From positions 1,567,465 through 1,631,464 of the forward strand of contig CP070761.1 in NCBI GenBank assembly GCA_020348985.1: a stretch of 64,000 nt of DNA. Direction: 5' to 3'. The notes under the pieces were generated by a model. It did no database searches, was not told the DNA's origin, and saw only the letters and a list, made by a program, of their open reading frames with translations. This document shows, piece after piece, positions 1 through 64,000 of the stretch. The stretch comes from Candidatus Thorarchaeota archaeon. GTDB lineage: Archaea; Asgardarchaeota; Thorarchaeia; Thorarchaeales; Thorarchaeaceae. Each line of letters begins with the position of its first letter. The first letter of the stretch is position 1. The position numbers and the translations under genes are program-made.

Positions 1-442
1 CTCTAAGGAAGTTCGCATTGGCAACAAGCGATTCGTAATTGTTCTCCCAGAACTCCTCTGGAATTACACCCACACTCATGAGCAGCTTGGTTTGCTCAAT
101 CCCAATCTTCTTGGCCTCCAATGTTAAGTCTCTAACGGAATGGGTGCCTAGACCGCAGCCAGCGCACAGCGATAATAGATTTGAGCTGACTAGTATCATG
201 TCAGCGGATTGAATGAGGGAATTGTGTAGGCGTGATGTCTTGATGGCATCGCACTCTTCACAATTGGGGAGATCTCTTCTTGTGCTGTAATGCTTCACAG
301 CTTCTTCAAGAACATCATTGATGCGTCTCGAGTCACTTGAGAGTTCCTTCAAAAGATTCTTGGTGCTGGCGGAGACTGTAGTATGTAGATGCACTCTCGG
401 TTCACGAGACCCATTATAGTCATGTGAGTCCATAACATCCAT
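1..442 (-). CDS. Ribbon-helix-helix (CopG/Arc/MetJ-like) DNA-binding protein with C-terminal domain; 3'-truncated by window edge
   Basis: Manual translation (not in ORF track): MDVMDSHDYNGSREPRVHLHTTVSASTKNLLKELSSDSRRINDVLEEAVKHY...CEEC...; strand-helix-helix pattern typical of RHH; frame stays open to position 1. Confidence 0.65.
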   Translation of the reverse strand, partial: MDVMDSHDYNGSREPRVHLHTTVSASTKNLLKELSSDSRRINDVLEEAVKHYSTRRDLPNCEECDAIKTSRLHNSLIQSADMILVSSNLLSLCAGCGLGTHSVRDLTLEAKKIGIEQTKLLMSVGVIPEEFWENNYESLVANANFLR

Positions 443-581
443 GAACAAACCCACCGGTTCGTGTTCAAGACATCTATTCCAGTTATAGATTCGTGAACAT
501 AAGCATTCCGAAGCAGTGAGGTTTGTTGAATCTTTGAACAAGGTCATGACGAAGTGTCTTTCTCATGTGCACCCTTGTTCA
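442..581. promoter_or_regulatory. Cluster of five TGAACA/TGTTCA boxes upstream of the RHH gene (putative operator)
   Basis: TGAACA at 442, 494, 535; TGTTCA at 462, 576; same hexamer recurs at 5228-5274. Confidence 0.55.
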
Positions 582-2201
582 TTCGTGAAGGTGGTCGCCC
601 ATGAGAGTCCCACGAATGAAGAATTTCTCAAATTCACCGTATGAGGCTAATTCTACATATCGAGCAGAATCCGCAATTTCTTCTGCTATCTCCCTATGAG
701 CTATTGACAACAGCATCTTCTTTGCACCGTCTCCGGCTGCGTTGCCAACTTGAACAACACGATTCGGATCAATGGCGGGCAAGAGTCCAATGGAGACTGC
801 GCTTTCGGGATTGATGTATGTCCCAAATGCTCCAGCTAGATAGACAGCGTCGATTTCCGTCAATGCAACATCTGCCTCTCTAATGAGGATGTGAGTGCCT
901 GCTAGGATTGCGCTCTTGGCAAGTTGGACTTGACGAACATCCTTTTGCGTGAACAATATTCGAGACTCAGAGTCATGCTCCCCCTTCTCGACAAGGACAT
1001 AGGACGCCACCGACGGACCTACATGAATGATTCGATTCGACTCCTGCAATCTTCCGTCTTCGTCAAGCAAGCTATGCTTGAGTAGTTCTGAGACAATATC
1101 TACTATTCCCGATCCGCATATTCCTCTGGGTACACCGCCGCCGATTACTTCAATCTCGGCAGGCTGAGAAGGATCATCGATTGTAACATGTTCAATCGCA
1201 CCTTCCTGACCTCTCATTCCCTGAGATATCGTAGCCCCTTCGAATGCAGATCCGGCTGCAGCTGAACAGCAAAAGAGCTCACCGTATTTGGACAACACAA
1301 TCTCACCATTGGTTCCAATATCAGCACCGAGAACAACATCTTCAGACTGGTCGAGCCTCTGCGAAAGAATGAACGCTACGGTGTCCCCTCCCACAAATCC
1401 AGCGATATTCGGTGAGCAATAGACTTGGGCGGCCGAAACTTGGCCAAGCCCAACAACCTTTGAATCGGCGTTGAATGAATGTTTCATTGCTGGTTCATAT
1501 GGGGCAAAGCCTAATGACGAAGTGTCTATTCCCAAGAATAGGTGATGCATTGCTGTGTTACCAACTACGGAGATTCGGCCAACTGCTTCAGAGGAAACCT
1601 GGCCTGCTTCGCATACTTCCTTAATCAGTCCGTCGATCGCTTGAACGACCAAGGACTGAAGACTGGCTGCACCCTCATCATTCTGTAAGGCATGAGTGAT
1701 TCTTGTGACTACGTCCTCACCATATTCAATTTGAGGGTTGAGCATAGAAGCGCATCCAATCTGTGCCCCGTCCTTCAAGCCAAGAAGATAGGCAACAATA
1801 GTAGTAGTGCCAAGGTCAATGGCAACGCCATATTCACCGTCGATGGGCGCGTCAATAGCAATCTCATCGGTTGTGATTAGATGTTCAGCAAGAATCTTAC
1901 TTCGACCTTCAACACGTGTCAGAATCGCTCTACAATGGGCCTTTGCTGTGTGTTCACAAGCAAGACGAACTCCGCGTCTGATATCTTCGCCTTTGAGGTG
2001 AAGCGAGTCGATCTTGGTCGGCGATGGTTTGGGCTTAAGTATGATTCTACACTTGCCACATGTTCCTTTGCCTCCGCACTCAGCCGGTATATGCAAACCC
2101 ATTCTTCTTGCTGCCTCTAGAAAAGAAGTATTGGAGTCCAAAAGGATTCGTAGCCCTGAAGGCTCGAATACTACTAACCACCTCTCTTCCAAGAATGTCA
2201 C
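579..2201 (-). CDS. Reductive activator of corrinoid proteins (RACo/RamA-like; N-terminal 2Fe-2S + ASKHA/DUF4445 ATPase)
   Basis: CGGKGTCGKC...RLAC 2Fe-2S motif; AIDLGTTT, DIGTNGE, GSAFEG, GICGSG, LAGAFG, GNAAG ASKHA motifs; lies in a methyltransferase cluster. Confidence 0.9.
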   Translation of the reverse strand: MTFLEERWLVVFEPSGLRILLDSNTSFLEAARRMGLHIPAECGGKGTCGKCRIILKPKPSPTKIDSLHLKGEDIRRGVRLACEHTAKAHCRAILTRVEGRSKILAEHLITTDEIAIDAPIDGEYGVAIDLGTTTIVAYLLGLKDGAQIGCASMLNPQIEYGEDVVTRITHALQNDEGAASLQSLVVQAIDGLIKEVCEAGQVSSEAVGRISVVGNTAMHHLFLGIDTSSLGFAPYEPAMKHSFNADSKVVGLGQVSAAQVYCSPNIAGFVGGDTVAFILSQRLDQSEDVVLGADIGTNGEIVLSKYGELFCCSAAAGSAFEGATISQGMRGQEGAIEHVTIDDPSQPAEIEVIGGGVPRGICGSGIVDIVSELLKHSLLDEDGRLQESNRIIHVGPSVASYVLVEKGEHDSESRILFTQKDVRQVQLAKSAILAGTHILIREADVALTEIDAVYLAGAFGTYINPESAVSIGLLPAIDPNRVVQVGNAAGDGAKKMLLSIAHREIAEEIADSARYVELASYGEFEKFFIRGTLMGDHLHE

Positions 2202-3107
2202 CTAACTTATCCTGTAACGAGGATGTGTCTTGTCAATGGGGGTTCGAGTTTCAAGCAAAATACCCGATAGCGCTACATCAATCATTGCAATAGACGGGTA
2301 GACAATTGGTGCATCTTGTACCGGGCCGTACAGGACAAAGTCAGCCCCTAAGACAACAGGCATCAGATTGGATCCGACGAAAGCAGGCTTTTTCGCTTCA
2401 TCTCCAAACTTCGGAACCAACCCCCTCCAAGTACTAACAGCATTGTGTGCGCCGCAGCCAACAGGGTATCCTTGTTTTTCTTTGATAGTTTGTAGTGCTT
2501 TACAAGCTAGGCCTAGAGTGAGTAGGTCTGCAACACCTGTGTCGATGAGCAAGTTTGTGAAACCAGAATTCTTTGCTTTTTTTATTAGGGAATCAGCCAA
2601 TTCAACTCTCTTCGTGGCTGATGCCATGGCTTCTGACGAGAAAGTGAGAAGCACTACATTCTTGAGGCCAGTATCCTGGAACCGGGAATAGACTTCGCCT
2701 GAAGATTCAGGAGTCAGGGAATTCAAAACCACTCTATGAAGAAGACCAGCATCGCTTGCAGCATTCACACCGGCAAGATTGACTGCTGTTTGGTCTGATC
2801 CATCAATCATGAGTGGAGAATCTGTCATGTCGGCTAGCAATCGGATGTATCTGTCGGCTGCCTCTGGAGATATCGCAACGACATCTAACATGCTGGGCAA
2901 TCCGGTCTTTTCAGAAGTCTCCTCCAAATTCTGGAGGACATCCTCTGTTCCCGCTACATCAATTCTGCCCGATTTGGGATCTAAAACGAGTCTGTCACCT
3001 GTGTAGAAAATTGACCCTACTAGGACTGTGGGATTGACACCAGGTTGTCCACCTATCTTTACTCCACCGATTTCAAGTATCTTTTGTTCGACTTGATATT
3101 CGAACAA
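2202..3107 (-). CDS. MtrH/MtgA-like methylcorrinoid:tetrahydropterin methyltransferase (MT2)
   Basis: N-terminus FEYQVEQKILEIGGVKIGGQPGVNPTVLVGSIFY and GYPVGCGAHNA, GADFVLYGP match the MtrH family; TTG start at 3107 follows a GGAGGTGA RBS; no other mtr genes in the window. Confidence 0.85.
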   Translation of the reverse strand: MFEYQVEQKILEIGGVKIGGQPGVNPTVLVGSIFYTGDRLVLDPKSGRIDVAGTEDVLQNLEETSEKTGLPSMLDVVAISPEAADRYIRLLADMTDSPLMIDGSDQTAVNLAGVNAASDAGLLHRVVLNSLTPESSGEVYSRFQDTGLKNVVLLTFSSEAMASATKRVELADSLIKKAKNSGFTNLLIDTGVADLLTLGLACKALQTIKEKQGYPVGCGAHNAVSTWRGLVPKFGDEAKKPAFVGSNLMPVVLGADFVLYGPVQDAPIVYPSIAMIDVALSGILLETRTPIDKTHPRYRIS

Positions 3108-3156
3108 GGGTCTCACCTCCAATAATGAGCGTCGACGCGACCCCACGTTAGATTGA

Positions 3157-4536
3157 TTAATAGAGGAATCTCACACCGAGGTCCGCAACCTCTTGCTTCA
3201 CTCTTTCATATATCTCGTAGCACTCCTTTGAAGGTCTACCGGTCACAGGATCACAGCACTCTTGGAACGTTTTGCCCCTTGGTGGGTCACCAACCCTGTC
3301 AGCAAATCTCGGGATGATTCTCTTTACAATCTCGTTTGCATCATCCCTTGTGATACCAGCAGACGCGTAGGCAACCTCCGAGGCGAACATTGGCTCAATT
3401 GGTGTCAGATAATCTGTGTACTTCCCTCTGGCAACGCCTCCGGTCTCAATTGACCCTCCTGAAGATATTCCGCCAATGAATTCTGCAGCAAACTCGTAAA
3501 GCACCATCTCGGTACAGGGGCCCGCAGCAGTGTAGTTGTAATATAGCGCTGGCACCTGTGTATTCCTTGACACAGCCTGCAGGTATTGGCTGGCCACCCA
3601 GATTAGCTCTGGTGTGGAACTTGAGGTATACTTGAGGTGGATCGGGAAGCACAGTGTCCAGGATGCGCCAAGGGTCATTATTGCCATTATGTGAAAAGCC
3701 GTGGACGTGATTGCTGTTCCTTCTGCTCCCCCTGCAAAGCCACCATAGATGGGACCATGAATCCCTGCGATTGGAACATTCAGTGATTGTAGAAGTGCTG
3801 CACGATTCAGCAAATCAAAATCTGTCTTTAGCTCAGCAAGCTGAGCAATCATGTATCCGTCTGTCTTCCGTAGTCCAAAATCGGGATGCAAACCTGAAGC
3901 AAGGGCGATAGCGGACTCTGCGGTCCCAATAGCATTCATGATGGGTAGTCCAGGTCGCCCAGCTCTTCTCAAAGCCTCCCGCCCCAGAACCACAGTTCGT
4001 ATACTACCCTCGATTTCGAGTGGTGATTTCGCACGAATGCTCATATCGCCGACATTAGCCAGGCAGGGAGTGGTAATCGCGTTTGCAATCGGTATCAGTT
4101 CTGCATAGTTTTGAACAAGTTTCATGAACACGTTCTCACTAGACACAGTTACCCCCCCGGCCCCTGCGAAAATCCATGGTTTCTCCTTTGACTCTGGCTT
4201 CCTTGGTAGCAGAGTTCGTTGTTCCATACCCTCGCCCAGAAGTGCATGGTCAAAGGATGTGTTGATGCTGTCACGAACCTCCTTCTCTGTGAACGAGATT
4301 ACTCGTTCAGTGTCCTTGTTGAATACTCCGATCTCGACGATAAGGTCAAAAGCTGCTTTGAATACTGAATCTGCTAGCCCGTCATCAGAGGAAATCACGA
4401 TGTTAGGATCGTACGTGACATCATATTCTTTAACAAGCTCTTGGACTCGCGGAGCAAAGATTCGCAAATCGTAGTCCTTTTCCAAGCAGGGCTTTCCTTC
4501 AAGAGACCTTCGAGTAATCTCCAGTATGTTCAGCAT
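3157..4536 (-). CDS. Monomethylamine methyltransferase MtmB-family homolog lacking pyrrolysine
   Basis: MtmB-like motifs (DDGLADSVFKAA, AGRPGL, QLAELKTD, GGFAGGAEG, AGPCTEM, PPRGKTFQEC); no in-frame TAG; the Pyl-equivalent position reads Met/Asn. Confidence 0.85.
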   Translation of the reverse strand: MLNILEITRRSLEGKPCLEKDYDLRIFAPRVQELVKEYDVTYDPNIVISSDDGLADSVFKAAFDLIVEIGVFNKDTERVISFTEKEVRDSINTSFDHALLGEGMEQRTLLPRKPESKEKPWIFAGAGGVTVSSENVFMKLVQNYAELIPIANAITTPCLANVGDMSIRAKSPLEIEGSIRTVVLGREALRRAGRPGLPIMNAIGTAESAIALASGLHPDFGLRKTDGYMIAQLAELKTDFDLLNRAALLQSLNVPIAGIHGPIYGGFAGGAEGTAITSTAFHIMAIMTLGASWTLCFPIHLKYTSSSTPELIWVASQYLQAVSRNTQVPALYYNYTAAGPCTEMVLYEFAAEFIGGISSGGSIETGGVARGKYTDYLTPIEPMFASEVAYASAGITRDDANEIVKRIIPRFADRVGDPPRGKTFQECCDPVTGRPSKECYEIYERVKQEVADLGVRFLY

Positions 4537-4540
4537 TCAC

Positions 4541-5188
4541 TCATCCCTTCCTTTCCTCAATCAGTCTAATTGCTTCACGCACAGCCTCCGGCGCAGTCTC
4601 GGCAAAGCCATCAGCACCAATTTCATCAGCCCATTCCTGGTTAGTTGGGCCGCCGCCAACCATGACAATGAACCTGTCGCGTTTTCCAGTCTCCTGCAGA
4701 TAGTCGATGACATCCTTTTGGCCGCCAAGAGTAGAAGTCATGAGAGCTGAGATTGCGATTATGTCGGCATCGATTTTCTCCGCCTCTTCCACGAACCTTG
4801 ATGTTGCAACATCGCAGCCGAGGTCGGTCACCGCAAAACCATTAGCAACAAGCATGGCCTTGAGGATGTTCTTCCCAATCTCGTGAATATCACCACGAAC
4901 CGTTCCAACCACGACTCTTCCTGCTACAGGTACTTCTTCTTTTGGCATCTTTGGTAGAATCACATCCAAAGCCGCCATCATAGCTTCTCCGGAAAGCATG
5001 AGATTTGTGAGGAATATCTCCATTCGCTCGAACTGCTCACCAACATGTTTGGCCCCTTCGGAAACACCCTTCTCAAGAGCCACCAAAGGACTGACGCCAG
5101 CTTCAAGAGCAGCTTCTGCGTATTGGGTGACTTTCTCAGCATCTCCTTCAATAATGGCTTCTTTCAGTTTGGCAATGTCTTCTGACAT
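4541..5188 (-). CDS. Methyltransferase cognate corrinoid protein (MtmC/MttC-like)
   Basis: GTVRGDIHEIGKNI (DxHxxG), SALMTST, MVGGGP B12-binding motifs plus cap domain; start refined to MSEDIAKL at 5188. Confidence 0.92.
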   Translation of the reverse strand: MSEDIAKLKEAIIEGDAEKVTQYAEAALEAGVSPLVALEKGVSEGAKHVGEQFERMEIFLTNLMLSGEAMMAALDVILPKMPKEEVPVAGRVVVGTVRGDIHEIGKNILKAMLVANGFAVTDLGCDVATSRFVEEAEKIDADIIAISALMTSTLGGQKDVIDYLQETGKRDRFIVMVGGGPTNQEWADEIGADGFAETAPEAVREAIRLIEERKG

Positions 5189-5227
5189 GTTCCTGACATC
5201 CATCGAGATAATGAGTAGACATCTGGA

Positions 5228-5293
5228 TGAACAGACACAAAAGCACTCCCAACACCTGTGAACACTCTTGAACAAACTCGTTCTTCAAGAGTG
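5228..5293. promoter_or_regulatory. Putative operator upstream of the corrinoid/methyltransferase operon
   Basis: TGAACA at 5228, 5259, 5269; perfect 10-bp inverted repeat CACTCTTGAA(5263-5272)-N11-TTCAAGAGTG(5284-5293). Confidence 0.55.
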
Positions 5294-5324
5294 CAATGTA
5301 ATCCACAGTGAGTGTTAAATCGGA

Positions 5325-7160
5325 TTACCTAATATCCTTCAATCCGAGTCTCTCGACGGTTTCATCTGTGGGAATTCCATTCTTGTCCCAGCCGCGCAGC
5401 TCATAGAATCTGTCAAGACAGGCCTCAAAATCCGCTCTATCAACGAAAGAACGCATTCCCTCAGCAGGGCCAGAAGCAACTGGCTGCCAGAATCGTGGAG
5501 GGAGTTCATCATCCTTTCTTGAGACACCTTCTCTTACGTTGAATAGCCGAGTAAGGGTCTCTACTCTCTCTGCAAAGACCTTCACACTTTCCTCATCGTA
5601 TTCAAGTCCTGTGGCACCATTAAGCAAGCGAATCTTCTGATTATGGCTTAGAGGCAAGTGGTACGTAAAATGACATACAACAAGTGAATCTGTCAAGTGT
5701 TTCTCGTCCCTAGCCTTTGTCATGGATTCGACCACATCTATCGCTGACGAAATCGGCTTGTCAGTTGTTGATGGCCAACCTCTAAGGTGACTTGCACCTA
5801 CTTCAGCAGTTGCATAGGAAAGACCCATCCCCTTCTTTCCTCGAGGGTCCCAAGCAGCCACAGATAGTCCCTTTACATGGACGGCAAGCTCTTCACTGCC
5901 TTTCCCAATTCTTTCAGCTGCTCTCCTCACACCGTTGGCCAAAATGTCACCAATGCCTTCTCTTCCGGCAATCATCTGGAGCAGTTCCATTGCCGCCGCA
6001 CCATCGCCGAATCTCATGGAAAAGCCAAGATCATCTTCCGTTATGATGCCCCTTTCGAATGCCTCCATCGCAAACGCCAGAACTGAACCTGCCGCTATTG
6101 TGTCGATGCCGAGATCATCGCAAAGGTGATTGAGTTGGAGAAGGATATACGGATCGCTTATCCCCAGATTGCCACTCAACATAGCCTCAGTTTCATATTC
6201 GGAAGTTACCTCCACAGCCATCTTTGGAGCTCTCGGATCAGCTACCCTGTGAGCATGCGTACACCTCATTATGCACTGGGGACATGACAAGTGCTGACCA
6301 GAATACCATTCATGCATAGCTTCAGGTTGCACCTTCTCGTTCTCTTCGAAAAAGCTTGTCTGCCAATTTCGTGTGGGAAACTGGCCACGTTCGTTGGAGA
6401 CCTCAATAAGAAAAGATGTTCCATACCTCCTGAAGTCAAAATTCCATGCATCAGTGGCCATATCCTTCCATGAAGTAGTCACTTCACGATTGACTTCACT
6501 GATTGCATCGGAATCATATGCTTCAATCATACCAGAACCTCTGACCACAACTGCTTTGAGATTCTTTGACCCCATCACAGCTCCAGGACCACCTCGGCCT
6601 GTTTGATGAGCGAGTTCGGAGCCGGCCGCAGCAATCAGCGACAGATTCTCCCCTGCTGGACCTATGACATACACTATGTGATCGTCACCAAATCGCTCGC
6701 GTAGAATCCTGGTTGAATCGTGAATCCCTCTGCCCCAAAGGTCTTCTGCACTCTCTAGACGCAGAGAGTCATCTTCAAGAACAAGCACAGTAGGCTTGTC
6801 TGCCTTGCCTTTGACGCACAATACATCGTAGCCTGATTTCTTTATTTCCCTTCCCAGGGCGTGTCCACAATGTGAATCTAGGTAGAGCCCCGTGAGAGGT
6901 GACTTGGTCACTAACGTCCACCTGGCTACGCTAGGACCATTTAGCCCTTGCATAGGTCCTGTGAGGAAGAACAGAACATTCTCTGGCCTAAGGGGGTCGA
7001 CTCCTGCTTCCAGTTCTCTATACAGTAGGTATGCTCCAAGTCCCTTTCCGCCCAGGAATTGCTCGTAGACACTTGTATCAAGGCTCTCCTCATTTGTGGA
7101 TCCTGTTGACAAATCAACCCAAAGGATTTTGCCAGTCCAACATTCATGTGTCATGTCCAA
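5325..7160 (-). CDS. aor: Tungsten-containing aldehyde:ferredoxin oxidoreductase family protein
   Basis: FLGGKGLG, KSPLTG, IGPAGEN, GRGGPGAVMGSKNLKA, CxxCxxxC, EYET, CDDLGIDT, YELRGWD motifs. Confidence 0.92.
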   Translation of the reverse strand: MDMTHECWTGKILWVDLSTGSTNEESLDTSVYEQFLGGKGLGAYLLYRELEAGVDPLRPENVLFFLTGPMQGLNGPSVARWTLVTKSPLTGLYLDSHCGHALGREIKKSGYDVLCVKGKADKPTVLVLEDDSLRLESAEDLWGRGIHDSTRILRERFGDDHIVYVIGPAGENLSLIAAAGSELAHQTGRGGPGAVMGSKNLKAVVVRGSGMIEAYDSDAISEVNREVTTSWKDMATDAWNFDFRRYGTSFLIEVSNERGQFPTRNWQTSFFEENEKVQPEAMHEWYSGQHLSCPQCIMRCTHAHRVADPRAPKMAVEVTSEYETEAMLSGNLGISDPYILLQLNHLCDDLGIDTIAAGSVLAFAMEAFERGIITEDDLGFSMRFGDGAAAMELLQMIAGREGIGDILANGVRRAAERIGKGSEELAVHVKGLSVAAWDPRGKKGMGLSYATAEVGASHLRGWPSTTDKPISSAIDVVESMTKARDEKHLTDSLVVCHFTYHLPLSHNQKIRLLNGATGLEYDEESVKVFAERVETLTRLFNVREGVSRKDDELPPRFWQPVASGPAEGMRSFVDRADFEACLDRFYELRGWDKNGIPTDETVERLGLKDIR

Positions 7161-7187
7161 TCTCTCCGAATAGAAGGGTCACATAGA

Positions 7188-7334
7188 CTATGAAACATCA
7201 ATCCTTTTGATCTCATCCAGTTCCATGTCCCTCAAGTGAGTCAGTAATGCCATCATCACATCGTGAATGACATTGTTCACAAACTCATTCATTGGAACCC
7301 TCTTTCCTTTCACATATAGCTCGATTGGAGGCAT
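7188..7334 (-). CDS. 48-aa protein resembling the C-terminal domain of archaeal MobB
   Basis: Manual translation MPPIELYVKGKRVPMNEFVNNVIHDVMMALLTHLRDMELDEIKRIDVS; GGTGA RBS upstream; directly upstream of aor. Confidence 0.55.
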   Translation of the reverse strand: MPPIELYVKGKRVPMNEFVNNVIHDVMMALLTHLRDMELDEIKRIDVS

Positions 7335-7507
7335 TGAGTGTGTCACCAACCTCAGATGATTGAAGACGGGTTTTTCTCTCTTTGGATGGGTTTATTTCTC
7401 TTCTTACGGGTCGGCAGAAGCCTTGCTTCAAAGCGCCCTCCGAATGGTTAATATACCGCCCCCATTTCAGACCCAGCCACGATAGAAGACCACTCTAGTA
7501 GAGAGGA

Positions 7508-9481
7508 ATGAGAATGGCTGACTCTGTTTCATCAATTCTGTCGCGTAGAACCCAGGAAGGAGAAACCTACGAGCCTATAGGCAGACTAGCAGGCATTGGT
7601 TCTCTACTTGGAATACTTGCAGCAGCAATTGGGCTGCTGATGAGTGCTGGAACGTCATTGCTTCCAATCCCGTCCATTGGCGCACTGATTCTGAGGAACC
7701 CCGATCACTACTTTTGGTCAGCAGTGTTCATGGGTGTGCTGGGAGTAAGTGCCTTGTTGCAGGCTTTTGGGTCTAAAGGTCTCAGAAAATACTTGGACTC
7801 AGGATATACGAACATTCTGTTTGCAATTGCAGGGATAGCTCTGGTGACAGCCATCTTCGCAGTACTAGGCGGAATTACACTGTATCGGCCACGCCAAGTA
7901 GTAGACTATGTCGTAAATCTGATGTCATTGGGAGCCTTCTTTGCGATTACGTGGCAACTGATTTCAATCACTTATGTTGATTCAACCGATTCGTGGATAG
8001 GATTCCTCGCAGGCATTCTTAATGCTATGTTCGTCCCATTTCTGGCACTTGGACAAGGGCTCAGCTCAACATTCACTTTCCTGGCGTACTTCGTTCTGTT
8101 GCTGGGACAACTATTTGCTCTACTATTCTGGTGGTCGCCAATGAGTATTGTCAGAGAATATGCTCGAAGCACGTCAAAGGCAAAGTTCGCCTTTGGTTTG
8201 GCGGGGCTTTTCTCATTCTTGTATGCTATTGTCCCGATTCTGATAGGACCGTTGTCGATCATAGAGGGCAGTGAAGTCTGGACGCCTTGGAGCACGATGC
8301 TCGACGAAACGCTGTTTGTCACTGACCCTGTCCTTATCTTCGGCCTAATGTCGGTCATGCTATTTTGGGTCATGCTCGGACCACGTCTTGGTGCGAGAGA
8401 ACTCAAGGTCGCACATGTTGGTGAAGACATAGTCAAAGGTGGCCCAAAGTGGTTTATGGCACTCCTTGCTATGATCGGCATTTTCGCGGCATCTCAGGCA
8501 GGGTCCATGGTGGCTGCCGTTGTGCCTAGCTATGGGCTGGCTCTCGCATTGAGTCCTGCTGCGGTTACGTTCATGATGGGCGCCATATATGCAGGGCGAA
8601 CAGACATCATAACCGGACTTCCTCTGGTTGTGCTCGGAGTGATGTTCTTGGTGCATCCGAATGTGCTGTCCATGTTCGTCATTGTCCCGCTCGTGCTTGT
8701 GATAATCACACAAGTCTTCTTGACCGTTGAAACCAGAATCAGAGGCTTCACCGGATTCTCACAGGGAGCTTTGACAGTCATTGCCACCGTCATCGCATCG
8801 GGAATCTTCATCCTATTCCTTTTGGGCGGGTTTGGAAGTGGGCCTGCGGCTATGTGGCCTGTTAACAGATGGTACCCAGTCGCTTTGATTCCTGGGATCT
8901 CTGTTCAAGTTCAGATGGCTACTATTATCACCTTGCCCTTCCTTGCACTGCTGATACGGAATGTATCTCTGGTTGGCTATGCCCATGGTCGAGGAATGGC
9001 GGGGTCTGACTCCCTGGGTGCTATGAGCATTCTATTTGCTTTTCTGATTCCCATGATTGGTGATCCGACTGCCACTGTTACACACAAGGCACTGACCGCG
9101 GCATCAATCCTGCTAGCACTCTATGCCATCAGTTTCGTGCTTGTTTTATCCCTGAATCTAAACCTTGCAGGTGAGGTAGAGGACACGGGCAACCCTTACG
9201 AAGGGATGTTGATCAGAATGTCTGCTATTGTGGGTATTGCGTTTGGTTCGATTGTTGCCATAATCACAATGGCCACATTCTCTCAGTTCTACGTACGGCC
9301 GGCTGACGCAGCACTTGTGATTACACTACTTGTAACGCTAGTCGTTGGACTAGAGGTTCTTGGTCTGGCTACCTGGCTCATTACGGGTGTAAGACTAGGA
9401 ATGCTGAGAAGCGGCTGGAAGTACGTTTCCGCCGAGGAAGCAGCACGAAGGGCAGAGATGATAGTACCACTGGCAGAATAG
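7508..9481 (+). CDS. Large polytopic membrane protein, unknown function
   Basis: 657-aa ORF made almost entirely of hydrophobic helices; GAGG RBS; no family motif recognised. Confidence 0.75.
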   Translation: MRMADSVSSILSRRTQEGETYEPIGRLAGIGSLLGILAAAIGLLMSAGTSLLPIPSIGALILRNPDHYFWSAVFMGVLGVSALLQAFGSKGLRKYLDSGYTNILFAIAGIALVTAIFAVLGGITLYRPRQVVDYVVNLMSLGAFFAITWQLISITYVDSTDSWIGFLAGILNAMFVPFLALGQGLSSTFTFLAYFVLLLGQLFALLFWWSPMSIVREYARSTSKAKFAFGLAGLFSFLYAIVPILIGPLSIIEGSEVWTPWSTMLDETLFVTDPVLIFGLMSVMLFWVMLGPRLGARELKVAHVGEDIVKGGPKWFMALLAMIGIFAASQAGSMVAAVVPSYGLALALSPAAVTFMMGAIYAGRTDIITGLPLVVLGVMFLVHPNVLSMFVIVPLVLVIITQVFLTVETRIRGFTGFSQGALTVIATVIASGIFILFLLGGFGSGPAAMWPVNRWYPVALIPGISVQVQMATIITLPFLALLIRNVSLVGYAHGRGMAGSDSLGAMSILFAFLIPMIGDPTATVTHKALTAASILLALYAISFVLVLSLNLNLAGEVEDTGNPYEGMLIRMSAIVGIAFGSIVAIITMATFSQFYVRPADAALVITLLVTLVVGLEVLGLATWLITGVRLGMLRSGWKYVSAEEAARRAEMIVPLAE

Positions 9482-9596
9482 AGGGTAGGTGAAGCAGCTC
9501 ACCTTCACACCGGCGTTTCGTAATAAGCAAAGGTGCCGCATGTGGTCATCAAGAGCACTAATAGGTAGTTCAAGAATAGATTGCCGGAAGCACTAC

Positions 9597-10349
9597 TCAC
9601 CACTTGTCATGAACATGCTTCTTCATTATGAAATCATCAACGGCATCAACTGCCAATTGGGGTAGATCAGTTATGACACCGTCAACCCCCATCATCAATT
9701 GCTCGGTAATCAGCTCTTCATCGTTTATTGACCACGGATAGACCTTCAGACCAGCTTCGTGCGATGATTTGACGAGCTCCTCTGTCACAAGCCAGAAGAG
9801 GGGGTTAACTGCATTTGCGTGAAGATTGCCTGCATACTTGGCCAGTTGGTCTATCTCAGTAGAAACCAAGACTGCTGTCACTGCATCATCATTCAGGGCT
9901 CTGATGATACCCAAGCTGGGGTGATTGAACGATGAGAAGATGACTTGATCAAGCATGTCGGTTTCAATGACCAAGTTGACCGCTGCCTCTTCGATGCCAG
10001 TGGCCTTCAACTCAATGTTGACACCAAATCGTCCGCGAGCAAATCTCAAGACTTCCTCGAGGAGTGGAACCTTTTCACCACACCCTGCATCGAGGTTGAA
10101 AAGAACATCCAGGGTTGTCTCATCTACATTCCCGACCCCGTCTGTGGTTCTTGAGAGCTCTCTGTCGTGCATACAGACAAGGTATCCATCCGATGTACTC
10201 CAAACATCAGTTTCTATCATGTCTACGCCCATTTGCCAAGCAACTCGAAAAGACTTCATCGTATTCTCAGGTGCATGCCCTGCGGCACCCCTATGTCCAA
10301 TCACAATGATTTCTCTCAGACCCTCATCTCCAAGATATCCAAGTTTCAA
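9597..10349 (-). CDS. Glycerophosphodiester phosphodiesterase (GDPD/UgpQ family)
   Basis: IGHRGA, PENT, ETDV, HD, NIELK, GVDGVITD motifs. Confidence 0.92.
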   Translation of the reverse strand: MKLGYLGDEGLREIIVIGHRGAAGHAPENTMKSFRVAWQMGVDMIETDVWSTSDGYLVCMHDRELSRTTDGVGNVDETTLDVLFNLDAGCGEKVPLLEEVLRFARGRFGVNIELKATGIEEAAVNLVIETDMLDQVIFSSFNHPSLGIIRALNDDAVTAVLVSTEIDQLAKYAGNLHANAVNPLFWLVTEELVKSSHEAGLKVYPWSINDEELITEQLMMGVDGVITDLPQLAVDAVDDFIMKKHVHDKW

Positions 10350-10368
10350 AGCATCACGGGGCTGTTAT

Positions 10369-10665
10369 TCAATCATCAGGTCGAGCAAGACCAGTTCCGC
10401 CGCACCGCGGACAGGTTTCCGTGCCCTCTATTCCCTTTATCCTTCCTGACCCGCCGCAGTAGTAGCAGTCAGCTGAAGGGACGTCGAGTGATTTGTCAAA
10501 ACCCTTGGCTACCGCGCTTCCTAGGCCAATCAGAACAGCGGCTATGAACATAGTCACAAGGGACACAATGTAAAACTCCGCAATCGGATAAAGTATGAAA
10601 GCTGCAGCTAGGAACAAGAAGACTCCAGAGATAGCCAATAGGAGACCTTTCCTTGCCCGATCCAT
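10369..10665 (-). CDS. Small two-TM protein with C-terminal DnaJ-type zinc finger
   Basis: Two hydrophobic helices followed by CYYCGGSG and CPRCGGTG (CxxCxGxG x2); ATG at 10665 after AAGGTG. Confidence 0.75.
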   Translation of the reverse strand: MDRARKGLLLAISGVFLFLAAAFILYPIAEFYIVSLVTMFIAAVLIGLGSAVAKGFDKSLDVPSADCYYCGGSGRIKGIEGTETCPRCGGTGLARPDD

Positions 10666-10826
10666 AGGAAACACCTTGATTGCGGCTGGAGTGATTTCCG
10701 AAGCCGACCCTTCAGGTAGAATCGCAGGCGACTCTCAACCCGCCTATGCTAAATACATTACGGCAGTGGATTTGATTGATGTCCCTAAGAGAGAACTCAA
10801 AAACAATTCAACTCCGCTTCATTAAG

Positions 10827-11018
10827 GTGAACACAATTCCCGTAGTCATTGACCATACTTGTTGCACAGGCTGCGGGGACTGTGTCAAATCCTGTAGATA
10901 CGGTGTCTTCGAAAAACTCGACGAGACTCCGGAAGTCGCCCATATTCAGTTTTGTAAAGATTGCGGAACTTGCGTTGAGGATTGCCCAACCCAATGCATT
11001 TCCTTCCGAAATGACTAG
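10827..11018 (+). CDS. 2x[4Fe-4S] ferredoxin
   Basis: CTGCGDCVKSC and CKDCGTCVEDCP motifs; start uncertain (GTG 10827 or ATT 10836). Confidence 0.88.
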   Translation: MNTIPVVIDHTCCTGCGDCVKSCRYGVFEKLDETPEVAHIQFCKDCGTCVEDCPTQCISFRND

Positions 11019-11155
11019 GTACAAAGGCTCCTAGAACGAAGGAAAGAGTATAGGTTTCACTTTAAAGAGAAGTGTGAAACACATCGTGATAACATTCAAA
11101 GACAAGAGATAATAGAATATGAGAGTCTGTAGAGCGTTAGCGGACTGGAAGGACA

Positions 11156-12073
11156 ATGTCAACAAAGGACTTGTTTACGAAGTACACTCAGCTGTACCAG
11201 AAGGGGCGTGCTAGAGAGATTGTTCCTGAAGGACCCTTCGTACGTCAACTCACCGACGTTCCAAGGCAAGGACTCGACCTTGCGCTCTTCTTCAAGGCAA
11301 AGAGAGTGAAGAACACAAGGCAGATTCACATCGGCGACCCAGTACCACCCGTAGTTGCCAGAGAAGAGGGTTTCTTGGAAACAGATGATAATACCTTCCT
11401 CAGCCGGACACTATTGTCAGAATTCAGGACGGTGGATTATCTCAAGGCAGTGATATCGGCTGGCAAAAGACTTGAGGAGACCCGCGAGAGAGTCCAGTTT
11501 CTCAAAACCTGTCAAAGGATTATCGATGTTCTCCTCAGAAAAGCAAGAAACGTGGTGCACCTGGGCGATTTCGAGCCTTTTAGATTTGACAGGCGTGTGT
11601 TTACCATAGAGGAGTACCTGAGCAAGAGAACCAAACTCGACAAGGTGGCAATTGAAGCCGCTTCAATCTCCTTTCATGTAGCTGAGCCCGACTACATTCT
11701 GATGCCTACTGGGGAGATCATAGTCTTCAACGACACATATAGCGTGCCTCATGGTGTGTTCTACTTTGCAGGTGGAATAGGATACACATTCGACCAAGCC
11801 GAGGGTGCCGCTAGCGAGGAAAGGGTCTTCAGGTCTCAAGAAGACCTGAGTCTGCACGGAATTGACAGCGCTTACCTTGAGGGCATGATGCTCAGTGTAA
11901 CTGAGGATTTCCAGACCAGAGTTCACTCCATAATCTATGCAGATGTATGGAAGAAGGTCAAGTCACGTCCTATCGGAGTTAACTTTGGAGAGCAACTTCT
12001 CATTAAGGCAGACCCTGGTAGCGAGATTTGGATGGGTGTATTCGAGATATACCTCGCCCCGCCTAGAACATGA
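11156..12073 (+). CDS. Hypothetical soluble protein
   Basis: 305-aa ORF with RBS (GAAGGA); no motif recognised. Confidence 0.7.
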   Translation: MSTKDLFTKYTQLYQKGRAREIVPEGPFVRQLTDVPRQGLDLALFFKAKRVKNTRQIHIGDPVPPVVAREEGFLETDDNTFLSRTLLSEFRTVDYLKAVISAGKRLEETRERVQFLKTCQRIIDVLLRKARNVVHLGDFEPFRFDRRVFTIEEYLSKRTKLDKVAIEAASISFHVAEPDYILMPTGEIIVFNDTYSVPHGVFYFAGGIGYTFDQAEGAASEERVFRSQEDLSLHGIDSAYLEGMMLSVTEDFQTRVHSIIYADVWKKVKSRPIGVNFGEQLLIKADPGSEIWMGVFEIYLAPPRT

Positions 12074-13652
12074 TGGGGTCAAAGGCATCGATAGCAATTA
12101 GGACTGCTCTGAAAGCATAGATTCTGAACGTGTAGGTAATCGGAACATCGCTATGATTCTCAAGTAACGAGATTAATTCATCTATTGAGCCGTCGCCAAA
12201 ACCCGACACGAGTCCTGGTAGAGACTCGATTGTAATATTTTGAACCCCGTTGCCGCTGGCAATCATTATGTCTCCTGCAAGCTGAGCCAATGTTGTGTAG
12301 ACAAGGTTCAGCCTTCCAAAGACATCAGTTATGTTTCCAGCCTGAGCAATGCGCATTTCCCAAGTGCCTTCAAGCCCACCTATTGTCGAAGAATAGGAAT
12401 GTACAAGGTATTCTCCGACATCGCCGTCCATTTCATGAGAGAAGAACGAGCGACTGCATCGTACCTGTATGGTGTCCCATAGAGACAAGCTCTCAACAGT
12501 TAGGGCATTTGACTTCATGAAGATCGTGTCAAGGTCTTGATAGTCATCAAGAATGAATGGATCTACGAGAATCCCTGTAGTGAACCCGAACGATTCGGCT
12601 GATTCAGCGAGAAGCTCGGATTCATACAGAATAACTGAATCATCGATTGAATCGAAGGTGTTTCTCATGAGTCCCGAGAACCCTGCGATGTTGATTTGCC
12701 GAGCTTGACTCATCAAGTACTGCCATTCATTCAGGGACAGAGTCATGTCATATAGAACCCTGTGGGAGATTTGTGATCTATTGCATTCGTCAATGACTGC
12801 ATGTAGAACCTCTGTTGAGTTTTTCAACTCGTCAAAGACATCTTGAATCAGAAGTGTGGTTCCCAGATTCGCAGAATCAGCTTCTACGATATGCGGACGA
12901 CTGGGTGACAGGACAATTGTGCAGGGAATTTGGGAATCATTGAGAACTGAGAACCAATCGGTAAGACGGAGCCAAGCCGCAGACTCGGCCACATTCAGTC
13001 TGAAGCTCAAACCAAGGCTGTTGTTTGAGACCGATTTCACTATCTCAGTGGTAGGGCTGAATTCAGTGTATGGAAACTCAAAGTCAGACAAGGGTACATC
13101 AAGTGTGATTTCCGGGATGGCTCCTGGATGCGCAGATGCGATTGGAGTCTGACCCATTATGACTATAGAAATCGGAAAGAGAAGCCCAATTACGTTCAGA
13201 AAGATGAGCCAGGCTACTCCCTTCCGACCAAGTTCTCTCTTTGACCCTGGGATCCTGAAACGGCCGACTATAACTACAATCGCGCCGCAAAAAGCGTTGG
13301 CTAGCAGAACAATTATGAACCCTCTGACCAATGATGACAGTACGCCTAGAATGAGCACTGAAATGAGCATTATTATGAAAGGGAATATTGCCGCGCGTTT
13401 CTCATTATAGCCCCTTAGAAGAATGGGTATGATGACAATCAATGGGATCACATATAGGGCCAACGGAAGAGATTCTAGAAATCCATTCCGAGCGAGAGTC
13501 ATTCGCACACTAATCGAAATCACGGTATATATGATAAGAAGCACGTCGAATAGAAGCACGGACAAAACAAACCGATGTAATAGCAAATCCAGTCTTCGGT
13601 CTGATTCTATACGAATTCTTGCGGATTCACGTGATGATTGTATCAGCTCCAT
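12063..13652 (-). CDS. Membrane protein (about 5 N-terminal TM helices plus large soluble domain), unknown function
   Basis: 529-aa ORF; hydrophobic N-terminal third. Confidence 0.7.
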   Translation of the reverse strand: MELIQSSRESARIRIESDRRLDLLLHRFVLSVLLFDVLLIIYTVISISVRMTLARNGFLESLPLALYVIPLIVIIPILLRGYNEKRAAIFPFIIMLISVLILGVLSSLVRGFIIVLLANAFCGAIVVIVGRFRIPGSKRELGRKGVAWLIFLNVIGLLFPISIVIMGQTPIASAHPGAIPEITLDVPLSDFEFPYTEFSPTTEIVKSVSNNSLGLSFRLNVAESAAWLRLTDWFSVLNDSQIPCTIVLSPSRPHIVEADSANLGTTLLIQDVFDELKNSTEVLHAVIDECNRSQISHRVLYDMTLSLNEWQYLMSQARQINIAGFSGLMRNTFDSIDDSVILYESELLAESAESFGFTTGILVDPFILDDYQDLDTIFMKSNALTVESLSLWDTIQVRCSRSFFSHEMDGDVGEYLVHSYSSTIGGLEGTWEMRIAQAGNITDVFGRLNLVYTTLAQLAGDIMIASGNGVQNITIESLPGLVSGFGDGSIDELISLLENHSDVPITYTFRIYAFRAVLIAIDAFDPIMF

Positions 13653-13774
13653 CTCAGTCTTGCGAGCCTAGTGCGTGTTGATAAACCTCTTGACTAGTGT
13701 CCAGACTTGAGACATTCACTGATGGACCGGCAGGAACAAGAAGAGGTGCCTTGAAGGACAGTGTGGTGGAATCC

Positions 13775-14974
13775 ATGTACGATGTTGTCGTTGTAGGAGC
13801 AGGACCGGCTGGCTCTACGGCGGCAATGTACCTAGCCAAGATGGGTTTCGATGTCTGCCTCATCGATAGACAGCAATTCCCGAGAGACAAGCCGTGTGGT
13901 GGCGGCTTTGGCCTGGAACTCCTTAATGAGTTTCCTTGGCTGGGAAGAAGGTCGGATGAATTTCTCTCGGTTATCTGCAAGAGAGGAGTGGCTCATTCCC
14001 CGAACAGAGTTCATACATTGAAGTCTGATGTAGATCTCGCAGTTGCCCAAAGAACGGACTTCGACAAAGCAATTTATGAATCAGCACTGGAGCACGGCGC
14101 AGACATTCACACACCTCACAGAGTGAAAAACATCTCAACAAGGAACCACAGCGTTCTAGTGTCCACAGCAAGAGGTAAGCAATTCGAGACTCGAGTTTTG
14201 GTTGGCGCTGATGGCGTCAACAGTCTTGTTGTCCGTGAATTGGGTTTGCAGAGCAGATGGCCAAAAGGGTCTACAGTCCCGTGCAACGTCGTAGAAATTC
14301 CGGCGAAGATTAGCCAGATAATCGACCTATACGGAGAAGAAAGGGAGTACCACTTCTTTGCAGATGTTGGTGGTCTCCCTGGCTACGGATGGATATTCCC
14401 GAAAAAAGAAACTGTGAATGTCGGCATGGGAGCTATAGATACACACTCTGCAGGCCTGCCTCGCAAGTTCAGAGCATTCATCCGAATGCTTCAGAGAGAT
14501 GGATATCTAATGGAGAAAGTCGATTTGACAGGAGTCCAAGGTGGTCTTGTTCCCATCAAAGGGCCGATTTCTAGGACGTATGCAAACCGCTGCCTGCTAG
14601 TGGGCGATTCAGCCGGAATGGTCAATCCCTTGACTGGAGGAGGAATCGCTCTAGCAATGAGAGCGGCTAAAATAGCGGCCTCCACGCTTGAGACAAGCCT
14701 TGAGAATGACTCTCTTTCCGAGCAGCATCTCTCTGTGTATCAAAGGAAATGGACCAGCGATTTCGGAAGCAAAATGCGGACTCTGCTTCTGGCCCAGAGA
14801 GTCGCTACTTCGAGCATACTTGACTTGCTGTTCGTAATAGCCAGTCGAGATGAGGTAATCACAGAGATGGTTGGGAGCTCATTCTCAGAGGCATCTGAAC
14901 CATCGTTTGATGTGTTCAGTCTCGCAATCCGAGCTGCATTGGTCTGTATCCGAAGTGCCTTCCATATGGGCTAG
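13775..14974 (+). CDS. Geranylgeranyl reductase family FAD-dependent oxidoreductase
   Basis: YDVVVVGAGPAG, KPCGGG, GADG, GYGWIFPK, GDSAGMVNPLTGGGI. Confidence 0.9.
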   Translation: MYDVVVVGAGPAGSTAAMYLAKMGFDVCLIDRQQFPRDKPCGGGFGLELLNEFPWLGRRSDEFLSVICKRGVAHSPNRVHTLKSDVDLAVAQRTDFDKAIYESALEHGADIHTPHRVKNISTRNHSVLVSTARGKQFETRVLVGADGVNSLVVRELGLQSRWPKGSTVPCNVVEIPAKISQIIDLYGEEREYHFFADVGGLPGYGWIFPKKETVNVGMGAIDTHSAGLPRKFRAFIRMLQRDGYLMEKVDLTGVQGGLVPIKGPISRTYANRCLLVGDSAGMVNPLTGGGIALAMRAAKIAASTLETSLENDSLSEQHLSVYQRKWTSDFGSKMRTLLLAQRVATSSILDLLFVIASRDEVITEMVGSSFSEASEPSFDVFSLAIRAALVCIRSAFHMG

Positions 14975-15001
14975 GACAGCTGACTAGAACACCCAAGGTG
15001 A

Positions 15002-15562
15002 CTAGTCAGCAGAATCGAGCGCGTCCGTTTCAAGACCTTCAATTAGACAATGGATATCAGGTCGTCCCAGAAGCTTCCGTCGGGTTTCAGATAGATTATT
15101 GATTACACACGAAATACCAACGCATGTTGCACCAAGCTTCTCAAGGACCTTCAGCAATGCTAGAACAGTTGTTCCCTGAATGAGCCAATCATCGACAATG
15201 GCAACACGATCTCCGGGATCAATTGATTCCGTGACGAGCGCCAATCGCCTGTCAGCTAGCCTACTAACGGGCAGCCATTCAACTCCACGTTTGTAATCCT
15301 CCGGAAGATATGCTATAGACCTTGCAGGGACAATTCCACAGCCAAGGTAGTACGCAATTGCACTCCCCAGAGCCAACCCCCGCTGTTCGATTCCGATGAC
15401 TTTGTTTGGCTTGAGTTCAAGCAGTGGTTTCGCTAACGCGACAACTGCTTCGTGAAATACCGTAGGGTGCTCAATCAGTCGGCTAATATCAATGACCGCC
15501 TTTCCGGGTTCAGGCCAGTCGTTTATCACTTCAACGTATTCGCGGAAGTCTATGTCTGTCAT
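15002..15562 (-). CDS. Adenine phosphoribosyltransferase-like protein (type I PRTase)
   Basis: DWPEPG, GIEQRG, GDRVAIVDDWLIQGTT PRPP loop (slightly atypical). Confidence 0.75.
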   Translation of the reverse strand: MTDIDFREYVEVINDWPEPGKAVIDISRLIEHPTVFHEAVVALAKPLLELKPNKVIGIEQRGLALGSAIAYYLGCGIVPARSIAYLPEDYKRGVEWLPVSRLADRRLALVTESIDPGDRVAIVDDWLIQGTTVLALLKVLEKLGATCVGISCVINNLSETRRKLLGRPDIHCLIEGLETDALDSAD

Positions 15563-15769
15563 TGCTTTCCCAAACAGTTGTCGCCGAAAGCGTGAGATAT
15601 ACCTTTCTGTGCCGCTGGACTCTATAGAGCAGTCTTTGGGCCCCTTGCTCCCGTTGGCTCAATTTGGTAGGCTTCGGGGTCGGCCCGGGACTCTTAGGCG
15701 AATGGAAGCTCCACGAAACAGTTATGAATCAAGTCCATATTCGCAATCCGTACACGACATGGAGAGGGC

Positions 15770-17035
15770 TTGACTCTGATAGTCCCAGGCACTACAGTTT
15801 CAGTGACCTTGTCACCTGGCTTTGTTGAGATAAGGGATAAGGGCATTGTGAAGAAGAAGATTCTCACGAAGAACAAATCATTCGAGACTGTGCTGGAGGA
15901 AGTTGAGAGCTACTTCAATTACATTGGGAGACGCCTAGCACCTGGATTGTTGAAGGATGTCATGATTAGGATTGGTGTTCCACAAGTGAAGCTGATTGTG
16001 GATGAAAAGGAGCCCGTGTCTATCAAGAAGGAAGAACCCAAACCAAAAGAGCCCAAGGCCTCACCAAGGGTTCCTTCAGAACCAAAAGTGGAAAAGCCTC
16101 CTGCACTGGCTCAACCCGAAGCCAAGCCTGAGATCAAGGCAACACTTGAGGACCAGGAGCTCCTGGATATTGAGTCGGCTTTGTCGGTGGTAGAATCCTT
16201 GAGCGATTCATTCATGACACCCGCAGACATTGGGAATGGAATCCCCGCAGCTCCACCAGAAATTCGCATCGATGTTAAGGGTGCTGAGGAGATAGCTGCG
16301 TCAGTGGGGACACGTCCTACTGTCCCGGAAGTTTCAGCAGTAGCGACTAAGGATGACGTTGCTGATGCAGAAACCATCACGCCGGCTGAGACTGCTGTTG
16401 AAGATGCACCATTGGGGTCGTTTGATCCTGTTCAAGCACTAGAGGAGGCAACTCCAGCCCATGTTGTGAAACCACTAGTGGATCAGAAGGCAATTATCCT
16501 GGGTGAGGAAAACGTCGGAAAAGCAAGTCTGATCAAAGGTGCTACGTTGGGTTCGATTCTAACAGAAGACTTGTCCTCGCCATACATCCATGACCGAGTC
16601 TTCGAACTCACTAACCATCGTGTCAAGCTTCATGTTTGGTCATTTGACGAAGCCTCTCAGCTAAAGGTGCCACGAGCTGAATTCTACTCCGACACGGGTG
16701 TAGTGATAATTGTCTATTCAGCCGCCGATAGATGGAGTTTCCAGAGCATTGACTTCTGGCTGAAAGAGGCGCTGGTTACTCTTGACGCTGTACCTCCACT
16801 TGTGATTGTCGGCAACAAATCGGATTTGAGAGACGCAGCAACTCCTGGCCAGCAGCCGGTTTCCAAGGATGAGGGATTCAAACTGGCGGAAGAGCTAGCA
16901 AAGTCACATGGTGGTAACGGCAAGCTGCATCCAGTAGCGTTCATCGAGACTTCCTGCGAAACAGGGGAGGGAGTAGAGGATGTGTTCAAAACCGCCGCGG
17001 AGCTCTCTTTGCGATCCCGGCCGCCTGCAGAATAG
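15770..17035 (+). CDS. Ras/Rab-like small GTPase domain (degenerate) fused to a small N-terminal domain via a long low-complexity linker
   Basis: C-terminal KAIILGEENVGKAS, VIIVYS, LVIVGNKSDL, FIETSC; G3 DxxG replaced by SFDE; P/E/K/A-rich linker. Confidence 0.85.
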   Translation: MTLIVPGTTVSVTLSPGFVEIRDKGIVKKKILTKNKSFETVLEEVESYFNYIGRRLAPGLLKDVMIRIGVPQVKLIVDEKEPVSIKKEEPKPKEPKASPRVPSEPKVEKPPALAQPEAKPEIKATLEDQELLDIESALSVVESLSDSFMTPADIGNGIPAAPPEIRIDVKGAEEIAASVGTRPTVPEVSAVATKDDVADAETITPAETAVEDAPLGSFDPVQALEEATPAHVVKPLVDQKAIILGEENVGKASLIKGATLGSILTEDLSSPYIHDRVFELTNHRVKLHVWSFDEASQLKVPRAEFYSDTGVVIIVYSAADRWSFQSIDFWLKEALVTLDAVPPLVIVGNKSDLRDAATPGQQPVSKDEGFKLAEELAKSHGGNGKLHPVAFIETSCETGEGVEDVFKTAAELSLRSRPPAE

Positions 17036-17204
17036 AGGACTTCTTGCATATGGGCGGAGCAATGTTTTATCTTATCTGAATCCATTGACACTATGCAGGC
17101 TGTCGGACTGATTAGCAGAGATGCTAACCACTGGGAACAGTCAAATAGTGCCCCCACACATCCCGAATTGACGCACCATATCCAATACGACGACGACGGC
17201 CTAA

Positions 17205-17522
17205 GTGGTGATTAGCACGGTAGAGTATTGTGAGAGCTGTGGCAAGGAAGCAGAACCCCCAGTTCCGGCCAGGAGGCTCGAAGAGAGCTTCGCAAACGAC
17301 GAGAGGAGAAGACTCTGCCTTTGCTTGGATTGTTTCGGAAAGCGCTTCAAGGTTGTCACAAAGAAGAGATCGGGCTATGGTGGCACAATATACGAGTTGG
17401 AGGACAAGCCGAGTCCTCGGTTCGGCATTGGAAGTAAGACATTCTCTTGCTTGAGATGCGAGTGGGTTGCGTGGACAGACGAGGGACTGGCAATTCACAC
17501 ACGAAAGAAACACCAATCTTGA
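17205..17522 (+). CDS. Small zinc-finger protein (CxxC pairs plus C2H2)
   Basis: CESC, CLCLDC, CLRC...H...H. Confidence 0.75.
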   Translation: MVISTVEYCESCGKEAEPPVPARRLEESFANDERRRLCLCLDCFGKRFKVVTKKRSGYGGTIYELEDKPSPRFGIGSKTFSCLRCEWVAWTDEGLAIHTRKKHQS

Positions 17523-17532
17523 GACAATCAAT

Positions 17533-18183
17533 TCATTGATTGATGGCATATCTGTCTGGTTCTTTTACGATTTCATGTCCGTGGACACTGATGCCCTGAA
17601 CCTTTCTAGCTGCATTCTCGAGCATCCCCATCCTGTAGGCCGCCGTCCGAGGACCAAGACCATGAAGCCAGTCAAGACGGGACATGTCTAGTCGGTCATT
17701 CTGAGAGAAGTAGACGCGCAGGTCTGATGCTATCGAGTTTGTCCGATCAAACATTGCAGCCGTAAGTCCGGCGCTAGGTGCGCCGAAAGCAAGAAGTATC
17801 CAGATTGGAATCAGTTGGTCGTTCCCAAAGAAGTCAAAGAATAGCACGAATCCGGAAAGCATCGGCTGAAGTAGAGATAGTAAAACCAGCCCTAGTGCCA
17901 GATGTTGGGATGCATCATCACTACCTAGGCCCGCCACACCAATGATGTCTTGCTCAGGGGGAAACAAGTATATCAAGACCCCGCCTGAGGCGATGCCGAC
18001 CGCAAACGCCGATGACAACAAGTAGAAGGGATAGGCGAACGCATGGTCCATCCAGATCTGTGGGAAGCTTATCAGTGACTGCGCCACAAGAGTGGCGGAT
18101 ATGACGACTGCTCCTACAATGAAACCAGGCCAACTGAAGAATTCATACCTTCTAGTCATGATGTCTCCATTCATGTCAGCCAT
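17533..18183 (-). CDS. Membrane protein (about 4 TM), unknown function
   Basis: 216-aa ORF with four hydrophobic segments. Confidence 0.7.
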   Translation of the reverse strand: MADMNGDIMTRRYEFFSWPGFIVGAVVISATLVAQSLISFPQIWMDHAFAYPFYLLSSAFAVGIASGGVLIYLFPPEQDIIGVAGLGSDDASQHLALGLVLLSLLQPMLSGFVLFFDFFGNDQLIPIWILLAFGAPSAGLTAAMFDRTNSIASDLRVYFSQNDRLDMSRLDWLHGLGPRTAAYRMGMLENAARKVQGISVHGHEIVKEPDRYAINQ

Positions 18184-18361
18184 CTATTTCGCGATCCGTC
18201 AGAATATTCTATGCCCAGATAACTCACATTCTGAGATAAAGCTTGTCCCGTCGGACGACCTGTATGAAGCCAGTAGTACAATCTTCGTTTCTTAGAAAGT
18301 GCAATTTATAACATAATTACAGAAAACTGACGTGCCACAGTACAATGTGGAGAGGGAGTAC

Positions 18362-19060
18362 TTGGACGCAAACACAATCATCGACCTTCAATCTGTTTCT
18401 CGGATTTATGAGATGGGCGAGATCAAAGTTCACGCATTGAGAGGTGTGTCACTTGAGGTCAAGCGCGGTGAGGCCATCGGTATCATGGGACCGAGTGGGT
18501 CAGGCAAGACAACGTTGCTGAACCTCATCGGAGCTCTCGATCGTCCTTCCTCAGGACGAGTCTTCATCGATAACGTTGACATCACCAATATGAACGAACA
18601 AGAGCTAACGGTTGTAAGGAGAGACAAGATCTCGTTTGTGTTCCAGTTCTTCAACTTGCTACCGGTACTGAGCGCGAGAGAGAACGTGGAGCTTCCGCTT
18701 CTGATTGCTGGAGTCGAAGAAGACACCAGAGTGTCGCGTGTGAATCACCTTTTGGAGCTTGTAGGACTCACCGACCGAGCAGACCATCGGCCAGATGAAC
18801 TAAGCGGCGGAGAGCAGCAACGAGTCGCAATCGCACGAGCACTAGCCAAACCACATGGTTCCGCGAGCTCAGTTGTGGTCTTGGCCGACGAGCCAACGGG
18901 AGACCTAGACACGACCACTGGCGAAGAGGTCATGCAAGTACTCATTGATCTTACACGAGGAGAAGGTGGCACTCTGATAGTTGTCACACATGACCCAGAT
19001 GTGGGAGAGAGGATGGACAGAGTCTACACTATGAGAGATGGGCAGATCACGAATTCGTAA
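18362..19060 (+). CDS. ABC transporter ATP-binding protein (LolD/MacB family)
   Basis: GPSGSGKT, LSGGEQQRVAIARA, LADEPTG, VTH; TTG start after GAGGGAG (ORF track starts at 18332). Confidence 0.93.
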   Translation: MDANTIIDLQSVSRIYEMGEIKVHALRGVSLEVKRGEAIGIMGPSGSGKTTLLNLIGALDRPSSGRVFIDNVDITNMNEQELTVVRRDKISFVFQFFNLLPVLSARENVELPLLIAGVEEDTRVSRVNHLLELVGLTDRADHRPDELSGGEQQRVAIARALAKPHGSASSVVVLADEPTGDLDTTTGEEVMQVLIDLTRGEGGTLIVVTHDPDVGERMDRVYTMRDGQITNS

Positions 19061-19075
19061 AGAGAGGAAAACACA

Positions 19076-21883
19076 TTGGCAGCAGTACCAGTTGGCTATG
19101 AGGCATTTCACAGCCTCCGCAGAAAAGTTGTGACTCTAGTCTGTTTTCTGTTGGCATCAGGGATGGCAATGGGCATTGCTGTGTATGTTGATTCTACCTC
19201 GGTTCACGAATGGAACCGATTGACTGATATCGGGCCCATAGCCATGACTATTGACGTCGATGGCTATCGCCCGACGGATGTAGCAAGTGTATTGGAAATA
19301 CCATCTGTCGAGAAAGCCGCGACAATCGAAGCACGATGGATTGATCTATACCCGATTGACGCGGTACCTGACGACTACTATTACTACTACTATGGTGGAG
19401 GAAGAGCAGTCGCCTTCGATAGTGAATATCTGGAAGCCTTTCCTTCAGTCTACCAAATTGTTGAGGGGAGATTCCCTGAGAATCATAGTGAGATAGCACT
19501 TGAACTAGAAATTGCTGAGTCGTATGACCACAGTGTTGGGGAATTGCTCAACGTATCGACCATGGCTTACATCGACTACGATTGGCAGCCGTACTATCAG
19601 GTCATGGAGATTGTGGGACTGTTCCGGACGCCAACTTCAGGTCTCATTCAAGACCCCTGGGATTGGTACTACTATTCGGATTTCGGAATAGGAATCTTCT
19701 GGCCTGGTGCATTTCCAGACGACGGAGATGAGCGGACTTCAATCCACGTTGATGTCGACAGATCTGCGATTACTCCGTTCGACGCGAGAGGGTCTCTAAC
19801 ATTCATTCTGAGCATCGAAGAGCTGATTCGAGAACTCGACCCAGGATACTCACCTCAAACACCGTGGTCCAGATTCCAAGTAAATGGTCTGTTGTCCCGA
19901 GGAATTGTCGAATTCACAGAGTGGCAGTCTGCTACACGCTTTGGGCAATTGACGCGGGCAGCAGGTATTATCCTGTTGGCAGGCCTTGTCATGTTCCTCG
20001 CCATAAGGCACAACGTGAATGAAAGACGATATGAAGCAAACATGTTGGTCTCAAGAGGGGCATCCAAGGGTGCAGTCGACGGCATTGTGAATAGAGAGAT
20101 TGGAATTCTATCGTTACCCGGGCTCTTGATAGGTCTGGGTGTGGGCATCTTGTTGAGTAGGATTGCCATTGCGTCGACAGGATTCATGGAGTTCGACATG
20201 GCACGCCTCATTGGGGAACCGTTTCTGATTACTCTTGATTCGCTTGTTCTTGCAATAGTCATTGGTGTAGCAGTTCCGATAGGATCTCTCCTCTCTTATC
20301 GGATTGTATACTCGACAAGGAAACCAGTCGAAGAACAAACCGGCAAATTAGCCAAAATCGCAAAGGGGCTTCATCTGATTCGTTGGGATGTTCTTGTACT
20401 CGTTCTCACGAGTTTTCTTGTGTTCGCGCTCTTCTCTAGTGGTTCTGCAATCCAACTCAATCCATTGCTTTCTCTTCTACTTGACGTTGCACCGCTCGCG
20501 CTTTTTCTTGCGGTCGCGTCTCTCTCAATTAAGGGGCTCAGGCGTGGCGCTGGGCTAATATCAAGGGGTATGAAGAGAGTTGTGGGACATGTACCTTCGA
20601 TTATTGGCATAAGGAGAATTGGAAAAGGTGCATCATCCGCTGGAGCAGTGGCGATTGTGATGGTTCTCGCCATGAGTACAGCCTGGAGTTTCTCCGTACT
20701 GGGATCATCCCTTCCTCCGACGAAGATTAGCCATGCGCGTTTTGCGTTTGGCGGGGATGTTGTGTTTCATCTAGATGACACACAGAACTCCAGCTGGAAT
20801 ACGTTTCTCGATAACGTGACTTCTGATATTGACACCCAGGCTGCAGCATTGGTTTCCGTTTCGCAAATGTACCTTTCCGCTTCAGGAGGAGACAATGTTG
20901 ACGCAGTCGCCATGAATCCTCTTGAGTATAGAAACGTTGGATATGACTATCTTGGGTCAATGCTGAACGATTCAGCCCTAGGCAATAGTCTAGAGGAGCT
21001 CAACTCTAATCCAGAAGGAGCCATAATCACTCAGGACATTGCAGATAGCTATGGACTTGTTGCAGGAGATTCATTCCGAGCTTTCATTGATACAGGCCTT
21101 GAGCAAATTGTCTTTACTTTCACTGTCATTTCAGTGCACGTCGGTCTCTCAAACTGCCTGTTCCTTGAGTCTGGTAACGACGCCCCAACTTGGTGGTGGA
21201 GTTTCGTCCAAGTTGGTGCTCGTGTAATCTGGGTGAACAAGAACTTCCTAAGTGCTCAAATTGATCTCATAGAAGCTGCTGACAGTGTGGTCTGCGTTCG
21301 GACCAGGCACGGAGCAAATGGAACGAACATAGCTATGAGAGTCCTTGATCAGGGGGGGACACAGGTTGTCAGAGTTGAGCAATGGAACACTGTAACAAAA
21401 GAATTGGCAGAATACATGACTATCGCGAGCTACCGCATGGACAGAGCGGTCGACAATATGCTTCTCTTCACAATGGTAGGAGTCGTGTTTGGAGCATTCA
21501 CAGTCTATGCAGCCGAAGGACTCCGTGAGAAACGAAGAGAGATCGCATTGATGCGATCGATGGGGGCAGGTACTCCCTTGGTTGTCAGATCACAGATTGC
21601 AGAGATGCTCGTACTTCTCATCGTCAGTGTGTTGCTCCTATTCGGATATGGACCGCTTTCATTCTCCATTACGCTTCTCACCTATCCCACTTCGTATTAC
21701 TACTACCCGGTATCAGTCTTTCCAGTTATCCCTTGGGTCTCTATGTTTTCGATTCTCTTCCTCTTCATTCTCTCAATCCTGGCATATACGGTAGTTGTTT
21801 CGATCATGGGCTCTAGAGTCATACTTCATGATGCACTCAATGCTGCATGGGCCGAAGCGGGTCCGTATGGAGGTGACCTCTAA
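19076..21883 (+). CDS. FtsX/MacB-like ABC permease
   Basis: Duplicated MacB topology; ERRYEANMLVSRGAS and EKRREIALMRSMGA signatures; operon with ATPases. Confidence 0.88.
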   Translation: MAAVPVGYEAFHSLRRKVVTLVCFLLASGMAMGIAVYVDSTSVHEWNRLTDIGPIAMTIDVDGYRPTDVASVLEIPSVEKAATIEARWIDLYPIDAVPDDYYYYYYGGGRAVAFDSEYLEAFPSVYQIVEGRFPENHSEIALELEIAESYDHSVGELLNVSTMAYIDYDWQPYYQVMEIVGLFRTPTSGLIQDPWDWYYYSDFGIGIFWPGAFPDDGDERTSIHVDVDRSAITPFDARGSLTFILSIEELIRELDPGYSPQTPWSRFQVNGLLSRGIVEFTEWQSATRFGQLTRAAGIILLAGLVMFLAIRHNVNERRYEANMLVSRGASKGAVDGIVNREIGILSLPGLLIGLGVGILLSRIAIASTGFMEFDMARLIGEPFLITLDSLVLAIVIGVAVPIGSLLSYRIVYSTRKPVEEQTGKLAKIAKGLHLIRWDVLVLVLTSFLVFALFSSGSAIQLNPLLSLLLDVAPLALFLAVASLSIKGLRRGAGLISRGMKRVVGHVPSIIGIRRIGKGASSAGAVAIVMVLAMSTAWSFSVLGSSLPPTKISHARFAFGGDVVFHLDDTQNSSWNTFLDNVTSDIDTQAAALVSVSQMYLSASGGDNVDAVAMNPLEYRNVGYDYLGSMLNDSALGNSLEELNSNPEGAIITQDIADSYGLVAGDSFRAFIDTGLEQIVFTFTVISVHVGLSNCLFLESGNDAPTWWWSFVQVGARVIWVNKNFLSAQIDLIEAADSVVCVRTRHGANGTNIAMRVLDQGGTQVVRVEQWNTVTKELAEYMTIASYRMDRAVDNMLLFTMVGVVFGAFTVYAAEGLREKRREIALMRSMGAGTPLVVRSQIAEMLVLLIVSVLLLFGYGPLSFSITLLTYPTSYYYYPVSVFPVIPWVSMFSILFLFILSILAYTVVVSIMGSRVILHDALNAAWAEAGPYGGDL

Positions 21884-24715
21884 ATGTTCCTGCTTTCAAG
21901 ACTTTTGTCAAGGGCACCTCAAGTCATGGCGACATTCTTGATCTTTTCATTGGCTTCAGGCATTCTAGGAGGAATTCTCTTCTACATGGACAGTGTAGGT
22001 CCTGATGTCTTCGCTGATATGACTGAAGACGTACCTGTGGACATGGAGATACATTTCACTTACCAGTTCTATCGCCAGAACGAAACGACCGTCGCGGACG
22101 TCATGGCAGTAGTTCATGAGCAAGACGCCGTGATTGCGGCCGAGAATGTTAAAGTAGTAGAGTACTGGGATTGGTCGGAAGAGGAGTGGTACTATGACTG
22201 GGGATATATCATGGGAATGGACATGGCCGTGTTTGAGACCTTCCCAGACGTCATTCAGGCATCAGAAGATGCGCCTCCGCTGACATCCAGTACATGCTAC
22301 GTGGAAAAGGGGACGCTTGTTCGTAGGGGATTGAGTATTGGTGACAATTTCACTGTGACGGCAGAGTCTTATCTGTACAATGGAACACATGTTGAGGTCA
22401 CCAGGGAGTTTGAGATTACTGGTACATTTGAGACAGAAATGTTCAGGGACTACTATTGGGACATTGGTGACGTCACACTCCTAAGAATGATAACCTCAAC
22501 AGAGGGCATAAATGAGAATTTCGGTGACTTGGGTGGTGGGGAATGGCAGGGGATCTCTGACAGAATATGGGTTGGATTTGATCACGATGCTGTTCTCCAG
22601 GCAGATCCAAGTATTGCCGCCGAGAACCTCGATAATGCTAGAAAACGAATCGAGCAGGCAGTCTTACCGTATGCCGTGGTGGGATGGAGTGGATTTGGAC
22701 TACTAGACTCCGTAATCGAATATCAGTCCTGGTCCATTATGATGAGAGTAATAGCACTCTCGTTTTCTGTGCCTAGCATCGTAATGGGAATCATGCTGAT
22801 TCAGTACAACACAAAGCTGCTTGAGGACGAAAGAAGACGAAATGTTGGAACGATAAAGACACGTGGGTCTTCAGGATGGCAAGCCTTCAGATGGGTACTT
22901 AGCAGTGCTTTACTTGTAGGCGTCCTAGGCAGCACAGGTGCAATTGCAGTGGGTGCCCTCTCAGCGTTGGTCTCGGGCACTGTGAGAACTCTGTTGACTT
23001 TCGATCTTTCAAGGCTCTCAGAATTCTCCCTATTCCTGTCCCCCGAAGCCCTTGCCATTGTATTCTCTTTCTCATTCGTCGTTGGACTGCTTGTTTCGCT
23101 CCCTCCTGCGGTCAAGGCTCTTCTAATGACTCCGACAGAAGCTCACAGTGAGATAGAAAGAGAAGTGCTTCTAGGCAAAGAGAATCTTGGGAATGTCGGC
23201 ATAGACATTGCAGCCACTATTCTCTCAGGATATGCACTGATGCCTATGTTCATGATCCTAAGCTACCCCTACTACTCATTGATATCAGTCGTCTACATGT
23301 TGGCGACCATGTTACCTTTCTTCGTTGTCTTCATGGTGGCCGCAGCTCGGTTGTTGTCTCGACCTATGTCAGCTATCAAGGCAAAGGTCCTTGACAGATT
23401 CAGAAGAATGCCACTTGTCGTTGGCTCAAGACTGATGTCTCGGTCTGTGACTTTGTTCAAGAAGAGTGAAGCAATGGGGGCTATGTTTGTTGCCATGGTC
23501 TTCGCGGCAGGCATGTTCTCCTCCATTTCGGCGACGACAGCCTACACGCATACTGAGGAGTTGTTCTACTTCCAAGTAGGCGGGGACATTTCGGTCAATG
23601 TGAAGTCCGCCGCGACAAACATAACAATTGACCTGCTCTCAAGCGTTACAGAAGTCCCTGGTATTGCGGAAGCTAGCGGAATGTTTGAGATAACAGCATA
23701 CATGGGCTACTATCAAGCCTACTCCTATGGGGCATCGCGCTTGTTCCAAAACGTCTCAGTTACGGTGTTCGGCGTTCAACCAGAACTCTGGATAGACACA
23801 GGATATTGGCTGCCCTACTTCACTTATGAAGACAGCCCTTTGAATTCACTATCTGCCGTTTCGTCAAGCAATGCGACAATCCTCACGGACTTCAAGCCGC
23901 TAGATCACTACGCCATGAACAATCTGGGTCAAATCTACCCAGTCTACTCCAGCTCCGCAACGCTGTATTTTGCTGGTTACAACGGAACATGGGTGAATGA
24001 CGTTACAATACAGGATGTTGTTTCCAGCACACTGGAAGACTATGGAGTCAACTACCTCCCAGGAGAGCTCAATGCACAAAGATTCGTTGTCATGAATTTG
24101 GAATATCTTCACGAGGTCTATAATACGACACGCATAAGCAAGATCAATGTCAAACTGGAAGCCGGAGCAAACTACACCTCAGTCATTCAAGAATTGTGGG
24201 CCCTTTCGCCCTCCAGTTTTTCGTCAATTGAGTGTGCTAGACTGGGAATTGAGGGCTCATTGGACACCAGGGCGAGTCAGACCGTATACGGTGTGTACAC
24301 ACTCAACATGGTTTTCTCGCTGATGTTCCTCACAATGGGAATGACACTTGTTGCGACTATTAGGATTAGAAATCTGAGAAAGCAGCTCTCAGTTCTGAGG
24401 GCTTTGGGCGCTGACCGAAGATCTCTGGTTGTACCTATTCTGATTGATGTGTCAGTTGGCATCATCATTGCGGCGTTGATAGGCACGATAATTGGCGTTC
24501 TCCTAACTGTCTTGATCATCAACATACCATTGGCATTCATTGGTACCTCTACGGCAAGTTTGTGGACCAGGCTGCCGGTATTCATGGTAGTTCCAGGATT
24601 CCTTGTAGTTGGAGTAATTGCAGCCAGTTTTCTCTTCTCGTTAGGATCAACATATGTTGTGACGGCTCGTAATCTAAGGAAAAACATAGCCGAAGAAATA
24701 CAATACTTGGAGTGA
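21884..24715 (+). CDS. FtsX/MacB-like ABC permease
   Basis: ERRRNVGTIKTRG and LRKQLSVLRALGA signatures; abuts previous gene. Confidence 0.88.
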   Translation: MFLLSRLLSRAPQVMATFLIFSLASGILGGILFYMDSVGPDVFADMTEDVPVDMEIHFTYQFYRQNETTVADVMAVVHEQDAVIAAENVKVVEYWDWSEEEWYYDWGYIMGMDMAVFETFPDVIQASEDAPPLTSSTCYVEKGTLVRRGLSIGDNFTVTAESYLYNGTHVEVTREFEITGTFETEMFRDYYWDIGDVTLLRMITSTEGINENFGDLGGGEWQGISDRIWVGFDHDAVLQADPSIAAENLDNARKRIEQAVLPYAVVGWSGFGLLDSVIEYQSWSIMMRVIALSFSVPSIVMGIMLIQYNTKLLEDERRRNVGTIKTRGSSGWQAFRWVLSSALLVGVLGSTGAIAVGALSALVSGTVRTLLTFDLSRLSEFSLFLSPEALAIVFSFSFVVGLLVSLPPAVKALLMTPTEAHSEIEREVLLGKENLGNVGIDIAATILSGYALMPMFMILSYPYYSLISVVYMLATMLPFFVVFMVAAARLLSRPMSAIKAKVLDRFRRMPLVVGSRLMSRSVTLFKKSEAMGAMFVAMVFAAGMFSSISATTAYTHTEELFYFQVGGDISVNVKSAATNITIDLLSSVTEVPGIAEASGMFEITAYMGYYQAYSYGASRLFQNVSVTVFGVQPELWIDTGYWLPYFTYEDSPLNSLSAVSSSNATILTDFKPLDHYAMNNLGQIYPVYSSSATLYFAGYNGTWVNDVTIQDVVSSTLEDYGVNYLPGELNAQRFVVMNLEYLHEVYNTTRISKINVKLEAGANYTSVIQELWALSPSSFSSIECARLGIEGSLDTRASQTVYGVYTLNMVFSLMFLTMGMTLVATIRIRNLRKQLSVLRALGADRRSLVVPILIDVSVGIIIAALIGTIIGVLLTVLIINIPLAFIGTSTASLWTRLPVFMVVPGFLVVGVIAASFLFSLGSTYVVTARNLRKNIAEEIQYLE

Positions 24716-25602
24716 CAGAAATGACAGAGAACCTTGAACAAGTCGCAAAGGAACACAAGCTTGTGATTCGGGACCTGATGAAGGTCTATCGTAGAGGATT
24801 GAAGGAGGTTATTGCCCTCAGGGGTCTTGACTTTGAAGTAAGGCCCAGGGAGTTCCTTTCGATCGTGGGTCCAAGTGGTTCCGGTAAGTCAACACTACTG
24901 AAACTTATCGGTGCTCTTGATAAGCCAACAGCGGGAACGATACTCTACGACGGATTCAGTGTTACGCTGCTGGACGACCGCAGATCCATGATGTATCGTA
25001 GACAGAAGGTCGGCTTTGTATGGCAAACGGGAAACTTGGTGCCGGGGTTGACAGCTTTGAAGAATGTCTTGCTGCCAATGAGACTTGCAGGAGCACCGAA
25101 GAAGGCGGCAGAAAAGAGAGCCCGAATGCTTCTCAGGGTGATGGGTCTTGAGAAGAGGATGACACATCGGCCGCATCAGCTTAGCGGTGGGGAGAACCAG
25201 AGAGTCGCGATCTGTGTAGCTCTTGCGAACAATCCTGAGCTCCTGTTGGCGGATGAGATAACGGGCGAGCTTGACACGGAAACAACCCAAATGGTCATGG
25301 ACACTCTGAAGAAGACTAACGAGGAGTTCGATACAACCATTGTCAATGTAACTCACAACCCGCGGGTTGCAGAGTATGCTGATCGAGTCTTACACATTCG
25401 TGATGGTTTGATTGAGGGACAAAAACACGTTCTCTACGGCGACATTACCGAGATAGATGCGAAGGGCCGGATGGTGATTCCAGAGACTGTAAGACGATTG
25501 GCAGGCATTGGAAAGAGAGTTGTCCTGAAAGTCACTTCGGATGGGATCCTGGTCAGCTCCCTGCGAACCGATGAAGATGAGGTCTCGGCAGGATCCAAGT
25601 AG
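24712..25602 (+). CDS. ABC ATP-binding protein (LolD family) with C-terminal AbrB/MraZ-like domain
   Basis: GPSGSGKS, LSGGENQR, LADEITG; C-terminal EIDAKGRMVIPETVRRLAGIGKRVVLKV. Confidence 0.9.
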   Translation: MTEMTENLEQVAKEHKLVIRDLMKVYRRGLKEVIALRGLDFEVRPREFLSIVGPSGSGKSTLLKLIGALDKPTAGTILYDGFSVTLLDDRRSMMYRRQKVGFVWQTGNLVPGLTALKNVLLPMRLAGAPKKAAEKRARMLLRVMGLEKRMTHRPHQLSGGENQRVAICVALANNPELLLADEITGELDTETTQMVMDTLKKTNEEFDTTIVNVTHNPRVAEYADRVLHIRDGLIEGQKHVLYGDITEIDAKGRMVIPETVRRLAGIGKRVVLKVTSDGILVSSLRTDEDEVSAGSK

Positions 25603-25677
25603 CGAAAAAAGGCCCCTTCAGGGCAATTGGGGCAACGTCTATATTACCGCCCAAAGCTTGACTTGTTGGTCAATAAA

Positions 25678-25917
25678 ATGTCAGCAACTTCCATGCCATG
25701 GTCATTCTATGCAATCATAGTGACATTCGCCATTTTCTTCTTCAGTCTTAACGTGTACATCGCAACTGTGCTTCTTGCTCATCCTTGGGCAAGTCCGTAT
25801 TGGCTGATAGGCGTTGTAGGTGGGTTGATTGGACTCATTTTTTCATATCGGATGGTTCGTATTCATCAGAGGGAGCTGATTGATAGAAAGAAGATGCAGG
25901 AAACTGAAACAGCCTGA
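25678..25917 (+). CDS. Small two-TM membrane protein
   Basis: MSATSMPWSFYAIIVTFAIFF...; two hydrophobic helices and charged tail. Confidence 0.65.
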   Translation: MSATSMPWSFYAIIVTFAIFFFSLNVYIATVLLAHPWASPYWLIGVVGGLIGLIFSYRMVRIHQRELIDRKKMQETETA

Positions 25918-25937
25918 TTGACTTGTGAGTTCCTGCC

Positions 25938-27245
25938 TCAAGGATAAATCCTGCTTACGGTACGTGGGAAGGGAATACAGTCCCGAATGTGTTCGAGCTC
26001 AAGCATCCACGTCATAAGCCGATCCATCCCTACTCCGAATCCAGAGTGCTGGACACTGCCATATCTGCGGATGTCGATATACCACTTGTACTTCTCTGGG
26101 TCGTCTCCAATCCTGTTGAGGTTGTCAATGATGAGCTGGGCATCAGTTTCCCGCTCGCTACCACCAATCATTTCTCCATAACCCTGGGGAGCCAGCAAAT
26201 CATCATTCTTGTAGGTCCGAGGATCGTCCTCATTGTTTTTCATGTAGAAACTCTTGATTTCCTTAGGATAGTACTCTATGAACAAGAACTTCTCTCGATC
26301 ATCGGTCAGAATATGCTCAGCTTCGGTCCTGAGGTCTTCGCCCCATTCGATCTTCAATCCTTCACTTTGACAAACATCTATTGCTTCCGTATATGTCATC
26401 CTGTCAAACGGAGGATTGACCACCAATAGACGGTCTCTATCTACCCCCAACTCGGTGAGCTCATCCACTCTGTTGTTTGCTACTGAATGACACATGAAGC
26501 TGATGAGCTCCTCTTGACGCTTGAGGTTGCATTCGTGATCACACCACGCCTCCTCGACCTCAAGATGCCAGTACTCCGTGAGATGCTTGCGTGTCCTAGA
26601 CTTCTCTGCTCTAAAAGACGGAGCCAAGATGAACACCTTCTCCATGGCGAAGAGCTGAGGTTCGAGGTGCATCTGACTTGTCTGAGTAAGGTAGACCTTT
26701 CTCCCAAAGTACTCAACTTCGAAAAGCTCCGCACCTTCCTCGCCCATTGTAGATACGAACATCGGAGAGGTGGTCTCATAGAAGCCCTCTTTCCTGAGGT
26801 ATTCTCTGGCAGAACTGAACACTTCGTCTCGAATCTTCAGAACGTTCGTGAGCTTGCGCGATCTCATCCACAGGTGTCGATTGTCATTCAGGAACTCGGT
26901 GCTTTGGTTCTCGGTTATCGGGAACTCCTCTGCGAAATGCAATATTCTGATTTCCTCAATCTGTACTTCGAAGCCACCCTCAGCTCTAGGATCAGCCTTC
27001 ACAGTCCCCTTCATCGAGACAAGAGACTCGATCAGCATTCTCTGTACATCGGCGTAAACATCTTCACCCACTGCTTTGGGCTTTGCAACGGTCTGAACGA
27101 CGCCTGTAGGGTCACGTAGAAGGATAAAGACCATCTTCTTCTGCTTGCGGATTCGATGAACCCAGCCGCGGAGCATGACCGTCTTTCCTTCCATTTCACC
27201 CTTGAGCACGTCACCCACGTGGATGTACTTCATTCTAAGCACCAT
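25938..27245 (-). CDS. asnS: Asparagine--tRNA ligase
   Basis: OB-fold LRGWVHRIR...LRD; motif 2 FRAEKSRTRKHLTEYW; GYGEMIGGSERE; motif 3 HSGFGVGMDR; C-terminus FPRTVSRIYP typical of archaeal AsnRS. Confidence 0.9.
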   Translation of the reverse strand: MVLRMKYIHVGDVLKGEMEGKTVMLRGWVHRIRKQKKMVFILLRDPTGVVQTVAKPKAVGEDVYADVQRMLIESLVSMKGTVKADPRAEGGFEVQIEEIRILHFAEEFPITENQSTEFLNDNRHLWMRSRKLTNVLKIRDEVFSSAREYLRKEGFYETTSPMFVSTMGEEGAELFEVEYFGRKVYLTQTSQMHLEPQLFAMEKVFILAPSFRAEKSRTRKHLTEYWHLEVEEAWCDHECNLKRQEELISFMCHSVANNRVDELTELGVDRDRLLVVNPPFDRMTYTEAIDVCQSEGLKIEWGEDLRTEAEHILTDDREKFLFIEYYPKEIKSFYMKNNEDDPRTYKNDDLLAPQGYGEMIGGSERETDAQLIIDNLNRIGDDPEKYKWYIDIRRYGSVQHSGFGVGMDRLMTWMLELEHIRDCIPFPRTVSRIYP

Positions 27246-27376
27246 AATACTAGCATCAACGAATTGAAGTTGAGCTGAAATGCCCAGCCAAGGACTGGAT
27301 AAAAGGCTGACGGAGCCCTCAGACTAGAGAATCTGCGGGACGGTCTGCAATACATGCTGACCTTGGGCTCCCATGT

Positions 27377-29296
27377 CTACCTGTATCTGAAGTACCAGAC
27401 TGCAAACACTATCAACAAGGCGCATCCAGCTACAGCCGCAATGAACAAGCCATAAGTGATAATGGTGGGCGGAGTCACAACGACCATCACAGAGGCCCTT
27501 GCTGAATTGCCTCCCAAGTCGTACACTGTGAGCACAACGAAGTGTGCTCCTTCAGACAGACCTGCGAAATCAAACTCGATTGTTTCAGAAGTCCAGTCGC
27601 TTTCTTCGACTAGGAATCCATCAACAGTGATGTTGTATGAGAGCATGAAGTCGTCATGGGCAGTCCAGTTCCGCATCACGCTACTCGCCCCACGTACATA
27701 ATAGACAGTCGAGGGGACGTACGAGAAGACAGGAGCAGTGTTGTCAGTCTTTACAGTGACAGTAACGTTGTCAAATGCAGCATTGCCACTGGTATCGTTT
27801 GCCATGAAGGTGTACACATGAACTCCTATTTCCAAGATGCCCAGTCCGATCTCAACAAATGGGGCTTCGGGGTCAAGTTCACCCTCATAGACCAATTCGC
27901 CGTCGAGAGATACATTGTATTTGTTCAGGTTGTCATCTGTAACATTCCATCTCAAGGCGTGGCCTGTCTCGGTGTAGAAGAAGTCGATGTCGTCGGGCCC
28001 TTCGATGACAGGAAAAACATCCTCATAGATTCTTAGCTCTATGATATCCTCTGCGATGTTTCCGTTCTGGTCGGAAGCGACAAGCTTGATTTCATAGACA
28101 CCAATTGCGGTGCCAGTGACATTAAACGTATACTCGAAAGTCGAGTTAGTCCATGCCAGAGTTGTATTGCGTACTTGGTCAATGAACACTTCAATACCAC
28201 TTGGGTGTTCGTCGTAGAGTTGCCATGTGACAGTTATGTTCTCAGTGTCAAAGAGAAACTCTTGGTCTCCAGGACTGGTGAGAACCGGATCTCTAATGTC
28301 TGCGGACACCACCGTTAGATTGTATGAGTAGTTTCCAAGTCCAATCGGTAGGCCTGCATAGCGTACAGTCCAGTTTATGAAATCAACCGGCAAGTCGAGA
28401 AACATCGCGGTTCCATTGGACGGAGTGTCTTGGGATTCTATGAGAGTTCCGTTGTAGTATGTGACATTTACTTGAGCACCTGCTATAGGATCGAGTGAAG
28501 TCTCGTAGTATGTAAACACTTCGAGATCATAGTAGTCAGGGTCGCCGCTAATCGGGCCAATTGTCTGGTGTACTAGCTTAAGTGTTCCATCAGAGACAAA
28601 GTCGCCCTGATCGACTACCGTGCCGGTATAGCTTCCCTGCATCACTGTAACATAGTAAGTGTAGTTTCCTTCGGTGATATTCATGAACGTTGCAGTCCCG
28701 TTTCCATCAACTAGCACTTCGTCCCAAGTGGTGTTGGTGTCACGACTATAGACTGTGAAGTTCAAACCTTCAGCGGGATTTCCATCAATGTCAGTAACAG
28801 TGGCGTTGAAGTCGTCGTCGTTGTTTTCCCAATCAAGGTTTCCGAGCTCGTATGACGTAAAGACCTCAGGACCATCAGACACCAGCATTCCGTCTTCATG
28901 GACACTAGGATCCTGACTCCAAGTCACATTCCAGATGTATGTGCCTTGAGGAACATTGTAGAAGACCGCCGAGCCATCTCCACCTATGGTGAGCTCTGAA
29001 TCATATAGAGTCAAGTCAGTGGCATTGTAGAGAGACACATTGGCCTGAGCAACAATGTGAGTGTGATTCCTAACGAAGAATATGAAATCGTCATCATTGA
29101 ATCCATAATCAGTTGGAGGATTCACATAGTTGAAAGTCTCATTTGTCACCACAAGATCTGTCGCAGCTAGAACCGGGGTCGGCTCGAGGATTCTGAGTTC
29201 CGCTGCAGGATTCTCCGTTGCTAAGAAGGGAGTCAGAGCACTGCCCAGAAACAGCAACACTACGACAATTGAAATTGCGCGCTTTGCGGTGTTCAT
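27377..29296 (-). CDS. Secreted cell-surface protein with Ig-like repeats and C-terminal TM anchor
   Basis: Signal peptide; repeated beta-rich modules (D..P, GxYxY, DxxGN); many N-x-S/T sequons; TM plus RYR tail. Confidence 0.8.
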   Translation of the reverse strand: MNTAKRAISIVVVLLFLGSALTPFLATENPAAELRILEPTPVLAATDLVVTNETFNYVNPPTDYGFNDDDFIFFVRNHTHIVAQANVSLYNATDLTLYDSELTIGGDGSAVFYNVPQGTYIWNVTWSQDPSVHEDGMLVSDGPEVFTSYELGNLDWENNDDDFNATVTDIDGNPAEGLNFTVYSRDTNTTWDEVLVDGNGTATFMNITEGNYTYYVTVMQGSYTGTVVDQGDFVSDGTLKLVHQTIGPISGDPDYYDLEVFTYYETSLDPIAGAQVNVTYYNGTLIESQDTPSNGTAMFLDLPVDFINWTVRYAGLPIGLGNYSYNLTVVSADIRDPVLTSPGDQEFLFDTENITVTWQLYDEHPSGIEVFIDQVRNTTLAWTNSTFEYTFNVTGTAIGVYEIKLVASDQNGNIAEDIIELRIYEDVFPVIEGPDDIDFFYTETGHALRWNVTDDNLNKYNVSLDGELVYEGELDPEAPFVEIGLGILEIGVHVYTFMANDTSGNAAFDNVTVTVKTDNTAPVFSYVPSTVYYVRGASSVMRNWTAHDDFMLSYNITVDGFLVEESDWTSETIEFDFAGLSEGAHFVVLTVYDLGGNSARASVMVVVTPPTIITYGLFIAAVAGCALLIVFAVWYFRYR

Positions 29297-29482
29297 CCAA
29301 AGTCACACTCATTGCCTGAAATGGTCTACTGCATGACCATCTCGCGACTTGGCGCGTCGAACCTCCACCTCTCATAAAAGGGTTTTCATAGTCCAAGTGG
29401 AGTATCATGCTAACACCGATGGTGTTCATCAACCCATTCCTGAAGCATGTCCGTAATTGTTGCACCAACTGTACCGTCACTC

Positions 29483-29653
29483 CTACCTCGATGTTCGAAT
29501 GAGCAGCTTGACGAAAGGGATTATCATGAAGTCCCACTCTGTTTTCAAACGTTCGCCTGTATCGCGGAACCCCATCCTTAGCCAGAAGCCGTAAGACTTC
29601 CATGGCACCCCTTGTGCATTCTCAGTTGTGTCAGTTTCTATGCGTGTCAGCCC
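29483..29653 (-). pseudogene. C-terminal remnant of a GNAT-like acetyltransferase
   Basis: Manual translation GLTRIETDTTENAQGVPWKSYGFWLRMGFRDTGERLKTEWDFMIIPFVKLL resembles the GNAT C-terminal F(W/Y)xxxGF motif; no usable start; N-terminal half absent. Confidence 0.45.
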
Positions 29654-29824
29654 AGAACCACGGCCAACGAAGAAACGACACCACGATCTGAACCTTCTAT
29701 GGCTTGATCCTTTGCCGAGATTCAGAGTGTATGAAGGATGATCAGATAAGTATCTGCCATCGCGTATCTCGCCAGACCGTCTCTGTACCTGAACTTCCGT
29801 CCAAGTCAGCTTCGAAGGGTGTAA

Positions 29825-29968
29825 TCAGACCAAGAAGTTGCCAACAAAATGTACAGCAATAATCGCTGCGAACACACATATCCAGCAGAAGGGAAAACCT
29901 AGCTTCACTGGGCAGTTTCCACATAATCCAGATTTCTTTGCCTTCTCGATGTTTTTGGACTCAGTCAT
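29825..29968 (-). CDS. 47-aa Cys-rich small membrane peptide
   Basis: Manual translation MTESKNIEKAKKSGLCGNCPVKLGFPFCWICVFAAIIAVHFVGNFLV; AGGAG RBS about 10 nt upstream; below ORF-track cutoff. Confidence 0.55.
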   Translation of the reverse strand: MTESKNIEKAKKSGLCGNCPVKLGFPFCWICVFAAIIAVHFVGNFLV

Positions 29969-30400
29969 AGCTCTTAATCTCCTAGAAGCGCATCTGTCCA
30001 AGTATGCTTTGAATGTCCATATGTATATTTCGATTCTTAACTAGTGATTAACACTTAGTTACAAACAGAACCTATCGGGTTTCAATCATGAGGCCGAGGT
30101 GCTTTGGAGATTTCAAATGGTAACTTAATGAGACACGTACTCATATTAGCAGCATTGCTCTAATCAAGTAGATATCTCGAAAGGCACTGGCGCTTTCATA
30201 TACTGAACACAGGAACTATCAGAATGTACGAGCTTTGCGATCTATCTGACAAGGGCAGACTTCGATGATCCTGTAACCGTCACTCCGTCATCTGATGTTC
30301 TGAGTTAGGTATTTGATGCAAAACAATAAAATGTCGCCGCGAGAAAATCGGTGTTTACGAAACTTGGGAGAGAAGCGGATTGTTCAGCGCCCCGGCTAGA

Positions 30401-31564
30401 ATGTTGAAAGCTTTTCTTGATGGACTCCATCCAGACCTGTCGCGGACATTTCTGCCTTGGATTATAAAACATCCGAGATACTTGAAAGCGGCAATTCCTT
30501 TGGCCCACTCGTTCCGGGAGGCTACCAAGAGGCGTGATCAGCTCAGGTCTGAGAAGCTTAGAATACCTCCGGTTCTGATCCTGTCAGTAACTTCAAGCTG
30601 TAATCTACGCTGTGTGGGGTGCTATGCAGCCGCAACAGGAACAGTTTCACAAGAATCTCAACGAGAACCACACAAAGAAAACCATCAATTAGATTTGGAC
30701 AAGTGGCGATCGGTTCTAAATGAGGCCAGACAACTAGGCGTCTTTGGCTTCATAATAGCAGGTGGCGAACCATTCCTGTATCAGGGGATTCTTGAACTAT
30801 GTATGGAATTCAAGGACAGATTCTTTCTCATAGTTACAAACGGTACCACGATGAATGAGTCACACTTCAAGCTTCTAAGACGGGTATCGAATGTTGCAAT
30901 GATAATCAGCCTGGAAGGAGACGCCTCAGCCACTGACAGCCGCCGAGGGCCTGGTGTTTACAAGAGAATCATGTCATCTTTCAAACGACTCTGGGCCATT
31001 GGAGTCTTGACGGGATTCTCAGCGACGGTGACTCGTGAGAACTTCGAGTATTGGGCTGATACTGAATCACTTCACCGATTGTGGAAGAAAGGACTCAGAA
31101 TAGGTGTCTTCATAGAGTACATCCCTAGCAACAATGGAAACGATGGGACTCGTCAGTCGCTTTCACCATGTTCGGATGAGGGTCTCATGCTCAATCAAGA
31201 AGAAAGAGCGAGATTCCGCTACCACGTAATCCAATATCGGGAGAACAACCCGATGGTGGTCATACATTCCCCAAATGATGAGAAGTACTACGGTGGATGT
31301 GTGTCAGCAGGGCAAGGATTCGCCCATGTGACTCCATCAGGAGACGTGACAGCATGTCCCGTCTCCAACCTGGCGACTCACAGTCTGCGAAACAGCAGTT
31401 TGCGAGAAGCGCTTGCCAGTCCACTCTTCATTGAAATTCGAAAGAACGGTCACCTTCTCGAGGATCACGATCTTCCTTGTGCCCTACTATCACATGAGGA
31501 CGAAGTAATGGCCTTGGCTAGGTCTGTGGGTGCATATCGGACTGACACGAGAGAGCCTGTGTAA
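30401..31564 (+). CDS. Radical SAM / SPASM-twitch domain protein
   Basis: CNLRCVGC, GGEP, TNGT, ISLEG, GGCVSAG...CP auxiliary cluster motif; ATG 30401 (ORF track TTG 30380). Confidence 0.9.
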   Translation: MLKAFLDGLHPDLSRTFLPWIIKHPRYLKAAIPLAHSFREATKRRDQLRSEKLRIPPVLILSVTSSCNLRCVGCYAAATGTVSQESQREPHKENHQLDLDKWRSVLNEARQLGVFGFIIAGGEPFLYQGILELCMEFKDRFFLIVTNGTTMNESHFKLLRRVSNVAMIISLEGDASATDSRRGPGVYKRIMSSFKRLWAIGVLTGFSATVTRENFEYWADTESLHRLWKKGLRIGVFIEYIPSNNGNDGTRQSLSPCSDEGLMLNQEERARFRYHVIQYRENNPMVVIHSPNDEKYYGGCVSAGQGFAHVTPSGDVTACPVSNLATHSLRNSSLREALASPLFIEIRKNGHLLEDHDLPCALLSHEDEVMALARSVGAYRTDTREPV

Positions 31565-31572
31565 AGAAAGGC

Positions 31573-32091
31573 TCACGCGCTCTCATGAGTGTGAGGATAC
31601 TCGTGGTCCAGTTTGTGGAGTCGTTCGTATACGTGCTTAATGTTGTTCCAACAGCCCGGACGTCTGTAGACGATGGCGAACTCATCTGCTTTGTGTGCGA
31701 ACTTCTCCCAGAAGCCAATCAGAGCAATCGCTGTGGTTTCAGGCATAAAGTCTATCTCTATGAACCTCTTCCTAACTAGGGTGCTCAGTCCGTCGAAGTA
31801 TGACCCAACTCGAGTGAATTTGGCAAATGAATCAGGATTTGCCTCCGGCCCATACTTGGCAAAGAAATCTTCAACACTGCTATAGCTGTATGTCTGGACC
31901 TCGTTCATGTCCTTGATGAATTCCTTGTCGTATAGTAGCCTGTGGAACTCCAGGAATATCCCCAGTCTCCTTGCCCTAGTGAATCGCCTAATCGTGTTGA
32001 GAGTGGCAATAATGCCAATGATTACACTGGCCAATCCAAGTATTGAGGATACGGCTGTCAAGTCTATCTGCAATTGCCAGCACCGACACAA
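31573..32091 (-). CDS. Hypothetical protein with N-terminal TM helix (DUF4760-like)
   Basis: TM helix then ...KYGPEANP...VGSYFDGLSTLVRKRFI; start uncertain. Confidence 0.6.
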   Translation of the reverse strand: MCRCWQLQIDLTAVSSILGLASVIIGIIATLNTIRRFTRARRLGIFLEFHRLLYDKEFIKDMNEVQTYSYSSVEDFFAKYGPEANPDSFAKFTRVGSYFDGLSTLVRKRFIEIDFMPETTAIALIGFWEKFAHKADEFAIVYRRPGCWNNIKHVYERLHKLDHEYPHTHESA

Positions 32092-32177
32092 TCAATCCCT
32101 ACTGCCATTAAAATCCTACGTGTCAAACAGAAGAGAAATCCTCCGCAATCCTTGCTCGAAAGCCATATGACTTATCA

Positions 32178-32453
32178 ATGCCAATTCCTAGACCCCTCAA
32201 TGGAAGCAGAATGATGCAAGAAGAGAGAGAAGAAAGCAAGCGGAAGAAGGCGGTAATGAAGATCAAGGGAGCCGTTCGTGCTTTCGATGACCATTGTCTG
32301 TGGCGAACACGCTTGGACTTCTTGTGTGATGAGTGCAATGGGAGAATGAGACCTGGTGGGCATTTTAAGACGAAGATAGGCACTCGAGAGTATCAGTTCT
32401 GCAAAGAAGAATGCATGGAAGCCTATGTTGCCAAGCATGGTCAAGCCAACTAG
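32178..32453 (+). CDS. TRASH/YHS-type metal-binding protein
   Basis: CDECNG...REYQFCKEECMEAY (CxxC...FCxxxC). Confidence 0.65.
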   Translation: MPIPRPLNGSRMMQEEREESKRKKAVMKIKGAVRAFDDHCLWRTRLDFLCDECNGRMRPGGHFKTKIGTREYQFCKEECMEAYVAKHGQAN

Positions 32454-32464
32454 AGACGCTCTGT

Positions 32465-33004
32465 TCATTCTTCACTCTCATTCTTTGGCTCTGTAGATTG
32501 AGCAATCCACGGCCTCAGTCTCGGAAGCCACCTTGGTACATTCGCCAAATACTGCTTGTACTCTTCACCAAATCTCTCAAGAAGCTCGGGCTCCTCCTGC
32601 TTGATGAATAGGATGTGGTTCCCAAGGAATAGGGCAACAAAAAGCAGGAAGAGTGGAACCGATCCAAAGAGCACTGCCTCTCCGAGTACGGTGAAAAGGA
32701 CCCCGACGACCATGGGGTTTCTGACATGTCTGTAAATCCCTTCTATCACGAGGTACTTCGGTGGGTCCCATGGAGCCGCAGACCCTTCACCAACCTTTGC
32801 TAGAAGATAGGTTGTTACAACAAGAAGAGCTACTCCAATGCTAAGAAGCAGTACAGCAGCGGCCGTTGCCAGAACATTGAGAGGGTACTCAAGTATCCAA
32901 GAGAAGTTCATAGGGATGTAGAATAGCAAGATAAGAAATGGAACTAGGAAGACGCCTAGAAAGGGTTCGAAGACAAAGCCCTTTACATACCGGAGAGCAC
33001 CCAT
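32465..33004 (-). CDS. Isoprenylcysteine carboxyl methyltransferase / PEMT family membrane protein
   Basis: LVIEGIYRHVRNPM, EEPELLERFGEEYKQYLANVPRWLP. Confidence 0.9.
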   Translation of the reverse strand: MGALRYVKGFVFEPFLGVFLVPFLILLFYIPMNFSWILEYPLNVLATAAAVLLLSIGVALLVVTTYLLAKVGEGSAAPWDPPKYLVIEGIYRHVRNPMVVGVLFTVLGEAVLFGSVPLFLLFVALFLGNHILFIKQEEPELLERFGEEYKQYLANVPRWLPRLRPWIAQSTEPKNESEE

Positions 33005-33013
33005 TAGGAATCC

Positions 33014-33214
33014 TCACTCCAGCTTCTTCTTGTACCCCAGTCTTTTCAGAAACGGATCTGGTATACACCAATCCGTGAAACTTGATTGGACCAGAAGGAA
33101 ACCCATCACAAAGACAAGGATTATTCCGATTTCAAAGTGCACCCAAACTGCAATGGCGGCGAAGGCCAAGACCATGACCCCCTGAACTAGTGCTCTAGCG
33201 TTTTCTAAGTACAA
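33014..33214 (-). CDS. YgaP/DUF2892-family small membrane protein
   Basis: Two TM helices then QSSFTDWCIP...LKRLG. Confidence 0.7.
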   Translation of the reverse strand: MYLENARALVQGVMVLAFAAIAVWVHFEIGIILVFVMGFLLVQSSFTDWCIPDPFLKRLGYKKKLE

Positions 33215-33343
33215 CGGTCACACCTTGTTAAAGGCAAGCCAACACAAATGGTCCTCTTAAGGACACTGATGAGTAGCGATGATTCGTGTTCGCTGCGTCC
33301 GTAGGCCGATGCTTATTAGAGGGCCATTCATTGTGATGGCTTT

Positions 33344-34555
33344 ATGGATGTCACGAGAATTAGGAGTGATTTCCCAATCCTCCAGAAGGAGATCAAAGGC
33401 AAGCCAATAATCTACATGGACTCTGCTTGCATGTCCCTGAAGCCAAAACAAGTCATAGACGCGATGTTGGAATATTACGAGGAGTTTCCAGCCTGTGCAG
33501 GCCGCAGCATCCACAAGCTTAGCCACTGGGTTGAGGAGTCAAGAAGAAACGCAAGAGATGAAATGAAGCAGTTCATCGGAGCGAAGAAATCTGAGGAAGT
33601 CGTTTTCACGCGGAACACGACAGAGGGCATGAATCTCGTATTGAATTCCTTTCCGTTAGGTCCAGGCGATAAAATCCTGACTACAGACAGAGAACACAAC
33701 TCCAGTCTCGTCCCGTCTCAGCTTATTGCCAAGCGAAAGGGGGCAGAACATCATGTTGTGCTGTCCAATTCTGACTACACCTTCAACATGGATAACTTCC
33801 TGGGGGCAATGACTCCCGATGTCAAACTGATTTCCTTCGTCTATTCATCAAATCTGGATGGCTATACTCTGCCAGTCAACGAGATCATTGGGGCTGCGCA
33901 TGACAATGACACGATGGTCCTACTCGATGCAGCTCAGACAGCCCCCCATCACAAGCTTGATGTGAGAAAATTGGATGTTGACTTTTTGGCGCTTTCTGGT
34001 CACAAGATGTTGGGTCCAACAGGAACTGGAGTCCTCTATGTCAAGGAAGAGCACTACGATGTTCTCGAGCCGTTCATGGTTGGTGGAGACACTGTAGATT
34101 GGAGTACTTATGATAATCACAAGTTCTTGGACCCACCTGAGAGGTTTGAGGCAGGACTCCAGAATTATGCTAGCGAATTGGGACTTGCGGCAGCCGCCAA
34201 GTATCTGAGGAAGATTGGCCTGGACAAGATAGAGCGTCATGAGCAGAAGCTCAATCGAATTGTCAATGATGGATTCAGTGAGATTGAGAATATGCACTTC
34301 GTGGGTGTTAAGAATCCGGATCAAAGAGGGGGGATTACGGCCTTCAATCTGGGGAGACTGAATTGCCATGATGTAGCGATGATTATGAATCGGAACTACG
34401 GAGTAATGGTCCGTTCGGGACAGCATTGTGTTCATTCATGGTTCGCAGCTCGTGGCATCGAAGGGAGTGTCCGGTCATCGCTGTATTTGTATAATACTGG
34501 CGAAGAAGCTGCGGTTCTTGTAGAAGCCGCGAAGGAGATTGCAAAGCTGCATTGA
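33344..34555 (+). CDS. sufS: Cysteine desulfurase (SufS/CsdA family, class V aminotransferase)
   Basis: IRSDFPIL, FTRNTTEG, EHNS, DAAQ, SGHKMLGPTG, RSGQHC, RSSLYLYNT. Confidence 0.88.
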   Translation: MDVTRIRSDFPILQKEIKGKPIIYMDSACMSLKPKQVIDAMLEYYEEFPACAGRSIHKLSHWVEESRRNARDEMKQFIGAKKSEEVVFTRNTTEGMNLVLNSFPLGPGDKILTTDREHNSSLVPSQLIAKRKGAEHHVVLSNSDYTFNMDNFLGAMTPDVKLISFVYSSNLDGYTLPVNEIIGAAHDNDTMVLLDAAQTAPHHKLDVRKLDVDFLALSGHKMLGPTGTGVLYVKEEHYDVLEPFMVGGDTVDWSTYDNHKFLDPPERFEAGLQNYASELGLAAAAKYLRKIGLDKIERHEQKLNRIVNDGFSEIENMHFVGVKNPDQRGGITAFNLGRLNCHDVAMIMNRNYGVMVRSGQHCVHSWFAARGIEGSVRSSLYLYNTGEEAAVLVEAAKEIAKLH

Positions 34556-34568
34556 AGTCGGTGATTTC

Positions 34569-34895
34569 ATGATGTGGACCCTCGCACACGCGTGCGCAGT
34601 TGTTGTCATAGTCTCACTCTATGCGAGGTATCCCGACTACGGACGCGCACTCTGGCACTGCCTGAGACGCTACTCAACTCTTCGACCCTGCGACATTGAT
34701 TTTCATGACAAAGCGAGAGCCACCCTTACGAGCATGTGCATGAGGGTCAACATACGAGTGGCGCGAATTGTCCACCGCAATTTCGAAGTGGTTTCGGTCT
34801 TTTCGGTAATTCTATTCGTGGTGTTTCTTTGGAACCTTCTTTGGGGAATAGTCCAGATTGTTTGGTTCTTTGTCAGTACGGGAGTTCTCTTGTGA
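34569..34895 (+). CDS. Small membrane protein, unknown function
   Basis: GGTGA RBS; hydrophobic N- and C-terminal segments. Confidence 0.55.
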   Translation: MMWTLAHACAVVVIVSLYARYPDYGRALWHCLRRYSTLRPCDIDFHDKARATLTSMCMRVNIRVARIVHRNFEVVSVFSVILFVVFLWNLLWGIVQIVWFFVSTGVLL

Positions 34896-35000
34896 ATGAC
34901 TTCCTTCACACTCCTTGTTTCTTGATTCAGAAGCAGCATGAGTACCAGAAAGTCTAAAATGCCAAAACTTGAGCTTCGTTCATCGGTGTGCGCGTGGAAA

Positions 35001-35708
35001 ATGGGAGTCAGAAGACTTGCTGTTCTAACTTTGTTGCTCATGATCTTGTTGGTTAATACGAGTGGCACTGTCGCGTGCAAGCTACAGACTTCTCCGAATG
35101 AATCGCACGCGGCGAATGCGATTTGGCTCGAGTTATCAGACACATCGATTGGGATTGTTGGCGCGAGAGTAAACTTGACAGTCTGGTTGAACACCTCGAT
35201 GACCAGTTATGCATGGCAAGTGATATTGCACTTGAATTCAACCTACTTCAATGTCACAAAAGCTGGTTACACTGACGGAAATAGAAGTGCATTCTTCTCG
35301 GACCATTCTTCGATGTCAGTCTCTCCAGTGGTCAATAATGAAGTGGGCGTTGTTCTCTGTGGAGAGACTTTGCTTGGCGTGGATGAGAGGGAGCCAGGTT
35401 TTGGGAGCCTGCTATGGGTTGAGCTGAATCTCACGACAATGACACCACAAAGTCACCTCGACTTCAGCTTATCACAACCCTACGGAATCGATACTTTTGT
35501 ACTGAATCCGTACTCCGAGACTATTCCGATGGATATTGTCGAAGGAGCAACGATATCTGTTGGAGTTGATACCGTAACCACAACCACCACTACAACGACT
35601 ACCACGACGCCTATGGTTGACACAATGACAGTACTCGTTGTCGTGGGTGGCGCGATTGCGGTATGTGCTCTGTTAATCGCTCGAAGAAGGAGGGATTCAG
35701 ATGAATAG
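35001..35708 (+). CDS. Cohesin-like domain protein with Thr-rich linker and C-terminal TM anchor
   Basis: Signal peptide; beta-sandwich VNLTVWLN...YAWQVILHLNSTYFNV...GFGSLLWVEL matches the archaeal cohesin pattern; poly-Thr linker; TM plus RRRR. Confidence 0.65.
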   Translation: MGVRRLAVLTLLLMILLVNTSGTVACKLQTSPNESHAANAIWLELSDTSIGIVGARVNLTVWLNTSMTSYAWQVILHLNSTYFNVTKAGYTDGNRSAFFSDHSSMSVSPVVNNEVGVVLCGETLLGVDEREPGFGSLLWVELNLTTMTPQSHLDFSLSQPYGIDTFVLNPYSETIPMDIVEGATISVGVDTVTTTTTTTTTTTPMVDTMTVLVVVGGAIAVCALLIARRRRDSDE

Positions 35709-38451
35709 TATGAAAGCAAAGACGATGTTTGTAATGGCTATGCTTCTCATCACAACTATTCCTGTTAGTACATTCAGGTCAGGTTCCACAGAGGAAGACC
35801 TCCTGAATGCAAACAGTGTGTCCTCTGTAGGCACTGGCAAGGACGTGCTGATTGTTAGTGACCCTCTGAAATACGCATATTTCGGCTTGTATAGACCCAC
35901 TGCTTTCAGTATTGAGATTCTGAATCTGCTGAATAGAACGGTTCTGTGGGCGTCAAGCTATTCGCAGCCCAATGAAACGTCAATTATTCTCTTCAGTGAA
36001 CCTGGAGATTCATACGCGGGATTCGTGCGAGACTGGTTGGTAGGAGGAGGATACTCCTCCGACAACATAGCCAATCAGACTTCAGCGAATGTAGAGGAGT
36101 TCTCGCCAGATTACTATGAGGACACAGACCTTGTAATCTATTGGAATACCTTCGGATACGATTCATCAAATGTGGTAGATTCAGGTACTCCGATAATCAC
36201 CATATCTGCAATGCAAACAGATGAAATGGGTATTGGGACCGGCATTGTAACCGTGAGTGACAGCAACGACACATTCCACGTTGTTGACACTGGCTATTAT
36301 CCAACCGAGAGCTACACCCTAGGCCCGTTGATACTGGATGATAGCTACTCCTTCCAAGCCACGGAGGCACTGGCTGCAGGAGACGTTCTCATAGTTTCAG
36401 AAGTTGAGAGTGTGACTACTGAAGTAGAGATGTCCATGGTCCAGAACGTTACGGTTCAGTCTGATGGCAGTTCAGACATGTCCTTTGGCATTACAATACC
36501 AGATTCGCCTCTTGCTGACACTCTGCGTGAAGCATTCTTCGAGGATGCTTCGAATCTGGATCAGGACGTCGAATACGGTGTGCCGGAAAACAGGTCAATC
36601 TTGGAGGAATCGAAGATTGAGGATACCATAAGTGACGTTGCCCTGAAGGGTGACGTTAGTGACGGTGATGGAGTGGTTGATTCAGAAGATCTAGAGCTTA
36701 TTTCTGCCAGTGTTGGGTATGCTATCGGTGATGAGGCCTGGAATCCAAATCTAGATCTAAACCTAGACGGCAAGATTGACATTAGAGACCTTGCCATTGC
36801 TGCACACAACTACGGCAAGACAGTGAATAACACCGGGAGTCTGTATGTCTCTGGATACTACAACGGAGAACCGGTCAATTGTACAGACGTCTATTATCGA
36901 GGACCAGAGGGATCAACACAGACAAACATCTCTGGTTCCGGTCATGTCTGGTACCATCTTCTTCCAGGCAACTACTCCGTCTTCGGAACCTTCAATGGTA
37001 CAGAAGAGCTAGTTGAAGTAACAATCAATCCGAAAGAAGTCACCTATGCGCAACTCGATTTCGGCGGGACTCCTCCACCTATTGCTCAACAGACTGTTGA
37101 GCCAGTAAGAGCTGCTCTACACGAGGGCATCTCCATGGAACAGCTAATACTTCTTGGTTTTGATGTCAGCATTACTGACTCCAACACAATCCCGTGGAGT
37201 ACAAACAACAATACCATTGTCTCTCTGGCGGGTCAGTCCCTACAGCTTGCTGATCTTATCGTATATCCAGAATGGCAGATAAGAGTCGGTCCTGTCGACG
37301 ATGACTCCATTTCCATGGCGGCAGAGTTCATATTCACAAAGATTCAATACATGATGTTGATGCTGCAGTCACTTCCAGGGGACCAGGTCTACAAATTTGA
37401 CTGGCAAATAGGATTCGACTTGCCTGCTGGAAGCACTCTTCTTAATCCGGCGGGACTTGATGGACTGAATTGGACTATTGATTTTGGCGAAGGCACGATC
37501 ATTCAGGCGAATGTTTCCGTCATCTCAGGAAGAGTCGTGGTCGAGGAATCGCTAGTGGTTAGTGAAGGAAACATTACAGCCACCGAGTCCTATCTCATCG
37601 ACGCATTTGGACAGTACAGGATGTTCTCAATCAACTACACCTATACTGGAGGCTTCTACCAAGCCGCTGGAAGAGAGATCGATGTGCAAAGTGATTGGTC
37701 CAAGACCTGGACACGAACAATCGCTCCAGGAAGTTTCCAGAAACGAATCAGTATGGGTCCTGCTTCACTGACTTTGAAGGCTATTCCTACGTTGACTGTG
37801 AATTTCTTCCTGGGGTGGGAAAGAAAATGGAGTTGGTCTGGATACAAGCTGCAATGGTTTCAGTCATGGATGAAGGTGACTCCATCAATAAGAGTTGAGG
37901 CATCTGCCGATGTTACACTTCAGTACACTCTAAGAAAATCCTACACATTTTGGACTTGGTCTACAAGGTTCACTTTCTGGGCCGGCTCTGTACTTGTCTG
38001 GGCGAACCTGAAACTCACTGTAACTGGCAGTGTGGAGCTGACCGCCTACGGACGGATATCGGTTTCAACGTGGGCAGAAGCGAAAGCCTGGTACAAAGCA
38101 GGGGTACGATGGGAGAACGGATGGAGTCCAATATGGGAAAGCGGGAGACAAGCAACCTATGGTAGGCCTACAGTAACAGGTTCGGTAGGCGTAAGTATCA
38201 CTCCAGCAGTTTCATGCAGGTTGGCCTTCCTGCTATACGACGTGGGAGGTCCATTTGTTGAGGCTGTCGCATACGCACCGATTTCAATTGATTACTTCAC
38301 TAATCAGGCAAACACATGGTCGATTCAACTGAAGCTTAAAATCAACGTCGGGGTAACACTGGCGGGATGGATTAAGAAGATCATAAAAGTGGGCGAATAC
38401 TCGAGGACTGTTGCAGATTTCCTCCTGATGTCTTGGCAAGGCACCTGGTAG
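35701..38451 (+). CDS. 916-aa secreted protein with dockerin-like domain, PEGA-like domain and Trp-rich all-beta C-terminal domain
   Basis: Signal peptide; GDVSDGDGVVDSEDL...WNPNLDLNLDGKIDIRDLAIAAHNYG duplicated Ca-loop (36643-36819); no C-terminal TM; overlaps the cohesin gene by 8 nt. Confidence 0.75.
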   Translation: MNSMKAKTMFVMAMLLITTIPVSTFRSGSTEEDLLNANSVSSVGTGKDVLIVSDPLKYAYFGLYRPTAFSIEILNLLNRTVLWASSYSQPNETSIILFSEPGDSYAGFVRDWLVGGGYSSDNIANQTSANVEEFSPDYYEDTDLVIYWNTFGYDSSNVVDSGTPIITISAMQTDEMGIGTGIVTVSDSNDTFHVVDTGYYPTESYTLGPLILDDSYSFQATEALAAGDVLIVSEVESVTTEVEMSMVQNVTVQSDGSSDMSFGITIPDSPLADTLREAFFEDASNLDQDVEYGVPENRSILEESKIEDTISDVALKGDVSDGDGVVDSEDLELISASVGYAIGDEAWNPNLDLNLDGKIDIRDLAIAAHNYGKTVNNTGSLYVSGYYNGEPVNCTDVYYRGPEGSTQTNISGSGHVWYHLLPGNYSVFGTFNGTEELVEVTINPKEVTYAQLDFGGTPPPIAQQTVEPVRAALHEGISMEQLILLGFDVSITDSNTIPWSTNNNTIVSLAGQSLQLADLIVYPEWQIRVGPVDDDSISMAAEFIFTKIQYMMLMLQSLPGDQVYKFDWQIGFDLPAGSTLLNPAGLDGLNWTIDFGEGTIIQANVSVISGRVVVEESLVVSEGNITATESYLIDAFGQYRMFSINYTYTGGFYQAAGREIDVQSDWSKTWTRTIAPGSFQKRISMGPASLTLKAIPTLTVNFFLGWERKWSWSGYKLQWFQSWMKVTPSIRVEASADVTLQYTLRKSYTFWTWSTRFTFWAGSVLVWANLKLTVTGSVELTAYGRISVSTWAEAKAWYKAGVRWENGWSPIWESGRQATYGRPTVTGSVGVSITPAVSCRLAFLLYDVGGPFVEAVAYAPISIDYFTNQANTWSIQLKLKINVGVTLAGWIKKIIKVGEYSRTVADFLLMSWQGTW

Positions 38452-38478
38452 CAAATGCTGTGATCCTCTGTAGCTTGA

Positions 38479-38619
38479 TGCCTTGCTCCTGACTATCTTA
38501 GGATAATCATTCTTATGGGTGGCCTTGCAGCAATTGGGGTTGTGCTTGGAGTGAGGAAAGCCAGGACGCGCAGGAGACCGAGTTCCAAGATTCGTGGACT
38601 GCAAGAAGAGCTCTTGTGA
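38479..38619 (+). pseudogene. Orphan C-terminal TM-anchor remnant similar to the tails of the two giant paralogs
   Basis: CLAPDYLRIIILMGGLAAIGVVLGVRKARTRRRPSSKIRGLQEELL vs APPDYFMLALLLGGIGFVAVIVVVGRKKRKPGYKMRMDIVDQLL. Confidence 0.55.
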
Positions 38620-38694
38620 GGATGTGGACAAACGAAGATTCCCGGTCACGAGGCGTCTAGGAGCTGGTCAATGACATCCGTTCAGGCACAGTCG

Positions 38695-41600
38695 TCATGA
38701 GCTGTCCAGCAACTGGTCGACGATGTCCATCCTCATCTTGTATCCAGGTTTCCGCTTCTTCCTCCCGACCACAACAATGACTGCGACGAATCCTATACCT
38801 CCAAGCAGAAGCGCAAGCATGAAGTAGTCAGGCGGAGCAACGTCGATTGCGATTAGCTGGCCAGAAACTCCGAACAGCGAAAGGTGAGTGACTTGTGCCC
38901 ATATACAGCCTGCATAACTCTCACCATATATCTCAACATTTGTGGTGTTCTGACCGAGTGAGATTACCCAGTCCAGGTCCTCTGAGAGCTTGATCCATTG
39001 TTCATCTTCAGTATCGTAGTAGTAGATGCTCAATGAGGTTTCGTTTATGTCGCCCAAGTCACCTAGCTGTCCATCATTAGTAAGGTCAAGGTCAGAGACT
39101 CTGTAATAGATTTGAATCAGAGCAGACTCGAAGACATCTTGAGCTGTATCGTATAGAGTGATAGTCACATCCAGATACTTGTGCAAGGACACTTCACCCT
39201 CAACTAGACCCGTGGAATATACCAACTCGTGTGGTGTTGTGGATGCATCATACTTCACTATCTGAACACTTGGTCTAGCAAGTCCACTTAGTTGGACCAA
39301 GAGAGTAGCATCTAGTGTTTTTAGAGTGTCAATCTCGTTAATCAAGAAACTATAATGATACGTTTCATTATCAGTGATTACGGACTTTTGATAGTCCAAC
39401 GCTATCATATTGGGTAGTATCGTGAAGTTTCTACCTCTTAGGATTTGCAAAACTGAGTAGACATCCTCTGGGAATGCTTGAGAGAGCATTACTACTGTCT
39501 GGGGATTTGACCAAACACCATATCTCGTAGCTATCTCATGAGAATCGGGTTCCATCATATCGGTCAGAACACTGCCAGTATCACCTAGAAGATCGTAGAC
39601 CAATCCTCCTACTGTAGAACTCTCAGACTCCGGCCTGCCAATAAGGACAATGTATTGTGAGTCACTATAGAGCGAAGTTAGGTCACCAATTGAAACAATG
39701 GTTACGTCTGCATAATCTCTGAGTTTTTCTGCAAACAGGATTGTGTCATTGTAGTCCTCTGGGTCATGTGCGAGAATTATCGGACCCCTCCAGGGGCTAA
39801 ATGTGTCAGGATCCTCATTATCAGGAACACCATCGAAATCTGAATCAACATTCCATGGATTGCTGCCCCATTCCAACTCGACACCATCCAGAATACCATC
39901 CCCGTCTGTATCATTGTTCAATGCATCTAACCAATAGGCGACCTCAAGACTGTCTGATACGCCATCACTATCAGAATCACTGTTTAGGGGATTGGTGCCA
40001 ATGAACCATTCATAACTGTCACTTAGTCCATCACTATCGCTATCTCCCCCTAGAGGATTCGTACTCCTGCTGTATTCATCTCCATCCAGAGAAAGGTCAC
40101 CATCAGAATCTGCATGAAGTAGACTAGTGTTGTACTGGTACTCTAAAGCATCACTTGCGCCATCATAGTCGCTGTCAGCGCTGAGAGGATTTGAATTAAG
40201 CAGAAACTCCTCTAAGTCTGATAGAGTATCAAAATCTGAATCCGCCATTGCTGGGTTACTCCCAAAGGTCATTTCTAACCCATCACCCAGGCTGTCACCA
40301 TCTGAATCCCAGAGTGTCAAGCTAGATCCAGATGATGATTGCATGTAAGAAGCACTTAGTGTCGATGGTGCGAGGTGCGGACTAAACGTAGGCGGGATAT
40401 ATGTTTCACCGGGATTGTTTGCTTTCCACCATTCTTGGTGGTCAGAAACGCCATCCAAATCTGTATCTGAAGTGCTAGGATTGGACCCAAGTGAGAATTC
40501 AAGGAAATCATCCAGACCATCTAGGTCCGAGTCATTCATCAAATGGTTGCTGTGCACTCTGAAGGTTTCTTGTCCGTGAGTGAAGTTGACAGAGATAACC
40601 CAACCATCGATTTCCTGAATGTTTGTCAATCCATCGTTGTCCCAATCTGGATTCGTATCTAGTAGTAGTTCAGACGACAAAGTAACATTTTGCGAGAACT
40701 TCCAAATCCTTGAGGTTGATGGAGTACCAAGATCAATCCAATCCAAGACATAGATACTCTTGTCAGGAGCTACCGCCAACTGATGGGTCTCACTACCAAG
40801 AACATATGTTCCAGTTGTGAAATTCGTTATTCCATTTCCGTAGAACCGAAATGCAGTATCCTCAACTCCATTCGGATAGAATTTCTGGACACACATTCCA
40901 TCTGAGAGTTCACCTAGAACATACACGTAACCATCTGAGTCCACATCGACATCAAGAATTGAAACGTAGTTCTCAGACAGTGTGCCTAGGAATGCGCCAT
41001 CCGAGAGTCTCATCTTGATGACTCTATCCGGTTTACTATAGGAGAAATGCCTATCACATAGATAGACAATACCGTATTTCTCGTCTACTGCCATGCTTGT
41101 AATCCAATCAGTTTCATCATCTGCTGGACCTCTATTGCCATACGTCGCCAAAACAGAACCATCAGAGCCGTATTTTCGAAATCCACCTATCTGGTCATCC
41201 CCTGTATCTCTCACTGCTGCATAGATAACTCCATCATCACCAAAATCAAGATCCGTTATGTTCTTGTTGAGTATTGGACTCCAGCTCCCAGGATTCGTTA
41301 TTGTACCATTCAAGTTGAATCTGAAAATAGGACTGCTGAATAGCGGACTAACCTGAGTGTAAAGCCAGTCATTTGAGTCATCTACAGCCATTGCCACAAG
41401 TCGAGCGCCAGAAGGTAGAAAGGTCATGTTGTTGAAGACTGACTCTTGTGGAAGAGTAACCCGCGTGAGATTTGAATCATACTTCCGAATTGTGTTGTTA
41501 CCACTAACTGAGTCTAGTATTCCGTTTGCATATACATAGCCATACTCGTCCACACAAATGTCGCTTATCTTGTTGTTAGTTCCGTCCATTGTCCAGTCAA

Positions 41601-44600
41601 CGAACTTGCCCTCATAGTATACTCCTGATCCGTACCAAACATATGCTGAATCAAGAATCCCATCTCCATTGGTGTCATTTGATCTTGGGTTCGTATTACT
41701 TTCGTACTCTGTAAAGTCATCAAGACCATCTCCATCTGTTTCATTAAGGAGCGGATTCGAAGTCACATGAGTGGAGAAGGGAAGAGAAGTATTACCCATG
41801 TAATCGAAGCTTATAATCCAACCAGTGATTTCTAGATAGTCGCTTAACCCATCTTGATCTGTATCGATATTATTTGGATCTGTGCCACAGACTAGTTCGA
41901 ATTTGTCGTTCAACTTGTCATTGTCTGTATCGATACTTGCTGGATCAGTTCCAATTTCAATCTCATATTTATCATTGAGTCCATCTGAGTCGGTGTCGTA
42001 TCTCCATATGTTAGAGACTCCCATAGATGCTTCTCTGGTGTTGTTAAGTCCATCAACATCAAAGTCGTTCGCAATAAGACCCCATTTGAGAAACTCGTCA
42101 AAGGAAGCAGGAAACACATCAAAGTAGATTTGAGTCAGGAAAGGGGAATACGCCGAGGAATAACTAGGAAGAACTGAGATAGTTGGATCATAATGCCAAC
42201 AATCCCAAGTGTCGAGCCATTCGTGATACCAGACACTCCAAGTTTTGTAGAAGGAGTACAATCCGATTGTAACTGGGTAATTTGCCATAGCTATGGGTGC
42301 GCCAATGCTCTGAGTCTGAGACCACTCTTGTTGAATCCAAGCAGGATTACTTTGCGTAGCAGTCCCTAAATATGTCCAAATCGGATCCAGATCTGGCCAT
42401 GTCGGCATGTACGTCTGAATATTAGTTGTGTTGTGAGCAAAATTAAACGCCTGCCAATAGAAGTGATTTAGATCGCTAGTGGCAATCCAAAAATGAGGCA
42501 TGCACCAACTATCCAGAAAATACGTGTTGAGATATGTGCCATATGCACTTATTCGTCCTAGTAGTCTACATGTTAAGAGAATTCCGTCACCAGCCGTCAG
42601 ACCATTGTTCTCGAAATCCATGAAGGTTGGATCTATGTCCAGAATTCTGCTAGACGGCCACATCGCAACAATTTGGTGAGGGCGTCCATAAATAGCGTTG
42701 ATGAAGAACTCCTTGATTGCATCACTCACACCGATATTGTCCTTTCCACACCATCCTAGGATCTCATCGATCAACATGAAAATTCCAGCCAAACCAAACG
42801 TGAAGAACGTAGCCCAGGTGGTCAACAATGGTGCGATGATAACATCCCAAAGAAAGGTAACAATACCCCATATTGCTCCATACTCTTGTCCGCCGGCTCC
42901 ACCGATAGCATCTGCGATTTCCCAAGCGGCCCAGATTGTTAATCCAAGAGCGATTGCAGCAACAACTATCTCAATAATAACATCGAATTTGCCAATCTTA
43001 CTCACCCAACCTGACGCTTTGCTCGCACCTTTTGCCACCTTCGCCATTTGATGTAGAGTTCTCACTCTATGGAATTTCCTACCAGCTTCTGTGAATGAAT
43101 CGAAAATGCGCTGCAAACCGCGGAAATAAGAAGGAACATCTGGCAGAAGCAAGAAGGACTCAATACCTAAATCCACCCATTGTCCAACATTTTGCGAGAC
43201 GAATTCCATGTCTGATATTCGATCTATTGGGAATCCTCGTGGGGTTCCGTCGACTACTGTCGCACTCCGTTCAGTAGAAAACCACATCAGCGTCATTGTG
43301 ACTATCCAATACGTGACTTCATCATCTAGACCCCAACTAACAATATGGTCAACGATTTCAGTTATAGAAAGTGCTTCATAGCTGGTCGTGTTATAGTAAT
43401 TCATCTTCAGTGTCTTCATGACGGATGGGGCAAGGCTTGTCAGATCTATACTACTGTGACCATCCGTTCCGAATGAAACACCTGACATGTCTACAACTCT
43501 TGAATGGTCCTCAATAATCACAGTAATAGGAAGAATCATGTCCTGAGATATTGAACTCAATGCAGAGGGTAACATATCACTACCCAGCGAAGATAACGCG
43601 TCGAATTGAGATTGGAATGTCCTTACATCGCTTTCAACGGTTATATTGTTGTCCATGAGAAGTGGTTGCAGGTCTGAAACTGTGTTTGAAGAGTTTTTCA
43701 TGTAATAATAGTCAAACAGCAATGAAGCTCCAATCGTCATGTCAGTATTTGTGCTATTATAGAAGATACCAATTTCTGAACTTGTGCTCTCTTCCAATTT
43801 AAGTCCAGTAAATTTGAACGGTTCAGTGTAGGTGACCAGTTCAATCAGATTAGGAATCGGCTCAAGAGACTCTATTTCAAAGATAGATAATAGCGCAATA
43901 TCAGGAGTTGAAACTAGATTGCCCCTTCCATCCATTGCAACGTAGTTCCCCAAATAATCGGTCAAATAGCATGCCGGCCACCAGGCAATCCTTTGGTTGA
44001 ACGTTTCTCTCTCGCCGATTGTAGAGCTGTTGAAAAAGAGTGTACCATTGTCTGAAACTGATAGATAATTCCCATTAATCAGTTTTAGAGCAACCTCACT
44101 TTCTGATAGATAACACAACTGAAGAGCACCTTGAATTCCCTCACTAGCTGTAACTGATGCAACACCTTCGTTACCGACACTAAGATACTTCCAATTCTGC
44201 CTGAACAAGAGAGCATTGGGGATGAAGTCTGTATAGCCATGAACGCTCCACACTAATTCGGTCTGGAATGTGACACTCGTTGAAGCTAGACCTGGGTAGT
44301 AAACAATACCACTGAATGCTACAACTTCGCCATTGTCAATTACTGGAGAAAGACGGAGCCGCATTCCAGAAGAGGTTGGGACGATTCCTTGCTCTTGTAG
44401 AGCATCCTCACTTGGGATTGTGTCAGTAATAATCTCAAGATAGGGGATGAGGATTATGTCGTCTTTGGAATTGTCCAAGTCCGTCATTGTACTCTCGTTG
44501 TCCCAGTCTGGCCAATCCCAGGTCTGGTATAGTAACCTGAGATGCAATGGGTCCTCGGGTACAATCTGGAACTCCGCATAGAGCGGCATTGAGTTCGTGT

Positions 44601-45192
44601 TTACTACAATTGAAAACTTATCATTCACCTCTGAATACGCAAACGGTGAAACATCAAATGCATCGTTAACACCGTCGCCATCATTGTCAAAGTCCCATCC
44701 ATTCTTAATTCCATCATTGTCAGAATCCACATGTACTCCATCTGGAACGCCGTCACAGTCTGTATCAACTTCAAATGAATCACAAAGGCCATCATCATTT
44801 GAATCGGGATTGCGGGGGTCCAAGTCATTGTATACCTCAAAATCGTCAGTTAGGAGATCAACATCCGTATCATTGCTTTGTGGATTAGTGCCTATGACAG
44901 CTTCAACAAGGTCAGGTAATGAATCTGCATCAGAATCGGTAAGATTAGCAGCCGGAGTGACCTCAAGCAATGATATTACAAGTTCTTTGAGAGAACCTGG
45001 CGTTCGAGGAGGATCACCTTCAGCGACCCTTCTTACAAGTTGATTTGGATTCGTGATTACAGGGGGAGAATCACGGGAATCCCGGACTGGAATGTATTGA
45101 TTGTCTGTGGCCCGCTTGATATCACATCCAACGAACAAAAATATGAAAATCAAGCATGCAATGGCGAGCTTTAATCTTCTCAGGTCTCTCAC
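38695..45192 (-). CDS. Giant multidomain surface protein A (Ca-binding DxDxDG repeats, fascin-like insert, hydrophobic helical region, NHL propeller, GPS-like motif, TM anchor)
   Basis: 2165-aa ORF; signal peptide ending FVGC; many D-x-D-x-D-G-L-x-D-x-x-E repeats; NHL-like DICVDEYGYVY/MAVDEKYGIVY; VTHLSLF then TM. Confidence 0.85.
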   Translation of the reverse strand: MRDLRRLKLAIACLIFIFLFVGCDIKRATDNQYIPVRDSRDSPPVITNPNQLVRRVAEGDPPRTPGSLKELVISLLEVTPAANLTDSDADSLPDLVEAVIGTNPQSNDTDVDLLTDDFEVYNDLDPRNPDSNDDGLCDSFEVDTDCDGVPDGVHVDSDNDGIKNGWDFDNDGDGVNDAFDVSPFAYSEVNDKFSIVVNTNSMPLYAEFQIVPEDPLHLRLLYQTWDWPDWDNESTMTDLDNSKDDIILIPYLEIITDTIPSEDALQEQGIVPTSSGMRLRLSPVIDNGEVVAFSGIVYYPGLASTSVTFQTELVWSVHGYTDFIPNALLFRQNWKYLSVGNEGVASVTASEGIQGALQLCYLSESEVALKLINGNYLSVSDNGTLFFNSSTIGERETFNQRIAWWPACYLTDYLGNYVAMDGRGNLVSTPDIALLSIFEIESLEPIPNLIELVTYTEPFKFTGLKLEESTSSEIGIFYNSTNTDMTIGASLLFDYYYMKNSSNTVSDLQPLLMDNNITVESDVRTFQSQFDALSSLGSDMLPSALSSISQDMILPITVIIEDHSRVVDMSGVSFGTDGHSSIDLTSLAPSVMKTLKMNYYNTTSYEALSITEIVDHIVSWGLDDEVTYWIVTMTLMWFSTERSATVVDGTPRGFPIDRISDMEFVSQNVGQWVDLGIESFLLLPDVPSYFRGLQRIFDSFTEAGRKFHRVRTLHQMAKVAKGASKASGWVSKIGKFDVIIEIVVAAIALGLTIWAAWEIADAIGGAGGQEYGAIWGIVTFLWDVIIAPLLTTWATFFTFGLAGIFMLIDEILGWCGKDNIGVSDAIKEFFINAIYGRPHQIVAMWPSSRILDIDPTFMDFENNGLTAGDGILLTCRLLGRISAYGTYLNTYFLDSWCMPHFWIATSDLNHFYWQAFNFAHNTTNIQTYMPTWPDLDPIWTYLGTATQSNPAWIQQEWSQTQSIGAPIAMANYPVTIGLYSFYKTWSVWYHEWLDTWDCWHYDPTISVLPSYSSAYSPFLTQIYFDVFPASFDEFLKWGLIANDFDVDGLNNTREASMGVSNIWRYDTDSDGLNDKYEIEIGTDPASIDTDNDKLNDKFELVCGTDPNNIDTDQDGLSDYLEITGWIISFDYMGNTSLPFSTHVTSNPLLNETDGDGLDDFTEYESNTNPRSNDTNGDGILDSAYVWYGSGVYYEGKFVDWTMDGTNNKISDICVDEYGYVYANGILDSVSGNNTIRKYDSNLTRVTLPQESVFNNMTFLPSGARLVAMAVDDSNDWLYTQVSPLFSSPIFRFNLNGTITNPGSWSPILNKNITDLDFGDDGVIYAAVRDTGDDQIGGFRKYGSDGSVLATYGNRGPADDETDWITSMAVDEKYGIVYLCDRHFSYSKPDRVIKMRLSDGAFLGTLSENYVSILDVDVDSDGYVYVLGELSDGMCVQKFYPNGVEDTAFRFYGNGITNFTTGTYVLGSETHQLAVAPDKSIYVLDWIDLGTPSTSRIWKFSQNVTLSSELLLDTNPDWDNDGLTNIQEIDGWVISVNFTHGQETFRVHSNHLMNDSDLDGLDDFLEFSLGSNPSTSDTDLDGVSDHQEWWKANNPGETYIPPTFSPHLAPSTLSASYMQSSSGSSLTLWDSDGDSLGDGLEMTFGSNPAMADSDFDTLSDLEEFLLNSNPLSADSDYDGASDALEYQYNTSLLHADSDGDLSLDGDEYSRSTNPLGGDSDSDGLSDSYEWFIGTNPLNSDSDSDGVSDSLEVAYWLDALNNDTDGDGILDGVELEWGSNPWNVDSDFDGVPDNEDPDTFSPWRGPIILAHDPEDYNDTILFAEKLRDYADVTIVSIGDLTSLYSDSQYIVLIGRPESESSTVGGLVYDLLGDTGSVLTDMMEPDSHEIATRYGVWSNPQTVVMLSQAFPEDVYSVLQILRGRNFTILPNMIALDYQKSVITDNETYHYSFLINEIDTLKTLDATLLVQLSGLARPSVQIVKYDASTTPHELVYSTGLVEGEVSLHKYLDVTITLYDTAQDVFESALIQIYYRVSDLDLTNDGQLGDLGDINETSLSIYYYDTEDEQWIKLSEDLDWVISLGQNTTNVEIYGESYAGCIWAQVTHLSLFGVSGQLIAIDVAPPDYFMLALLLGGIGFVAVIVVVGRKKRKPGYKMRMDIVDQLLDSS

Positions 45193-45292
45193 CTACTATT
45201 TTCCATGAGTGAAAAGGGAACCACGCGAACGAGATGCGAGTAGCACCGCATCTTAAATCATCTTCGAATTTTTCAGCCATGCAGTGATGAGG

Positions 45293-48200
45293 TCATGAGC
45301 TGTCGAGCAGTTGGTCGACGATGTCCATCTTGACCTTACGTCCAATCGTTCGACCCTTCCTTCTCCTTGCTACCGCAACCACCGCTGCTAGTCCTGCCGC
45401 TCCAAATAGCAGCACATACAAAAGGTAATTAGGCGGCTCCACTGGGATTCCGATTAGCTGTCCTGCAACTGCGAATAGCGAGAGATGCGTTACTCGCGCC
45501 CAGACGAATCCTGCATATCTTTCTCCATAGAGCTCCACGTTTGTCGTGTTCTGGCCAAGGTCGACGACCCAGTCCAAGTCCTCTGAGAGCTTGATCCATT
45601 CACCAGCTGATGTATCATAGTAATACAGGCAAAGTGAGGTCTCATTTATGTCTCCCATGTCACCCAATTGGCTATCACCAGTGAGGTCAATGTCGGACTC
45701 TCTGTAGTAGATTATGATCCATGCGGAATCGAACACGTTGAAAGCCGTATCATACAGAGTCAGACCAACATCCAAATACCTGCCTAGAGATACATCGTTT
45801 TCTGCCAGACCCGTTGCATGTGTCAGCTGATTCGGAGTTGTGGTCTCATTGTATCGGCTGATTGCTATTGCAGGTCGGGCTCGCCCGCTAAGTACGATGA
45901 TCACTGACGCATCCGTTGCCTTGACCGTGTCAATTTCGTTGACAAGGGCGGCGTATGCTACGGTCTGATTATCAACTACTGCGTAGGAGTTGAATTCTAT
46001 CATGGTTCGATCAGACAGGATCGATAAATTCCATCCTCTCAGTATGGTGAGAACTGGATACACATCTGTGGAAAAGGCAGAGGACATGATGACAACTGTC
46101 TGTGGATCGTTCCAGTAGCCATATCTTGTTGCCACCTCGTGGGAGTTGTTCTCCATCATATCATCAAGAACGCTACCCGTGTCATCAAGCATGTCGTACG
46201 TAAGCCGTTCGAGACCGTAGCTGCTCGGATCAGGCCGACCTACGAGCACAATGTACTGGTGATCTGTATAGCCGTCAAGAAACTCCTGGAGTGTGACTAC
46301 GGTTACGTCGACGTGCTCGCTCAATTCTTGCACAAACTCGAGCGTGTGGGTTGTCGGATCTTCACCATAGACCAGAATGACTTGGCCATCCCATGTAGTG
46401 AATGTGTCAGGGTCGATGCTATCGGGGATGCCATCCCAGTCCGTATCGTTGCTTAGTGGATTGCTACCGTATTGCAATTCAAGCCCGTCTGGAATTCCGT
46501 CGAAATCTGTATCGTTGTTCAGCGGGTCCAGGAACAATGAAAGCTCCACGTCGTCATCAGCGCCATCTCCATCTGAATCAGCCAACGTTGGATTCAATGA
46601 CAAGAATAATTCAAACCCGTCTAGAAGATTATCTCCGTCGCTATCACCTTCACTCACATTGCTTCCCACGTGGTACTCCGTACCATCAAGACCGAGATCG
46701 CCATCTGAGTCCGGGTCAAGAAGGCTCGAGTTGCCATCGAATTCCTGACCGTCCAGAGCTCCATCTCCATCAGAGTCGTTGCTTCTCGGATTAGAATTCA
46801 GCAAGAACTCGGTCATATCTGAAAGACCATCTGCGTCAGAGTCAGGATTGACAGGAGAACTGCCGTAAGTGAGCTCAATGCTATCGCTAAGCAAGTCTCC
46901 GTCTGTATCCCACATGGTCAGATTGGGTCCAGCCGGAGTCCATTGCATGTGGTTCGAATAGATTGAAGAAGAAACGACGAAGGCACTCTGAATCGGTGGA
47001 ACATAGATTTCGCCTGGATGTGTTGTCAGCCACCACTCTTCGAAATCGGACACACCATCTTCGTCAGTATCGGGAGAACGAGGATTAGATCCCAGTGTAA
47101 ACTCCAGAGTATCGTTGAGTCCGTCGCAATCAGTGTCTTTCACCATCGGATCACTTGTGACATTGAAGGTTGTTCTTGCGCTAGCGAAGTCAACCGTGAT
47201 TTCCCAACCGTCCGTCTCCTGAATGTTGGTTAATCCGTCATCATCCCAGTCTGGATCGTTTTCGGGTATCACTTCTGAAGAATACTGGAAATTCTGCGAG
47301 AATCTCCAAATCCTTGATGTCGAGGGGTCTCCGGCACTGAGAAACGCGATAACGTAAATACTCCCGTCGGGCGATGTGCATAACCTATTTGCACCAGTGA
47401 GAGTGTGCGTGCCATTTCCATTGAATCGGAAATCCACATCTTCGAAGCCGCCAGGGGCATATCTTCTGACATGAGATCCGAGAGTAGAATCGGAAGACAT
47501 CGCATACAGATATCCACTATCATCAACCTCCAAATCTTGCATGTAGACACTGTATCCAAACTCTAGGATATTGACGTGGGACCCATCAGACATGTCCAAT
47601 ACATGCAGCCTGAAACCCTTAGAATATGATATTTCCTGGTCAAACACGTAGATGAGTCCATGCATCTCGTCTACTGCAATACCCCAAGGACTATCAAACT
47701 CCTCTGTGCCCGGACCGACTACGCCCCAAGAATTCAGGAGGGCTCCGCTTGAGTTATACTTCTTGACAATCGGAGTACTATATCCCAAATGATAGATATC
47801 CCCATTCTGACCGATAACAAATTGCTCTCCGCTAGCGGTGGAGATTGGAGTCCAGGAATCAGGGTTGATTGCTGAACCGTCCAAGTTGAACCTGTAGAGT
47901 GCATTGGTTGTAGAATACGCCTTGTGAATGTACATCCAATCATTGCTATCGTCAATACCAATGTACACAGGCATTTCGGAATTTGACCAGCACGTCAAGT
48001 TGACAAGATATGAACCGGTCGGCTGTTCAATAATGTTAAAGGATGGGTCATACTTTCTTACTGTTCCATTGTCGTTGGGCAATCCAAGGAATCCTGATGC
48101 ATACAGATATCCGTCTTCATCAGTACAGACGTCATACACATACTGCTGATGATGAGCAGTATAGTCAGGCATTATCCAGTCGATTGAGCCTTCATAGGCC

Positions 48201-51200
48201 GCAGTTGCGCTCATTCTGTAAGCTGGCATGTCCGGATACCCATCGCCGTTAGTATCATTCGAGTTGGGGTTTGTGTTGCCAAGGTACTCTTGGAGATCGT
48301 CAATTCCATCCCCGTCTGAATCATTGTACTTGGGATCCGAAGTCACGCGTATTTGAAATGGCAATGTCACGTTGCCCAGATAGTCGAAATCTATGACCCA
48401 GCCGGATGTCTCTCTGAAATCATTTAGTCCATCTTCATCCGAATCTGCGGATGTCGCATTCGTGGAATACACGTGTTCATACCAATCACTGACTCCATCT
48501 CCATCAGAGTCCGCGAGAGTTGGATCCAATCCCTTGTCAATCTCATACTTATCGTTCAGTTGATCTCCATCAGTATCGTAGTCCCATTGTGACGTTCCAT
48601 AGGCAGCCTCCAGTGCGGCATCGAGACCGTCACCATCACTGTCGACAAGTGTCATGGGAGAGAAATCTAGAAAGCCATTAAGTGTCGTCGGGAAGACATC
48701 GAAGTAGAGCCAAGTGTTATGGGCATATCCAGTCCCGTTGATGAGTTCTTCAGATTCCTCTATAGGGGATGGGTCGCCTCCAAATAGCTTGCTCACATGA
48801 TACCAAAAGTTCCTGCGCTGCGTCACGAGCCAGATCTTGTAGAGTGAACATATCGAGACATCTACAGGGTAATTTGACATAGCCAGCGTAGGTCTGAGGG
48901 AGGCTGAAAGCTCGAATTCGCACGAAACCTCCCGCCACCAAGTCATGTCATAGGCAGGATCCTGAAACGCATTATAGATTGCAGAAGGTATCCAGTCCAA
49001 TTGGAGTGCATGAATCCATGAGGCTGTGTCAGGGCTCCAACCCCACCATGGACGCCATCTAGGTGGGCCAGTCATGATGATCAAAGGCTTACACCATGAA
49101 AGCGACAAATAGTGATCCTCATCTACTTCCCACAAGTCGTTCTTCCAATCCACCGCTCTCACTCTTCCTTCAACTTTGACAGAGAGATGTATCCAATCGC
49201 CAGCATTGAGACCATTGTTGTCAGAGAACGTAGGAGTCGGACCTTCCGTGATTACAGAATACGGGGCCATCTGCAAGGCCAATTGAGGTTGACCATAGAA
49301 TGCCAGCGTCGCATACTCTGCAAGTTTCTGTGTCCAGCCATATTTGATGTCGGTAATGATGAACACTATGAGAAGCGCCCATCCAAGTACGGGAACAAAG
49401 GCCATGGCAAACTCAATCACTCCTATCATGTACACGCCGATGAAAGTAGAGACAAGGGCGTACGTCAAACCGATGACCCTTCCTCTTTCTCCGCCTATAG
49501 CGTTGGCTATCGATACACCAGCCCAAATGGACATTCCAATATCAATAGCAATCTCCAACACTATCAAAGCCTTTCCAAAGTGCTTGAAGTACTTGAGGCT
49601 CTTCAGAGAGGCTTGAGCAGCCTTGACTGTCTTTGAGATCCTGTTTATCAGATTCGCTACCTTTCCCATTTGATTGAACCATTCAGCCTTCAACACGTAG
49701 CAAACTCGGGAGATTGACCAGCCGCTTCTTTTTGCCGCTAGGTAGTAATCACTCATGATGTTCTTCACTGAGAGAAACCTCAGACCTGCGATCTTCTTCC
49801 CGGCTAATATGGCGAGGTCAAAACCTCCAAGTCCAAGCTCAAGTACTAACTGAGCGGTATTGAGAGCCTCATCTGTAGGGGGAAAGACCAACTCCTCGGC
49901 GCCTATCTTAGTGATGGACGTGTAACCTGAGTCCCAGCCTATCATGAGCGCAATCAGGTTCTTCTTCGCTTCTTCTGGCCATGCCCAACCTAGAATCTCT
50001 ATTGTGACGCCCCATGGAGTAAGGCCGACATTTGTCGATGTGTTATACCAGTTCACATTCAGGACCTTGGTCGTAACAAGTGGTTCACTGGCCGTGTCTA
50101 GCGAGCACGAATCCAGCATGACATATGAGCCGCCGAGCACGTCATACAGATCAGCAGTCTTCGAATATCCCTCAATTGCAATAGATAGTGGAAGGTTCAT
50201 GTTCTCAGGGAGACCCGCCAGCGCGGACGGTATGATTACATTGCTGAGAGTCTCTATTGCCAAGTACCTGTCTCTCACTGTGGTTCTCAAACCTGTTACA
50301 TTGACATTGTAGTGGTCGAGAACTCCAGGAATGTCATCAACATTGATTGTAGAGTTGTACAAGAACTCAGAAGTCATGACCAACTGCGCAGCCGCTATTT
50401 CAGTGACATTTTCGCTAAAGAACACACCTGCGAGAGCACCACTACATTCCTCAACTGAGAGTCCAGTGAACATGAAGGGCTCTTTGTACGTAACCAGAGA
50501 GGACGGTGTCGTCGCGATTCTATCGTGCTTCGTGACGGAGAGATATTCTGAGGGGTGAGTTGCTAGAGCTCCTTCTGGGCTTACTGTCACATACTCTCCG
50601 TTGGGGGCAACTAGCCTTCTTGCACTCGCGTGCCATATAAAGGTCTCATCATCACCGATATCGATTGAATCGAACAAGAACGTGTTGGAGTCTTCATACG
50701 ACAGGTAGAGGCCATTTACGAATCTAATCGCGACTTGATCATGGGATCCAGCTTCGCCAATCTTGACCCACTCAAGTTTGGTTGCATCAGCTGCCGTGAC
50801 ATTGCCGACTGCAATCATGTTGTTGCCAATAGCAATGTAATCGTCACTGGTACCACCGGGAGGATGGAGGTTCAGTATTTGACACCTCGAATCGGACTGC
50901 CCTATGACCTCCCAATTCAATTCAGCATGAAGCGTGACGTCCAGGGGAGTTGTATTGAGGTACAAGAGCTGACCAGTGAATGCTACAATGCTGCCGAACT
51001 CGAGAACAGGGTACAATGGAACCTCCAAAACATCACCAACATGTCTGGCTCCAACTTCGTTCAGTGCTGTCTGATTCGGGAAGAATTCATCACCTATGAA
51101 TGAGAGTTCCAGAATAGGGTAGATCCGGATATCTTCTCGAGAGTAATCCAAATCTTGCATAAGACCTTCCGTGTCATATTCCCAATCCCAAGTCTGGAAG

Positions 51201-51826
51201 GTCAACTTGAGGTGGTCGGGGTTTCTCGGAATGACCTGAAAACGAATGTAAGTGGGGTCTCCAGTGGTTTGAATCGATATATCAAATCCGTCTCTGATCA
51301 CAGACTTGGCAAAAGGAGAAAGATCCGGTTGATCGTTTACTCCATCACCATCGTTATCGAAGTCCCATGCGTTTAGCACATTGTCGCCATCTAGGTCCAG
51401 AGAAGTGCAGTTGATCTCAATGTGGTCTGCAATACCATCATCATTTGAGTCGGGATTCAATGGATCTAGTCCGTTCAGTGCTTCGAAGTAGTCGAGAAGG
51501 GTATCAAAATCAGTATCATTGTTCCTGGGATCAGTTCCTATGACTGCCTCAACTGAATCGTACAACCCGTCCATGTCGAAATCGGTTTGGTTTGCTACAG
51601 GAGTCACATTCATGAGCTCAGTTACTAGGGTACTGAGGTTCACAGGGGTCCTAGGAGGTTCCTCACTCAGTGTCTTCTGTAGAAAGGGTTGACCCTCCAA
51701 CGGGGCAACTGCTCTTTCTGTATCCGGCTGACTCATCTCTGGATGGTCAACAGCATTCTTCACATCACAACCAATGAACAGGAAAATGAAAACCAGGGAA
51801 GCCAGAATATAGGACCGCTTCTTCAT
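45293..51826 (-). CDS. Giant multidomain surface protein B, tandem paralog of A
   Basis: Colinear with A; start refined to MKKRSY (AGGTGGAG RBS); FIGC; VTHLSLF; identical MDIVDQLLDSS end. Confidence 0.85.
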   Translation of the reverse strand: MKKRSYILASLVFIFLFIGCDVKNAVDHPEMSQPDTERAVAPLEGQPFLQKTLSEEPPRTPVNLSTLVTELMNVTPVANQTDFDMDGLYDSVEAVIGTDPRNNDTDFDTLLDYFEALNGLDPLNPDSNDDGIADHIEINCTSLDLDGDNVLNAWDFDNDGDGVNDQPDLSPFAKSVIRDGFDISIQTTGDPTYIRFQVIPRNPDHLKLTFQTWDWEYDTEGLMQDLDYSREDIRIYPILELSFIGDEFFPNQTALNEVGARHVGDVLEVPLYPVLEFGSIVAFTGQLLYLNTTPLDVTLHAELNWEVIGQSDSRCQILNLHPPGGTSDDYIAIGNNMIAVGNVTAADATKLEWVKIGEAGSHDQVAIRFVNGLYLSYEDSNTFLFDSIDIGDDETFIWHASARRLVAPNGEYVTVSPEGALATHPSEYLSVTKHDRIATTPSSLVTYKEPFMFTGLSVEECSGALAGVFFSENVTEIAAAQLVMTSEFLYNSTINVDDIPGVLDHYNVNVTGLRTTVRDRYLAIETLSNVIIPSALAGLPENMNLPLSIAIEGYSKTADLYDVLGGSYVMLDSCSLDTASEPLVTTKVLNVNWYNTSTNVGLTPWGVTIEILGWAWPEEAKKNLIALMIGWDSGYTSITKIGAEELVFPPTDEALNTAQLVLELGLGGFDLAILAGKKIAGLRFLSVKNIMSDYYLAAKRSGWSISRVCYVLKAEWFNQMGKVANLINRISKTVKAAQASLKSLKYFKHFGKALIVLEIAIDIGMSIWAGVSIANAIGGERGRVIGLTYALVSTFIGVYMIGVIEFAMAFVPVLGWALLIVFIITDIKYGWTQKLAEYATLAFYGQPQLALQMAPYSVITEGPTPTFSDNNGLNAGDWIHLSVKVEGRVRAVDWKNDLWEVDEDHYLSLSWCKPLIIMTGPPRWRPWWGWSPDTASWIHALQLDWIPSAIYNAFQDPAYDMTWWREVSCEFELSASLRPTLAMSNYPVDVSICSLYKIWLVTQRRNFWYHVSKLFGGDPSPIEESEELINGTGYAHNTWLYFDVFPTTLNGFLDFSPMTLVDSDGDGLDAALEAAYGTSQWDYDTDGDQLNDKYEIDKGLDPTLADSDGDGVSDWYEHVYSTNATSADSDEDGLNDFRETSGWVIDFDYLGNVTLPFQIRVTSDPKYNDSDGDGIDDLQEYLGNTNPNSNDTNGDGYPDMPAYRMSATAAYEGSIDWIMPDYTAHHQQYVYDVCTDEDGYLYASGFLGLPNDNGTVRKYDPSFNIIEQPTGSYLVNLTCWSNSEMPVYIGIDDSNDWMYIHKAYSTTNALYRFNLDGSAINPDSWTPISTASGEQFVIGQNGDIYHLGYSTPIVKKYNSSGALLNSWGVVGPGTEEFDSPWGIAVDEMHGLIYVFDQEISYSKGFRLHVLDMSDGSHVNILEFGYSVYMQDLEVDDSGYLYAMSSDSTLGSHVRRYAPGGFEDVDFRFNGNGTHTLTGANRLCTSPDGSIYVIAFLSAGDPSTSRIWRFSQNFQYSSEVIPENDPDWDDDGLTNIQETDGWEITVDFASARTTFNVTSDPMVKDTDCDGLNDTLEFTLGSNPRSPDTDEDGVSDFEEWWLTTHPGEIYVPPIQSAFVVSSSIYSNHMQWTPAGPNLTMWDTDGDLLSDSIELTYGSSPVNPDSDADGLSDMTEFLLNSNPRSNDSDGDGALDGQEFDGNSSLLDPDSDGDLGLDGTEYHVGSNVSEGDSDGDNLLDGFELFLSLNPTLADSDGDGADDDVELSLFLDPLNNDTDFDGIPDGLELQYGSNPLSNDTDWDGIPDSIDPDTFTTWDGQVILVYGEDPTTHTLEFVQELSEHVDVTVVTLQEFLDGYTDHQYIVLVGRPDPSSYGLERLTYDMLDDTGSVLDDMMENNSHEVATRYGYWNDPQTVVIMSSAFSTDVYPVLTILRGWNLSILSDRTMIEFNSYAVVDNQTVAYAALVNEIDTVKATDASVIIVLSGRARPAIAISRYNETTTPNQLTHATGLAENDVSLGRYLDVGLTLYDTAFNVFDSAWIIIYYRESDIDLTGDSQLGDMGDINETSLCLYYYDTSAGEWIKLSEDLDWVVDLGQNTTNVELYGERYAGFVWARVTHLSLFAVAGQLIGIPVEPPNYLLYVLLFGAAGLAAVVAVARRRKGRTIGRKVKMDIVDQLLDSS

Positions 51827-52104
51827 ATCGCTCCACCTTTGCCACGCCGCAGGGATAATGCATCCAAAGAGCTCCGCCTCAATTGGCAAAGGGCCTTTTA
51901 TCTTCTCTGAGGGAAACTAACCCGATTGCAATTCGCAAGCAGACGGTCCAAATGCATTGCAACCTGAAACTTCCATCGCTTGTGACGCAGGTATTCCAGA
52001 ACCTATCAGAAGTCCGGCAGCTCGACTGCGTTGAGCATCATCCTGAAAAGAAGAACCGCTAGTCAACGGTTTCCACCATCTGGTCTTCGGGAGATGAAGG
52101 ACAC

Positions 52105-53232
52105 TTGACAGAGTCAGATTTGAAACTCGTTGATGGAAAGTTCTACCATTTAATTGTGGAGGGGTCAGACTACGAGATTGGAACGCAGCTAGCGGAATAT
52201 GTCAAGGAAAGACCCGACGGAGTAAGCGCCAAAGAGGTCTATACTTCTGCGAATCTAGACCCGGCAACAAAGGGATTCGAAGACATCTCTGATTTGATTT
52301 CGCACTTGGGTGAATACGCTCCGGGGATAGCAGAAGAGCTTCAGGGCTTTGCAGACGGCCTCGACTCGTCACCGGGAAAGATTCCATTCTTGACTTGGAC
52401 GTTCATGACTCCCTCCAAAGGACACTGCTCACAACTTGCCGCTCTTTCATCAGTAACTGACAAACAGCATGTCTACGCTGCACGCACATATGAATGGACA
52501 ACAGAAGAAGACTTGGTTCTCTGTACAACCAGGCGGAAGGGAAAGGCCAGGCACATTGGGTTTACTTCATCACTCCATGGACGATACGATGGGTTCAATG
52601 AGCATGGACTCCTAATCTCGATGACCGGAGGAGGGATCTTCAACGTGCCAATCAACGCCTCTGGATTCTTCTGTTGCGTGGCAATAAGAGAGGCCTTGGA
52701 GTCTTGCAGGGATGTGAGTGAGGGATTGGACCTGTTGCGAGCGTTTCCACTGGGAGGTCATTTCAACCTGATCCTAGCCGACAAGAAGGATCGTGCTGCC
52801 CTCGTCGAGTTCGCCGACGGAGACATGGAAATTCGAGAGACCTCTGCTGAAGATCCAGAACCCTATGTCTACTCGGTAAACCACTACAAACTCCCGAAAA
52901 TTGAGAAGCACAACGCGCTCAACTGTGGAATCATAGCTCATTCAAAGATGCGTCAAGAACTGATAACCAAGATGTTTGAAGACAAAGCCCCTCAAATCAG
53001 CAGGTCAGACATCCAGAATCTCTTCGCCACTCTTCATCCAAACGGGCTCTGCAATCACTTCTACGACGATGGCTTTGGGACACTCTGGTCAATGATATTC
53101 GACCTGACTGAGTGCTCAGTGGACGTTTGCTTCAGCGCTCCAACACATAATGAGTATCGAAGGTTTGAGTTGGACGGCACGCCAGGTTTCACGGAATATC
53201 CCGTTATCTTCCCGAAGGCACCATGGACATAA
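52105..53232 (+). CDS. Peptidase C45 family Ntn-hydrolase (acyl-CoA:6-APA acyltransferase-like)
   Basis: EELQGFADG, GHCSQ autoprocessing Cys, DGFNEHGL, NHY, FGTLWSMIFD. Confidence 0.85.
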   Translation: MTESDLKLVDGKFYHLIVEGSDYEIGTQLAEYVKERPDGVSAKEVYTSANLDPATKGFEDISDLISHLGEYAPGIAEELQGFADGLDSSPGKIPFLTWTFMTPSKGHCSQLAALSSVTDKQHVYAARTYEWTTEEDLVLCTTRRKGKARHIGFTSSLHGRYDGFNEHGLLISMTGGGIFNVPINASGFFCCVAIREALESCRDVSEGLDLLRAFPLGGHFNLILADKKDRAALVEFADGDMEIRETSAEDPEPYVYSVNHYKLPKIEKHNALNCGIIAHSKMRQELITKMFEDKAPQISRSDIQNLFATLHPNGLCNHFYDDGFGTLWSMIFDLTECSVDVCFSAPTHNEYRRFELDGTPGFTEYPVIFPKAPWT

Positions 53233-53249
53233 GTTGCGGACCCAAGAGT

Positions 53250-53984
53250 TCATTTCTCAAAGAGAATGTCACGCATTGCCTTCCATAGCTTTGCGTACTC
53301 TGACGACCCCGCTGTGTATATTGTAATGGTTTCGCTCAGCAGATCCCAAACACTTGGGTCAGCCAGGTCACCCCGAGCACGCCTAACCATTTCCTTGTAT
53401 GCATCATGTTCAATCTCTGCTATCATCATTCTGAGTTTGACAAGGGATTCCATCTGCTTCTCGGAAATGGTGAAGCCAAAGTGTTCTGACAAGTCTTTGA
53501 GCATCTTTGTGATGCGTTCCTTCTGTCTCTTCTTAGTCATCCCTGGCTTCGACTCAAAGATGTATAACTCGGAGACTCTACGATAGTAGTCAGTAGTTCG
53601 CTTCCCCTTCTTCAGTGTGCCAAACAGGATGACGTAGCCGGCCTCAATCAGTTTGCCAAGATGGTGATACACTTGGCTCTTAGTTAGGGGCTTGGGGAGG
53701 CCATCTTTCTTTCTGGACAAGCGAACGATTTCGACAACAGATAGTGCATGTCTTTTGACGCTTCTTTGAATGATAGTCCGGGTTCCAGTTTCCTCGTCAA
53801 GTGTTTCTTCGGTGGTCGTGTCATTCATTCCTTCGCGGAGAATCTCGATAATTGCCGCTCGTGCGGGTTCGGCTAGCACATCTGCTCGAGGACCAGAGGA
53901 AATGAACTCTGACTTGGTAATCGGGATCTTGCCTTCTTCTGTGAGAACAATCCCCCTCAATGTGTCCGCGGTTTCCTCATTCAT
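53250..53984 (-). CDS. Winged-helix (ArsR-like) transcriptional regulator
   Basis: LAEPARAAIIEIL...KSQVYHHLGKLIEAGYV...YYRR. Confidence 0.75.
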   Translation of the reverse strand: MNEETADTLRGIVLTEEGKIPITKSEFISSGPRADVLAEPARAAIIEILREGMNDTTTEETLDEETGTRTIIQRSVKRHALSVVEIVRLSRKKDGLPKPLTKSQVYHHLGKLIEAGYVILFGTLKKGKRTTDYYRRVSELYIFESKPGMTKKRQKERITKMLKDLSEHFGFTISEKQMESLVKLRMMIAEIEHDAYKEMVRRARGDLADPSVWDLLSETITIYTAGSSEYAKLWKAMRDILFEK

Positions 53985-54056
53985 GATGGTTGGTCCTTCT
54001 GCTCAAATCATAGGATAGAATCCATTACGGAACATTATAATCTTAAACGCATTGGC

Positions 54057-55565
54057 CTAAAACAGCGAGGAGTATTTGGTGGTAAGATAATCCAGAAACG
54101 GCTTTGCTGTGAGATCATTCCCAGTGACATCCTTCACGAGGTCACTTGGGTCCAGAAGATTGGACTTACCCATCACGTTTTCCTTCAACCAATCGTAGAC
54201 AGGAGCTAGGCTACCAGCGTTCAGAGATTCTCTCCAACATGGTAGTTCTTCGTTTATCTTCTCATACCACATTGCACCGTACAGGTTCCCCAATGCATAG
54301 GTGGGAAAGTACCCGAACATTCCATCCGCCCAGTGTGAGTCTTGCATTACTCCCTCTGAGTCGTTGTCTACTGATACGCCAAGATACTGCGAGTACTTCT
54401 CATTCCAAATCTGAGGCAGCTCAGAAACCTCGATTGAGCCATCAAAGAGGGCTGTCTCAATCTCATAACGAATAATCACATGTATAGAGTATGTGAGCTC
54501 GTCCGCTGATACACGGACTTTGGAGGGAACAACTCGATTGATCATACGGAGGAGTTCTTCACACTCCAAGTCTCTGAAAGCTCCGTCTGATAGCTCATTG
54601 AATCTGGGGAGATAGTACTTCCAGAAGTCGTCAGACCGTCCAATCATGTTTTCGTAGAACCTCGAGATGGACTCGTGGATCCCTAGTCCGGCCATCGTAC
54701 CTATTGGCTGATACATCCAATCCTGTCTGAGAGACTGCTCGTATACTGCATGGCCAGCCTCATGCATGAGAACAAGGAGTGCAGAGAGAGGGTTGTCCTC
54801 ATTGTATCTCACTGTTACTCGGACGTCATCGTAGTATCCAGTTGTAAATGGGTGATGAGTCTCATCTATTCGACCGCTGGCAGAATCGGTTGAAGTATCG
54901 TAACCCATCAAACTAGCCACATCCAGGAGTATCTTCTCTTGGATAGTCTTGGGAACCTCTCGCAACAGAGGAGCGACGTCAATTTCCTTCGAAGCATCAG
55001 CATACTTCTCAATCATAGGAACCAGTCCGTCTCTAAGCTTTGAGAAAGCCCTGGCAACCAGAGTCGATTTCATCTTGGGCTCAAAGTCATCGAGTACTGT
55101 GTCATATAGAGAATCCGTGCCTTTCACTTCCATCAGCAACTCAGCCTGCTTCTTAATGAGCTCAAACATCTTCGAAAGCTCCGGCTCGAACTGAGACCAA
55201 TCAATGGAGTTCTTGGCTTTCATCCATGCATGCCTAGTGGTCGTGCTCTGTTTCATGATGTCAGCTACCAATTCCTCTGGAAGACGAGTCTGTCGGTCAT
55301 AGTTTCTCCTGATTAAGTACAGATTCCTGGCCATCACAGTATCGTCTTCTTTGATTTCTTTCTCGGCCGTTTTCAGAAGATCCCCGTATTCCCTGCTTGT
55401 TTGCAGGCGGTGGATGTACTGCGAAACGGTTGACAGCTGCTCACCTCGGAGCTGCGCGCCTTTAGGGGGCATGTAGGTTAGCATGTCCCAATTGAGAACA
55501 CTTGCCGTACTCATCAGAAGGCTACTCTCCTTTGCCTTGGCTAAAAGTTTCGTATATGCGTCCAT
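54057..55565 (-). CDS. Carboxypeptidase Taq (peptidase M32)
   Basis: HPF, DVRVT, HEAGH, HES, VRVSADE, GVMQDSHW, GYFPTYALG; start refined to MDAYTKL. Confidence 0.95.
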   Translation of the reverse strand: MDAYTKLLAKAKESSLLMSTASVLNWDMLTYMPPKGAQLRGEQLSTVSQYIHRLQTSREYGDLLKTAEKEIKEDDTVMARNLYLIRRNYDRQTRLPEELVADIMKQSTTTRHAWMKAKNSIDWSQFEPELSKMFELIKKQAELLMEVKGTDSLYDTVLDDFEPKMKSTLVARAFSKLRDGLVPMIEKYADASKEIDVAPLLREVPKTIQEKILLDVASLMGYDTSTDSASGRIDETHHPFTTGYYDDVRVTVRYNEDNPLSALLVLMHEAGHAVYEQSLRQDWMYQPIGTMAGLGIHESISRFYENMIGRSDDFWKYYLPRFNELSDGAFRDLECEELLRMINRVVPSKVRVSADELTYSIHVIIRYEIETALFDGSIEVSELPQIWNEKYSQYLGVSVDNDSEGVMQDSHWADGMFGYFPTYALGNLYGAMWYEKINEELPCWRESLNAGSLAPVYDWLKENVMGKSNLLDPSDLVKDVTGNDLTAKPFLDYLTTKYSSLF

Positions 55566-55603
55566 GTCGTCACATCTCAAGTCCTTTGAATTAGGACTAG
55601 TTT

Positions 55604-55692
55604 CCATACAGTATGGTAAACAAACGTATGATATACAGATGCTTTGGTATGCAAACTTATAAGTGTATGCTGGTATAGACGCTGTACCATAC
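55604..55692. promoter_or_regulatory. GTATG/CATAC box array in the divergent M32/MFS promoter region
   Basis: CCATAC-A-GTATGG palindrome (55604-55616); GTATG at 55626, 55647, 55665; CATAC at 55688. Confidence 0.45.
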
Positions 55693-55720
55693 GAGGGGTG
55701 TCCAAACTGGAGGAATATAC

Positions 55721-57202
55721 ATGACTCGATTAGCGCGATTCCTCGGACTTGAAGATGCACCAAGCAACGCGTTGCGATTAGCCAGGATCATGGCCATCCT
55801 GATGCCAAGCTATGCAATGGCGTTCTCGATCAGTACAACGTTCTGGCTGATTTTCATAGCTGAGAAGCTTGGGAATGGAAGCTACATGGCGGGTTTGTCC
55901 ACGGTAGGACTTCTTGTTGTGATACAGCTTGTCATCCAAGTAGTGCTAGACTATCCTACTGGATCTCTTGGAGACCACATTGGGCAGAAGTTCGTCATAG
56001 CGTCTGCATTGGTCTGCTATGCTTTGATGTTTTGGCTATCCTCCACTGTCACTGAGGACTCCTCCCTCTACACCTTCGCCGCAATCTACGCACTTCTTGG
56101 AGCGGCCAATTCGCAGGAGAGTGGGGCATGGGGGTCATGGTTTGATTCGAACTACAGGGCTGCTCACCCTAACGACGAAGACAGGAAGCAGTATGGGGTC
56201 TTCCAAGGCAAGCTTGGGATGCTGTTTGGTCTGTCAAACACAATAGTGCTCATTCCAGGTGGCTGGTTGGCATACTCTCTCGGCAGGGAGTGGGTATTCC
56301 AAGGACAGGCAGTAATCTGTGTCCTGCTAGCCCTTGTTGTCTTGAGATATCTGAATGATCTTCCGGAGGTTGAGCAGAAACGAAAGGAAGACAAGGATAA
56401 GAGCGACTACACGCAGCTGCTGAAGGATGGAGTGAGTTTCCTGGGATCAGATAGATTCATCACATTCATGATAGCAGGTCAAGTCCTACTCTTCTCGATA
56501 ACTACGGTCTACATCAATCTCGTCTTGTTCCCATTCTACTTTGTCTATCTCCTGACTGACATCGCTGTAGCATCCTACAGGACCTTTCTGTACGTCCCCC
56601 AGGTGCCTCTTCAAGAACGGTCTGGGATTTGGTCGAGGAGGTTCGACCCTGCCAAATGGATACCCAGATTCGAGCTGCTCTCTGTTGGTGCGACAATCCC
56701 ATTAGTTGTGATGGCTGCGCTGCTGGTTGTTGCCCCTCCTCCAGCAACGGCGGACAACCTCGTTCGGCTTATGTTTCCAGGTTCTGAGTTCGTAATCCTG
56801 GAAGCGCCACTCGAGTCTATTCCGGTCTTGATCGTGATAGCTGTACTCTTTGTTTTCGGTTTTCTCATGGGCACTTTCGCAGGAATTCTTAGCCAGAGGG
56901 TCTTGATTGATGTCATTCCAAATCGAATCAGAAACAGTGTCTACTCTCTCCGGCCAACTCTGATCATGATAGCAGCGATGCCTATCATGGCTGTCAGTGG
57001 AGAAATGATAACAACCTATGGACTTCCGCCGGCTCTTGTGCTACTGGCATCAATATCTTTCGCGGGAACGCTCCTGGTATGGAAGGCCTTCCAATATCCA
57101 ATCCCCAAGGCAAGCGATTTGGAGGACATACTGATCCCTGAGAAGACCGAAGACGTCGTTGAAGAGAAAAGGATGGAGATGGGAACCTCCGAACATGTCT
57201 GA
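55721..57202 (+). CDS. MFS transporter
   Basis: About 12 TM helices; DYPTGSLGDHIGQK motif A; ESGA; IPNRIRNSVYSL. Confidence 0.88.
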   Translation: MTRLARFLGLEDAPSNALRLARIMAILMPSYAMAFSISTTFWLIFIAEKLGNGSYMAGLSTVGLLVVIQLVIQVVLDYPTGSLGDHIGQKFVIASALVCYALMFWLSSTVTEDSSLYTFAAIYALLGAANSQESGAWGSWFDSNYRAAHPNDEDRKQYGVFQGKLGMLFGLSNTIVLIPGGWLAYSLGREWVFQGQAVICVLLALVVLRYLNDLPEVEQKRKEDKDKSDYTQLLKDGVSFLGSDRFITFMIAGQVLLFSITTVYINLVLFPFYFVYLLTDIAVASYRTFLYVPQVPLQERSGIWSRRFDPAKWIPRFELLSVGATIPLVVMAALLVVAPPPATADNLVRLMFPGSEFVILEAPLESIPVLIVIAVLFVFGFLMGTFAGILSQRVLIDVIPNRIRNSVYSLRPTLIMIAAMPIMAVSGEMITTYGLPPALVLLASISFAGTLLVWKAFQYPIPKASDLEDILIPEKTEDVVEEKRMEMGTSEHV

Positions 57203-57230
57203 CGTGCTTCAGATGGAGCCAGAAAGTGAG

Positions 57231-57272
57231 CTTTATATACTATATAAAAGGCCCCTTTTATAGTATATAAAG
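57231..57272. promoter_or_regulatory. TATA-box-rich inverted repeat directly upstream of tbp
   Basis: CTTTATATACTATATAAAAGG-CC-CCTTTTATAGTATATAAAG: arms complementary except for a 2-nt bulge. Confidence 0.65.
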
Positions 57273-57288
57273 GGAGAGAGGACCATAT

Positions 57289-57873
57289 ATGCCGAAGCCG
57301 AAACCTAAGACAAAGATTGAGAACGTAGTTGCGTCGGTTATCCTTAACCAGCGCTTAGACCTCGATGAGATTGCGGCTACAATGCCAAACGTCGAATTCG
57401 ACCCTGAGCAGTTCCCCGGACTTGTCTACCGTCTGAAGAAACCCAAGACAGCGACACTGATTTTTAACAGCGGTAAGATGGTGTGCACTGGGGCCAAGAG
57501 CGAGAAGGAAGCCAAGCGTGCTGTCCACAAGATTGTGAAGAACATCAAAGAGGCGGGCATCGAGATTACTGGCCGTCCTATCATTGTTGTTCAGAACATA
57601 GTTGCTAGCGCAAGCCTCGGGGCAGAGCTCAACCTCGAGTTGGCCGCAATGAAGCTCGAGAACACACTCTACGAGCCAGAGCAGTTCCCCGGTCTGATCT
57701 ACAGAATGAGAGACCCCAAGGTCGTCATTCTCCTGTTCGGTTCTGGTAAGCTTGTCATCACAGGAGCCAAGTTTGAGCCGCAGATTGACGAGGCCGCACT
57801 CAAAGTCATGGACCGTCTTCTAGAACTCGGAGTCATGAGAATTCCAGAGGGCGAAGACTGGTCAGATGACTAA
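57289..57873 (+). CDS. tbp: TATA-box-binding protein
   Basis: Two repeats IENVVAS...FDPEQFPGLVYR...LIFNSGKMVCTGAK and VQNIVAS...YEPEQFPGLIYR...LLFGSGKLVITGAK; acidic tail. Confidence 0.98.
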   Translation: MPKPKPKTKIENVVASVILNQRLDLDEIAATMPNVEFDPEQFPGLVYRLKKPKTATLIFNSGKMVCTGAKSEKEAKRAVHKIVKNIKEAGIEITGRPIIVVQNIVASASLGAELNLELAAMKLENTLYEPEQFPGLIYRMRDPKVVILLFGSGKLVITGAKFEPQIDEAALKVMDRLLELGVMRIPEGEDWSDD

Positions 57874-57895
57874 AAGAACAAGATACTTCCTTTGC

Positions 57896-57928
57896 TGATC
57901 CGGAGACTAGTGAGCGGTCTCTGGATCA
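57896..57928 (+). terminator. 3' stem-loop downstream of tbp (terminator or stability element)
   Basis: TGATCCGGAGACT-AGTGAGC-GGTCTCTGGATCA, 13-bp stem with two G-U pairs, followed by a pyrimidine-rich tract. Confidence 0.45.
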
Positions 57929-58078
57929 TTCGCCTTTCGTTCCATCTCACAACAGACTACGTTTTGGCTGTTACTCAACACCTTCACTTTGAGTATGAAC
58001 ATTGTCCAAGAAGACTTAAGGGATAGATTGACACTGGCCTGTTCAATTTGGTGATTTCAGAAAGGGAGGGTTTCGTTA

Positions 58079-59842
58079 ATGAACAGAAGAGCGGCCCTAC
58101 TTCTCATGACGTTGTTTCTGTACTCTTCACTCTTCAGCGTTCCGTTTACAATGGTTGATGCCCAGGCTCCATCTTGTGAATTCGTAATGGCCTTGCCCGA
58201 TGATTTGATGGGTTTGAATCCCAATTTCGAATTCAATTTCCTCCAATACACGTACTATACTCTGGTATATGATACCCTCATTTCATATGATGACGATCTC
58301 GAGCCAATTCCTTGGTTAGCAGAATCATGGGCGGTAAGTGAAGATAGTCTACAGATTAACTTCACAATCAGAGAAGGAGCAAAGTGGCACGATGGATTTG
58401 ACGTTACTCCAGCAGACGTTAAGTTCACTTTCGAGTATCTCCAGAATTCACCTGAGCTTAGATGGGCGAATGTTCATCACATTTCAGACATCGCAATAGA
58501 TGGACAAACTGTCGTGATCAATCTCATCCAACCAGATTTTATGGCATTCATGCTTTTAGGCATGTTACTAATCGTACCTGAGCATATTCGTAGCGGGATA
58601 GCTCCCGACGACCTCAGGTGGAGTGATCCAAGCAACCTTACGCTTCATACTGGCTCGGGTCCTTTCAAGTTCAAGAAGCGAGTTCCTGGCGAGTACGTAG
58701 AGTTAGAGCGATTTGATGAATGGTGGGGTCCCAGGAATCCAAGTGTTGGTCAGCTTCCAAACATCGATACGTTCCGGTTGGATGTAATTACTGACCCATC
58801 AATTCGTATTCTTTCAATGAGAAACGGAGATGTCGATACGGAAAGATACGCGCTTTCTGGCTCTCTAGCCATTGCCGTCTTGGATGCTCCTGAACTGGAT
58901 CTAATAACGGGTGTCGCTTCTATATGGAATTATGAACTGGGGTTCAATGTAGATGCACATGGTTTGGATGATGTTGTTCTGAGGCGAGCTATTGCACATG
59001 CCCTCAACAGAGACCAGCTTGTAGACTTCGGCACACTTGGCTTTGGGACTCCCACAAACAGTGTGATTCCCTACGAATTCTATTCTTCATATTACCATCC
59101 AGACGGGGCATTCTATGAATATGATGTCGAAAAGGCCAATGAGATTCTGGATGGAGCGAACTACACTGACAAAGATGGAGATGGGATTCGTGAGTACCCA
59201 GGTCTAGAAAACGACACTAATCTTGCATTTGAGCTACGGGCCATATCATGGGATGAACAAGGTGTGCAAACCGGTAATGGTATCAAGATGCAGCTGAAAG
59301 AGATTGGCATTCAAATCGAAGTAGTGCCGATGGATCCACAAGTGTTCTGGCCTGGAATACTCACTATTCCACGTGAGTATGAAATGAAATGTGAATCCTG
59401 GGTATTCTTTCCTATGCCTGTACAAGCGAGGATGCGTATGCACTCCGAGAATATTGGGGACTGGAACTCGAACCATAATGGAATTAGTAATGCCACACTG
59501 GATGCTGCCCTTGATGATCTTGCTGCCGCAACGCCATCGACTGTATATGAACGCATAAGACTCGTTCAGCTTTATGCGAAGGAGAACATTCCATACATCC
59601 CACTCTATCAGCAGGATGACATACATCCTATCAGGAAGGAATGGACGAATTACTCCAGGGCAGTTGGAGGACCATTCTGTCCGCTAAACGTGCGTTCTAT
59701 TATCTTCATGTACGATTCAAGCCTCTCCAATGGGACGACCCAAGTCCAAGGATTCGACATCTTGATTATCGGAGGAACTAGCGTAGGAGCTTTGATGGCT
59801 GGTGTTACTCTGACGTACCTCTACATGAAGAAACGCAAATAG
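58079..59842 (+). CDS. ABC peptide/nickel-type substrate-binding protein (family 5, OppA/DppA-like) with C-terminal TM anchor
   Basis: VYDTL...PWLAESW...IREGAKWHDG..VTPADVKFTF; GSGPFK; LRRAIAHALNR. Confidence 0.9.
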   Translation: MNRRAALLLMTLFLYSSLFSVPFTMVDAQAPSCEFVMALPDDLMGLNPNFEFNFLQYTYYTLVYDTLISYDDDLEPIPWLAESWAVSEDSLQINFTIREGAKWHDGFDVTPADVKFTFEYLQNSPELRWANVHHISDIAIDGQTVVINLIQPDFMAFMLLGMLLIVPEHIRSGIAPDDLRWSDPSNLTLHTGSGPFKFKKRVPGEYVELERFDEWWGPRNPSVGQLPNIDTFRLDVITDPSIRILSMRNGDVDTERYALSGSLAIAVLDAPELDLITGVASIWNYELGFNVDAHGLDDVVLRRAIAHALNRDQLVDFGTLGFGTPTNSVIPYEFYSSYYHPDGAFYEYDVEKANEILDGANYTDKDGDGIREYPGLENDTNLAFELRAISWDEQGVQTGNGIKMQLKEIGIQIEVVPMDPQVFWPGILTIPREYEMKCESWVFFPMPVQARMRMHSENIGDWNSNHNGISNATLDAALDDLAAATPSTVYERIRLVQLYAKENIPYIPLYQQDDIHPIRKEWTNYSRAVGGPFCPLNVRSIIFMYDSSLSNGTTQVQGFDILIIGGTSVGALMAGVTLTYLYMKKRK

Positions 59843-59911
59843 GCATTGAGCAGGGGCGCCTCAAGAGGGTGAGGAATGGTACGACACCGACAAAGATAAG
59901 CAAGGCTGCCA

Positions 59912-60928
59912 GTGGCTATCGCAGATGATTCTCAACGAACAGATGAGATGGTATTCATGGAAACACCTAGCGAAAGAGTATGGAGGATAGAGATTCCTAC
60001 CCCATTCGCAGTTGGTTCTGTGAACTGCTATCTTATTGAAGGTGATCCAGTCACCTTGATTGACACTGGTCCAAAGACTCCGGATGCTATCACGACGTTG
60101 ACTGATGCGTTGAGTACGCGGGATCTGGGTGTCTCAGATGTTGACCAAGTTCTTGTGACTCATGGACATGTAGACCACATTGGGCTCGCCGCCTACATTG
60201 TGAGAGATAGACCCGAAGCGGCTGTTTGGATACATGAAGAGGACGCGCTGGCATTGGTCGACTACGATGAATTTACGAGAGATCGTGCACAGGCCTTTGT
60301 CAGTGTTGTATCCGGGAGTGGTGTTCCAAGCGAAATAGAGTCACAGGTATCCGGAGAGACAATCATGCGATACTTCAGGTCGTTTGGCGAATCAGTCCCC
60401 ACTACTCGAACCTTCAAGGATGGCCATGTCTTTGAGACTGGGATTGGTGAGTTACGAGCCTTGTGGACTCCAGGCCATTCCTTTGGTTCAACGTGCTATG
60501 TCAGCAAAAGCAAACAGGTGTTGTTCAGTGGAGACCACGTTCTTGGAGATATAAGCTCGAATCCGTCCCTCTCTTTTGGCACCTCTATCGGGAACGGGAT
60601 GTTGACGTACCTCAGCTCTCTAGACAAGGTCTCCGAGTGGGGTAGCTACATTGCTCTACCCGGCCACCGAGAGCTAATCAGAGATCTCAAGTCAAGAATC
60701 GATGAGCTTAGGGCAGAGTATGATGACAAGCTCAGGACAACACAAGGACTTCTGTCTTCTGATGCCGTTTCACCGTACGAGGTCTCTCGGGCAGTATTTG
60801 GCGACTATGAGATAGACTCTCTTGTCATGGCTCTTGCGGAGAGTAGAGATCTCTTGGACATCCTTGTGAAGAGAGGGCATGCCAAGTTGAGTCAAGAAGA
60901 AGGCACTCTTCTTGCGACCCGTGCATGA
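59912..60928 (+). CDS. Metallo-beta-lactamase fold hydrolase
   Basis: LIDTG, THGHVDHIG, TPGHS, FSGDH, PGH; true start may be 59948-59957. Confidence 0.9.
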   Translation: MAIADDSQRTDEMVFMETPSERVWRIEIPTPFAVGSVNCYLIEGDPVTLIDTGPKTPDAITTLTDALSTRDLGVSDVDQVLVTHGHVDHIGLAAYIVRDRPEAAVWIHEEDALALVDYDEFTRDRAQAFVSVVSGSGVPSEIESQVSGETIMRYFRSFGESVPTTRTFKDGHVFETGIGELRALWTPGHSFGSTCYVSKSKQVLFSGDHVLGDISSNPSLSFGTSIGNGMLTYLSSLDKVSEWGSYIALPGHRELIRDLKSRIDELRAEYDDKLRTTQGLLSSDAVSPYEVSRAVFGDYEIDSLVMALAESRDLLDILVKRGHAKLSQEEGTLLATRA

Positions 60929-60995
60929 ACTGCCGCCAGGTTTACACTTGCGTTGTTAGATTTGGATATTAGGTAACCGTTAACGACTTCTTGGC

Positions 60996-61991
60996 GTGAT
61001 GAGCGGTCTTGGCAGGTTTAGGGAATATCTAGTGGAAAAGGACTTGAATCAAGAACAGATTGACAAGTCTATAGATGTAGCTTGTGGATTCGATGAATAC
61101 TTGTCCAAGTCTGGCAAAAAGCTAGAGAACGCTTCGTACGAAGATCTCTATTGCTTCTCTGATATTCTCATCAAGAACGGAACGAACACAGTCGATAGAT
61201 ATGTGGCTCTTTTTAGACTGGGCAATTTCCTCAAGAACAATGAGCTGATAATCGCCTCACTAGAGGTAATCGATGGTAGTGAGATGATTGAGAACTTCTA
61301 CAATAGGTTGGGCGTCGAGTTCGGGCAACATGTAAGAGACGAGGTATTCGATGGAATCGGAATCCCCCCTCTCGGAATACGTCCCGAAGCTAAGCCGGAA
61401 TTCACAAAGAAGCTTGTGGAGAGATTCCTAGCCAAGTTTGACAACGACACCTGCAAGGCATTCTTTGAAGCTGGGCTGAGGGACAAGTATACTGCTTCCT
61501 ACGTAGGGCCGAAGCAGATGTACGAAGAACTAGATGACATTGACAAGTTCCTGATATCAAAGCATCAGAAACTTGTGAGCACCTTGAAGAAGCACAGTCA
61601 AGAGAAGACCCTATTCTTTACTCAGGAGGTAGACGATGACGTGGTCTCATATGTCGGAGACCGTGTCACAATCGAGGGTGGAATACGTGAGGGTAACAGA
61701 GTGACCATAACTAAGATTCCATACATGACAAGACAGTTTTTGGATGCAAACAACGAGAAGAAGAAACGTCACTTCTTCTGTCATAACCCCTGGATTCGTT
61801 ATGCTTTGAGAGAAGAAGACCAGCCTGTTGACCCTGTGTTTTGCGGCTGCAGCGCGGGATACTTCAAGAATTTCTGGGAGGCGATTTTTGAACAGCCGGT
61901 CAGAGTTGAGGTTATCAAATCAGTGATCAAGGGTGACGAGATTTGTGAGTTCGTGCTGCACTTGCCTCCCGGGATTGTGGATGAGGAATAG
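60996..61991 (+). CDS. Hypothetical protein with C-terminal V4R-like Cys motif (DUF6144-like)
   Basis: FFCHNPW...FCGCSAGY...VEVIKSVIKGDEICEF. Confidence 0.6.
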   Translation: MMSGLGRFREYLVEKDLNQEQIDKSIDVACGFDEYLSKSGKKLENASYEDLYCFSDILIKNGTNTVDRYVALFRLGNFLKNNELIIASLEVIDGSEMIENFYNRLGVEFGQHVRDEVFDGIGIPPLGIRPEAKPEFTKKLVERFLAKFDNDTCKAFFEAGLRDKYTASYVGPKQMYEELDDIDKFLISKHQKLVSTLKKHSQEKTLFFTQEVDDDVVSYVGDRVTIEGGIREGNRVTITKIPYMTRQFLDANNEKKKRHFFCHNPWIRYALREEDQPVDPVFCGCSAGYFKNFWEAIFEQPVRVEVIKSVIKGDEICEFVLHLPPGIVDEE

Positions 61992-62085
61992 TCCGAGCGA
62001 CCAAGCCTCTAGGCCAATTTGCCAGACATCTCTCGAAAGAGTATTATCTCGCTAGTATTTCCCGTGAGCACGGGGATCCTAATCG

Positions 62086-63549
62086 ATGGAGGATTTTGTG
62101 GAGAAAGCGCTTGATGTTTGCAGAACTGAAGGTGCAACTTACGCAGATATTCGAATTGTGACCTTGAAGGACGAGAACCTCACGATAAAGAGGGGCAATC
62201 TTGAGAGAATGGAGATTCGTACTGAGGTTGGTTTCGGAATCAGATGTATCTCCGACGGGGGCTGGGGATTCGCCGGGTCCTATGATTTGCATGTAGAAGA
62301 GATAAGTCGAGTTGCTAGGCTAGCGACCCGGATTGCCCGGGCTTCAGGGGCCGCACGCAAGAAACCTCTTGAGATGGTTCCTGTAGAAGCTGTAAGAGAC
62401 CACTATGAGACTCCTATGAAGAAGAACCCATTCGATGTCCCTACTGAGGAGAAGCTCTCTCTTCTCATTGATGTAGATAAGCAACTCTCAGAGCATTCTC
62501 CGGAAATCATTAAGATCACCTCTGCGAACTTCAGAGGTCACAGTGAGGACAAGATTTTCGGGAGTTCTGAAGGTGCTTACATCACTCAAAGAATACTCTT
62601 CTCCGGAGGCGGATTCTCTTGTACGGCAGTCAAACCGGGAACAACTCCCCAACGAAGATCATATCCTGGTTCATTTGGAGGAGACTTCTCGACCACAGGA
62701 TATGAGTACTTTGAGTCACTAGACTTACTTGGGAATGTGTCGGGCGTTGCCGAAGAGGCAATCGCTCTGACGGATGCGAAACATTGCCCCGCGGAGAAGA
62801 CAACACTGCTTCTGGACGGCCATCAGCTAATGCTCCAGATTCATGAGAGCACAGGTCATCCCACGGAGCTCGACCGCGTCCTGGGAACAGAAGCAGCCTG
62901 TGCAGGGACTAGCTTCATGACACCTGAAAAGCTTGGCGTCCTGATGTATGGGAGCGAGCATGTCACACTGACCAGTGATTCCACACTCAAAGGCGGACTG
63001 GGCACATTCGGCTATGATGATGAAGGCGTGAAGGCAAAGAGAGTAGAACTCGTCAAAGATGGCCTCTTCGTGAATTACCAGAGCTCAAGGGAGACAGCAG
63101 CCCTAATTGGATTGAAGGAAAGCTCAGGAGGCATGCGTGCAGACAGTCCGCAGAAGCTCCCATTGATACGGATGGTCAATATCAACTTGGAGCCTTCAGG
63201 ATGGAAAAGAGACGAAATCATCGAGGACACAAAGAAAGGAATATTGATGTCCATCAACAAAAGCTGGAGCATCGACGATAAACGGCTCAACTTCCAGTTT
63301 GGCACGGAGATTGCTTGGGAAATAGTGGATGGCGAAATCGGCCGCATTTTGAAGAACCCAACTTACACTGGAATCACACCAGAGTTCTGGGGTGGGATGG
63401 ACGCATCCTCAGAGGATGATTGGCGACTCTGGGGAACTCCAAATTGCGGGAAGGGTCAGCCAGGACAAGTCATGTACGTTGGACACGGATGCGGGACAGC
63501 GAGATTCAACGATGTTCGTATAGGTGTCATGCAACAGGAGGGGAAGTAA
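62086..63549 (+). CDS. tldD: TldD metalloprotease
   Basis: YADIR, GWGFA, IHESTGHPTELDR, YDDEG, RMVN, NCGKGQPGQ. Confidence 0.93.
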   Translation: MEDFVEKALDVCRTEGATYADIRIVTLKDENLTIKRGNLERMEIRTEVGFGIRCISDGGWGFAGSYDLHVEEISRVARLATRIARASGAARKKPLEMVPVEAVRDHYETPMKKNPFDVPTEEKLSLLIDVDKQLSEHSPEIIKITSANFRGHSEDKIFGSSEGAYITQRILFSGGGFSCTAVKPGTTPQRRSYPGSFGGDFSTTGYEYFESLDLLGNVSGVAEEAIALTDAKHCPAEKTTLLLDGHQLMLQIHESTGHPTELDRVLGTEAACAGTSFMTPEKLGVLMYGSEHVTLTSDSTLKGGLGTFGYDDEGVKAKRVELVKDGLFVNYQSSRETAALIGLKESSGGMRADSPQKLPLIRMVNINLEPSGWKRDEIIEDTKKGILMSINKSWSIDDKRLNFQFGTEIAWEIVDGEIGRILKNPTYTGITPEFWGGMDASSEDDWRLWGTPNCGKGQPGQVMYVGHGCGTARFNDVRIGVMQQEGK

Positions 63550-63550
63550 G

Positions 63551-64000
63551 TTGGAGTTTCACAAGCAACTCATCTTCGGCAAGATTAACAGAATCCTGAA
63601 AGAAGCTCAAGGACTTGGAGCGACCCAAGCACAAGCATCAATTACATTGGAGAACCTATCACTGACTCGCCTTGCGAACAGCATCATTGACCAGAATGTT
63701 TCCGAGAAACACGCTACAGTGAGTGTCACACTATACTACGGGAAGAAGAGCGGCACAGTGAGTTCTGAGGTCTTTGATGATGAAGGGATCAGACGTCTTG
63801 TGAAGACAGCCGAGAAGATTGCCCAAGTCTCTCCTGAAAACAAGGATTTCAAGTCGCTTCCAGAACCTAAGCCGATTCCTGAACTACCATTTGACAAGAT
63901 GGTTTCAAAGACAACACTCGATGCAGATCCTGAGAAAAGGGCAGAGCTAGCGACACTAGCAGTCAATACAGCACACTCTGTTGACAAGCGAGTGGATGCG
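63551..64000 (+). CDS. TldE/PmbA family protein, 3'-truncated by window edge
   Basis: Manual translation from TTG 63551: LEFHKQLIFGKINRILKEAQGLGATQAQASITLENLSLTRLANSIIDQNVSE...; follows tldD; open to window end. Confidence 0.8.
   Translation, partial: MEFHKQLIFGKINRILKEAQGLGATQAQASITLENLSLTRLANSIIDQNVSEKHATVSVTLYYGKKSGTVSSEVFDDEGIRRLVKTAEKIAQVSPENKDFKSLPEPKPIPELPFDKMVSKTTLDADPEKRAELATLAVNTAHSVDKRVDA

Follow-up and report, generated by a model that had tools for sequence, protein, structure and literature searches.

Which methyl donor does an MtmB homolog serve when it carries no pyrrolysine (Pyl), and what becomes of the methyl group? The question was raised by a locus of a Candidatus Thorarchaeota archaeon (contig CP070761.1), in which a Pyl-free MtmB homolog is encoded among genes for methyl transfer. 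It was addressed in a 64,000-nt stretch of the contig (hereafter the window), in the whole genome (3.16 Mb, a single contig with an estimated completeness of 86%) and among relatives of the homolog.

A closely packed methyl-transfer operon

The four genes that the initial annotation had described as co-oriented were all found on the minus strand. They encode, in order, a cognate corrinoid protein similar to MtmC, MtbC and MtgC (4541–5203), a 459-aa methyltransferase (MT1) of the MtmB superfamily (3157–4536), a stand-alone MtrH-family methyl-corrinoid:pterin methyltransferase (MT2; 2202–3146) and a RACo-type reductive activase (579–2201). A candidate regulator (1–547, minus strand) is the last gene of the operon, and the successive intergenic spacings are 4, 10, 0 and 31 nt. 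Since the scores exceeded the family cut-offs by a wide margin and many genomes contain the gene pair, this closely packed four-gene set is real and no chance pattern. Within the clade of the MtmB homolog (see below), 43 of 63 eligible metagenome loci had a corrinoid protein gene directly 5' of the homolog. The MtrH and RACo genes were not beside the MtmB homolog in the eight relatives examined; in its closest non-Asgard relatives (about 60% identity), one or both adjoin it. Rfam and ARAGORN gave no matches in the window.

The longest open reading frame of the corrinoid protein (4541–5275) contains B12-binding and B12-binding_2 domains (PF02310 and PF02607) and scored 216.8 bits against TIGR02370 (cut-off 215.3 bits). 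Its true start is probably the ATG at 5203 or the one at 5188. The His-on motif DxHxxG (DIHEIG) was found at residue 129 of the long frame. The MtrH protein matched PF02007 with 234 bits and did not reach the equivalog cut-off of either mtrH or MtgA. Its PDB matches were MtrH (8z9u_B, 230 bits), MtgA (6sj8, 168 bits) and the MtrH of the Mtr complex (9qtp, 135 bits), and it is one of four MtrH paralogs in the genome. The activase combines an N-terminal 2Fe-2S ferredoxin domain with an ASKHA ATPase (Fer2; Raco_middle, PF17651, 183 bits; RACo_C_ter, PF14574, 264 bits; PF00111). It has cysteines at positions 42, 48, 51 and 82, matched the RACo structure 3zyy with 308 bits and was single-copy in the genome in a tblastn search for RACo-type activases. 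Together with a pterin C1 pathway (see below), the corrinoid protein with its DxHxxG motif, the MT2 and the activase make up the parts of a three-component system.

The candidate regulator is the 5' part of a 412-aa open reading frame that leaves the window at its start; the protein is probably 377 aa long, beginning at the ATG at 442. It had no Pfam or NCBIfam match (none in Pfam even at E ≤ 5) and was kept beside the MtmB homolog in seven relatives (42–49% identity). An N-terminal strand, RVHLHTT, is followed by helices and then by CxxC. The AF2 model (pLDDT 71) consists of two alpha/beta modules. A Foldseek search with this model returned de novo designs on top and weak, domain-level matches to H-NOX, Bet3/TRAPP and YslB, which left a V4R-like fold unproven. 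The gene for an aldehyde:ferredoxin oxidoreductase (5325–7160, minus strand; PF01314 and PF02730), although adjacent and co-oriented, is probably not part of the unit. It sits 5' of the 47-nt element described below, has eight paralogs elsewhere (nine copies in the genome with that of the window) and was not adjacent in eight relatives. In 4 of 43 metagenome loci, distant members of the clade had a gene of this type nearby.

Absence of pyrrolysine and the GRPGLPIMN clade

The fold of the MtmB homolog is not in doubt. PF05369 matched residues 3–454 with 319.5 bits, and MtmB1 of M. barkeri, the Pyl-dependent monomethylamine methyltransferase (1L2Q/1NTH), was alignable over its full length (residues 9–457; E 1e-67 to 1L2Q), with R194, D226, G265-G266, H300, T342, M344 and E348 (window numbering) among the shared invariant residues. 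In the HMMER alignment, Pyl202 of M. barkeri (X in 1L2Q) faces Met200, which lies in the motif GRPGLPIMNAIG beginning at residue 193. Its codon is the ATG at 3937–3939 (minus strand), exactly as initially annotated, and the reading frame has no in-frame internal stop, leaving no Pyl codon elsewhere in the gene. PylS was looked for in the genome and not found (best match of the C-terminal model 20.5 bits, cut-off 178), and ARAGORN, which detected just 21 tRNAs in the genome, found none with a CUA anticodon. Unlike M. barkeri MtmB1, the homolog thus has Met200 in place of UAG/Pyl, a genome without PylS and an acceptor side of the MtrH type instead of MtbA. It is encoded by a single-copy gene.

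The scan of genome contigs for homologs returned Pyl-type genes of Methanomassiliicoccales, Desulfobacterales and Dehalococcoidales, and none of Methanosarcinaceae. Fourteen intact MtmB homologs from genome contigs each had one TAG, close to position 202. One TAG in an Asgard homolog (G058) was considered as a pyrrolysine codon and rejected, as it is the stop codon of that gene (position 459). Other positions that we take to lie around the active site of Pyl MtmB are also replaced. M229, I259 and H260 stand where 1L2Q has E229, E259 and Q260, and at window positions 148, 273 and 362, I, G and S replace Glu residues that are invariant in the 14 TAG-containing MtmBs.

Clusters of MtmB homologs at 50% identity that matched at E ≤ 0.001 numbered 989. 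The best 120 relatives of the homolog all carry GR.G.P[IFLV]MN, and A126, I148, T155, P157, M200, N201, A206, G273 and S362 were invariant in 113 clade members, a set different from the residues invariant in the 14 TAG-containing MtmBs. By these comparisons, the homolog is assigned to a separate, large clade with the motif GRPGLPIMN, which occurs in Asgard archaea, Bathyarchaeia and Thermoplasmatota.

A non-Pyl MtmB homolog of Methanococcoides methylutens Q3c, MtqB (ACT9XH_RS04775, peg.950, 459 aa), demethylates tetramethylammonium and choline, shows weak activity with monomethylamine (11 nmol/min/mg) and has its corrinoid protein gene (MtqC) directly 5' of mtqB (Kashyap et al. 2026, PMC13044021). 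The view that the substrate of this family was not yet defined therefore no longer applies to the superfamily, but stands for the window's clade, which is separate and uncharacterised. Like MtqB with MtqC, the window protein is a PF05369 member without Pyl, about 459 aa in length and encoded directly 3' of its own corrinoid protein gene. Non-Pyl homologs of Methanosarcinaceae (Methanococcoides, Methanohalobium and Methanolobus; two types, P0427-like and P0464-like) stood in for MtqB itself in the tree and in the identities. Their identity to the window protein was 31–33%, with 25–33% for those of the three genera named, and they branched on the same side of the tree as the Pyl enzymes, at a great distance from the window's clade. 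With the Pyl enzymes they share P126, E148, G157 and G201, positions at which A, I, P and N are found in that clade, and in 86% of them, Methanococcoides methylutens included, Met occupies the Pyl position. As far as these stand-ins represent it, MtqB would be set apart from the window's clade, which has its own invariant residues.

A five-unit regulon with a shared 47-nt element

A putative promoter/operator element of 47 nt (5228–5274, minus strand) lies 24 nt 5' of the ATG of the corrinoid protein. On the plus strand it reads TGAACA-N13-TCCCAACA-N4-TGWWCA-N4-TGAACA. Five copies were found in the 3.16-Mb genome, every one at this locus, and the strict three-box form occurred four times against 0.007 expected. 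The copies precede the corrinoid-protein operon, an SBP5 transporter operon and genes for a CN hydrolase, an M28 peptidase and an aminotransferase; encoded in the units other than the methyl-transfer operon are an Opp-type ABC importer, M20 and M28 peptidases, a CN-hydrolase amidase and a class-III aminotransferase. In seven related genomes the element was located directly 5' of the corrinoid protein gene, as well as before SBP5 and M28/BPL_N genes, and the genes for transporter, corrinoid protein and MtmB homolog followed each other in this order on one strand. The methyl-transfer operon is one unit of a five-unit, locus-specific predicted regulon, which is conserved in seven relatives and is described here as new. 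What had initially been called a complete module does encode MT1, corrinoid protein, MT2 and activase, but it is not self-contained.

No BCCT/choline-type transporter and no ammonium or methylamine transporter is part of the regulon. The M20, class-III aminotransferase, CN-hydrolase and SBP5 proteins matched at family level only, and an attempt to assign specific substrates to the accessory enzymes failed at this level. The best PDB matches of the SBP5 protein were NikA-like. SBP5-type importers are not confined to peptides. Outside the Thorarchaeia-like family, the clade's loci showed no link to Opp transporters, and the candidate regulator was present in none of 43. MttB-family genes were found within the fetched locus in 18 of these 43 metagenome loci and were the commonest non-corrinoid neighbour (5 upstream and 11 downstream open reading frames). 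Since the linkage there is to MttB genes and not to Opp transporters or the regulator, the substrate may vary within the clade.

The predicted methyl donor and sink

McrA had no match in the genome. Mer (452 bits; equivalog cut-off 348.7), Mch (427 bits), Ftr (176 bits), the ACS subunit CdhC (216 bits) and FTHFS (756 bits) were present, and MTHFR was not found. Taking genome and locus together, we consider it likely that the operon equips a non-methanogenic Asgard archaeon with a three-component system for cobalamin-dependent methyl transfer, and that the donor is an N-methylated compound which is imported and resembles an amino acid, a peptide or an amide. In the presumed direction of transfer, the MtmB homolog would move a methyl group from the N-methylated substrate to the corrinoid, in its Co(I) state, of the protein whose gene lies just upstream, and the MtrH-family MT2 would hand it on, most likely to tetrahydromethanopterin (H4MPT). 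The resulting methyl-H4MPT would be oxidised via Mer, Mch and Ftr or condensed by CODH/ACS to acetyl-CoA, while the RACo-type activase, drawing on ATP and its 2Fe-2S cluster, would bring the corrinoid back to Co(I) whenever it became oxidised by accident. Because the genome has Mer, Mch, Ftr and CdhC, the methyl group probably ends up as methyl-H4MPT that feeds the Wood-Ljungdahl pathway; as FTHFS is present, the acceptor could be H4F instead. The methyl feed into the Wood-Ljungdahl branch that the initial annotation had proposed agrees with this non-methanogenic gene content, as a predicted function.

The same logic of MT1, corrinoid protein and MtrH-family MT2 is known from MtgB/MtgC/MtgA of Desulfitobacterium hafniense and MtoB/MtoC/MtoA of Methermicoccus shengliensis, in which the stand-alone MtrH-like MT2 delivers the methyl group to H4F (MtgA) or H4MPT (MtoA) (PMC8630106). 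There, too, the MT1 is non-Pyl (MtgB) or a non-amine enzyme (MtoB), the methyl group feeds a pathway of the Wood-Ljungdahl type and a RACo/RamA-type activase is required. Unlike in the window, their MT1 come from other superfamilies (MttB; MtoB/MtvB). Among Asgard archaea, clusters of non-Pyl MttB and MtrH were described in Atabeyarchaeia and Freyarchaeia (PMC11291895), and an 'MtmB' without Pyl was noted in Sifarchaeia (PMC9723677). As here, non-methanogenic methylotrophy was proposed from Pyl-free homologs beside MtrH and corrinoid proteins, but these reports cover MttB homologs or merely list MtmB, without this clade, its signature or the transporter/peptidase regulon.

Judging from the sequence context, monomethylamine is not the donor; tetramethylammonium and choline are improbable donors as well. 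The name 'monomethylamine:corrinoid methyltransferase' that NCBI gives to the orthologs, and the weak activity of MtqB, would fit a genuine monomethylamine methyltransferase working without pyrrolysine. This is very improbable given the change of Pyl and of E229, E259 and Q260 to Met, Met, Ile and His, the loss of three more Glu invariant in Pyl enzymes and the lack of an ammonium or methylamine transporter in the regulon. An enzyme of the MtqB type, i.e. a tetramethylammonium/choline:corrinoid methyltransferase coupled here to H4MPT and not to coenzyme M, would have the sole activity so far demonstrated for a non-Pyl MtmB homolog (PMC13044021), and it would agree with the common superfamily, the adjoining corrinoid protein gene and the Met that most Methanosarcinaceae homologs also have at the Pyl position. 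We regard it as unlikely, in view of the low identity to these homologs, their place in the tree, the four residues that they keep as in Pyl enzymes and the absence of a choline-type transporter. In addition, the MtqB system uses MtbA/MtqA (coenzyme M), whereas the window's MT2 is of the MtrH (pterin) type, its host has no Mcr and its putative operator is shared with an Opp-type importer and peptidases.

The enzyme might also act after an MttB-family quaternary-amine enzyme, stripping further methyl groups from the tertiary or secondary amine left over (e.g. of the dimethylglycine/sarcosine type) with the same corrinoid protein. The MttB genes in the clade's metagenome loci are consistent with this, as is the one non-Pyl MttB homolog of the genome, but the latter lies about 1.5 Mb from the operon and the Thorarchaeia-like loci examined contained no MttB gene. 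To our knowledge, Pyl-free corrinoid-dependent demethylation of non-quaternary amines has no biochemical precedent, and we assign this order of events a low probability. A non-amine donor (e.g. a methyl-thiol, methoxy compound or halomethane), or a system running in the methylating direction, has little to recommend it: every characterised superfamily member acts on N-methyl groups, and the co-regulated genes encode amide/peptide hydrolases and an aminotransferase. No sequence feature dictates the donor atom, however, and on dichloromethane 'Ca. Formimonas warabiya' induced a non-Pyl protein of the MtmB superfamily more strongly than any other protein (PMC9768040).

The probable donor class is thus that of imported N-methylated compounds similar to amino acids, peptides or amides, because the operon shares the 47-nt element with the Opp importer, the M20/M28 peptidases, the amidase and the aminotransferase; as these accessory enzymes match at family level only, the class is a guess. 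It is conceivable, though doubtful, that the GRPGLPIMN clade constitutes a new class of corrinoid methyltransferases for Pyl-free demethylation of non-quaternary N-methyl amines from detrital peptides and amino acids. Its donors may include N-methyl amino acids, N-epsilon-methyl-lysine and the dimethylglycine or sarcosine left by MttB-type enzymes, and its control and supply may depend on a new regulator of the RHH type and on an Opp-type importer of its own.

Non-Pyl MtmB homologs are numerous, as the 989 clusters illustrate, and a substrate has been demonstrated for one, MtqB. The clade has a wide distribution among uncultured archaea of sediments (Asgard, Bathyarchaeia and Thermoplasmatota) that are thought to use detrital protein and the Wood-Ljungdahl pathway. 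For tracing the substrate, the Thorarchaeia-like loci are an unusually good starting point, since their regulon ties the methyltransferase to one ABC importer, amide/peptide hydrolases and a candidate regulator. Identifying this substrate could reveal a new methylotrophic substrate and whether Pyl-free activation of N-methyl groups extends past quaternary amines. If the clade does form a new enzyme class, it would provide these sediment archaea with methyl groups for the Wood-Ljungdahl pathway from a source that has not been recognised before.

The methyl-transfer operon and its pyrrolysine-free MtmB homolog

Read in the direction of transcription, the reverse-strand genes of window positions 1–7160 began with an aldehyde:ferredoxin oxidoreductase (AOR; 5325–7160). 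It was followed by genes for a corrinoid protein (longest ORF 4541–5275, likely start ATG 5203), an MtmB-family protein of 459 amino acids (3157–4536), an MtrH-family protein (2202–3146) and a RACo-type activase (579–2201). The last gene in this direction was an ORF without a family match that ran off the window start (1–547). Starting with the corrinoid protein gene and ending with this ORF, five genes were separated by just 4, 10, 0 and 31 nt, indicating that they form one operon. Scores for the MtmB (319.5 bits), MtrH (234 bits), RACo (C-terminal 264 bits, middle 183 bits) and B12-binding families were far over the cut-offs. The corrinoid protein contained B12-binding domains (TIGR02370, 216.8 bits) with the His-on motif DIHEIG, and the activase a 2Fe-2S ferredoxin domain with Cys42, Cys48, Cys51 and Cys82. 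Among solved structures, the MtrH-family protein scored 230 bits against 8z9u_B, an MtrH, ahead of MtgA with 168 bits and the Mtr-complex MtrH with 135 bits.

The GRPGLPIMNAIG motif of the MtmB homolog started at residue 193. Met200 was encoded by ATG (3937–3939), and the ORF had no internal stop. In a HMMER alignment with M. barkeri MtmB (PDB 1L2Q/1NTH; E 1e-67, residues 9–457), Met200 was opposite pyrrolysine (Pyl). M229, I259 and H260 of the window protein were opposite E229, E259 and Q260, which we take to surround Pyl in the M. barkeri structure. The family scores and the uninterrupted ORF confirmed the gene content of the operon and the Met codon without amber described in the initial annotation.

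Three other regions of the window were also recorded. A 657-aa ORF (7508–9481, forward strand), divergent from the AOR gene, matched neither Pfam nor NCBIfam models, even with the threshold relaxed to E ≤ 5, and a 305-aa ORF (11156–12073, forward strand) was without a family match. Two neighbouring ORFs were giant, with 2165 and 2198 aa (38695–45192 and 45293–51889, both reverse strand), and lay where the local GC content fell to 43%.

Position within the MtmB superfamily

A HMMER search through all 1.84 billion representatives yielded 989 clusters (E ≤ 0.001), most of which were approximately 455–465 aa long and thus uninterrupted. In a word-indexed search, all 120 best matches, down to 45% identity, contained GR.G.P[IFLV]MN, and in a tree they formed a single clade with the window protein. 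Named members of this clade belonged to Asgard archaea, Bathyarchaeia and Thermoplasmatota. For comparison, a genome-contig scan provided 73 loci, 16 of which were translated. Fourteen of the 16 had a single TAG near position 202 in an intact gene; these came from Methanomassiliicoccales, Desulfobacterales, Dehalococcoidales and gut Firmicutes/Eggerthellaceae. One of the remaining two had a TAG but was disrupted by further stops, and the other (Hadarchaeota) had no TAG.

The tree placed the Pyl enzymes together with a non-Pyl group from Methanosarcinaceae (Methanohalobium, Methanococcoides methylutens, Methanolobus and Methanohalophilus), with the window's clade far off. Nine residues were invariant across 113 clade members and differed from those invariant in 14 Pyl enzymes (given in brackets): A126 (P), I148 (E), T155 (V), P157 (G), M200 (Pyl), N201 (G), A206 (L), G273 (E) and S362 (E), in window protein numbering. 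The Methanosarcinaceae non-Pyl group had Met at the Pyl site in 86% of cases and retained P126, E148, G157 and G201.

The closest homologs of the window protein, with 77–80% identity, were named as Thorarchaeota, Hermodarchaeota, Sifarchaeia or Promethearchaeota, which places the host among the Asgard archaea, probably as a Thorarchaeia-like member. Among 301 sampled genomes of the Asgard phylum, 47 encoded an MtmB homolog and none a Pyl-type gene. Orthologs with at least 65% identity occurred in 14 of 76 genomes of the host family and nowhere outside it; neither of the two same-genus genomes had one. The nearest non-Asgard relatives were Bathyarchaeia-like (approximately 60% identity), suggesting that the gene was transferred between these groups.

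A characterised non-Pyl MtmB homolog, MtqB, uses tetramethylammonium (37 nmol/min/mg), choline (42 nmol/min/mg) and, weakly, monomethylamine (11 nmol/min/mg) for the methylation of cob(I)alamin, and its clade branches close to the Pyl MtmBs (Kashyap et al., PMC13044021). Methanococcoides non-Pyl homologs, which we compared in place of the MtqB sequence itself, shared 25–33% identity with the window protein, so carrying over the MtqB substrate assignment would not be justified. Another non-Pyl protein of the superfamily is strongly induced by dichloromethane in 'Ca. Formimonas' (PMC9768040). In Asgard archaea, further non-Pyl MtmBs without an assigned function have been reported (Kashyap et al., PMC13044021), a Sifarchaeia MtmB has been listed in a study whose sole in-frame UAG reported for Sifarchaeia was in MtbB (Sun et al., PMC9723677), and non-Pyl MttB has been found beside MtrH in other Asgard members (Valentin-Alvarado et al., PMC11291895).

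C1 metabolism of the host

The window lies within one 3.157-Mb contig. The genome is rated 86% complete, a caveat for every absence call. In whole-genome searches of this 86% complete assembly, McrA and MTHFR were not found, and neither was PylS (top match 20.5 bits, cut-off 178). The H4MPT-branch enzymes Mch (427 bits), Ftr (176 bits) and Mer (452 bits, above the equivalog cut-off) were present, as were FTHFS and one copy of CdhC/ACS. The genome also encoded one MtmB homolog, one MttB homolog without internal stop and four MtrH paralogs; tblastn detected three corrinoid proteins and one RACo. A second corrinoid protein gene was located directly beside another MtrH paralog (G000:C1:471475–473000, on the host contig). 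Since the window RACo is the only one in the genome, it may serve several corrinoid systems.

We infer all functions of the methyl-transfer system. Sequence and genome content give good support to the initially proposed route, which leads from an MtmB-type MT1 through the corrinoid protein and an MtrH-type MT2, with the activase as corrinoid reactivator, into the Wood–Ljungdahl pathway. Given the H4MPT methyl branch and ACS, methyl-H4MPT is the most likely sink for the methyl group; H4F may be an alternative acceptor. Stand-alone MtrH homologs act as MT2 elsewhere, MtgA with H4F and MtoA, as proposed, with H4MPT (PMC8630106).

Genomic context and a putative regulon

The 20 kb before the window contained genes for an ArgE/DapE-family M20 deacylase, two large M28 peptidases, a class-III aminotransferase, a CN-hydrolase amidase, a BPL_N/DJ-1-like protein and an Opp-type ABC importer (solute-binding protein SBP5 at G000:C1:1560020–1561960, fused permeases and two ATPases). 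Several of these genes and the operon were linked by a putative 47-nt promoter/operator element, TGAACA-N13-TCCCAACA-N4-TGWWCA-N4-TGAACA, in which three TGWWCA boxes accompany a TCCCAACA core. Its strict three-box form occurred four times in the whole 3.16-Mb genome (0.007 expected). A position-weighted scan found exactly five copies genome-wide, with a clear score gap, all at this locus (G000:C1:1555796–1572738; window −11668 to 5274) and each pointing toward its downstream gene. They preceded the aminotransferase unit, an M28 peptidase, the CN hydrolase, the SBP5 transporter operon and, at 5228–5274, 24 nt before ATG 5203, the corrinoid-protein operon. The AOR gene is upstream of this last copy and therefore outside the corrinoid-protein unit. 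The best solved match of the co-regulated class-III 'aminotransferase' (fetched locus L002:6968–8272, reverse strand) was 7vno from Pyrococcus, labelled a hypothetical 4-aminobutyrate aminotransferase. Relatives of 7vno are presumably amino-acid racemases, and the protein could be a racemase instead of a transaminase.

Across eight related genomes, seven orthologous loci shared a one-strand order of BPL_N-like protein, SBP5, permease, ATPase D, ATPase F, corrinoid protein and MtmB homolog, followed by a convergent regulator-like ORF and an M20 deacylase. MtrH and RACo were not adjacent to the MtmB homolog in these seven loci. All seven kept the element immediately upstream of the gene for the corrinoid protein, and it likewise preceded SBP5 and M28/BPL_N genes. 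Linkage of the methyltransferase pair to the importer and hydrolases is thus conserved and not a chance feature of one genome. One related genome had a second MtmB homolog/corrinoid protein pair (L041, G230:C37; 65% and 59% identity), beside which the element, transporter and regulator were absent.

Within this archaeal family, the regulator-like ORF (377–412 aa; window 1–547, continuing to G000:C1:1566776, reverse strand) was always a neighbour of the MtmB homolog. It had no NCBIfam family and no Pfam match even at E ≤ 5. Eight orthologs had in common an N-terminal strand, RVHLHTT(I/V)S; helices came next, in a ribbon-helix-helix-like arrangement, and then CxxC. Its AF2 model (pLDDT 71) had two alpha/beta modules, with weak domain-level Foldseek matches to H-NOX, Bet3/TRAPP and YslB folds. 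The model is compatible with a V4R-like sensor, and the ORF is a candidate for acting on the 47-nt element.

Outside this family, 80 metagenome loci of the clade (40–80% identity) were inspected. The corrinoid protein gene was directly upstream of the MtmB homolog in 43 of 63 eligible loci. Neighbours were counted in 43 loci where a flank of 4 kb or more was available on one side; MttB was scored over the entire retrieved locus, and all other genes up to 6 kb from the MtmB homolog. MttB-family genes occurred in 18 of the 43 (among L120–L191), class-III aminotransferases in nine, OppD/F-like ATPases in seven, AOR in four, MtrH in only two, RACo in only one and the regulator-like ORF in none. 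MtrH and RACo adjoined the MtmB homolog in the closest relatives (approximately 60% identity), several of which lie on short contigs. Pfam tallies over three ORFs on either side gave B12-binding (46), MTTB (16), Aminotran_3 (9), HAD hydrolases (8), PAS/GAF kinases (7), DUF835 (7), aldehyde dehydrogenase (5), saccharopine dehydrogenase (4), RACo (4) and MtrH (4). The Opp/peptidase context is therefore specific to the Thorarchaeia-like orthologs, and in other loci an MttB-family enzyme is the partner that recurs. This suggests that the two methylamine-methyltransferase superfamilies act on one pathway or with a common corrinoid protein; as an alternative reading, the recurrent partnership suggests stepwise demethylation.

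The system is not categorically new, because its kind is known and non-Pyl MtmB homologs of Asgard archaea are already in print. New and testable are the distinct signature of the clade, the implied N-methylated substrate, and the conserved regulon by which the enzyme is joined to an importer and to hydrolases of amides and peptides.

Follow-up and report, generated by a model that had tools for sequence, protein, structure and literature searches.

Two tandem giant surface proteins of an Asgard archaeon that are probably force-sensitive tethers, not toxins

A pair of genes that we call A and B encodes giant surface proteins that are probably force-sensitive tethers and not toxins. The explanation that we lean towards is that both are N-glycosylated, Ca2+-stiffened adhesion proteins with a GAIN-like, self-cutting, force-sensitive tether. 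Our computed results are the gene structure, the predicted folds, where the motif lies and how well it is conserved, how the family is distributed, and the sequon and charge pattern; cleavage, adhesion, membrane topology and force-gating we infer.

The gene pair and its host

The genes are colinear on the minus strand of the window (the whole 64,000-nucleotide stretch of contig CP070761.1 that was analyzed) and lie 100 bp apart (Table 1). The full reading frame of A, 45293..51889, has a TTG at its upstream end (51889), and P0001 residue numbers are counted from there (+21); the ATG at 51826 agrees with the MKK(R) N-termini of homologues. The original prediction described two colinear paralogs of about 2,170 aa, and we found every domain that it listed, in the listed order, with no immunity-like gene between the copies. 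Its Asgard origin for the pair is also supported: a TBP gene at 57289-57873 marks the host as archaeal, and the best homologues of A and B carry the name Thorarchaeota. Near-identical short contigs in sediment metagenomes (2 studies) cover both genes.

Table 1. Positions of the genes and features in the window. Residues are those of the named protein; for A they follow P0001 numbering.
Feature	Positions	Strand	Residues and basis
Gene A	45293..51826	-	2,177 aa from ATG at 51826; recorded as P0008
A signal/anchor, lipobox-like FIGC end	51767..51826	-	after hydrophobic N-terminus
A fascin/FRG1-type beta-trefoil, inserted in beta-sandwich	50513..50890	-	334-459; model m1c58116fb8ab, fascin match
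A helical hydrophobic block	49295..49873	-	673-865
A first candidate PA-type Ca unit, E..GW.I...TS.P...D.D.DG	48305..48412	-	1160-1195
A six-bladed NHL/SBBP-type beta-propeller	47270..48172	-	~1240-1540; sub-threshold NHL, DUF5122
A predicted GAIN-B/MAIN-type beta-sandwich	45452..46039	-	1951-2146; placed by aligning to B
A H-L-S	45479..45487	-	2135-2137
A C-terminal TM helix and basic tail, MDIVDQLLDSS end	45296..45433	-	
A-B spacer	45193..45292	-	100 bp; no ORF, no immunity-like gene
Gene B	38695..45192	-	2,165 aa, GTG start; P0002 = P0005 on record
B signal/anchor, lipobox-like FVGC end	45121..45192	-	after hydrophobic N-terminus
B beta-trefoil insert	43858..44232	-	~321-445; weak FRG1/Fascin Pfam hits, alignment with A
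B helical hydrophobic block	42703..43230	-	~655-830; basic loop 676-730, helices 731-812
B TSP3 repeats and first candidate PA-type Ca unit	41608..42060	-	1045-1195; sub-cut-off PF03495, TSP3_bac
B beta-propeller	40693..41604	-	~1197-1500
B flavodoxin-like alpha/beta domain	39430..39792	-	1801-1921; model md74ba3ed9a15
B predicted GAIN-B/MAIN-type beta-sandwich	38851..39438	-	1919-2114; Foldseek, VIA
B H-L-S, predicted self-cleavage site between L and S	38878..38886	-	2103-2105; turn before last strand
B C-terminal TM helix and basic tail, MDIVDQLLDSS end	38698..38835	-	TM helix 2120-2146

A predicted GAIN-like domain beside the anchor

The model of the last extracellular domain of B (pLDDT 87.9) matched the GAIN domain of BAI3 (4dlo) with a Foldseek probability of 1.0 and E 4.6e-6. 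With VIA the same comparison gave Z 9.7 (rmsd 3.6 Å, 147 residues), which is moderately above the background of this aligner, where the best Z is typically 7-8 without a clear Foldseek match. The best PDB matches were the GAIN domains of BAI3, CD97, BAI2, CELSR1 and latrophilin, along with the related ZU5 and FIIND folds. Searches of Pfam and PDB sequences did not connect the domain to GAIN, GPS or ZU5 at the sequence level, and it is the predicted fold together with the motif that supports the GAIN assignment. In the model the motif, T-H-L-S, is found at residues 313-316, with strand 306-312 on one side and strand 317-324 on the other, and residue 331 is the first of the TM helix, 16 residues past H-L-S. 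This fold and motif position support the claim of the original prediction that the proteins are cleavable. The motif Ser is kept in 40 of 43 members and the His in 31 of 43, and 43 of the 58 motifs scored have an H-x-S triplet. Roughly one member in four has E, R or Q in place of the His (T-E-L-S in P0006, the nearest orthologue of B; R-L-S in the two tandem copies of G164), so self-cleavage cannot be essential to the family.

The C-terminal end also bears on a different reading, a mechanosensory receptor like Notch, aGPCRs or RsgI. The ectodomain would stay in place via the central bundle described below, and force that parts the chain at the GAIN-like site would free or expose a fragment made of the TM helix and tail, which would signal inward through the MDIVDQLLDSS tail or, in Hel/Loki-type homologues, through a cytoplasmic DUF4332 or helix-hairpin-helix domain. 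In Asgard-type members 6-16 residues separate the GAIN-like strand and the TM helix, as in aGPCRs, but methanogen-type members have 77-300 residues between motif and helix, and tails of 4-19 residues. Four relatives (P0024, P0029, P0020 and P0026) have tails of 95-358 aa with DUF4332 (E 1e-21) or HHH_5, whereas the tail of A and B has just about 20 residues, although its last 11 are the same in A, B and P0007 even though synonymous sites are saturated. A resident bundle would rule out simple shedding, which suits a receptor. However, no downstream partner or site-2 protease was found linked to A and B, and a preprint on microbial GAIN-like domains (bioRxiv 10.64898/2026.05.12.724683) found that C-terminal fragments in microbes had no signaling role. 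We think that a receptor is rather unlikely.

Calcium repeats, lectin-like inserts and propeller

The lipobox-like Cys was present in just 3 of 73 family members and is specific to the lineage of A and B. We read the FQ..P..P.HL...QTWDW motif directly in both proteins. TSP3_bac matched B with 39.1 bits and A with 20.1 bits, and partial NCBIfam TSP3-repeat matches to the CglD/MtsD adhesins had E 1e-18 to 1e-28. The insert that the original prediction called fascin-like is a solid fascin-type beta-trefoil (A against fascin, VIA Z 17.1, rmsd 2.2 Å, 117 residues; family profile E 3.4e-23 against fascin and 2e-12 against CBM92) and is probably a glycan-binding module. Homologues carry ricin-B and C-type lectin inserts, which vary between members. 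The NHL repeat is sub-threshold in A and B (18.3 and 12.7 bits, cut-off 20) and stands out in homologues (PF01436 in P0025, E 1e-11), some of which also have SBBP or faint TEN_NHL matches. Trefoil, propeller and lectin inserts agree with the adhesin-like character that had been proposed.

Units of the form E..GW.I...TS.P...D.D.DG were found in A at 1160-1195 and 1558-1590 (P0001) and in B at 1118-1160 and 1527-1559. Because they occur twice per chain, one on each side of the propeller, they look like a structural Ca module and not a toxin core. Their likeness to the Ca-binding domain of anthrax PA is weakly supported by sequence. PF03495 matches 28 of 50 family members, all below the Pfam cut-off (best E 4e-5; B 17.8 bits, cut-off 25), and a profile search of the PDB placed C2-II, PA and Vip1 among its best hits, with E 0.035-0.35. 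Over the full module, the unit D.D.DG..D..E..G[WY].[IV] ... [ST]S[DN]P ... D.D can be aligned to C2-II residues 183-251. The domain predicted to be Rossmann-like has a flavodoxin-like alpha/beta fold and no specific relative (Z 6-7 against MoaB, CheY and PTS-IIB folds).

The internal hydrophobic block

In A the block opens with helix a, which is semi-hydrophobic; a K/R-rich loop (696-773) follows, and then come the hydrophobic helices b-d (775-850, P0001). This order recurs in diverse family members. Helix a is weakly hydrophobic, weakest in B, so a 4-pass topology is uncertain. There are 35 N-glycosylation sequons in A (16.6 expected) and 30 in B (18.3 expected). Across 73 members they are about 2-fold enriched on either side of the block, which, with the signal/anchor, the TSP3 repeats and the C-terminal TM helix, bears out the predicted surface display. 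Around the block, from -150 to +50, sequons fall to 0.05-0.27 per 100 aa. The 50 residues N-terminal to it have 13.9% K/R and 5.9% D/E, while the rest of the protein is acidic, and this segment is the sole net-basic, sequon-free stretch. We believe that a resident membrane bundle describes the block better than a hidden pore-former does, and if so, free release of the ectodomain is doubtful, as a cleaved ectodomain would stay on the cell.

This signature speaks against the released effector of the original prediction, in which a hydrophobic helical hairpin of the shed ectodomain would enter a target membrane in the way of colicin, VasX or translocators. Such an attack could make use of the continuous hydrophobic stretch of about 44 residues, with amphipathic helices at its flanks, in an otherwise extracellular protein, but the basic segment beside the helices fits a resident topology. 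Protein-language-model neighbors of residues 495-1090 include VasX_N (40% of members; 0.80) and T3SS HrpK1 clusters (0.77), which we treat as leads only, and a PA14-like lead (0.86) was not confirmed by Pfam or PDB profile search. Some bacterial MAIN proteins carry toxins and a PA-type Ca unit is present here, yet Pfam scans gave no binary-toxin pore-forming domain, and a toxin domain, an immunity gene and a secretion partner were all looked for and not found. Orthologue pairs diverge evenly along their whole length, without the hypervariable tip expected in an arms race (between B and P0006 the propeller, ~1197-1500, is the most divergent part). Membrane attack is improbable in our judgment.

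Divergence of the copies and spread of the family

A and B are 41% identical over their full length (BLASTP). Sliding identity is 48-62% in the N-terminal Ca-repeat region, 17-38% at residues ~230-1040, 45-53% at 1040-1210, about 35% in the propeller and 40-77% from residue 1500 to the C-terminal end, so divergence is clearly non-uniform, with similar termini and repeats around a more divergent center as originally described. Monophyly of A and B was rejected for the central region (p-AU 2.8e-70), and the two are ancient paralogues. The variable core goes back to two ancient subfamilies and not to an exchange of cassettes.

The family consists of uncharacterized archaeal proteins of about 2,100-2,400 aa that have the domain architecture in common over their full length, with members in Thor-, Sif-, Hel- and Lokiarchaeia-type Asgards, Methanosarcinales and Thermoplasmatota. 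The C-terminal domain is common to 44 full-length relatives (E 1e-26 to 1e-136), and a search with the central region returned 231 cluster representatives at E<=1e-3 and 95 at E<=1e-30, mostly of 2,000-2,500 aa. An accessory nature is supported because the family is patchy: it occurs in 13 of 76 same-family genomes, with 1-5 copies per genome, and was missing from both same-genus genomes (98% and 88% complete). Large size, acidity, glycosylation and a membrane anchor, all traits of archaeal S-layer proteins, would also fit a core envelope or S-layer protein with neither adhesive nor regulated function, but this distribution and the differing lectin inserts make that reading highly improbable. 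No S-layer fold was among the structure matches, and the central region, with about 600 residues lacking a fold assignment, matched no known enzyme or S-layer fold.

Comparison with known systems

The closest system is the MAIN (Microbial Autoproteolysis INducing) domain, which is GAIN-like, cut within H-F-S between F and S, and leaves products that stay associated (Brogan & Rudner 2026, bioRxiv 10.64898/2026.05.12.724683). MAIN domains tether large adhesion or enzyme ectodomains beside the anchor; B. subtilis YfkN is an example, and archaeal members exist (same preprint). As in A and B, a GAIN-B-type sandwich ends a very large ectodomain, H-x-S lies in the turn that leads into the last strand, and lectin, NHL, TSP3 and Binary_toxB-like modules lie upstream, combinations that also appear in the preprint tables. 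The A/B family was not found in the part of these tables that was searched, where the four M. psychrophilus entries listed are pectate-lyase types. Cleavage of A and B is predicted, and their anchor is a TM helix 16 residues past the domain, followed by a conserved tail in the cytoplasm (relatives have long tails of HhH/DUF4332 type), whereas the anchor of MAIN proteins is of the sortase, SLH or wall type. The A/B ectodomain is also divided by a second hydrophobic block, an internal one.

Eukaryotic GAIN proteins (aGPCRs, polycystin-1) have the subdomain-B fold of B (Z 9.7, 8.8 and 7.3 for BAI3 4dlo, latrophilin 4dlq and CD97), H-L-S/T at the matching topological place directly ahead of a TM helix, and a large adhesive ectodomain with lectin and Ca-binding modules. 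However, A and B have a flavodoxin-like domain in place of helical subdomain A, no GPS disulfides, one TM helix and no 7TM/11TM body, and no detectable sequence similarity. Anthrax PA and clostridial binary toxin B components have a Ca-binding domain 1' (PF03495) that the candidate Ca unit of A and B resembles at sub-cut-off scores, but their furin-type site, pore-forming domain 2 and domains 3/4 are missing from A and B. Long TSP3 runs are found in CglD and MtsD of Myxococcus and in thrombospondin/teneurin-type proteins, and teneurins also have an NHL-type propeller. This likeness is confined to the repeats (85-98 bits, equivalog cut-offs 400-800), and A and B lack a YD shell as well as any VWA or integrin-like domain.

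Polymorphic toxins of the Rhs/CDI/MafB type, which the original prediction had invoked, are also giant tandem surface proteins with one region that differs strongly between copies. Nothing that we found supports this identity: A and B are most conserved at the C-terminus, which is a membrane anchor, and a toxin tip, an immunity gene and Rhs/YD or haemagglutinin repeats are all missing. Divergence between orthologues is even, and A and B are paralogues of ancient origin.

A proposed tether model for A and B

In the tether model that we favor, each chain would start with a signal/anchor with its lipobox-like Cys, followed by a first ectodomain of TSP3 Ca repeats, a beta-sandwich bearing the fascin/CBM92-type trefoil, and an alpha/beta domain. 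Three or four hydrophobic helices and the K/R-rich loop would then form the resident membrane bundle, with the loop in the cytoplasm. The second ectodomain would comprise a beta domain, TSP3 repeats, two PA-type Ca units around the six-bladed propeller and the flavodoxin-like domain, leading to the GAIN-B/MAIN-type sandwich with H-L-S, the C-terminal TM helix and the short conserved tail. The lectin and propeller modules may bind glycans or neighboring cells; no conserved partner gene was seen, which counts against the model. The GAIN-like domain would cut itself between Leu and Ser via an N-O acyl shift, and the last beta-strand would hold the halves together. A pulling force could then part them and uncouple the ectodomain from the C-terminal anchor and tail, and the outcome for the cell may be slackening, partial shedding or a signal.

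The tandem gene pair

We conclude that A and B, the two tandem paralogous genes on the minus strand, encode accessory, multi-copy, giant, Ca-dependent putative surface adhesion proteins with a juxtamembrane module of the GAIN/MAIN type. Read from its ATG, A starts with MKKRSY, as its relatives do. Over their full length the two proteins are 41% identical, and all of the motifs named in the original prediction are found in both, in the order it stated. An archaeal host had also been proposed, and the presence of a TBP gene in the window and nearest relatives named Thorarchaeota agree with that.

The genome (G000) is one 3.16-Mb contig and A and B are its only full-length family copies. It is a single contig yet 86% complete by marker genes, and these markers may be poorly suited to the lineage. 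Both genes are covered by near-identical short, low-depth sediment-metagenome contigs from two studies. Among the matches listed, none of these short contigs spans the A-B spacer.

Features of the A/B locus (positions in the window)
Feature	Position	Strand	Description
Gene A ORF	45293-51889	minus	ATG at 51826 gives 2,177 aa, the form on record
Gene B ORF	38695-45192	minus	2,165 aa
Lipobox-like Cys, A	51767-51778	minus	F-[IV]-G-C
Lipobox-like Cys, B	45124-45135	minus	F-[IV]-G-C
C-terminal 11 residues, A	45296-45328	minus	MDIVDQLLDSS
C-terminal 11 residues, B	38698-38730	minus	MDIVDQLLDSS
Relic 1	38646-38681	minus	DVIDQLLDAS, then stop; 14-50 nt past B's stop
Relic 2	~38470-38600	plus	APDYLRIIILMGGLAAIGVVLGVRKARTRRRP...ELL, then stop
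Two genes convergent with B	34938-38451	plus	256-aa and 916-aa proteins
TBP gene	57289-57873		

Only 3 of the 73 family members have the lipobox-like Cys. In relatives this position is A, S, T, V or L and is followed by a conserved D-V-K-x-A-x-D-H-P-E-M, so lipid anchoring would be a lineage-specific addition. At the other end, the last 11 residues are identical in A, B and another Thorarchaeota family member (P0007), and their coding sequences in A and B have three synonymous differences. Conservation of this acidic di-leucine tail suggests a cytoplasmic binding partner.

One of the two genes convergent with B encodes a 256-aa protein that combines a cohesin-like beta domain with a poly-Thr linker and a TM/RRRR anchor. 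The other gene, which overlaps it by 8 nt, encodes a secreted protein of 916 aa; this has a Trp-rich beta C-terminal half and a dockerin-type motif (Dockerin_1 E 0.001, below the cut-off). Otherwise neither protein had a Pfam or NCBIfam match. Gene B and the dockerin gene are separated by 243 bp, which hold two relics of the giants' C-terminal anchor. Relic 1 is in a different frame from B and differs from B's tail at synonymous positions, and there are further stop codons between relic 2 and the stop of the dockerin gene.

A predicted GAIN/MAIN-type module next to the membrane

We modelled residues 1790-2165 of B with AlphaFold from an alignment of 43 sequences. The model (pLDDT 87.9) has a flavodoxin-like alpha/beta domain, a beta-sandwich and a TM helix. 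When the sandwich was searched against the PDB with Foldseek, the best match was the GAIN domain of BAI3 (E 4.6e-6, probability 1.0), and the next GAIN-domain matches were CD97, BAI2, CELSR1, latrophilin and GPR110. With VIA the sandwich aligned to BAI3 (4dlo 692-866) at Z 9.7 and rmsd 3.6 A over 147 residues, and to the related self-cleaving folds ZU5 and NLRP1 FIIND at Z 8.9 and Z 8.4. As modelled, the C-terminal sandwich of B is a GAIN-B-type fold.

The T-H-L-S of B is at model residues 313-316, in a four-residue turn between the last two strands (306-312 and 317-324), and both A and B have an H-x-S/T motif in the turn before the last beta-strand. The C-terminal TM helix begins 16 residues beyond the H-L-S turn, and the GAIN-B-type domain sits between the large ectodomain and the cell-surface anchor. 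The motif Ser is nearly invariant (40 of 43 members), while the His is found in 31 of 43 and is E, R or Q elsewhere. The original prediction had called the proteins cleavable, and the modelled GAIN-B-type fold together with the position of the H-L-S turn makes this well founded as a prediction.

At loci L015 (G164:C25) and L014 the His is replaced across sublineages with the Ser retained: both tandem copies in genome G164 have R-L-S, and B's orthologue P0006 has E-L-S instead of H-L-S. Members that lack the motif His, including this nearest orthologue of B, are probably uncleaved. A number of adhesion GPCRs are likewise uncleaved.

There was no Pfam match to GPS, GAIN or ZU5 even at E<=10, and neither a single-sequence nor a family-profile search of PDB sequences found GAIN chains. 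Eukaryotic GAIN domains have a helical subdomain A and a Cys-rich GPS signature, whereas in the A/B family the sandwich is preceded by a flavodoxin-like alpha/beta fold and there is no GPS that Pfam can detect. The family is like the microbial MAIN (Microbial Autoproteolysis INducing) domains in having no sequence-level match to GAIN, as MAIN domains are also without strong sequence similarity to it (Brogan & Rudner 2026, bioRxiv 10.64898/2026.05.12.724683). MAIN domains are GAIN-like, cleave H-F-S just before the Ser with the products remaining associated, and tether large adhesion or enzyme ectodomains (bioRxiv 10.64898/2026.05.12.724683). If our model is right, the A/B family adds to the known MAIN domains an architecture that is anchored in the membrane and has a cytoplasmic tail.

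Ectodomain modules

The fascin/FRG1-type beta-trefoil is a firm assignment from both the model and the profiles. It aligned to fascin with VIA at Z 17.1 and rmsd 2.2 A over 117 residues, its family profile matched fascin (E 3.4e-23) and the glucan-binding CBM92 (E 2e-12), and Fascin, FRG1 and DUF7910 were above the cut-off in homologues. By profile, the NHL propeller appears clear in relatives and is below threshold in A and B (18.3 and 12.7 bits in Pfam against a cut-off of 20); the same region in aligned homologues had matches to NHL, SBBP and SGL and a faint one to TEN_NHL.

The unit E..GW.I...TS.P...D.D.DG had been compared to the Ca-binding domain of anthrax-PA-type toxins. We found the resemblance to be real, if weak. 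For PF03495 (PA/binary-toxin Ca-binding), B scored 17.8 bits against a gathering cut-off of 25, and 28 of 50 members matched at E<=0.1 (best 4e-5), all below the cut-off. A family profile of the unit against the PDB had C2-II, PA and Vip1 among its top matches (E 0.035-0.35), with the C2-II alignment spanning the entire unit; PA was absent from the single-sequence search of PDB sequences. The unit looks like a structural Ca module, with no pore-forming toxin domains alongside. Pfam found neither Binary_toxB_2 nor Binary_toxB_3 (pore-forming and oligomerisation domains 2 and 3) in A, B or four homologues; binary toxin B components and anthrax PA have pore-forming domains, whereas in A and B the Ca unit is followed by a propeller. 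For B 845-1045, the language-model neighbours were PA14/GLEYA clusters (0.86), no more than a lead, and neither Pfam nor the PDB profile search matched PA14 upstream of the unit.

About 600 further residues of the central region are confidently modelled as beta and alpha/beta domains. We searched the 903-residue central model with Foldseek against the PDB, VIA wide and the ESM Atlas, and the trefoil filled all of the match lists. These other residues, in beta-sandwich, alpha/beta, helical and post-helix beta domains, are without a fold match because the trefoil saturated every search. Language-model neighbours were VasX_N (0.80) and HrpK1 (0.77), again leads only.

Hydrophobic block and topology

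Every member has a block of 3-4 hydrophobic helices around residues 700-850. In a landmark-based profile of 73 full-length members, both flanks of this block have N-x-S/T sequons at about double the expected density, and the sequons are nearly absent from -150 to +50 residues around its most hydrophobic point. The 50 residues directly before the block are 13.9% K/R and 5.9% D/E, and this is the only net-basic part of the protein. Since the same Ca repeats occur in both large halves, we place the two halves on one side of the membrane. This is most simply explained if the chain crosses the membrane an even number of times and the basic loop is cytoplasmic, to which we give slightly better than even chances. 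Helix a, the would-be first pass, is only weakly hydrophobic, which makes this topology tentative. If the membrane bundle is right, cleavage before the Ser of H-L-S cannot free the ectodomain and would instead uncouple it from the C-terminal helix and tail.

Family and distribution

The C-terminal 366 residues as query found 44 proteins of 1,190-2,770 aa. Their named sources are Thorarchaeota, Sifarchaeia, Helarchaeota, 'Promethearchaeota', Methanolobus (including the 'ricin B lectin' of M. psychrophilus R15), Methanosarcinaceae and Thermoplasmatota. With the central 903 residues as query, exhaustive HMMER searching gave 231 cluster representatives at E<=1e-3 and 95 at E<=1e-30, mostly of 2,000-2,500 aa. 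The central and C-terminal parts occur together in all full-length members. Lectin inserts vary (ricin-B, C-type lectin), and some members have long cytoplasmic tails with DUF4332 or helix-hairpin-helix domains.

With MAG incompleteness as a caveat, we found the family in 13 of 76 genomes from the same taxonomic family, but not in the two from the same genus (98% and 88% complete). Genomes that have it carry 1-5 copies. So the homologues are not single-copy conserved structural proteins. For the same reasons of patchiness and copy number, we regard an archaeal S-layer or core envelope protein as very unlikely.

Tandem copies recur: a B-type gene with an A-clade gene in another Thorarchaeota MAG, two A-clade genes in G164, and three copies on a Hel-type contig. 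Locus L011 (a 27-kb contig of GCA_016840125.1) has three tandem members of 2,427, 2,422 and 2,381 aa with DUF4332/HHH cytoplasmic tails, and small ORFs (109-119 aa, no Pfam match) after each of the first two.

Divergence of the two copies

A polymorphic toxin or adhesin, with a conserved frame around a variable core, had been suggested from the divergence between A and B. In a sliding window of 60 columns, identity is 48-62% in the N-terminal Ca-repeat region, 17-38% at residues ~230-1040, 45-53% at residues 1040-1210, about 35% in the propeller and 40-77% in the C-terminal 660 residues, the most conserved part. The contrast between the center and the last 660 residues is therefore as described. 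The dynamics of a polymorphic toxin are not seen, as orthologue pairs diverge evenly or are fastest in the propeller. We attribute the pattern to two old subfamilies with stronger constraint on the C-terminal module.

Four-fold synonymous sites between A and B are near saturation across the entire alignment, so we take the duplication to be old. The central-region tree pairs B with P0006 (62% identity) as its sister and places A, on a long branch, with another Thorarchaeota clade. Constraining A and B to group in this region cost 191 log-likelihood units (p-AU 2.8e-70), for a constraint group that was named once a first tree was known. The C-terminal tree has poor resolution and groups A and B weakly (58/31). 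Since tests on the C-terminal data could not reject the central-region clades (p-AU 0.063 and 0.27), mosaic exchange is not demonstrated. Cassette exchange or recent gene conversion between A and B is unsupported, given this weak tree and four-fold sites that are near saturation throughout.

Other evidence also counts against a polymorphic toxin. Where a variable toxin domain would be expected, the last 660 residues are instead the best conserved and end in a TM helix and tail. The original prediction had itself seen no immunity-like gene between the copies, and an ORF scan of the window confirmed that the 100-bp spacer has no ORF. Neighbourhoods of homologues have no conserved neighbour gene and no conserved small partner. 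We think that the toxin/effector reading is a minority possibility, to be dropped unless the central helices prove to insert into foreign membranes.

Function and significance

Most likely, A and B attach the cell to glycans or partner cells in sediment in a force-sensitive manner. We also considered that the family could signal in cis, as a prokaryotic equivalent of adhesion receptors. The internal four-helix membrane bundle would hold the ectodomain on the cell, and force-driven separation before the Ser of the GAIN-like H-L-S would liberate only the C-terminal fragment of TM helix and tail. In Hel/Loki-type relatives, a liberated fragment with a helix-hairpin-helix/DUF4332 domain could act inside the cell in a Notch-like manner. 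The authors of the MAIN preprint say that they found no signalling role for the fragment that stays anchored (bioRxiv 10.64898/2026.05.12.724683), and we regard cis signalling as unlikely. If true, it would be the first non-eukaryotic GAIN-type domain wired to a cytoplasmic output, found in the archaeal lineage nearest to eukaryotes.

Whether or not they signal, we see A and B as putative adhesion proteins. Contact between Asgard archaea and partner cells is central to ideas on the origin of eukaryotes, and almost no Asgard surface proteins have been characterised. Our literature search found no paper joining 'Asgard' with 'GAIN domain' and nothing relevant on giant Asgard surface proteins. 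The family unites modules of animal adhesion receptors, namely thrombospondin-type Ca repeats, a fascin-type trefoil, an NHL propeller and a GAIN-like juxtamembrane domain, and in some relatives a cytoplasmic domain comes after the GAIN-like domain and membrane helix. As a way for archaeal cells to make force-sensitive contact, this combination of animal-type adhesion modules makes the family a concrete and testable candidate.

Follow-up and report, generated by a model that had tools for sequence, protein, structure and literature searches.

A GAIN-B/ZU5-fold domain with a candidate self-cleavage site before the membrane anchor of two giant Thorarchaeota surface proteins

The last extracellular domain of two giant surface proteins of Candidatus Thorarchaeota archaeon (GCA_020348985.1) is probably a beta-sandwich of the GAIN-B/ZU5 fold that belongs to the MAIN (Microbial Autoproteolysis INducing) kind and cuts itself at the Leu|Ser bond of a His-Leu-Ser motif. 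Both proteins, A and B, are encoded on the minus strand of the window, by which we mean the whole stretch of DNA analysed (64,000 nucleotides, CP070761.1:1567465-1631464).

Architecture of the two proteins

38695..45192, minus strand: gene A, giant surface protein, 2165 aa (ORF list, translation)
45293..51889, minus strand: gene B, paralogue of A, longest ORF 2198 aa (ORF list, translation)
39430..39792, minus strand: A, alpha/beta (Rossmann-like) domain, aa 1801-1921, directly N-terminal of the MAIN-type domain (alignments, extended model)
46031..46393, minus strand: B, alpha/beta (Rossmann-like) domain (equivalent of that of A)
38848..39429, minus strand: A, predicted GAIN-B/ZU5-fold (MAIN-type) beta-sandwich, aa 1922-2115 (AlphaFold2, Foldseek, VIA-align, 215 homologue clusters)
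45449..46030, minus strand: B, predicted MAIN-type domain, aa 1954-2147 (60% identity to the domain of A; own-genome profile match, E 2.3e-87)
38878..38886, minus strand: A, His2103-Leu2104-Ser2105, predicted scissile bond Leu2104|Ser2105, in the turn between the last two strands (coordinates, DSSP, structural alignments)
45479..45487, minus strand: B, His2135-Leu2136-Ser2137, predicted scissile bond Leu2136|Ser2137 (coordinates, alignment with A)
38758..38826, minus strand: A, C-terminal transmembrane helix, about aa 2123-2145, followed by RKKRK (hydropathy; helix 329-351 in the extended model)
45368..45424, minus strand: B, C-terminal transmembrane segment, aa 2156-2174, followed by RRRKGR (hydropathy)
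38698..38757, minus strand: A, short cytoplasmic tail ending in MDIVDQLLDSS (translation)

The two proteins are paralogues, 41% identical overall and 60% identical within the C-terminal domain. Gene B probably starts at M22 (MKKRSY; window position 51826), which gives 2177 aa, and its database form (P0003) has the C-terminus of B and this shorter MKKRSY start. In A, a signal peptide is followed by TSP3-type calcium repeats (Pfam match TSP3_bac), a beta-propeller region, the alpha/beta domain, the MAIN-type domain, a transmembrane anchor and a short tail. The architecture is MAIN-like, with an N-terminal hydrophobic signal, TSP3 repeats, a large ectodomain and a C-terminal transmembrane segment with a positive-inside flank. 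In the extended model the alpha/beta domain spans residues 10-126 and has five strands; homologues conserve it together with the MAIN-type domain.

An earlier note on this DNA had pointed to HLSLF in both proteins, and its positions are exact on the minus strand (A aa 2103-2107, 38872-38886; B aa 2135-2139, 45473-45487). The contexts that it quoted, CIWAQVTHLSLFGVSG and FVWARVTHLSLFAVAG, and the upstream string INETSL..YYYD..W.KL are likewise correct in the translations of both genes. It had put the motif about 15 residues before the membrane anchor; the hydrophobic stretch, aa 2124-2142 in A and 2156-2174 in B by hydropathy, begins 16-17 residues past the Phe. As A and B are paralogues, finding the identical motif in both does not count as independent evidence. 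Further HLS-type tripeptides are found at aa 1382 of A and aa 901 of B.

Fold of the last extracellular domain

The last ~190 extracellular residues were modelled by AlphaFold2 as a beta-sandwich (pLDDT 93.6, pTM 0.88). The kinked T-H-L-S turn (model residues 181-184, with HLS at 182-184) lies between strands 174-180 and 185-192 according to DSSP, and a second, extended model, made from a different alignment, has the same fold and turn, followed by the transmembrane helix. The earlier note had predicted a GAIN- or ZU5-like fold and proposed a Foldseek search with these residues. The best PDB matches of this search were indeed GAIN-B, ZU5 and FIIND domains, led by the GAIN domain of BAI3 (E 2e-4; 5.5e-6 with the longer model), with the FIIND of NLRP1, the GAIN domains of CD97, BAI2, CELSR1 and latrophilin, and the ZU5 domain of ankyrin among the other leading matches. 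Using VIA-align, we obtained Z 9.9 for BAI3 (rmsd 3.6, 147 residues aligned), followed by CD97 and ankyrin ZU5 (both 9.2), NLRP1 (8.5), CARD8 (7.7) and UNC5b (7.0).

The structural alignments also place the motif. Those to CL1 (latrophilin-1), GPR110, ADGRL3, GPR97 and the NLRP1 FIIND (4dlq_A, 8hc0_A, 8vti_A, 7qu8_A and 7crv_A) all stop at the Leu of HLS (model residue 183). This residue corresponds to L837 of CL1, so that HLS is in register with H836-L837|T838, and L837 is the published P1 residue of latrophilin-1 (Arac et al. 2012, PMC3321182). By offset, L856 of BAI3 (L856-S857) also falls on model residue 183.

Annotated sequence models gave no such link. Pfam and NCBIfam models (GPS, ZU5 and PGF-pre-PGF) had zero matches up to E 10 on the C-terminal 194-366 residues of A and B, a profile search of PDB sequences returned only chance tubulin matches (E about 0.8), and in ESM-Atlas the nearest named cluster was ZU5, with a weak score of 0.80. 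Since Pfam, NCBIfam and PDB sequences gave no match, the link to GAIN and ZU5 rests on the predicted structure and on one weak profile alignment (hhalign probability 24-50%, see below). We also considered a PGF-pre-PGF-type domain with PGF-CTERM sorting (TIGR04213 type) and rejected it, as the last 365 residues have no NCBIfam match up to E 10 and the PGF tripeptide is absent.

Conservation and distribution

Homologues of the domain form 215 clusters at 50% identity, none of which has a Pfam model for this domain. Related loci were gathered with a 12-row alignment, and a longer profile search for homologous proteins recovered archaeal relatives only, with bacterial MAIN proteins absent. Judged by sequence, the domain is a separate, unannotated archaeal subfamily. 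Its hosts include Thor-, Hermod- and Helarchaeota, Methanolobus, ANME-2 and Hadarchaeota, and its distribution is patchy even among close relatives.

Conservation was counted over 144 homologue clusters, which average about 35-45% identity to A, and it is these counts that speak against a mere chance occurrence of the motif. The His is kept in 111 (77%), the Ser in 123 (85%) and H[LF]S in 102 (71%), in line with the expectation of the earlier note that both residues would be conserved among homologues. In a domain-only alignment of 25 rows (loci from named genomes, A and B), the Ser is invariant and the His is present in 20. Among the 34 clusters in which the motif is close to a transmembrane segment, 20 keep both His and Ser and 8 have lost both. 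The closest relatives carry the variants TELSLF, TRLSLF, NELHLF and AKLPLF, in which His or Ser is gone, and the columns of Y109, E130, W145 and G174 are more strongly conserved than either residue. The His/Ser dyad is dispensable within this subfamily. The single Cys of A near the site is Tyr or Phe in homologues, and there are no conserved cysteines there.

Relation to MAIN, GAIN and ZU5 domains

Bacterial MAIN domains, which carry HFS, cut at F|S in vitro and in vivo, and a Ser-to-Ala change abolishes the cut; every tested domain with an intact motif cleaved (Brogan and Rudner 2026, bioRxiv 10.64898/2026.05.12.724683). Examples come from Bacillus subtilis YfkN and from proteins of Streptococcus agalactiae and Acetivibrio thermocellus, and MAIN domains have been reported in archaea, including Methanolobus (bioRxiv 10.64898/2026.05.12.724683). 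Like these, the domains of A and B have a GAIN-B-like beta-sandwich whose turn ahead of the last strand carries a conserved H-x-S, and they end a very large secreted ectodomain with adhesion-type repeats, just before the surface anchor. They differ in that the motif of the subfamily is mostly HLS, the anchor is a single-pass transmembrane helix instead of the usual sortase or SLH type, and a co-conserved alpha/beta domain precedes the sandwich. The subfamily is also distinct in sequence and has Asgard archaea among its hosts, and for A and B cleavage is a prediction. No Asgard host is among the entries listed in the tables of the MAIN paper, and the Methanolobus homologue WP_094227401.1 is absent among the entries listed in its supplementary tables (bioRxiv 10.64898/2026.05.12.724683).

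A weak hhalign match connects the subfamily with a domain bearing THLSIY in an S8-protease surface protein of Methanolobus psychrotolerans. A 151-row subfamily profile aligned to it with P 1.7e-4 (probability 50%) and the motifs in register, and another run gave P 8e-4 (probability 24%). This protein (WP_164997834.1) has the domain order of an entry in Table S3 of the MAIN paper, where the listed accession, WP_094228140, differs. The subfamily profile has just one match in the M. psychrotolerans genome up to E 10, and HMMER therefore gives no bridge to the other MAIN-type domains of this organism. By their fold and their His-Leu-Ser turn, the domains of A and B are most likely archaeal members of the MAIN domains.

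With the GAIN domains of adhesion GPCRs and polycystin-1 (Arac et al. 2012, PMC3321182; PDB 4DLQ, 4DLO), A and B share the fold of subdomain B, the H-L-S in the loop between the last two strands, the position immediately before the membrane and a hydrophobic last strand, which in B (SLFAVAG) resembles the start of the tethered agonist of latrophilin (TNFAVLM). In contrast, they lack the helical GAIN-A subdomain, in whose place the alpha/beta domain stands, as well as the GPS Cys/Trp pattern and disulfides, and Pfam GPS (PF01825) has no match up to E 10. GAIN proteins have 7 or 11 transmembrane helices, whereas A and B have one, with a tail of ~20 residues, and thus offer no evident receptor on which a tethered agonist could act. 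The fold and a site of the H-F/L-S type are also shared with the ZU5/FIIND domains of PIDD, UNC5, NLRP1 and CARD8, but those of animals are cytoplasmic while the domain of A and B is extracellular, and Pfam ZU5 (PF00791) has no match in it. Zhang et al. 2012 proposed ZU5 self-processing as general in large bacterial surface proteins ('releasing peptidases'; PMC3482391); in their toxin examples ZU5 lies near the N-terminus of RHS proteins, whereas in A and B the domain is C-terminal.

The idea of a self-cleaving surface domain is thus not new, and our results open no new question in this respect, the concept having been published as MAIN in 2026 (bioRxiv 10.64898/2026.05.12.724683) and foreshadowed in 2012 (PMC3482391). 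The earlier note had spoken of a prokaryotic analogue or antecedent of adhesion-receptor shedding. The analogue stands, as what is already published as MAIN. The antecedent is unsupported, given a subfamily that is patchy even in close relatives and lacks both GAIN-A and the cysteines of the GPS; such scattered occurrence speaks against direct descent linking it to the GAIN domains of eukaryotes.

Proposed mechanism and alternative explanations

By analogy with GAIN and with the tested MAIN domains, cleavage would follow export and folding: His2103 (B His2135) would deprotonate Ser2105 (B Ser2137), which would attack the carbonyl of Leu2104 (B Leu2136), and an N-to-O acyl shift followed by hydrolysis would cut the chain at L|S. 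The N-terminal product would be the whole ectodomain (~2,080 residues), and the C-terminal product a stub of 61 residues with the last strand SLFGVSGQLI, a short linker, the transmembrane helix and the ~20-residue tail. We propose that the two fragments would be held together non-covalently because the last strand remains hydrogen-bonded within the sandwich, and that a pulling force or unfolding would detach the ectodomain from the stub. A lipobox-like Cys follows the signal peptide in both A and B, and each has three hydrophobic segments in its middle part; through these features the ectodomain may stay bound to the membrane after the cut, making release incomplete.

The same fold could instead serve as a ZU5-like stalk that does not cleave, with the sandwich as a spacer and T-H-L-S-L-F kept for a tight turn and a buried last strand, that is, for folding and not for catalysis. 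Such a stalk would agree with the close relatives that keep the domain and its hydrophobic pattern with E, R or K in place of His and H or P in place of Ser, with the joint loss of both residues in 8 of the 34 membrane-proximal clusters, and with the stronger conservation of the four columns named above. The ankyrin ZU5 match is comparable to that of GAIN (Z 9.2 vs 9.9) and, to our knowledge, ankyrin ZU5 domains are not autoproteolytic. We nevertheless consider a non-cleaving stalk unlikely: in 71% of the clusters, at an overall identity of 30-45%, a polar His and a polar Ser are retained two residues from each other in an exposed turn, and they sit exactly at the GAIN catalytic positions. Moreover, all tested bacterial MAIN domains with an intact motif cleaved (bioRxiv 10.64898/2026.05.12.724683), and adhesion GPCRs, too, include a minority of members that have lost the motif, such as BAI3, which has Arg (R-L-S) and was crystallised uncleaved (PMC3321182).

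Cutting of the site by a separate enzyme, such as a sheddase or an archaeosortase-like or rhomboid-type protease reading the juxtamembrane sequence, appears highly improbable. Archaeal surface proteins are often processed near their C-terminal anchors, and the motif lies 16-17 residues from the membrane, but PGF-CTERM and other sorting-signal models have no match at the C-terminus. No protease or regulator gene linked to A and B was found among their neighbours, which encode an M32 carboxypeptidase, an MFS transporter, TBP, a solute-binding protein and aminotransferase-type proteins. Furthermore, the motif is followed by further domains and no membrane anchor in 105 of the 144 clusters, and is therefore not a membrane-proximal sorting signal. 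HLS-type tripeptides are common, the two further ones in A and B included, yet the idea that a five-residue string shared by two paralogues resembles GAIN/ZU5 sites by chance is effectively refuted by the structural match, the register of the motif and its conservation in the 144 clusters.

Implications of self-cleavage

If the domain cleaves itself as we propose, the MAIN/GAIN principle would reach the Asgard archaea and cover the 215 clusters, a large family of archaeal surface proteins of ~2,000 residues that lacks annotation. These proteins would gain a mechanism to hold and release a huge calcium-repeat/propeller ectodomain. The separate HLS-type subfamily could seed an annotation profile.

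The cut might in addition signal: once the ectodomain is gone, the hydrophobic strand of the stub would lie bare beside the single transmembrane helix, and the conserved acidic cytoplasmic tail MDIVDQLLDSS would be altered in its state, perhaps by oligomerisation of the stub or by subsequent intramembrane proteolysis. We regard this extension as very unlikely; if true, the archaea most closely related to eukaryotes would possess a minimal transmembrane signal that senses force, and this signal may have foreshadowed logic of the GAIN/Notch type. The translation of B has the same MDIVDQLLDSS ending as A (45296-45328), and acidic tails of a similar kind are present in some homologues.

Position of the motif in genes A and B

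Genes A and B are neighbouring and encode two giant surface proteins, in which the earlier note had placed an HLSLF motif as a GAIN-type autoproteolysis site. A script search of the translations located the motif exactly where it had been claimed:

38695-45192, minus strand: gene A, ORF of 2165 aa
38872-38886, minus strand: HLSLF in A, aa 2103-2107
45293-51889, minus strand: gene B, longest ORF of 2198 aa
45473-45487, minus strand: HLSLF in B, aa 2135-2139

The quoted motif contexts, CIWAQVTHLSLFGVSG and FVWARVTHLSLFAVAG, and the INETSL..YYYD..W.KL pattern were all found in the translations. The membrane helix, said to lie about 15 residues beyond the motif, corresponds by hydropathy to a C-terminal hydrophobic segment that starts 16-17 residues past the Phe. 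This segment is followed by RKKRK (A) or RRRKGR (B), so the tail is intracellular and the motif extracellular. A and B are paralogues, with 41% identity overall and 60% in the last extracellular domain (A aa 1922-2115, B aa 1954-2147; hereafter the MAIN-type domain, for Microbial Autoproteolysis INducing), and their shared motif is therefore a single observation, not two.

The longest ORF of B opens with a TTG that lies 21 codons before MKKRSY (window 51826-51889); in the database copy (2177 aa) the protein begins with the Met of MKKRSY, a better fit to a signal peptide. N-x-S/T sequons are enriched (30 in A with ~20 expected, 35 in B with ~17 expected), one of them within INETSL, a conserved strand of the MAIN-type domain, and this excess is consistent with glycosylated archaeal surface proteins.

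Predicted fold and register against GAIN

Using Pfam, we detected bacterial TSP3 calcium repeats and nothing else in the whole of A and B, and their last 194-366 residues had no match in Pfam or NCBIfam even at E 10. An AlphaFold2 model of the domain from a 42-row alignment (pLDDT 93.6, pTM 0.88) is a beta-sandwich whose last two strands, at 174-180 and at 185-192, are joined by a turn made of T-H-L-S (model residues 181-184). A second model (A aa 1795-2165, separate 30-row alignment, pLDDT 86) showed the same sandwich, preceded by an alpha/beta domain and with the TM helix nine residues beyond it. This Rossmann-like domain of ~120 residues (window 39430-39792 in A and 46031-46393 in B, minus strand) is always upstream of the MAIN-type domain in this subfamily, as judged from the alignments and the second model, and in A and B it stands where GAIN instead has the helical GAIN-A subdomain.

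The GAIN- or ZU5-like fold that the earlier note anticipated was recovered by Foldseek against PDB, with the BAI3 GAIN domain as best match (E 2e-4; E 5.5e-6 for the longer model), followed by NLRP1 FIIND, the GAIN domains of CD97, BAI2, CELSR1 and latrophilin, and ankyrin ZU5. VIA-align gave Z 9.9 for BAI3 (rmsd 3.6 A, 147 residues), 9.2 for both CD97 and ankyrin ZU5, 8.7 for BAI2, 8.6 for CELSR1, 8.5 for NLRP1, 7.7 for CARD8, and 7.5 for both GPR110 and latrophilin-1; some axonemal chains, of unknown relation to the domain, reach comparable Z, and unrelated sandwiches (GH98, dextranase C-domains) score 5-7. In the alignments to five GAIN/FIIND chains the last aligned model residue is always 183, which is the Leu of HLS.

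Ends of the five VIA-align chain alignments (chain residue, or model residue where marked)
Latrophilin-1, 4dlq_A: 837
GPR110, 8hc0_A: 566
ADGRL3, 8vti_A: 854
GPR97, 7qu8_A: 249
NLRP1-FIIND, 7crv_A: model residue 183

In latrophilin-1 the cut follows L837 (the P1 residue) and depends on H836, L837 and T838, and in BAI3 the counterpart Leu is L856, with Arg replacing His (Arac et al., PMC3321182). Model residues 1-193 aligned to 694-866 of the uncleaved BAI3 chain, which puts L856 on residue 183. Together with the five alignment ends, this places H2103-L2104|S2105 of A, in the model, at the catalytic positions of GAIN. Downstream of the site, the sequence of the last strand (SLFAVAG in B) is similar to TNFAVLM, with which the tethered agonist of latrophilin begins.

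Conservation of the His/Ser dyad

A phmmer search with A aa 1922-2115, run exhaustively against 1.84 billion cluster representatives, gave 215 matching proteins at E <= 1e-3, of which 139 reached E <= 1e-10, and many of the matches are 2,000-2,500 residues long with the MAIN-type domain close to the C-terminus. In the 144 homologues spanning the motif its columns read W-A-x-V-[ST]-H-[LF]-S-L-[FY]-G-[LI]-A-G. Conservation of the dyad held in most of them, with His in 111, Ser in 123 (other variants include Cys, n=5, and Thr, n=2) and H[LF]S intact in 102. Both residues are present in 86 of 105 clusters with other domains after the motif and in 20 of the 34 with a TM directly after the domain; another 8 of these 34 have lost both. 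The dyad is not universal in the subfamily. Some of the proteins closest to A and B read TELSLF, TRLSLF, NELHLF or AKLPLF at this point.

Relation to known self-cleaving domains

ZU5, GPS and Nup98 domains were already united by Zhang et al. 2012 (PMC3482391), who proposed that large surface proteins of bacteria generally self-process through ZU5. A structure search with latrophilin GAIN has since identified MAIN domains, which resemble GAIN-B, across both bacteria and archaea (Brogan and Rudner, bioRxiv 10.64898/2026.05.12.724683, May 2026). In that study, Bacillus subtilis YfkN was cut at F|S of a conserved HFS (Edman degradation, S1346A/T controls), cleavage was demonstrated in several other species too, and the fragments remained associated with the ectodomain releasable. 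The usual order is signal peptide, large adhesion or enzyme ectodomain, MAIN domain and surface anchor. The available part of its Table S3 includes archaeal examples from Methanolobus (at least 13 mentions), Bathyarchaeota and Methanomassiliicoccus, one archaeal entry having a TM helix after the MAIN domain, and no Thor-, Loki- or Asgard entry among the matches listed. Predicted fold, register and His/Ser conservation support the GAIN-type reading of the motif, and the A and B domains are best placed, on the models, as MAIN domains with predicted cleavage that belong to a distinct HLS-type subfamily of archaea.

At the sequence level this subfamily is isolated from other MAIN-type domains. In the genome of Methanolobus psychrotolerans, for which the available part of Table S3 has at least four other MAIN proteins, the subfamily profile matches only its own member, WP_094227401.1, whose annotation is "RICIN domain-containing protein". 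WP_164997834.1, an S8-protease surface protein of this species (1,440/1,453 aa) carrying ANITHLSIYVPL, has the domain order of Table S3 entry WP_094228140, as far as that table was available, and is a likely candidate for one of that paper's M. psychrotolerans MAIN proteins. Using hhalign, the subfamily profile aligned to this region with P 8e-4 (25 rows) and 1.7e-4 (151 rows) at a probability of just 24-50%, with the "L.l.YyD...g.W" and "V.A.vtHLS.y" motifs in register, which is suggestive of homology to its THLSIY domain. WP_164997834.1 (L027, a locus from our GTDB scan, 2027-6385, minus strand; "PGF-pre-PGF domain-containing") has this THLSIY domain internally and a C-terminal strand TPGFSVFAI ahead of its TM. 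The last element of the Table S3 entry of matching order is labelled "GPS" on structural grounds; if the two proteins are the same, PGF-pre-PGF domains may be related to the same strand but lack the His.

Proposed cleavage and limits on shedding

The most likely reading of A and B is cis-autoproteolysis with a force-released ectodomain. The MAIN-type domain would cut itself at L|S, leaving a 61-residue membrane stub, to which the ectodomain of ~2,080 residues would stay bound non-covalently until detached by force. Shedding is tempered by the many relatives without the dyad and by two features of A and B:

45115-45129, minus strand: LFVGC, lipobox-like Cys directly past the signal-peptide core of A
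51763-51777, minus strand: LFIGC, the same in B
42757-42981, minus strand: three hydrophobic Gly/Ala-rich segments in A, aa 738-812
49355-49570, minus strand: their counterpart in B, aa 774-845

If the Cys is lipidated, the N-terminus would remain membrane-bound after the C-terminal cut; homologues do not generally keep this Cys, which is present in just 5 of the 65 long sequences compared, A, B and the database copy of B among the five. The hydrophobic segments lie midway along an ectodomain that is otherwise acidic and have no Pfam match at E 0.1; given the C-terminal anchor topology, they must cross the membrane an even number of times or not at all.

No protease or regulator gene linked to A or B was detected among the neighbouring genes. 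The cytoplasmic tails (window 38698-38730 in A, 45296-45328 in B, minus strand) end identically in MDIVDQLLDSS, and similar acidic-hydrophobic tails occur in ~8 of 34 TM-proximal homologue clusters (MGLFDELLESS, YDSLLNELID, TYTDIVHELSE, QIDLLSSL). This end may be a cytoplasmic interaction motif.

Distribution

Scanning GTDB species genomes by pattern located the domain in Thorarchaeota MAGs (best 54% identity), Hermodarchaeota, Helarchaeota, Methanolobus and one Hadarchaeota MAG. A profile search of a large protein collection gave archaeal matches only, among them an ANME-2 archaeon as a further host. The window's own genome (3.16 Mb, one contig) has two copies only, and the domain was found in 1 of 24 same-family genomes searched and in neither of the two same-genus genomes. 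A and B are accessory genes of patchy distribution.

Another Thorarchaeota MAG, OWC3, carries two copies ~7 kb apart on contig PRDI01000025.1 (L002, 15314-21919; L005, 22395-28985), which fits a tandem arrangement of giant genes like that of A and B. Each copy has TRLSLF, with Arg for His as in uncleaved BAI3, and would be natural candidates for non-cleaving controls.

A Thor-type Asgard archaeon is well supported as the host by two genes: the window's own genome also encodes a eukaryote-type actin (G000:C1, its single contig, 1023450-1024553; 439 bits to Pfam Actin), and a two-repeat TBP gene lies at window 57289-57873.
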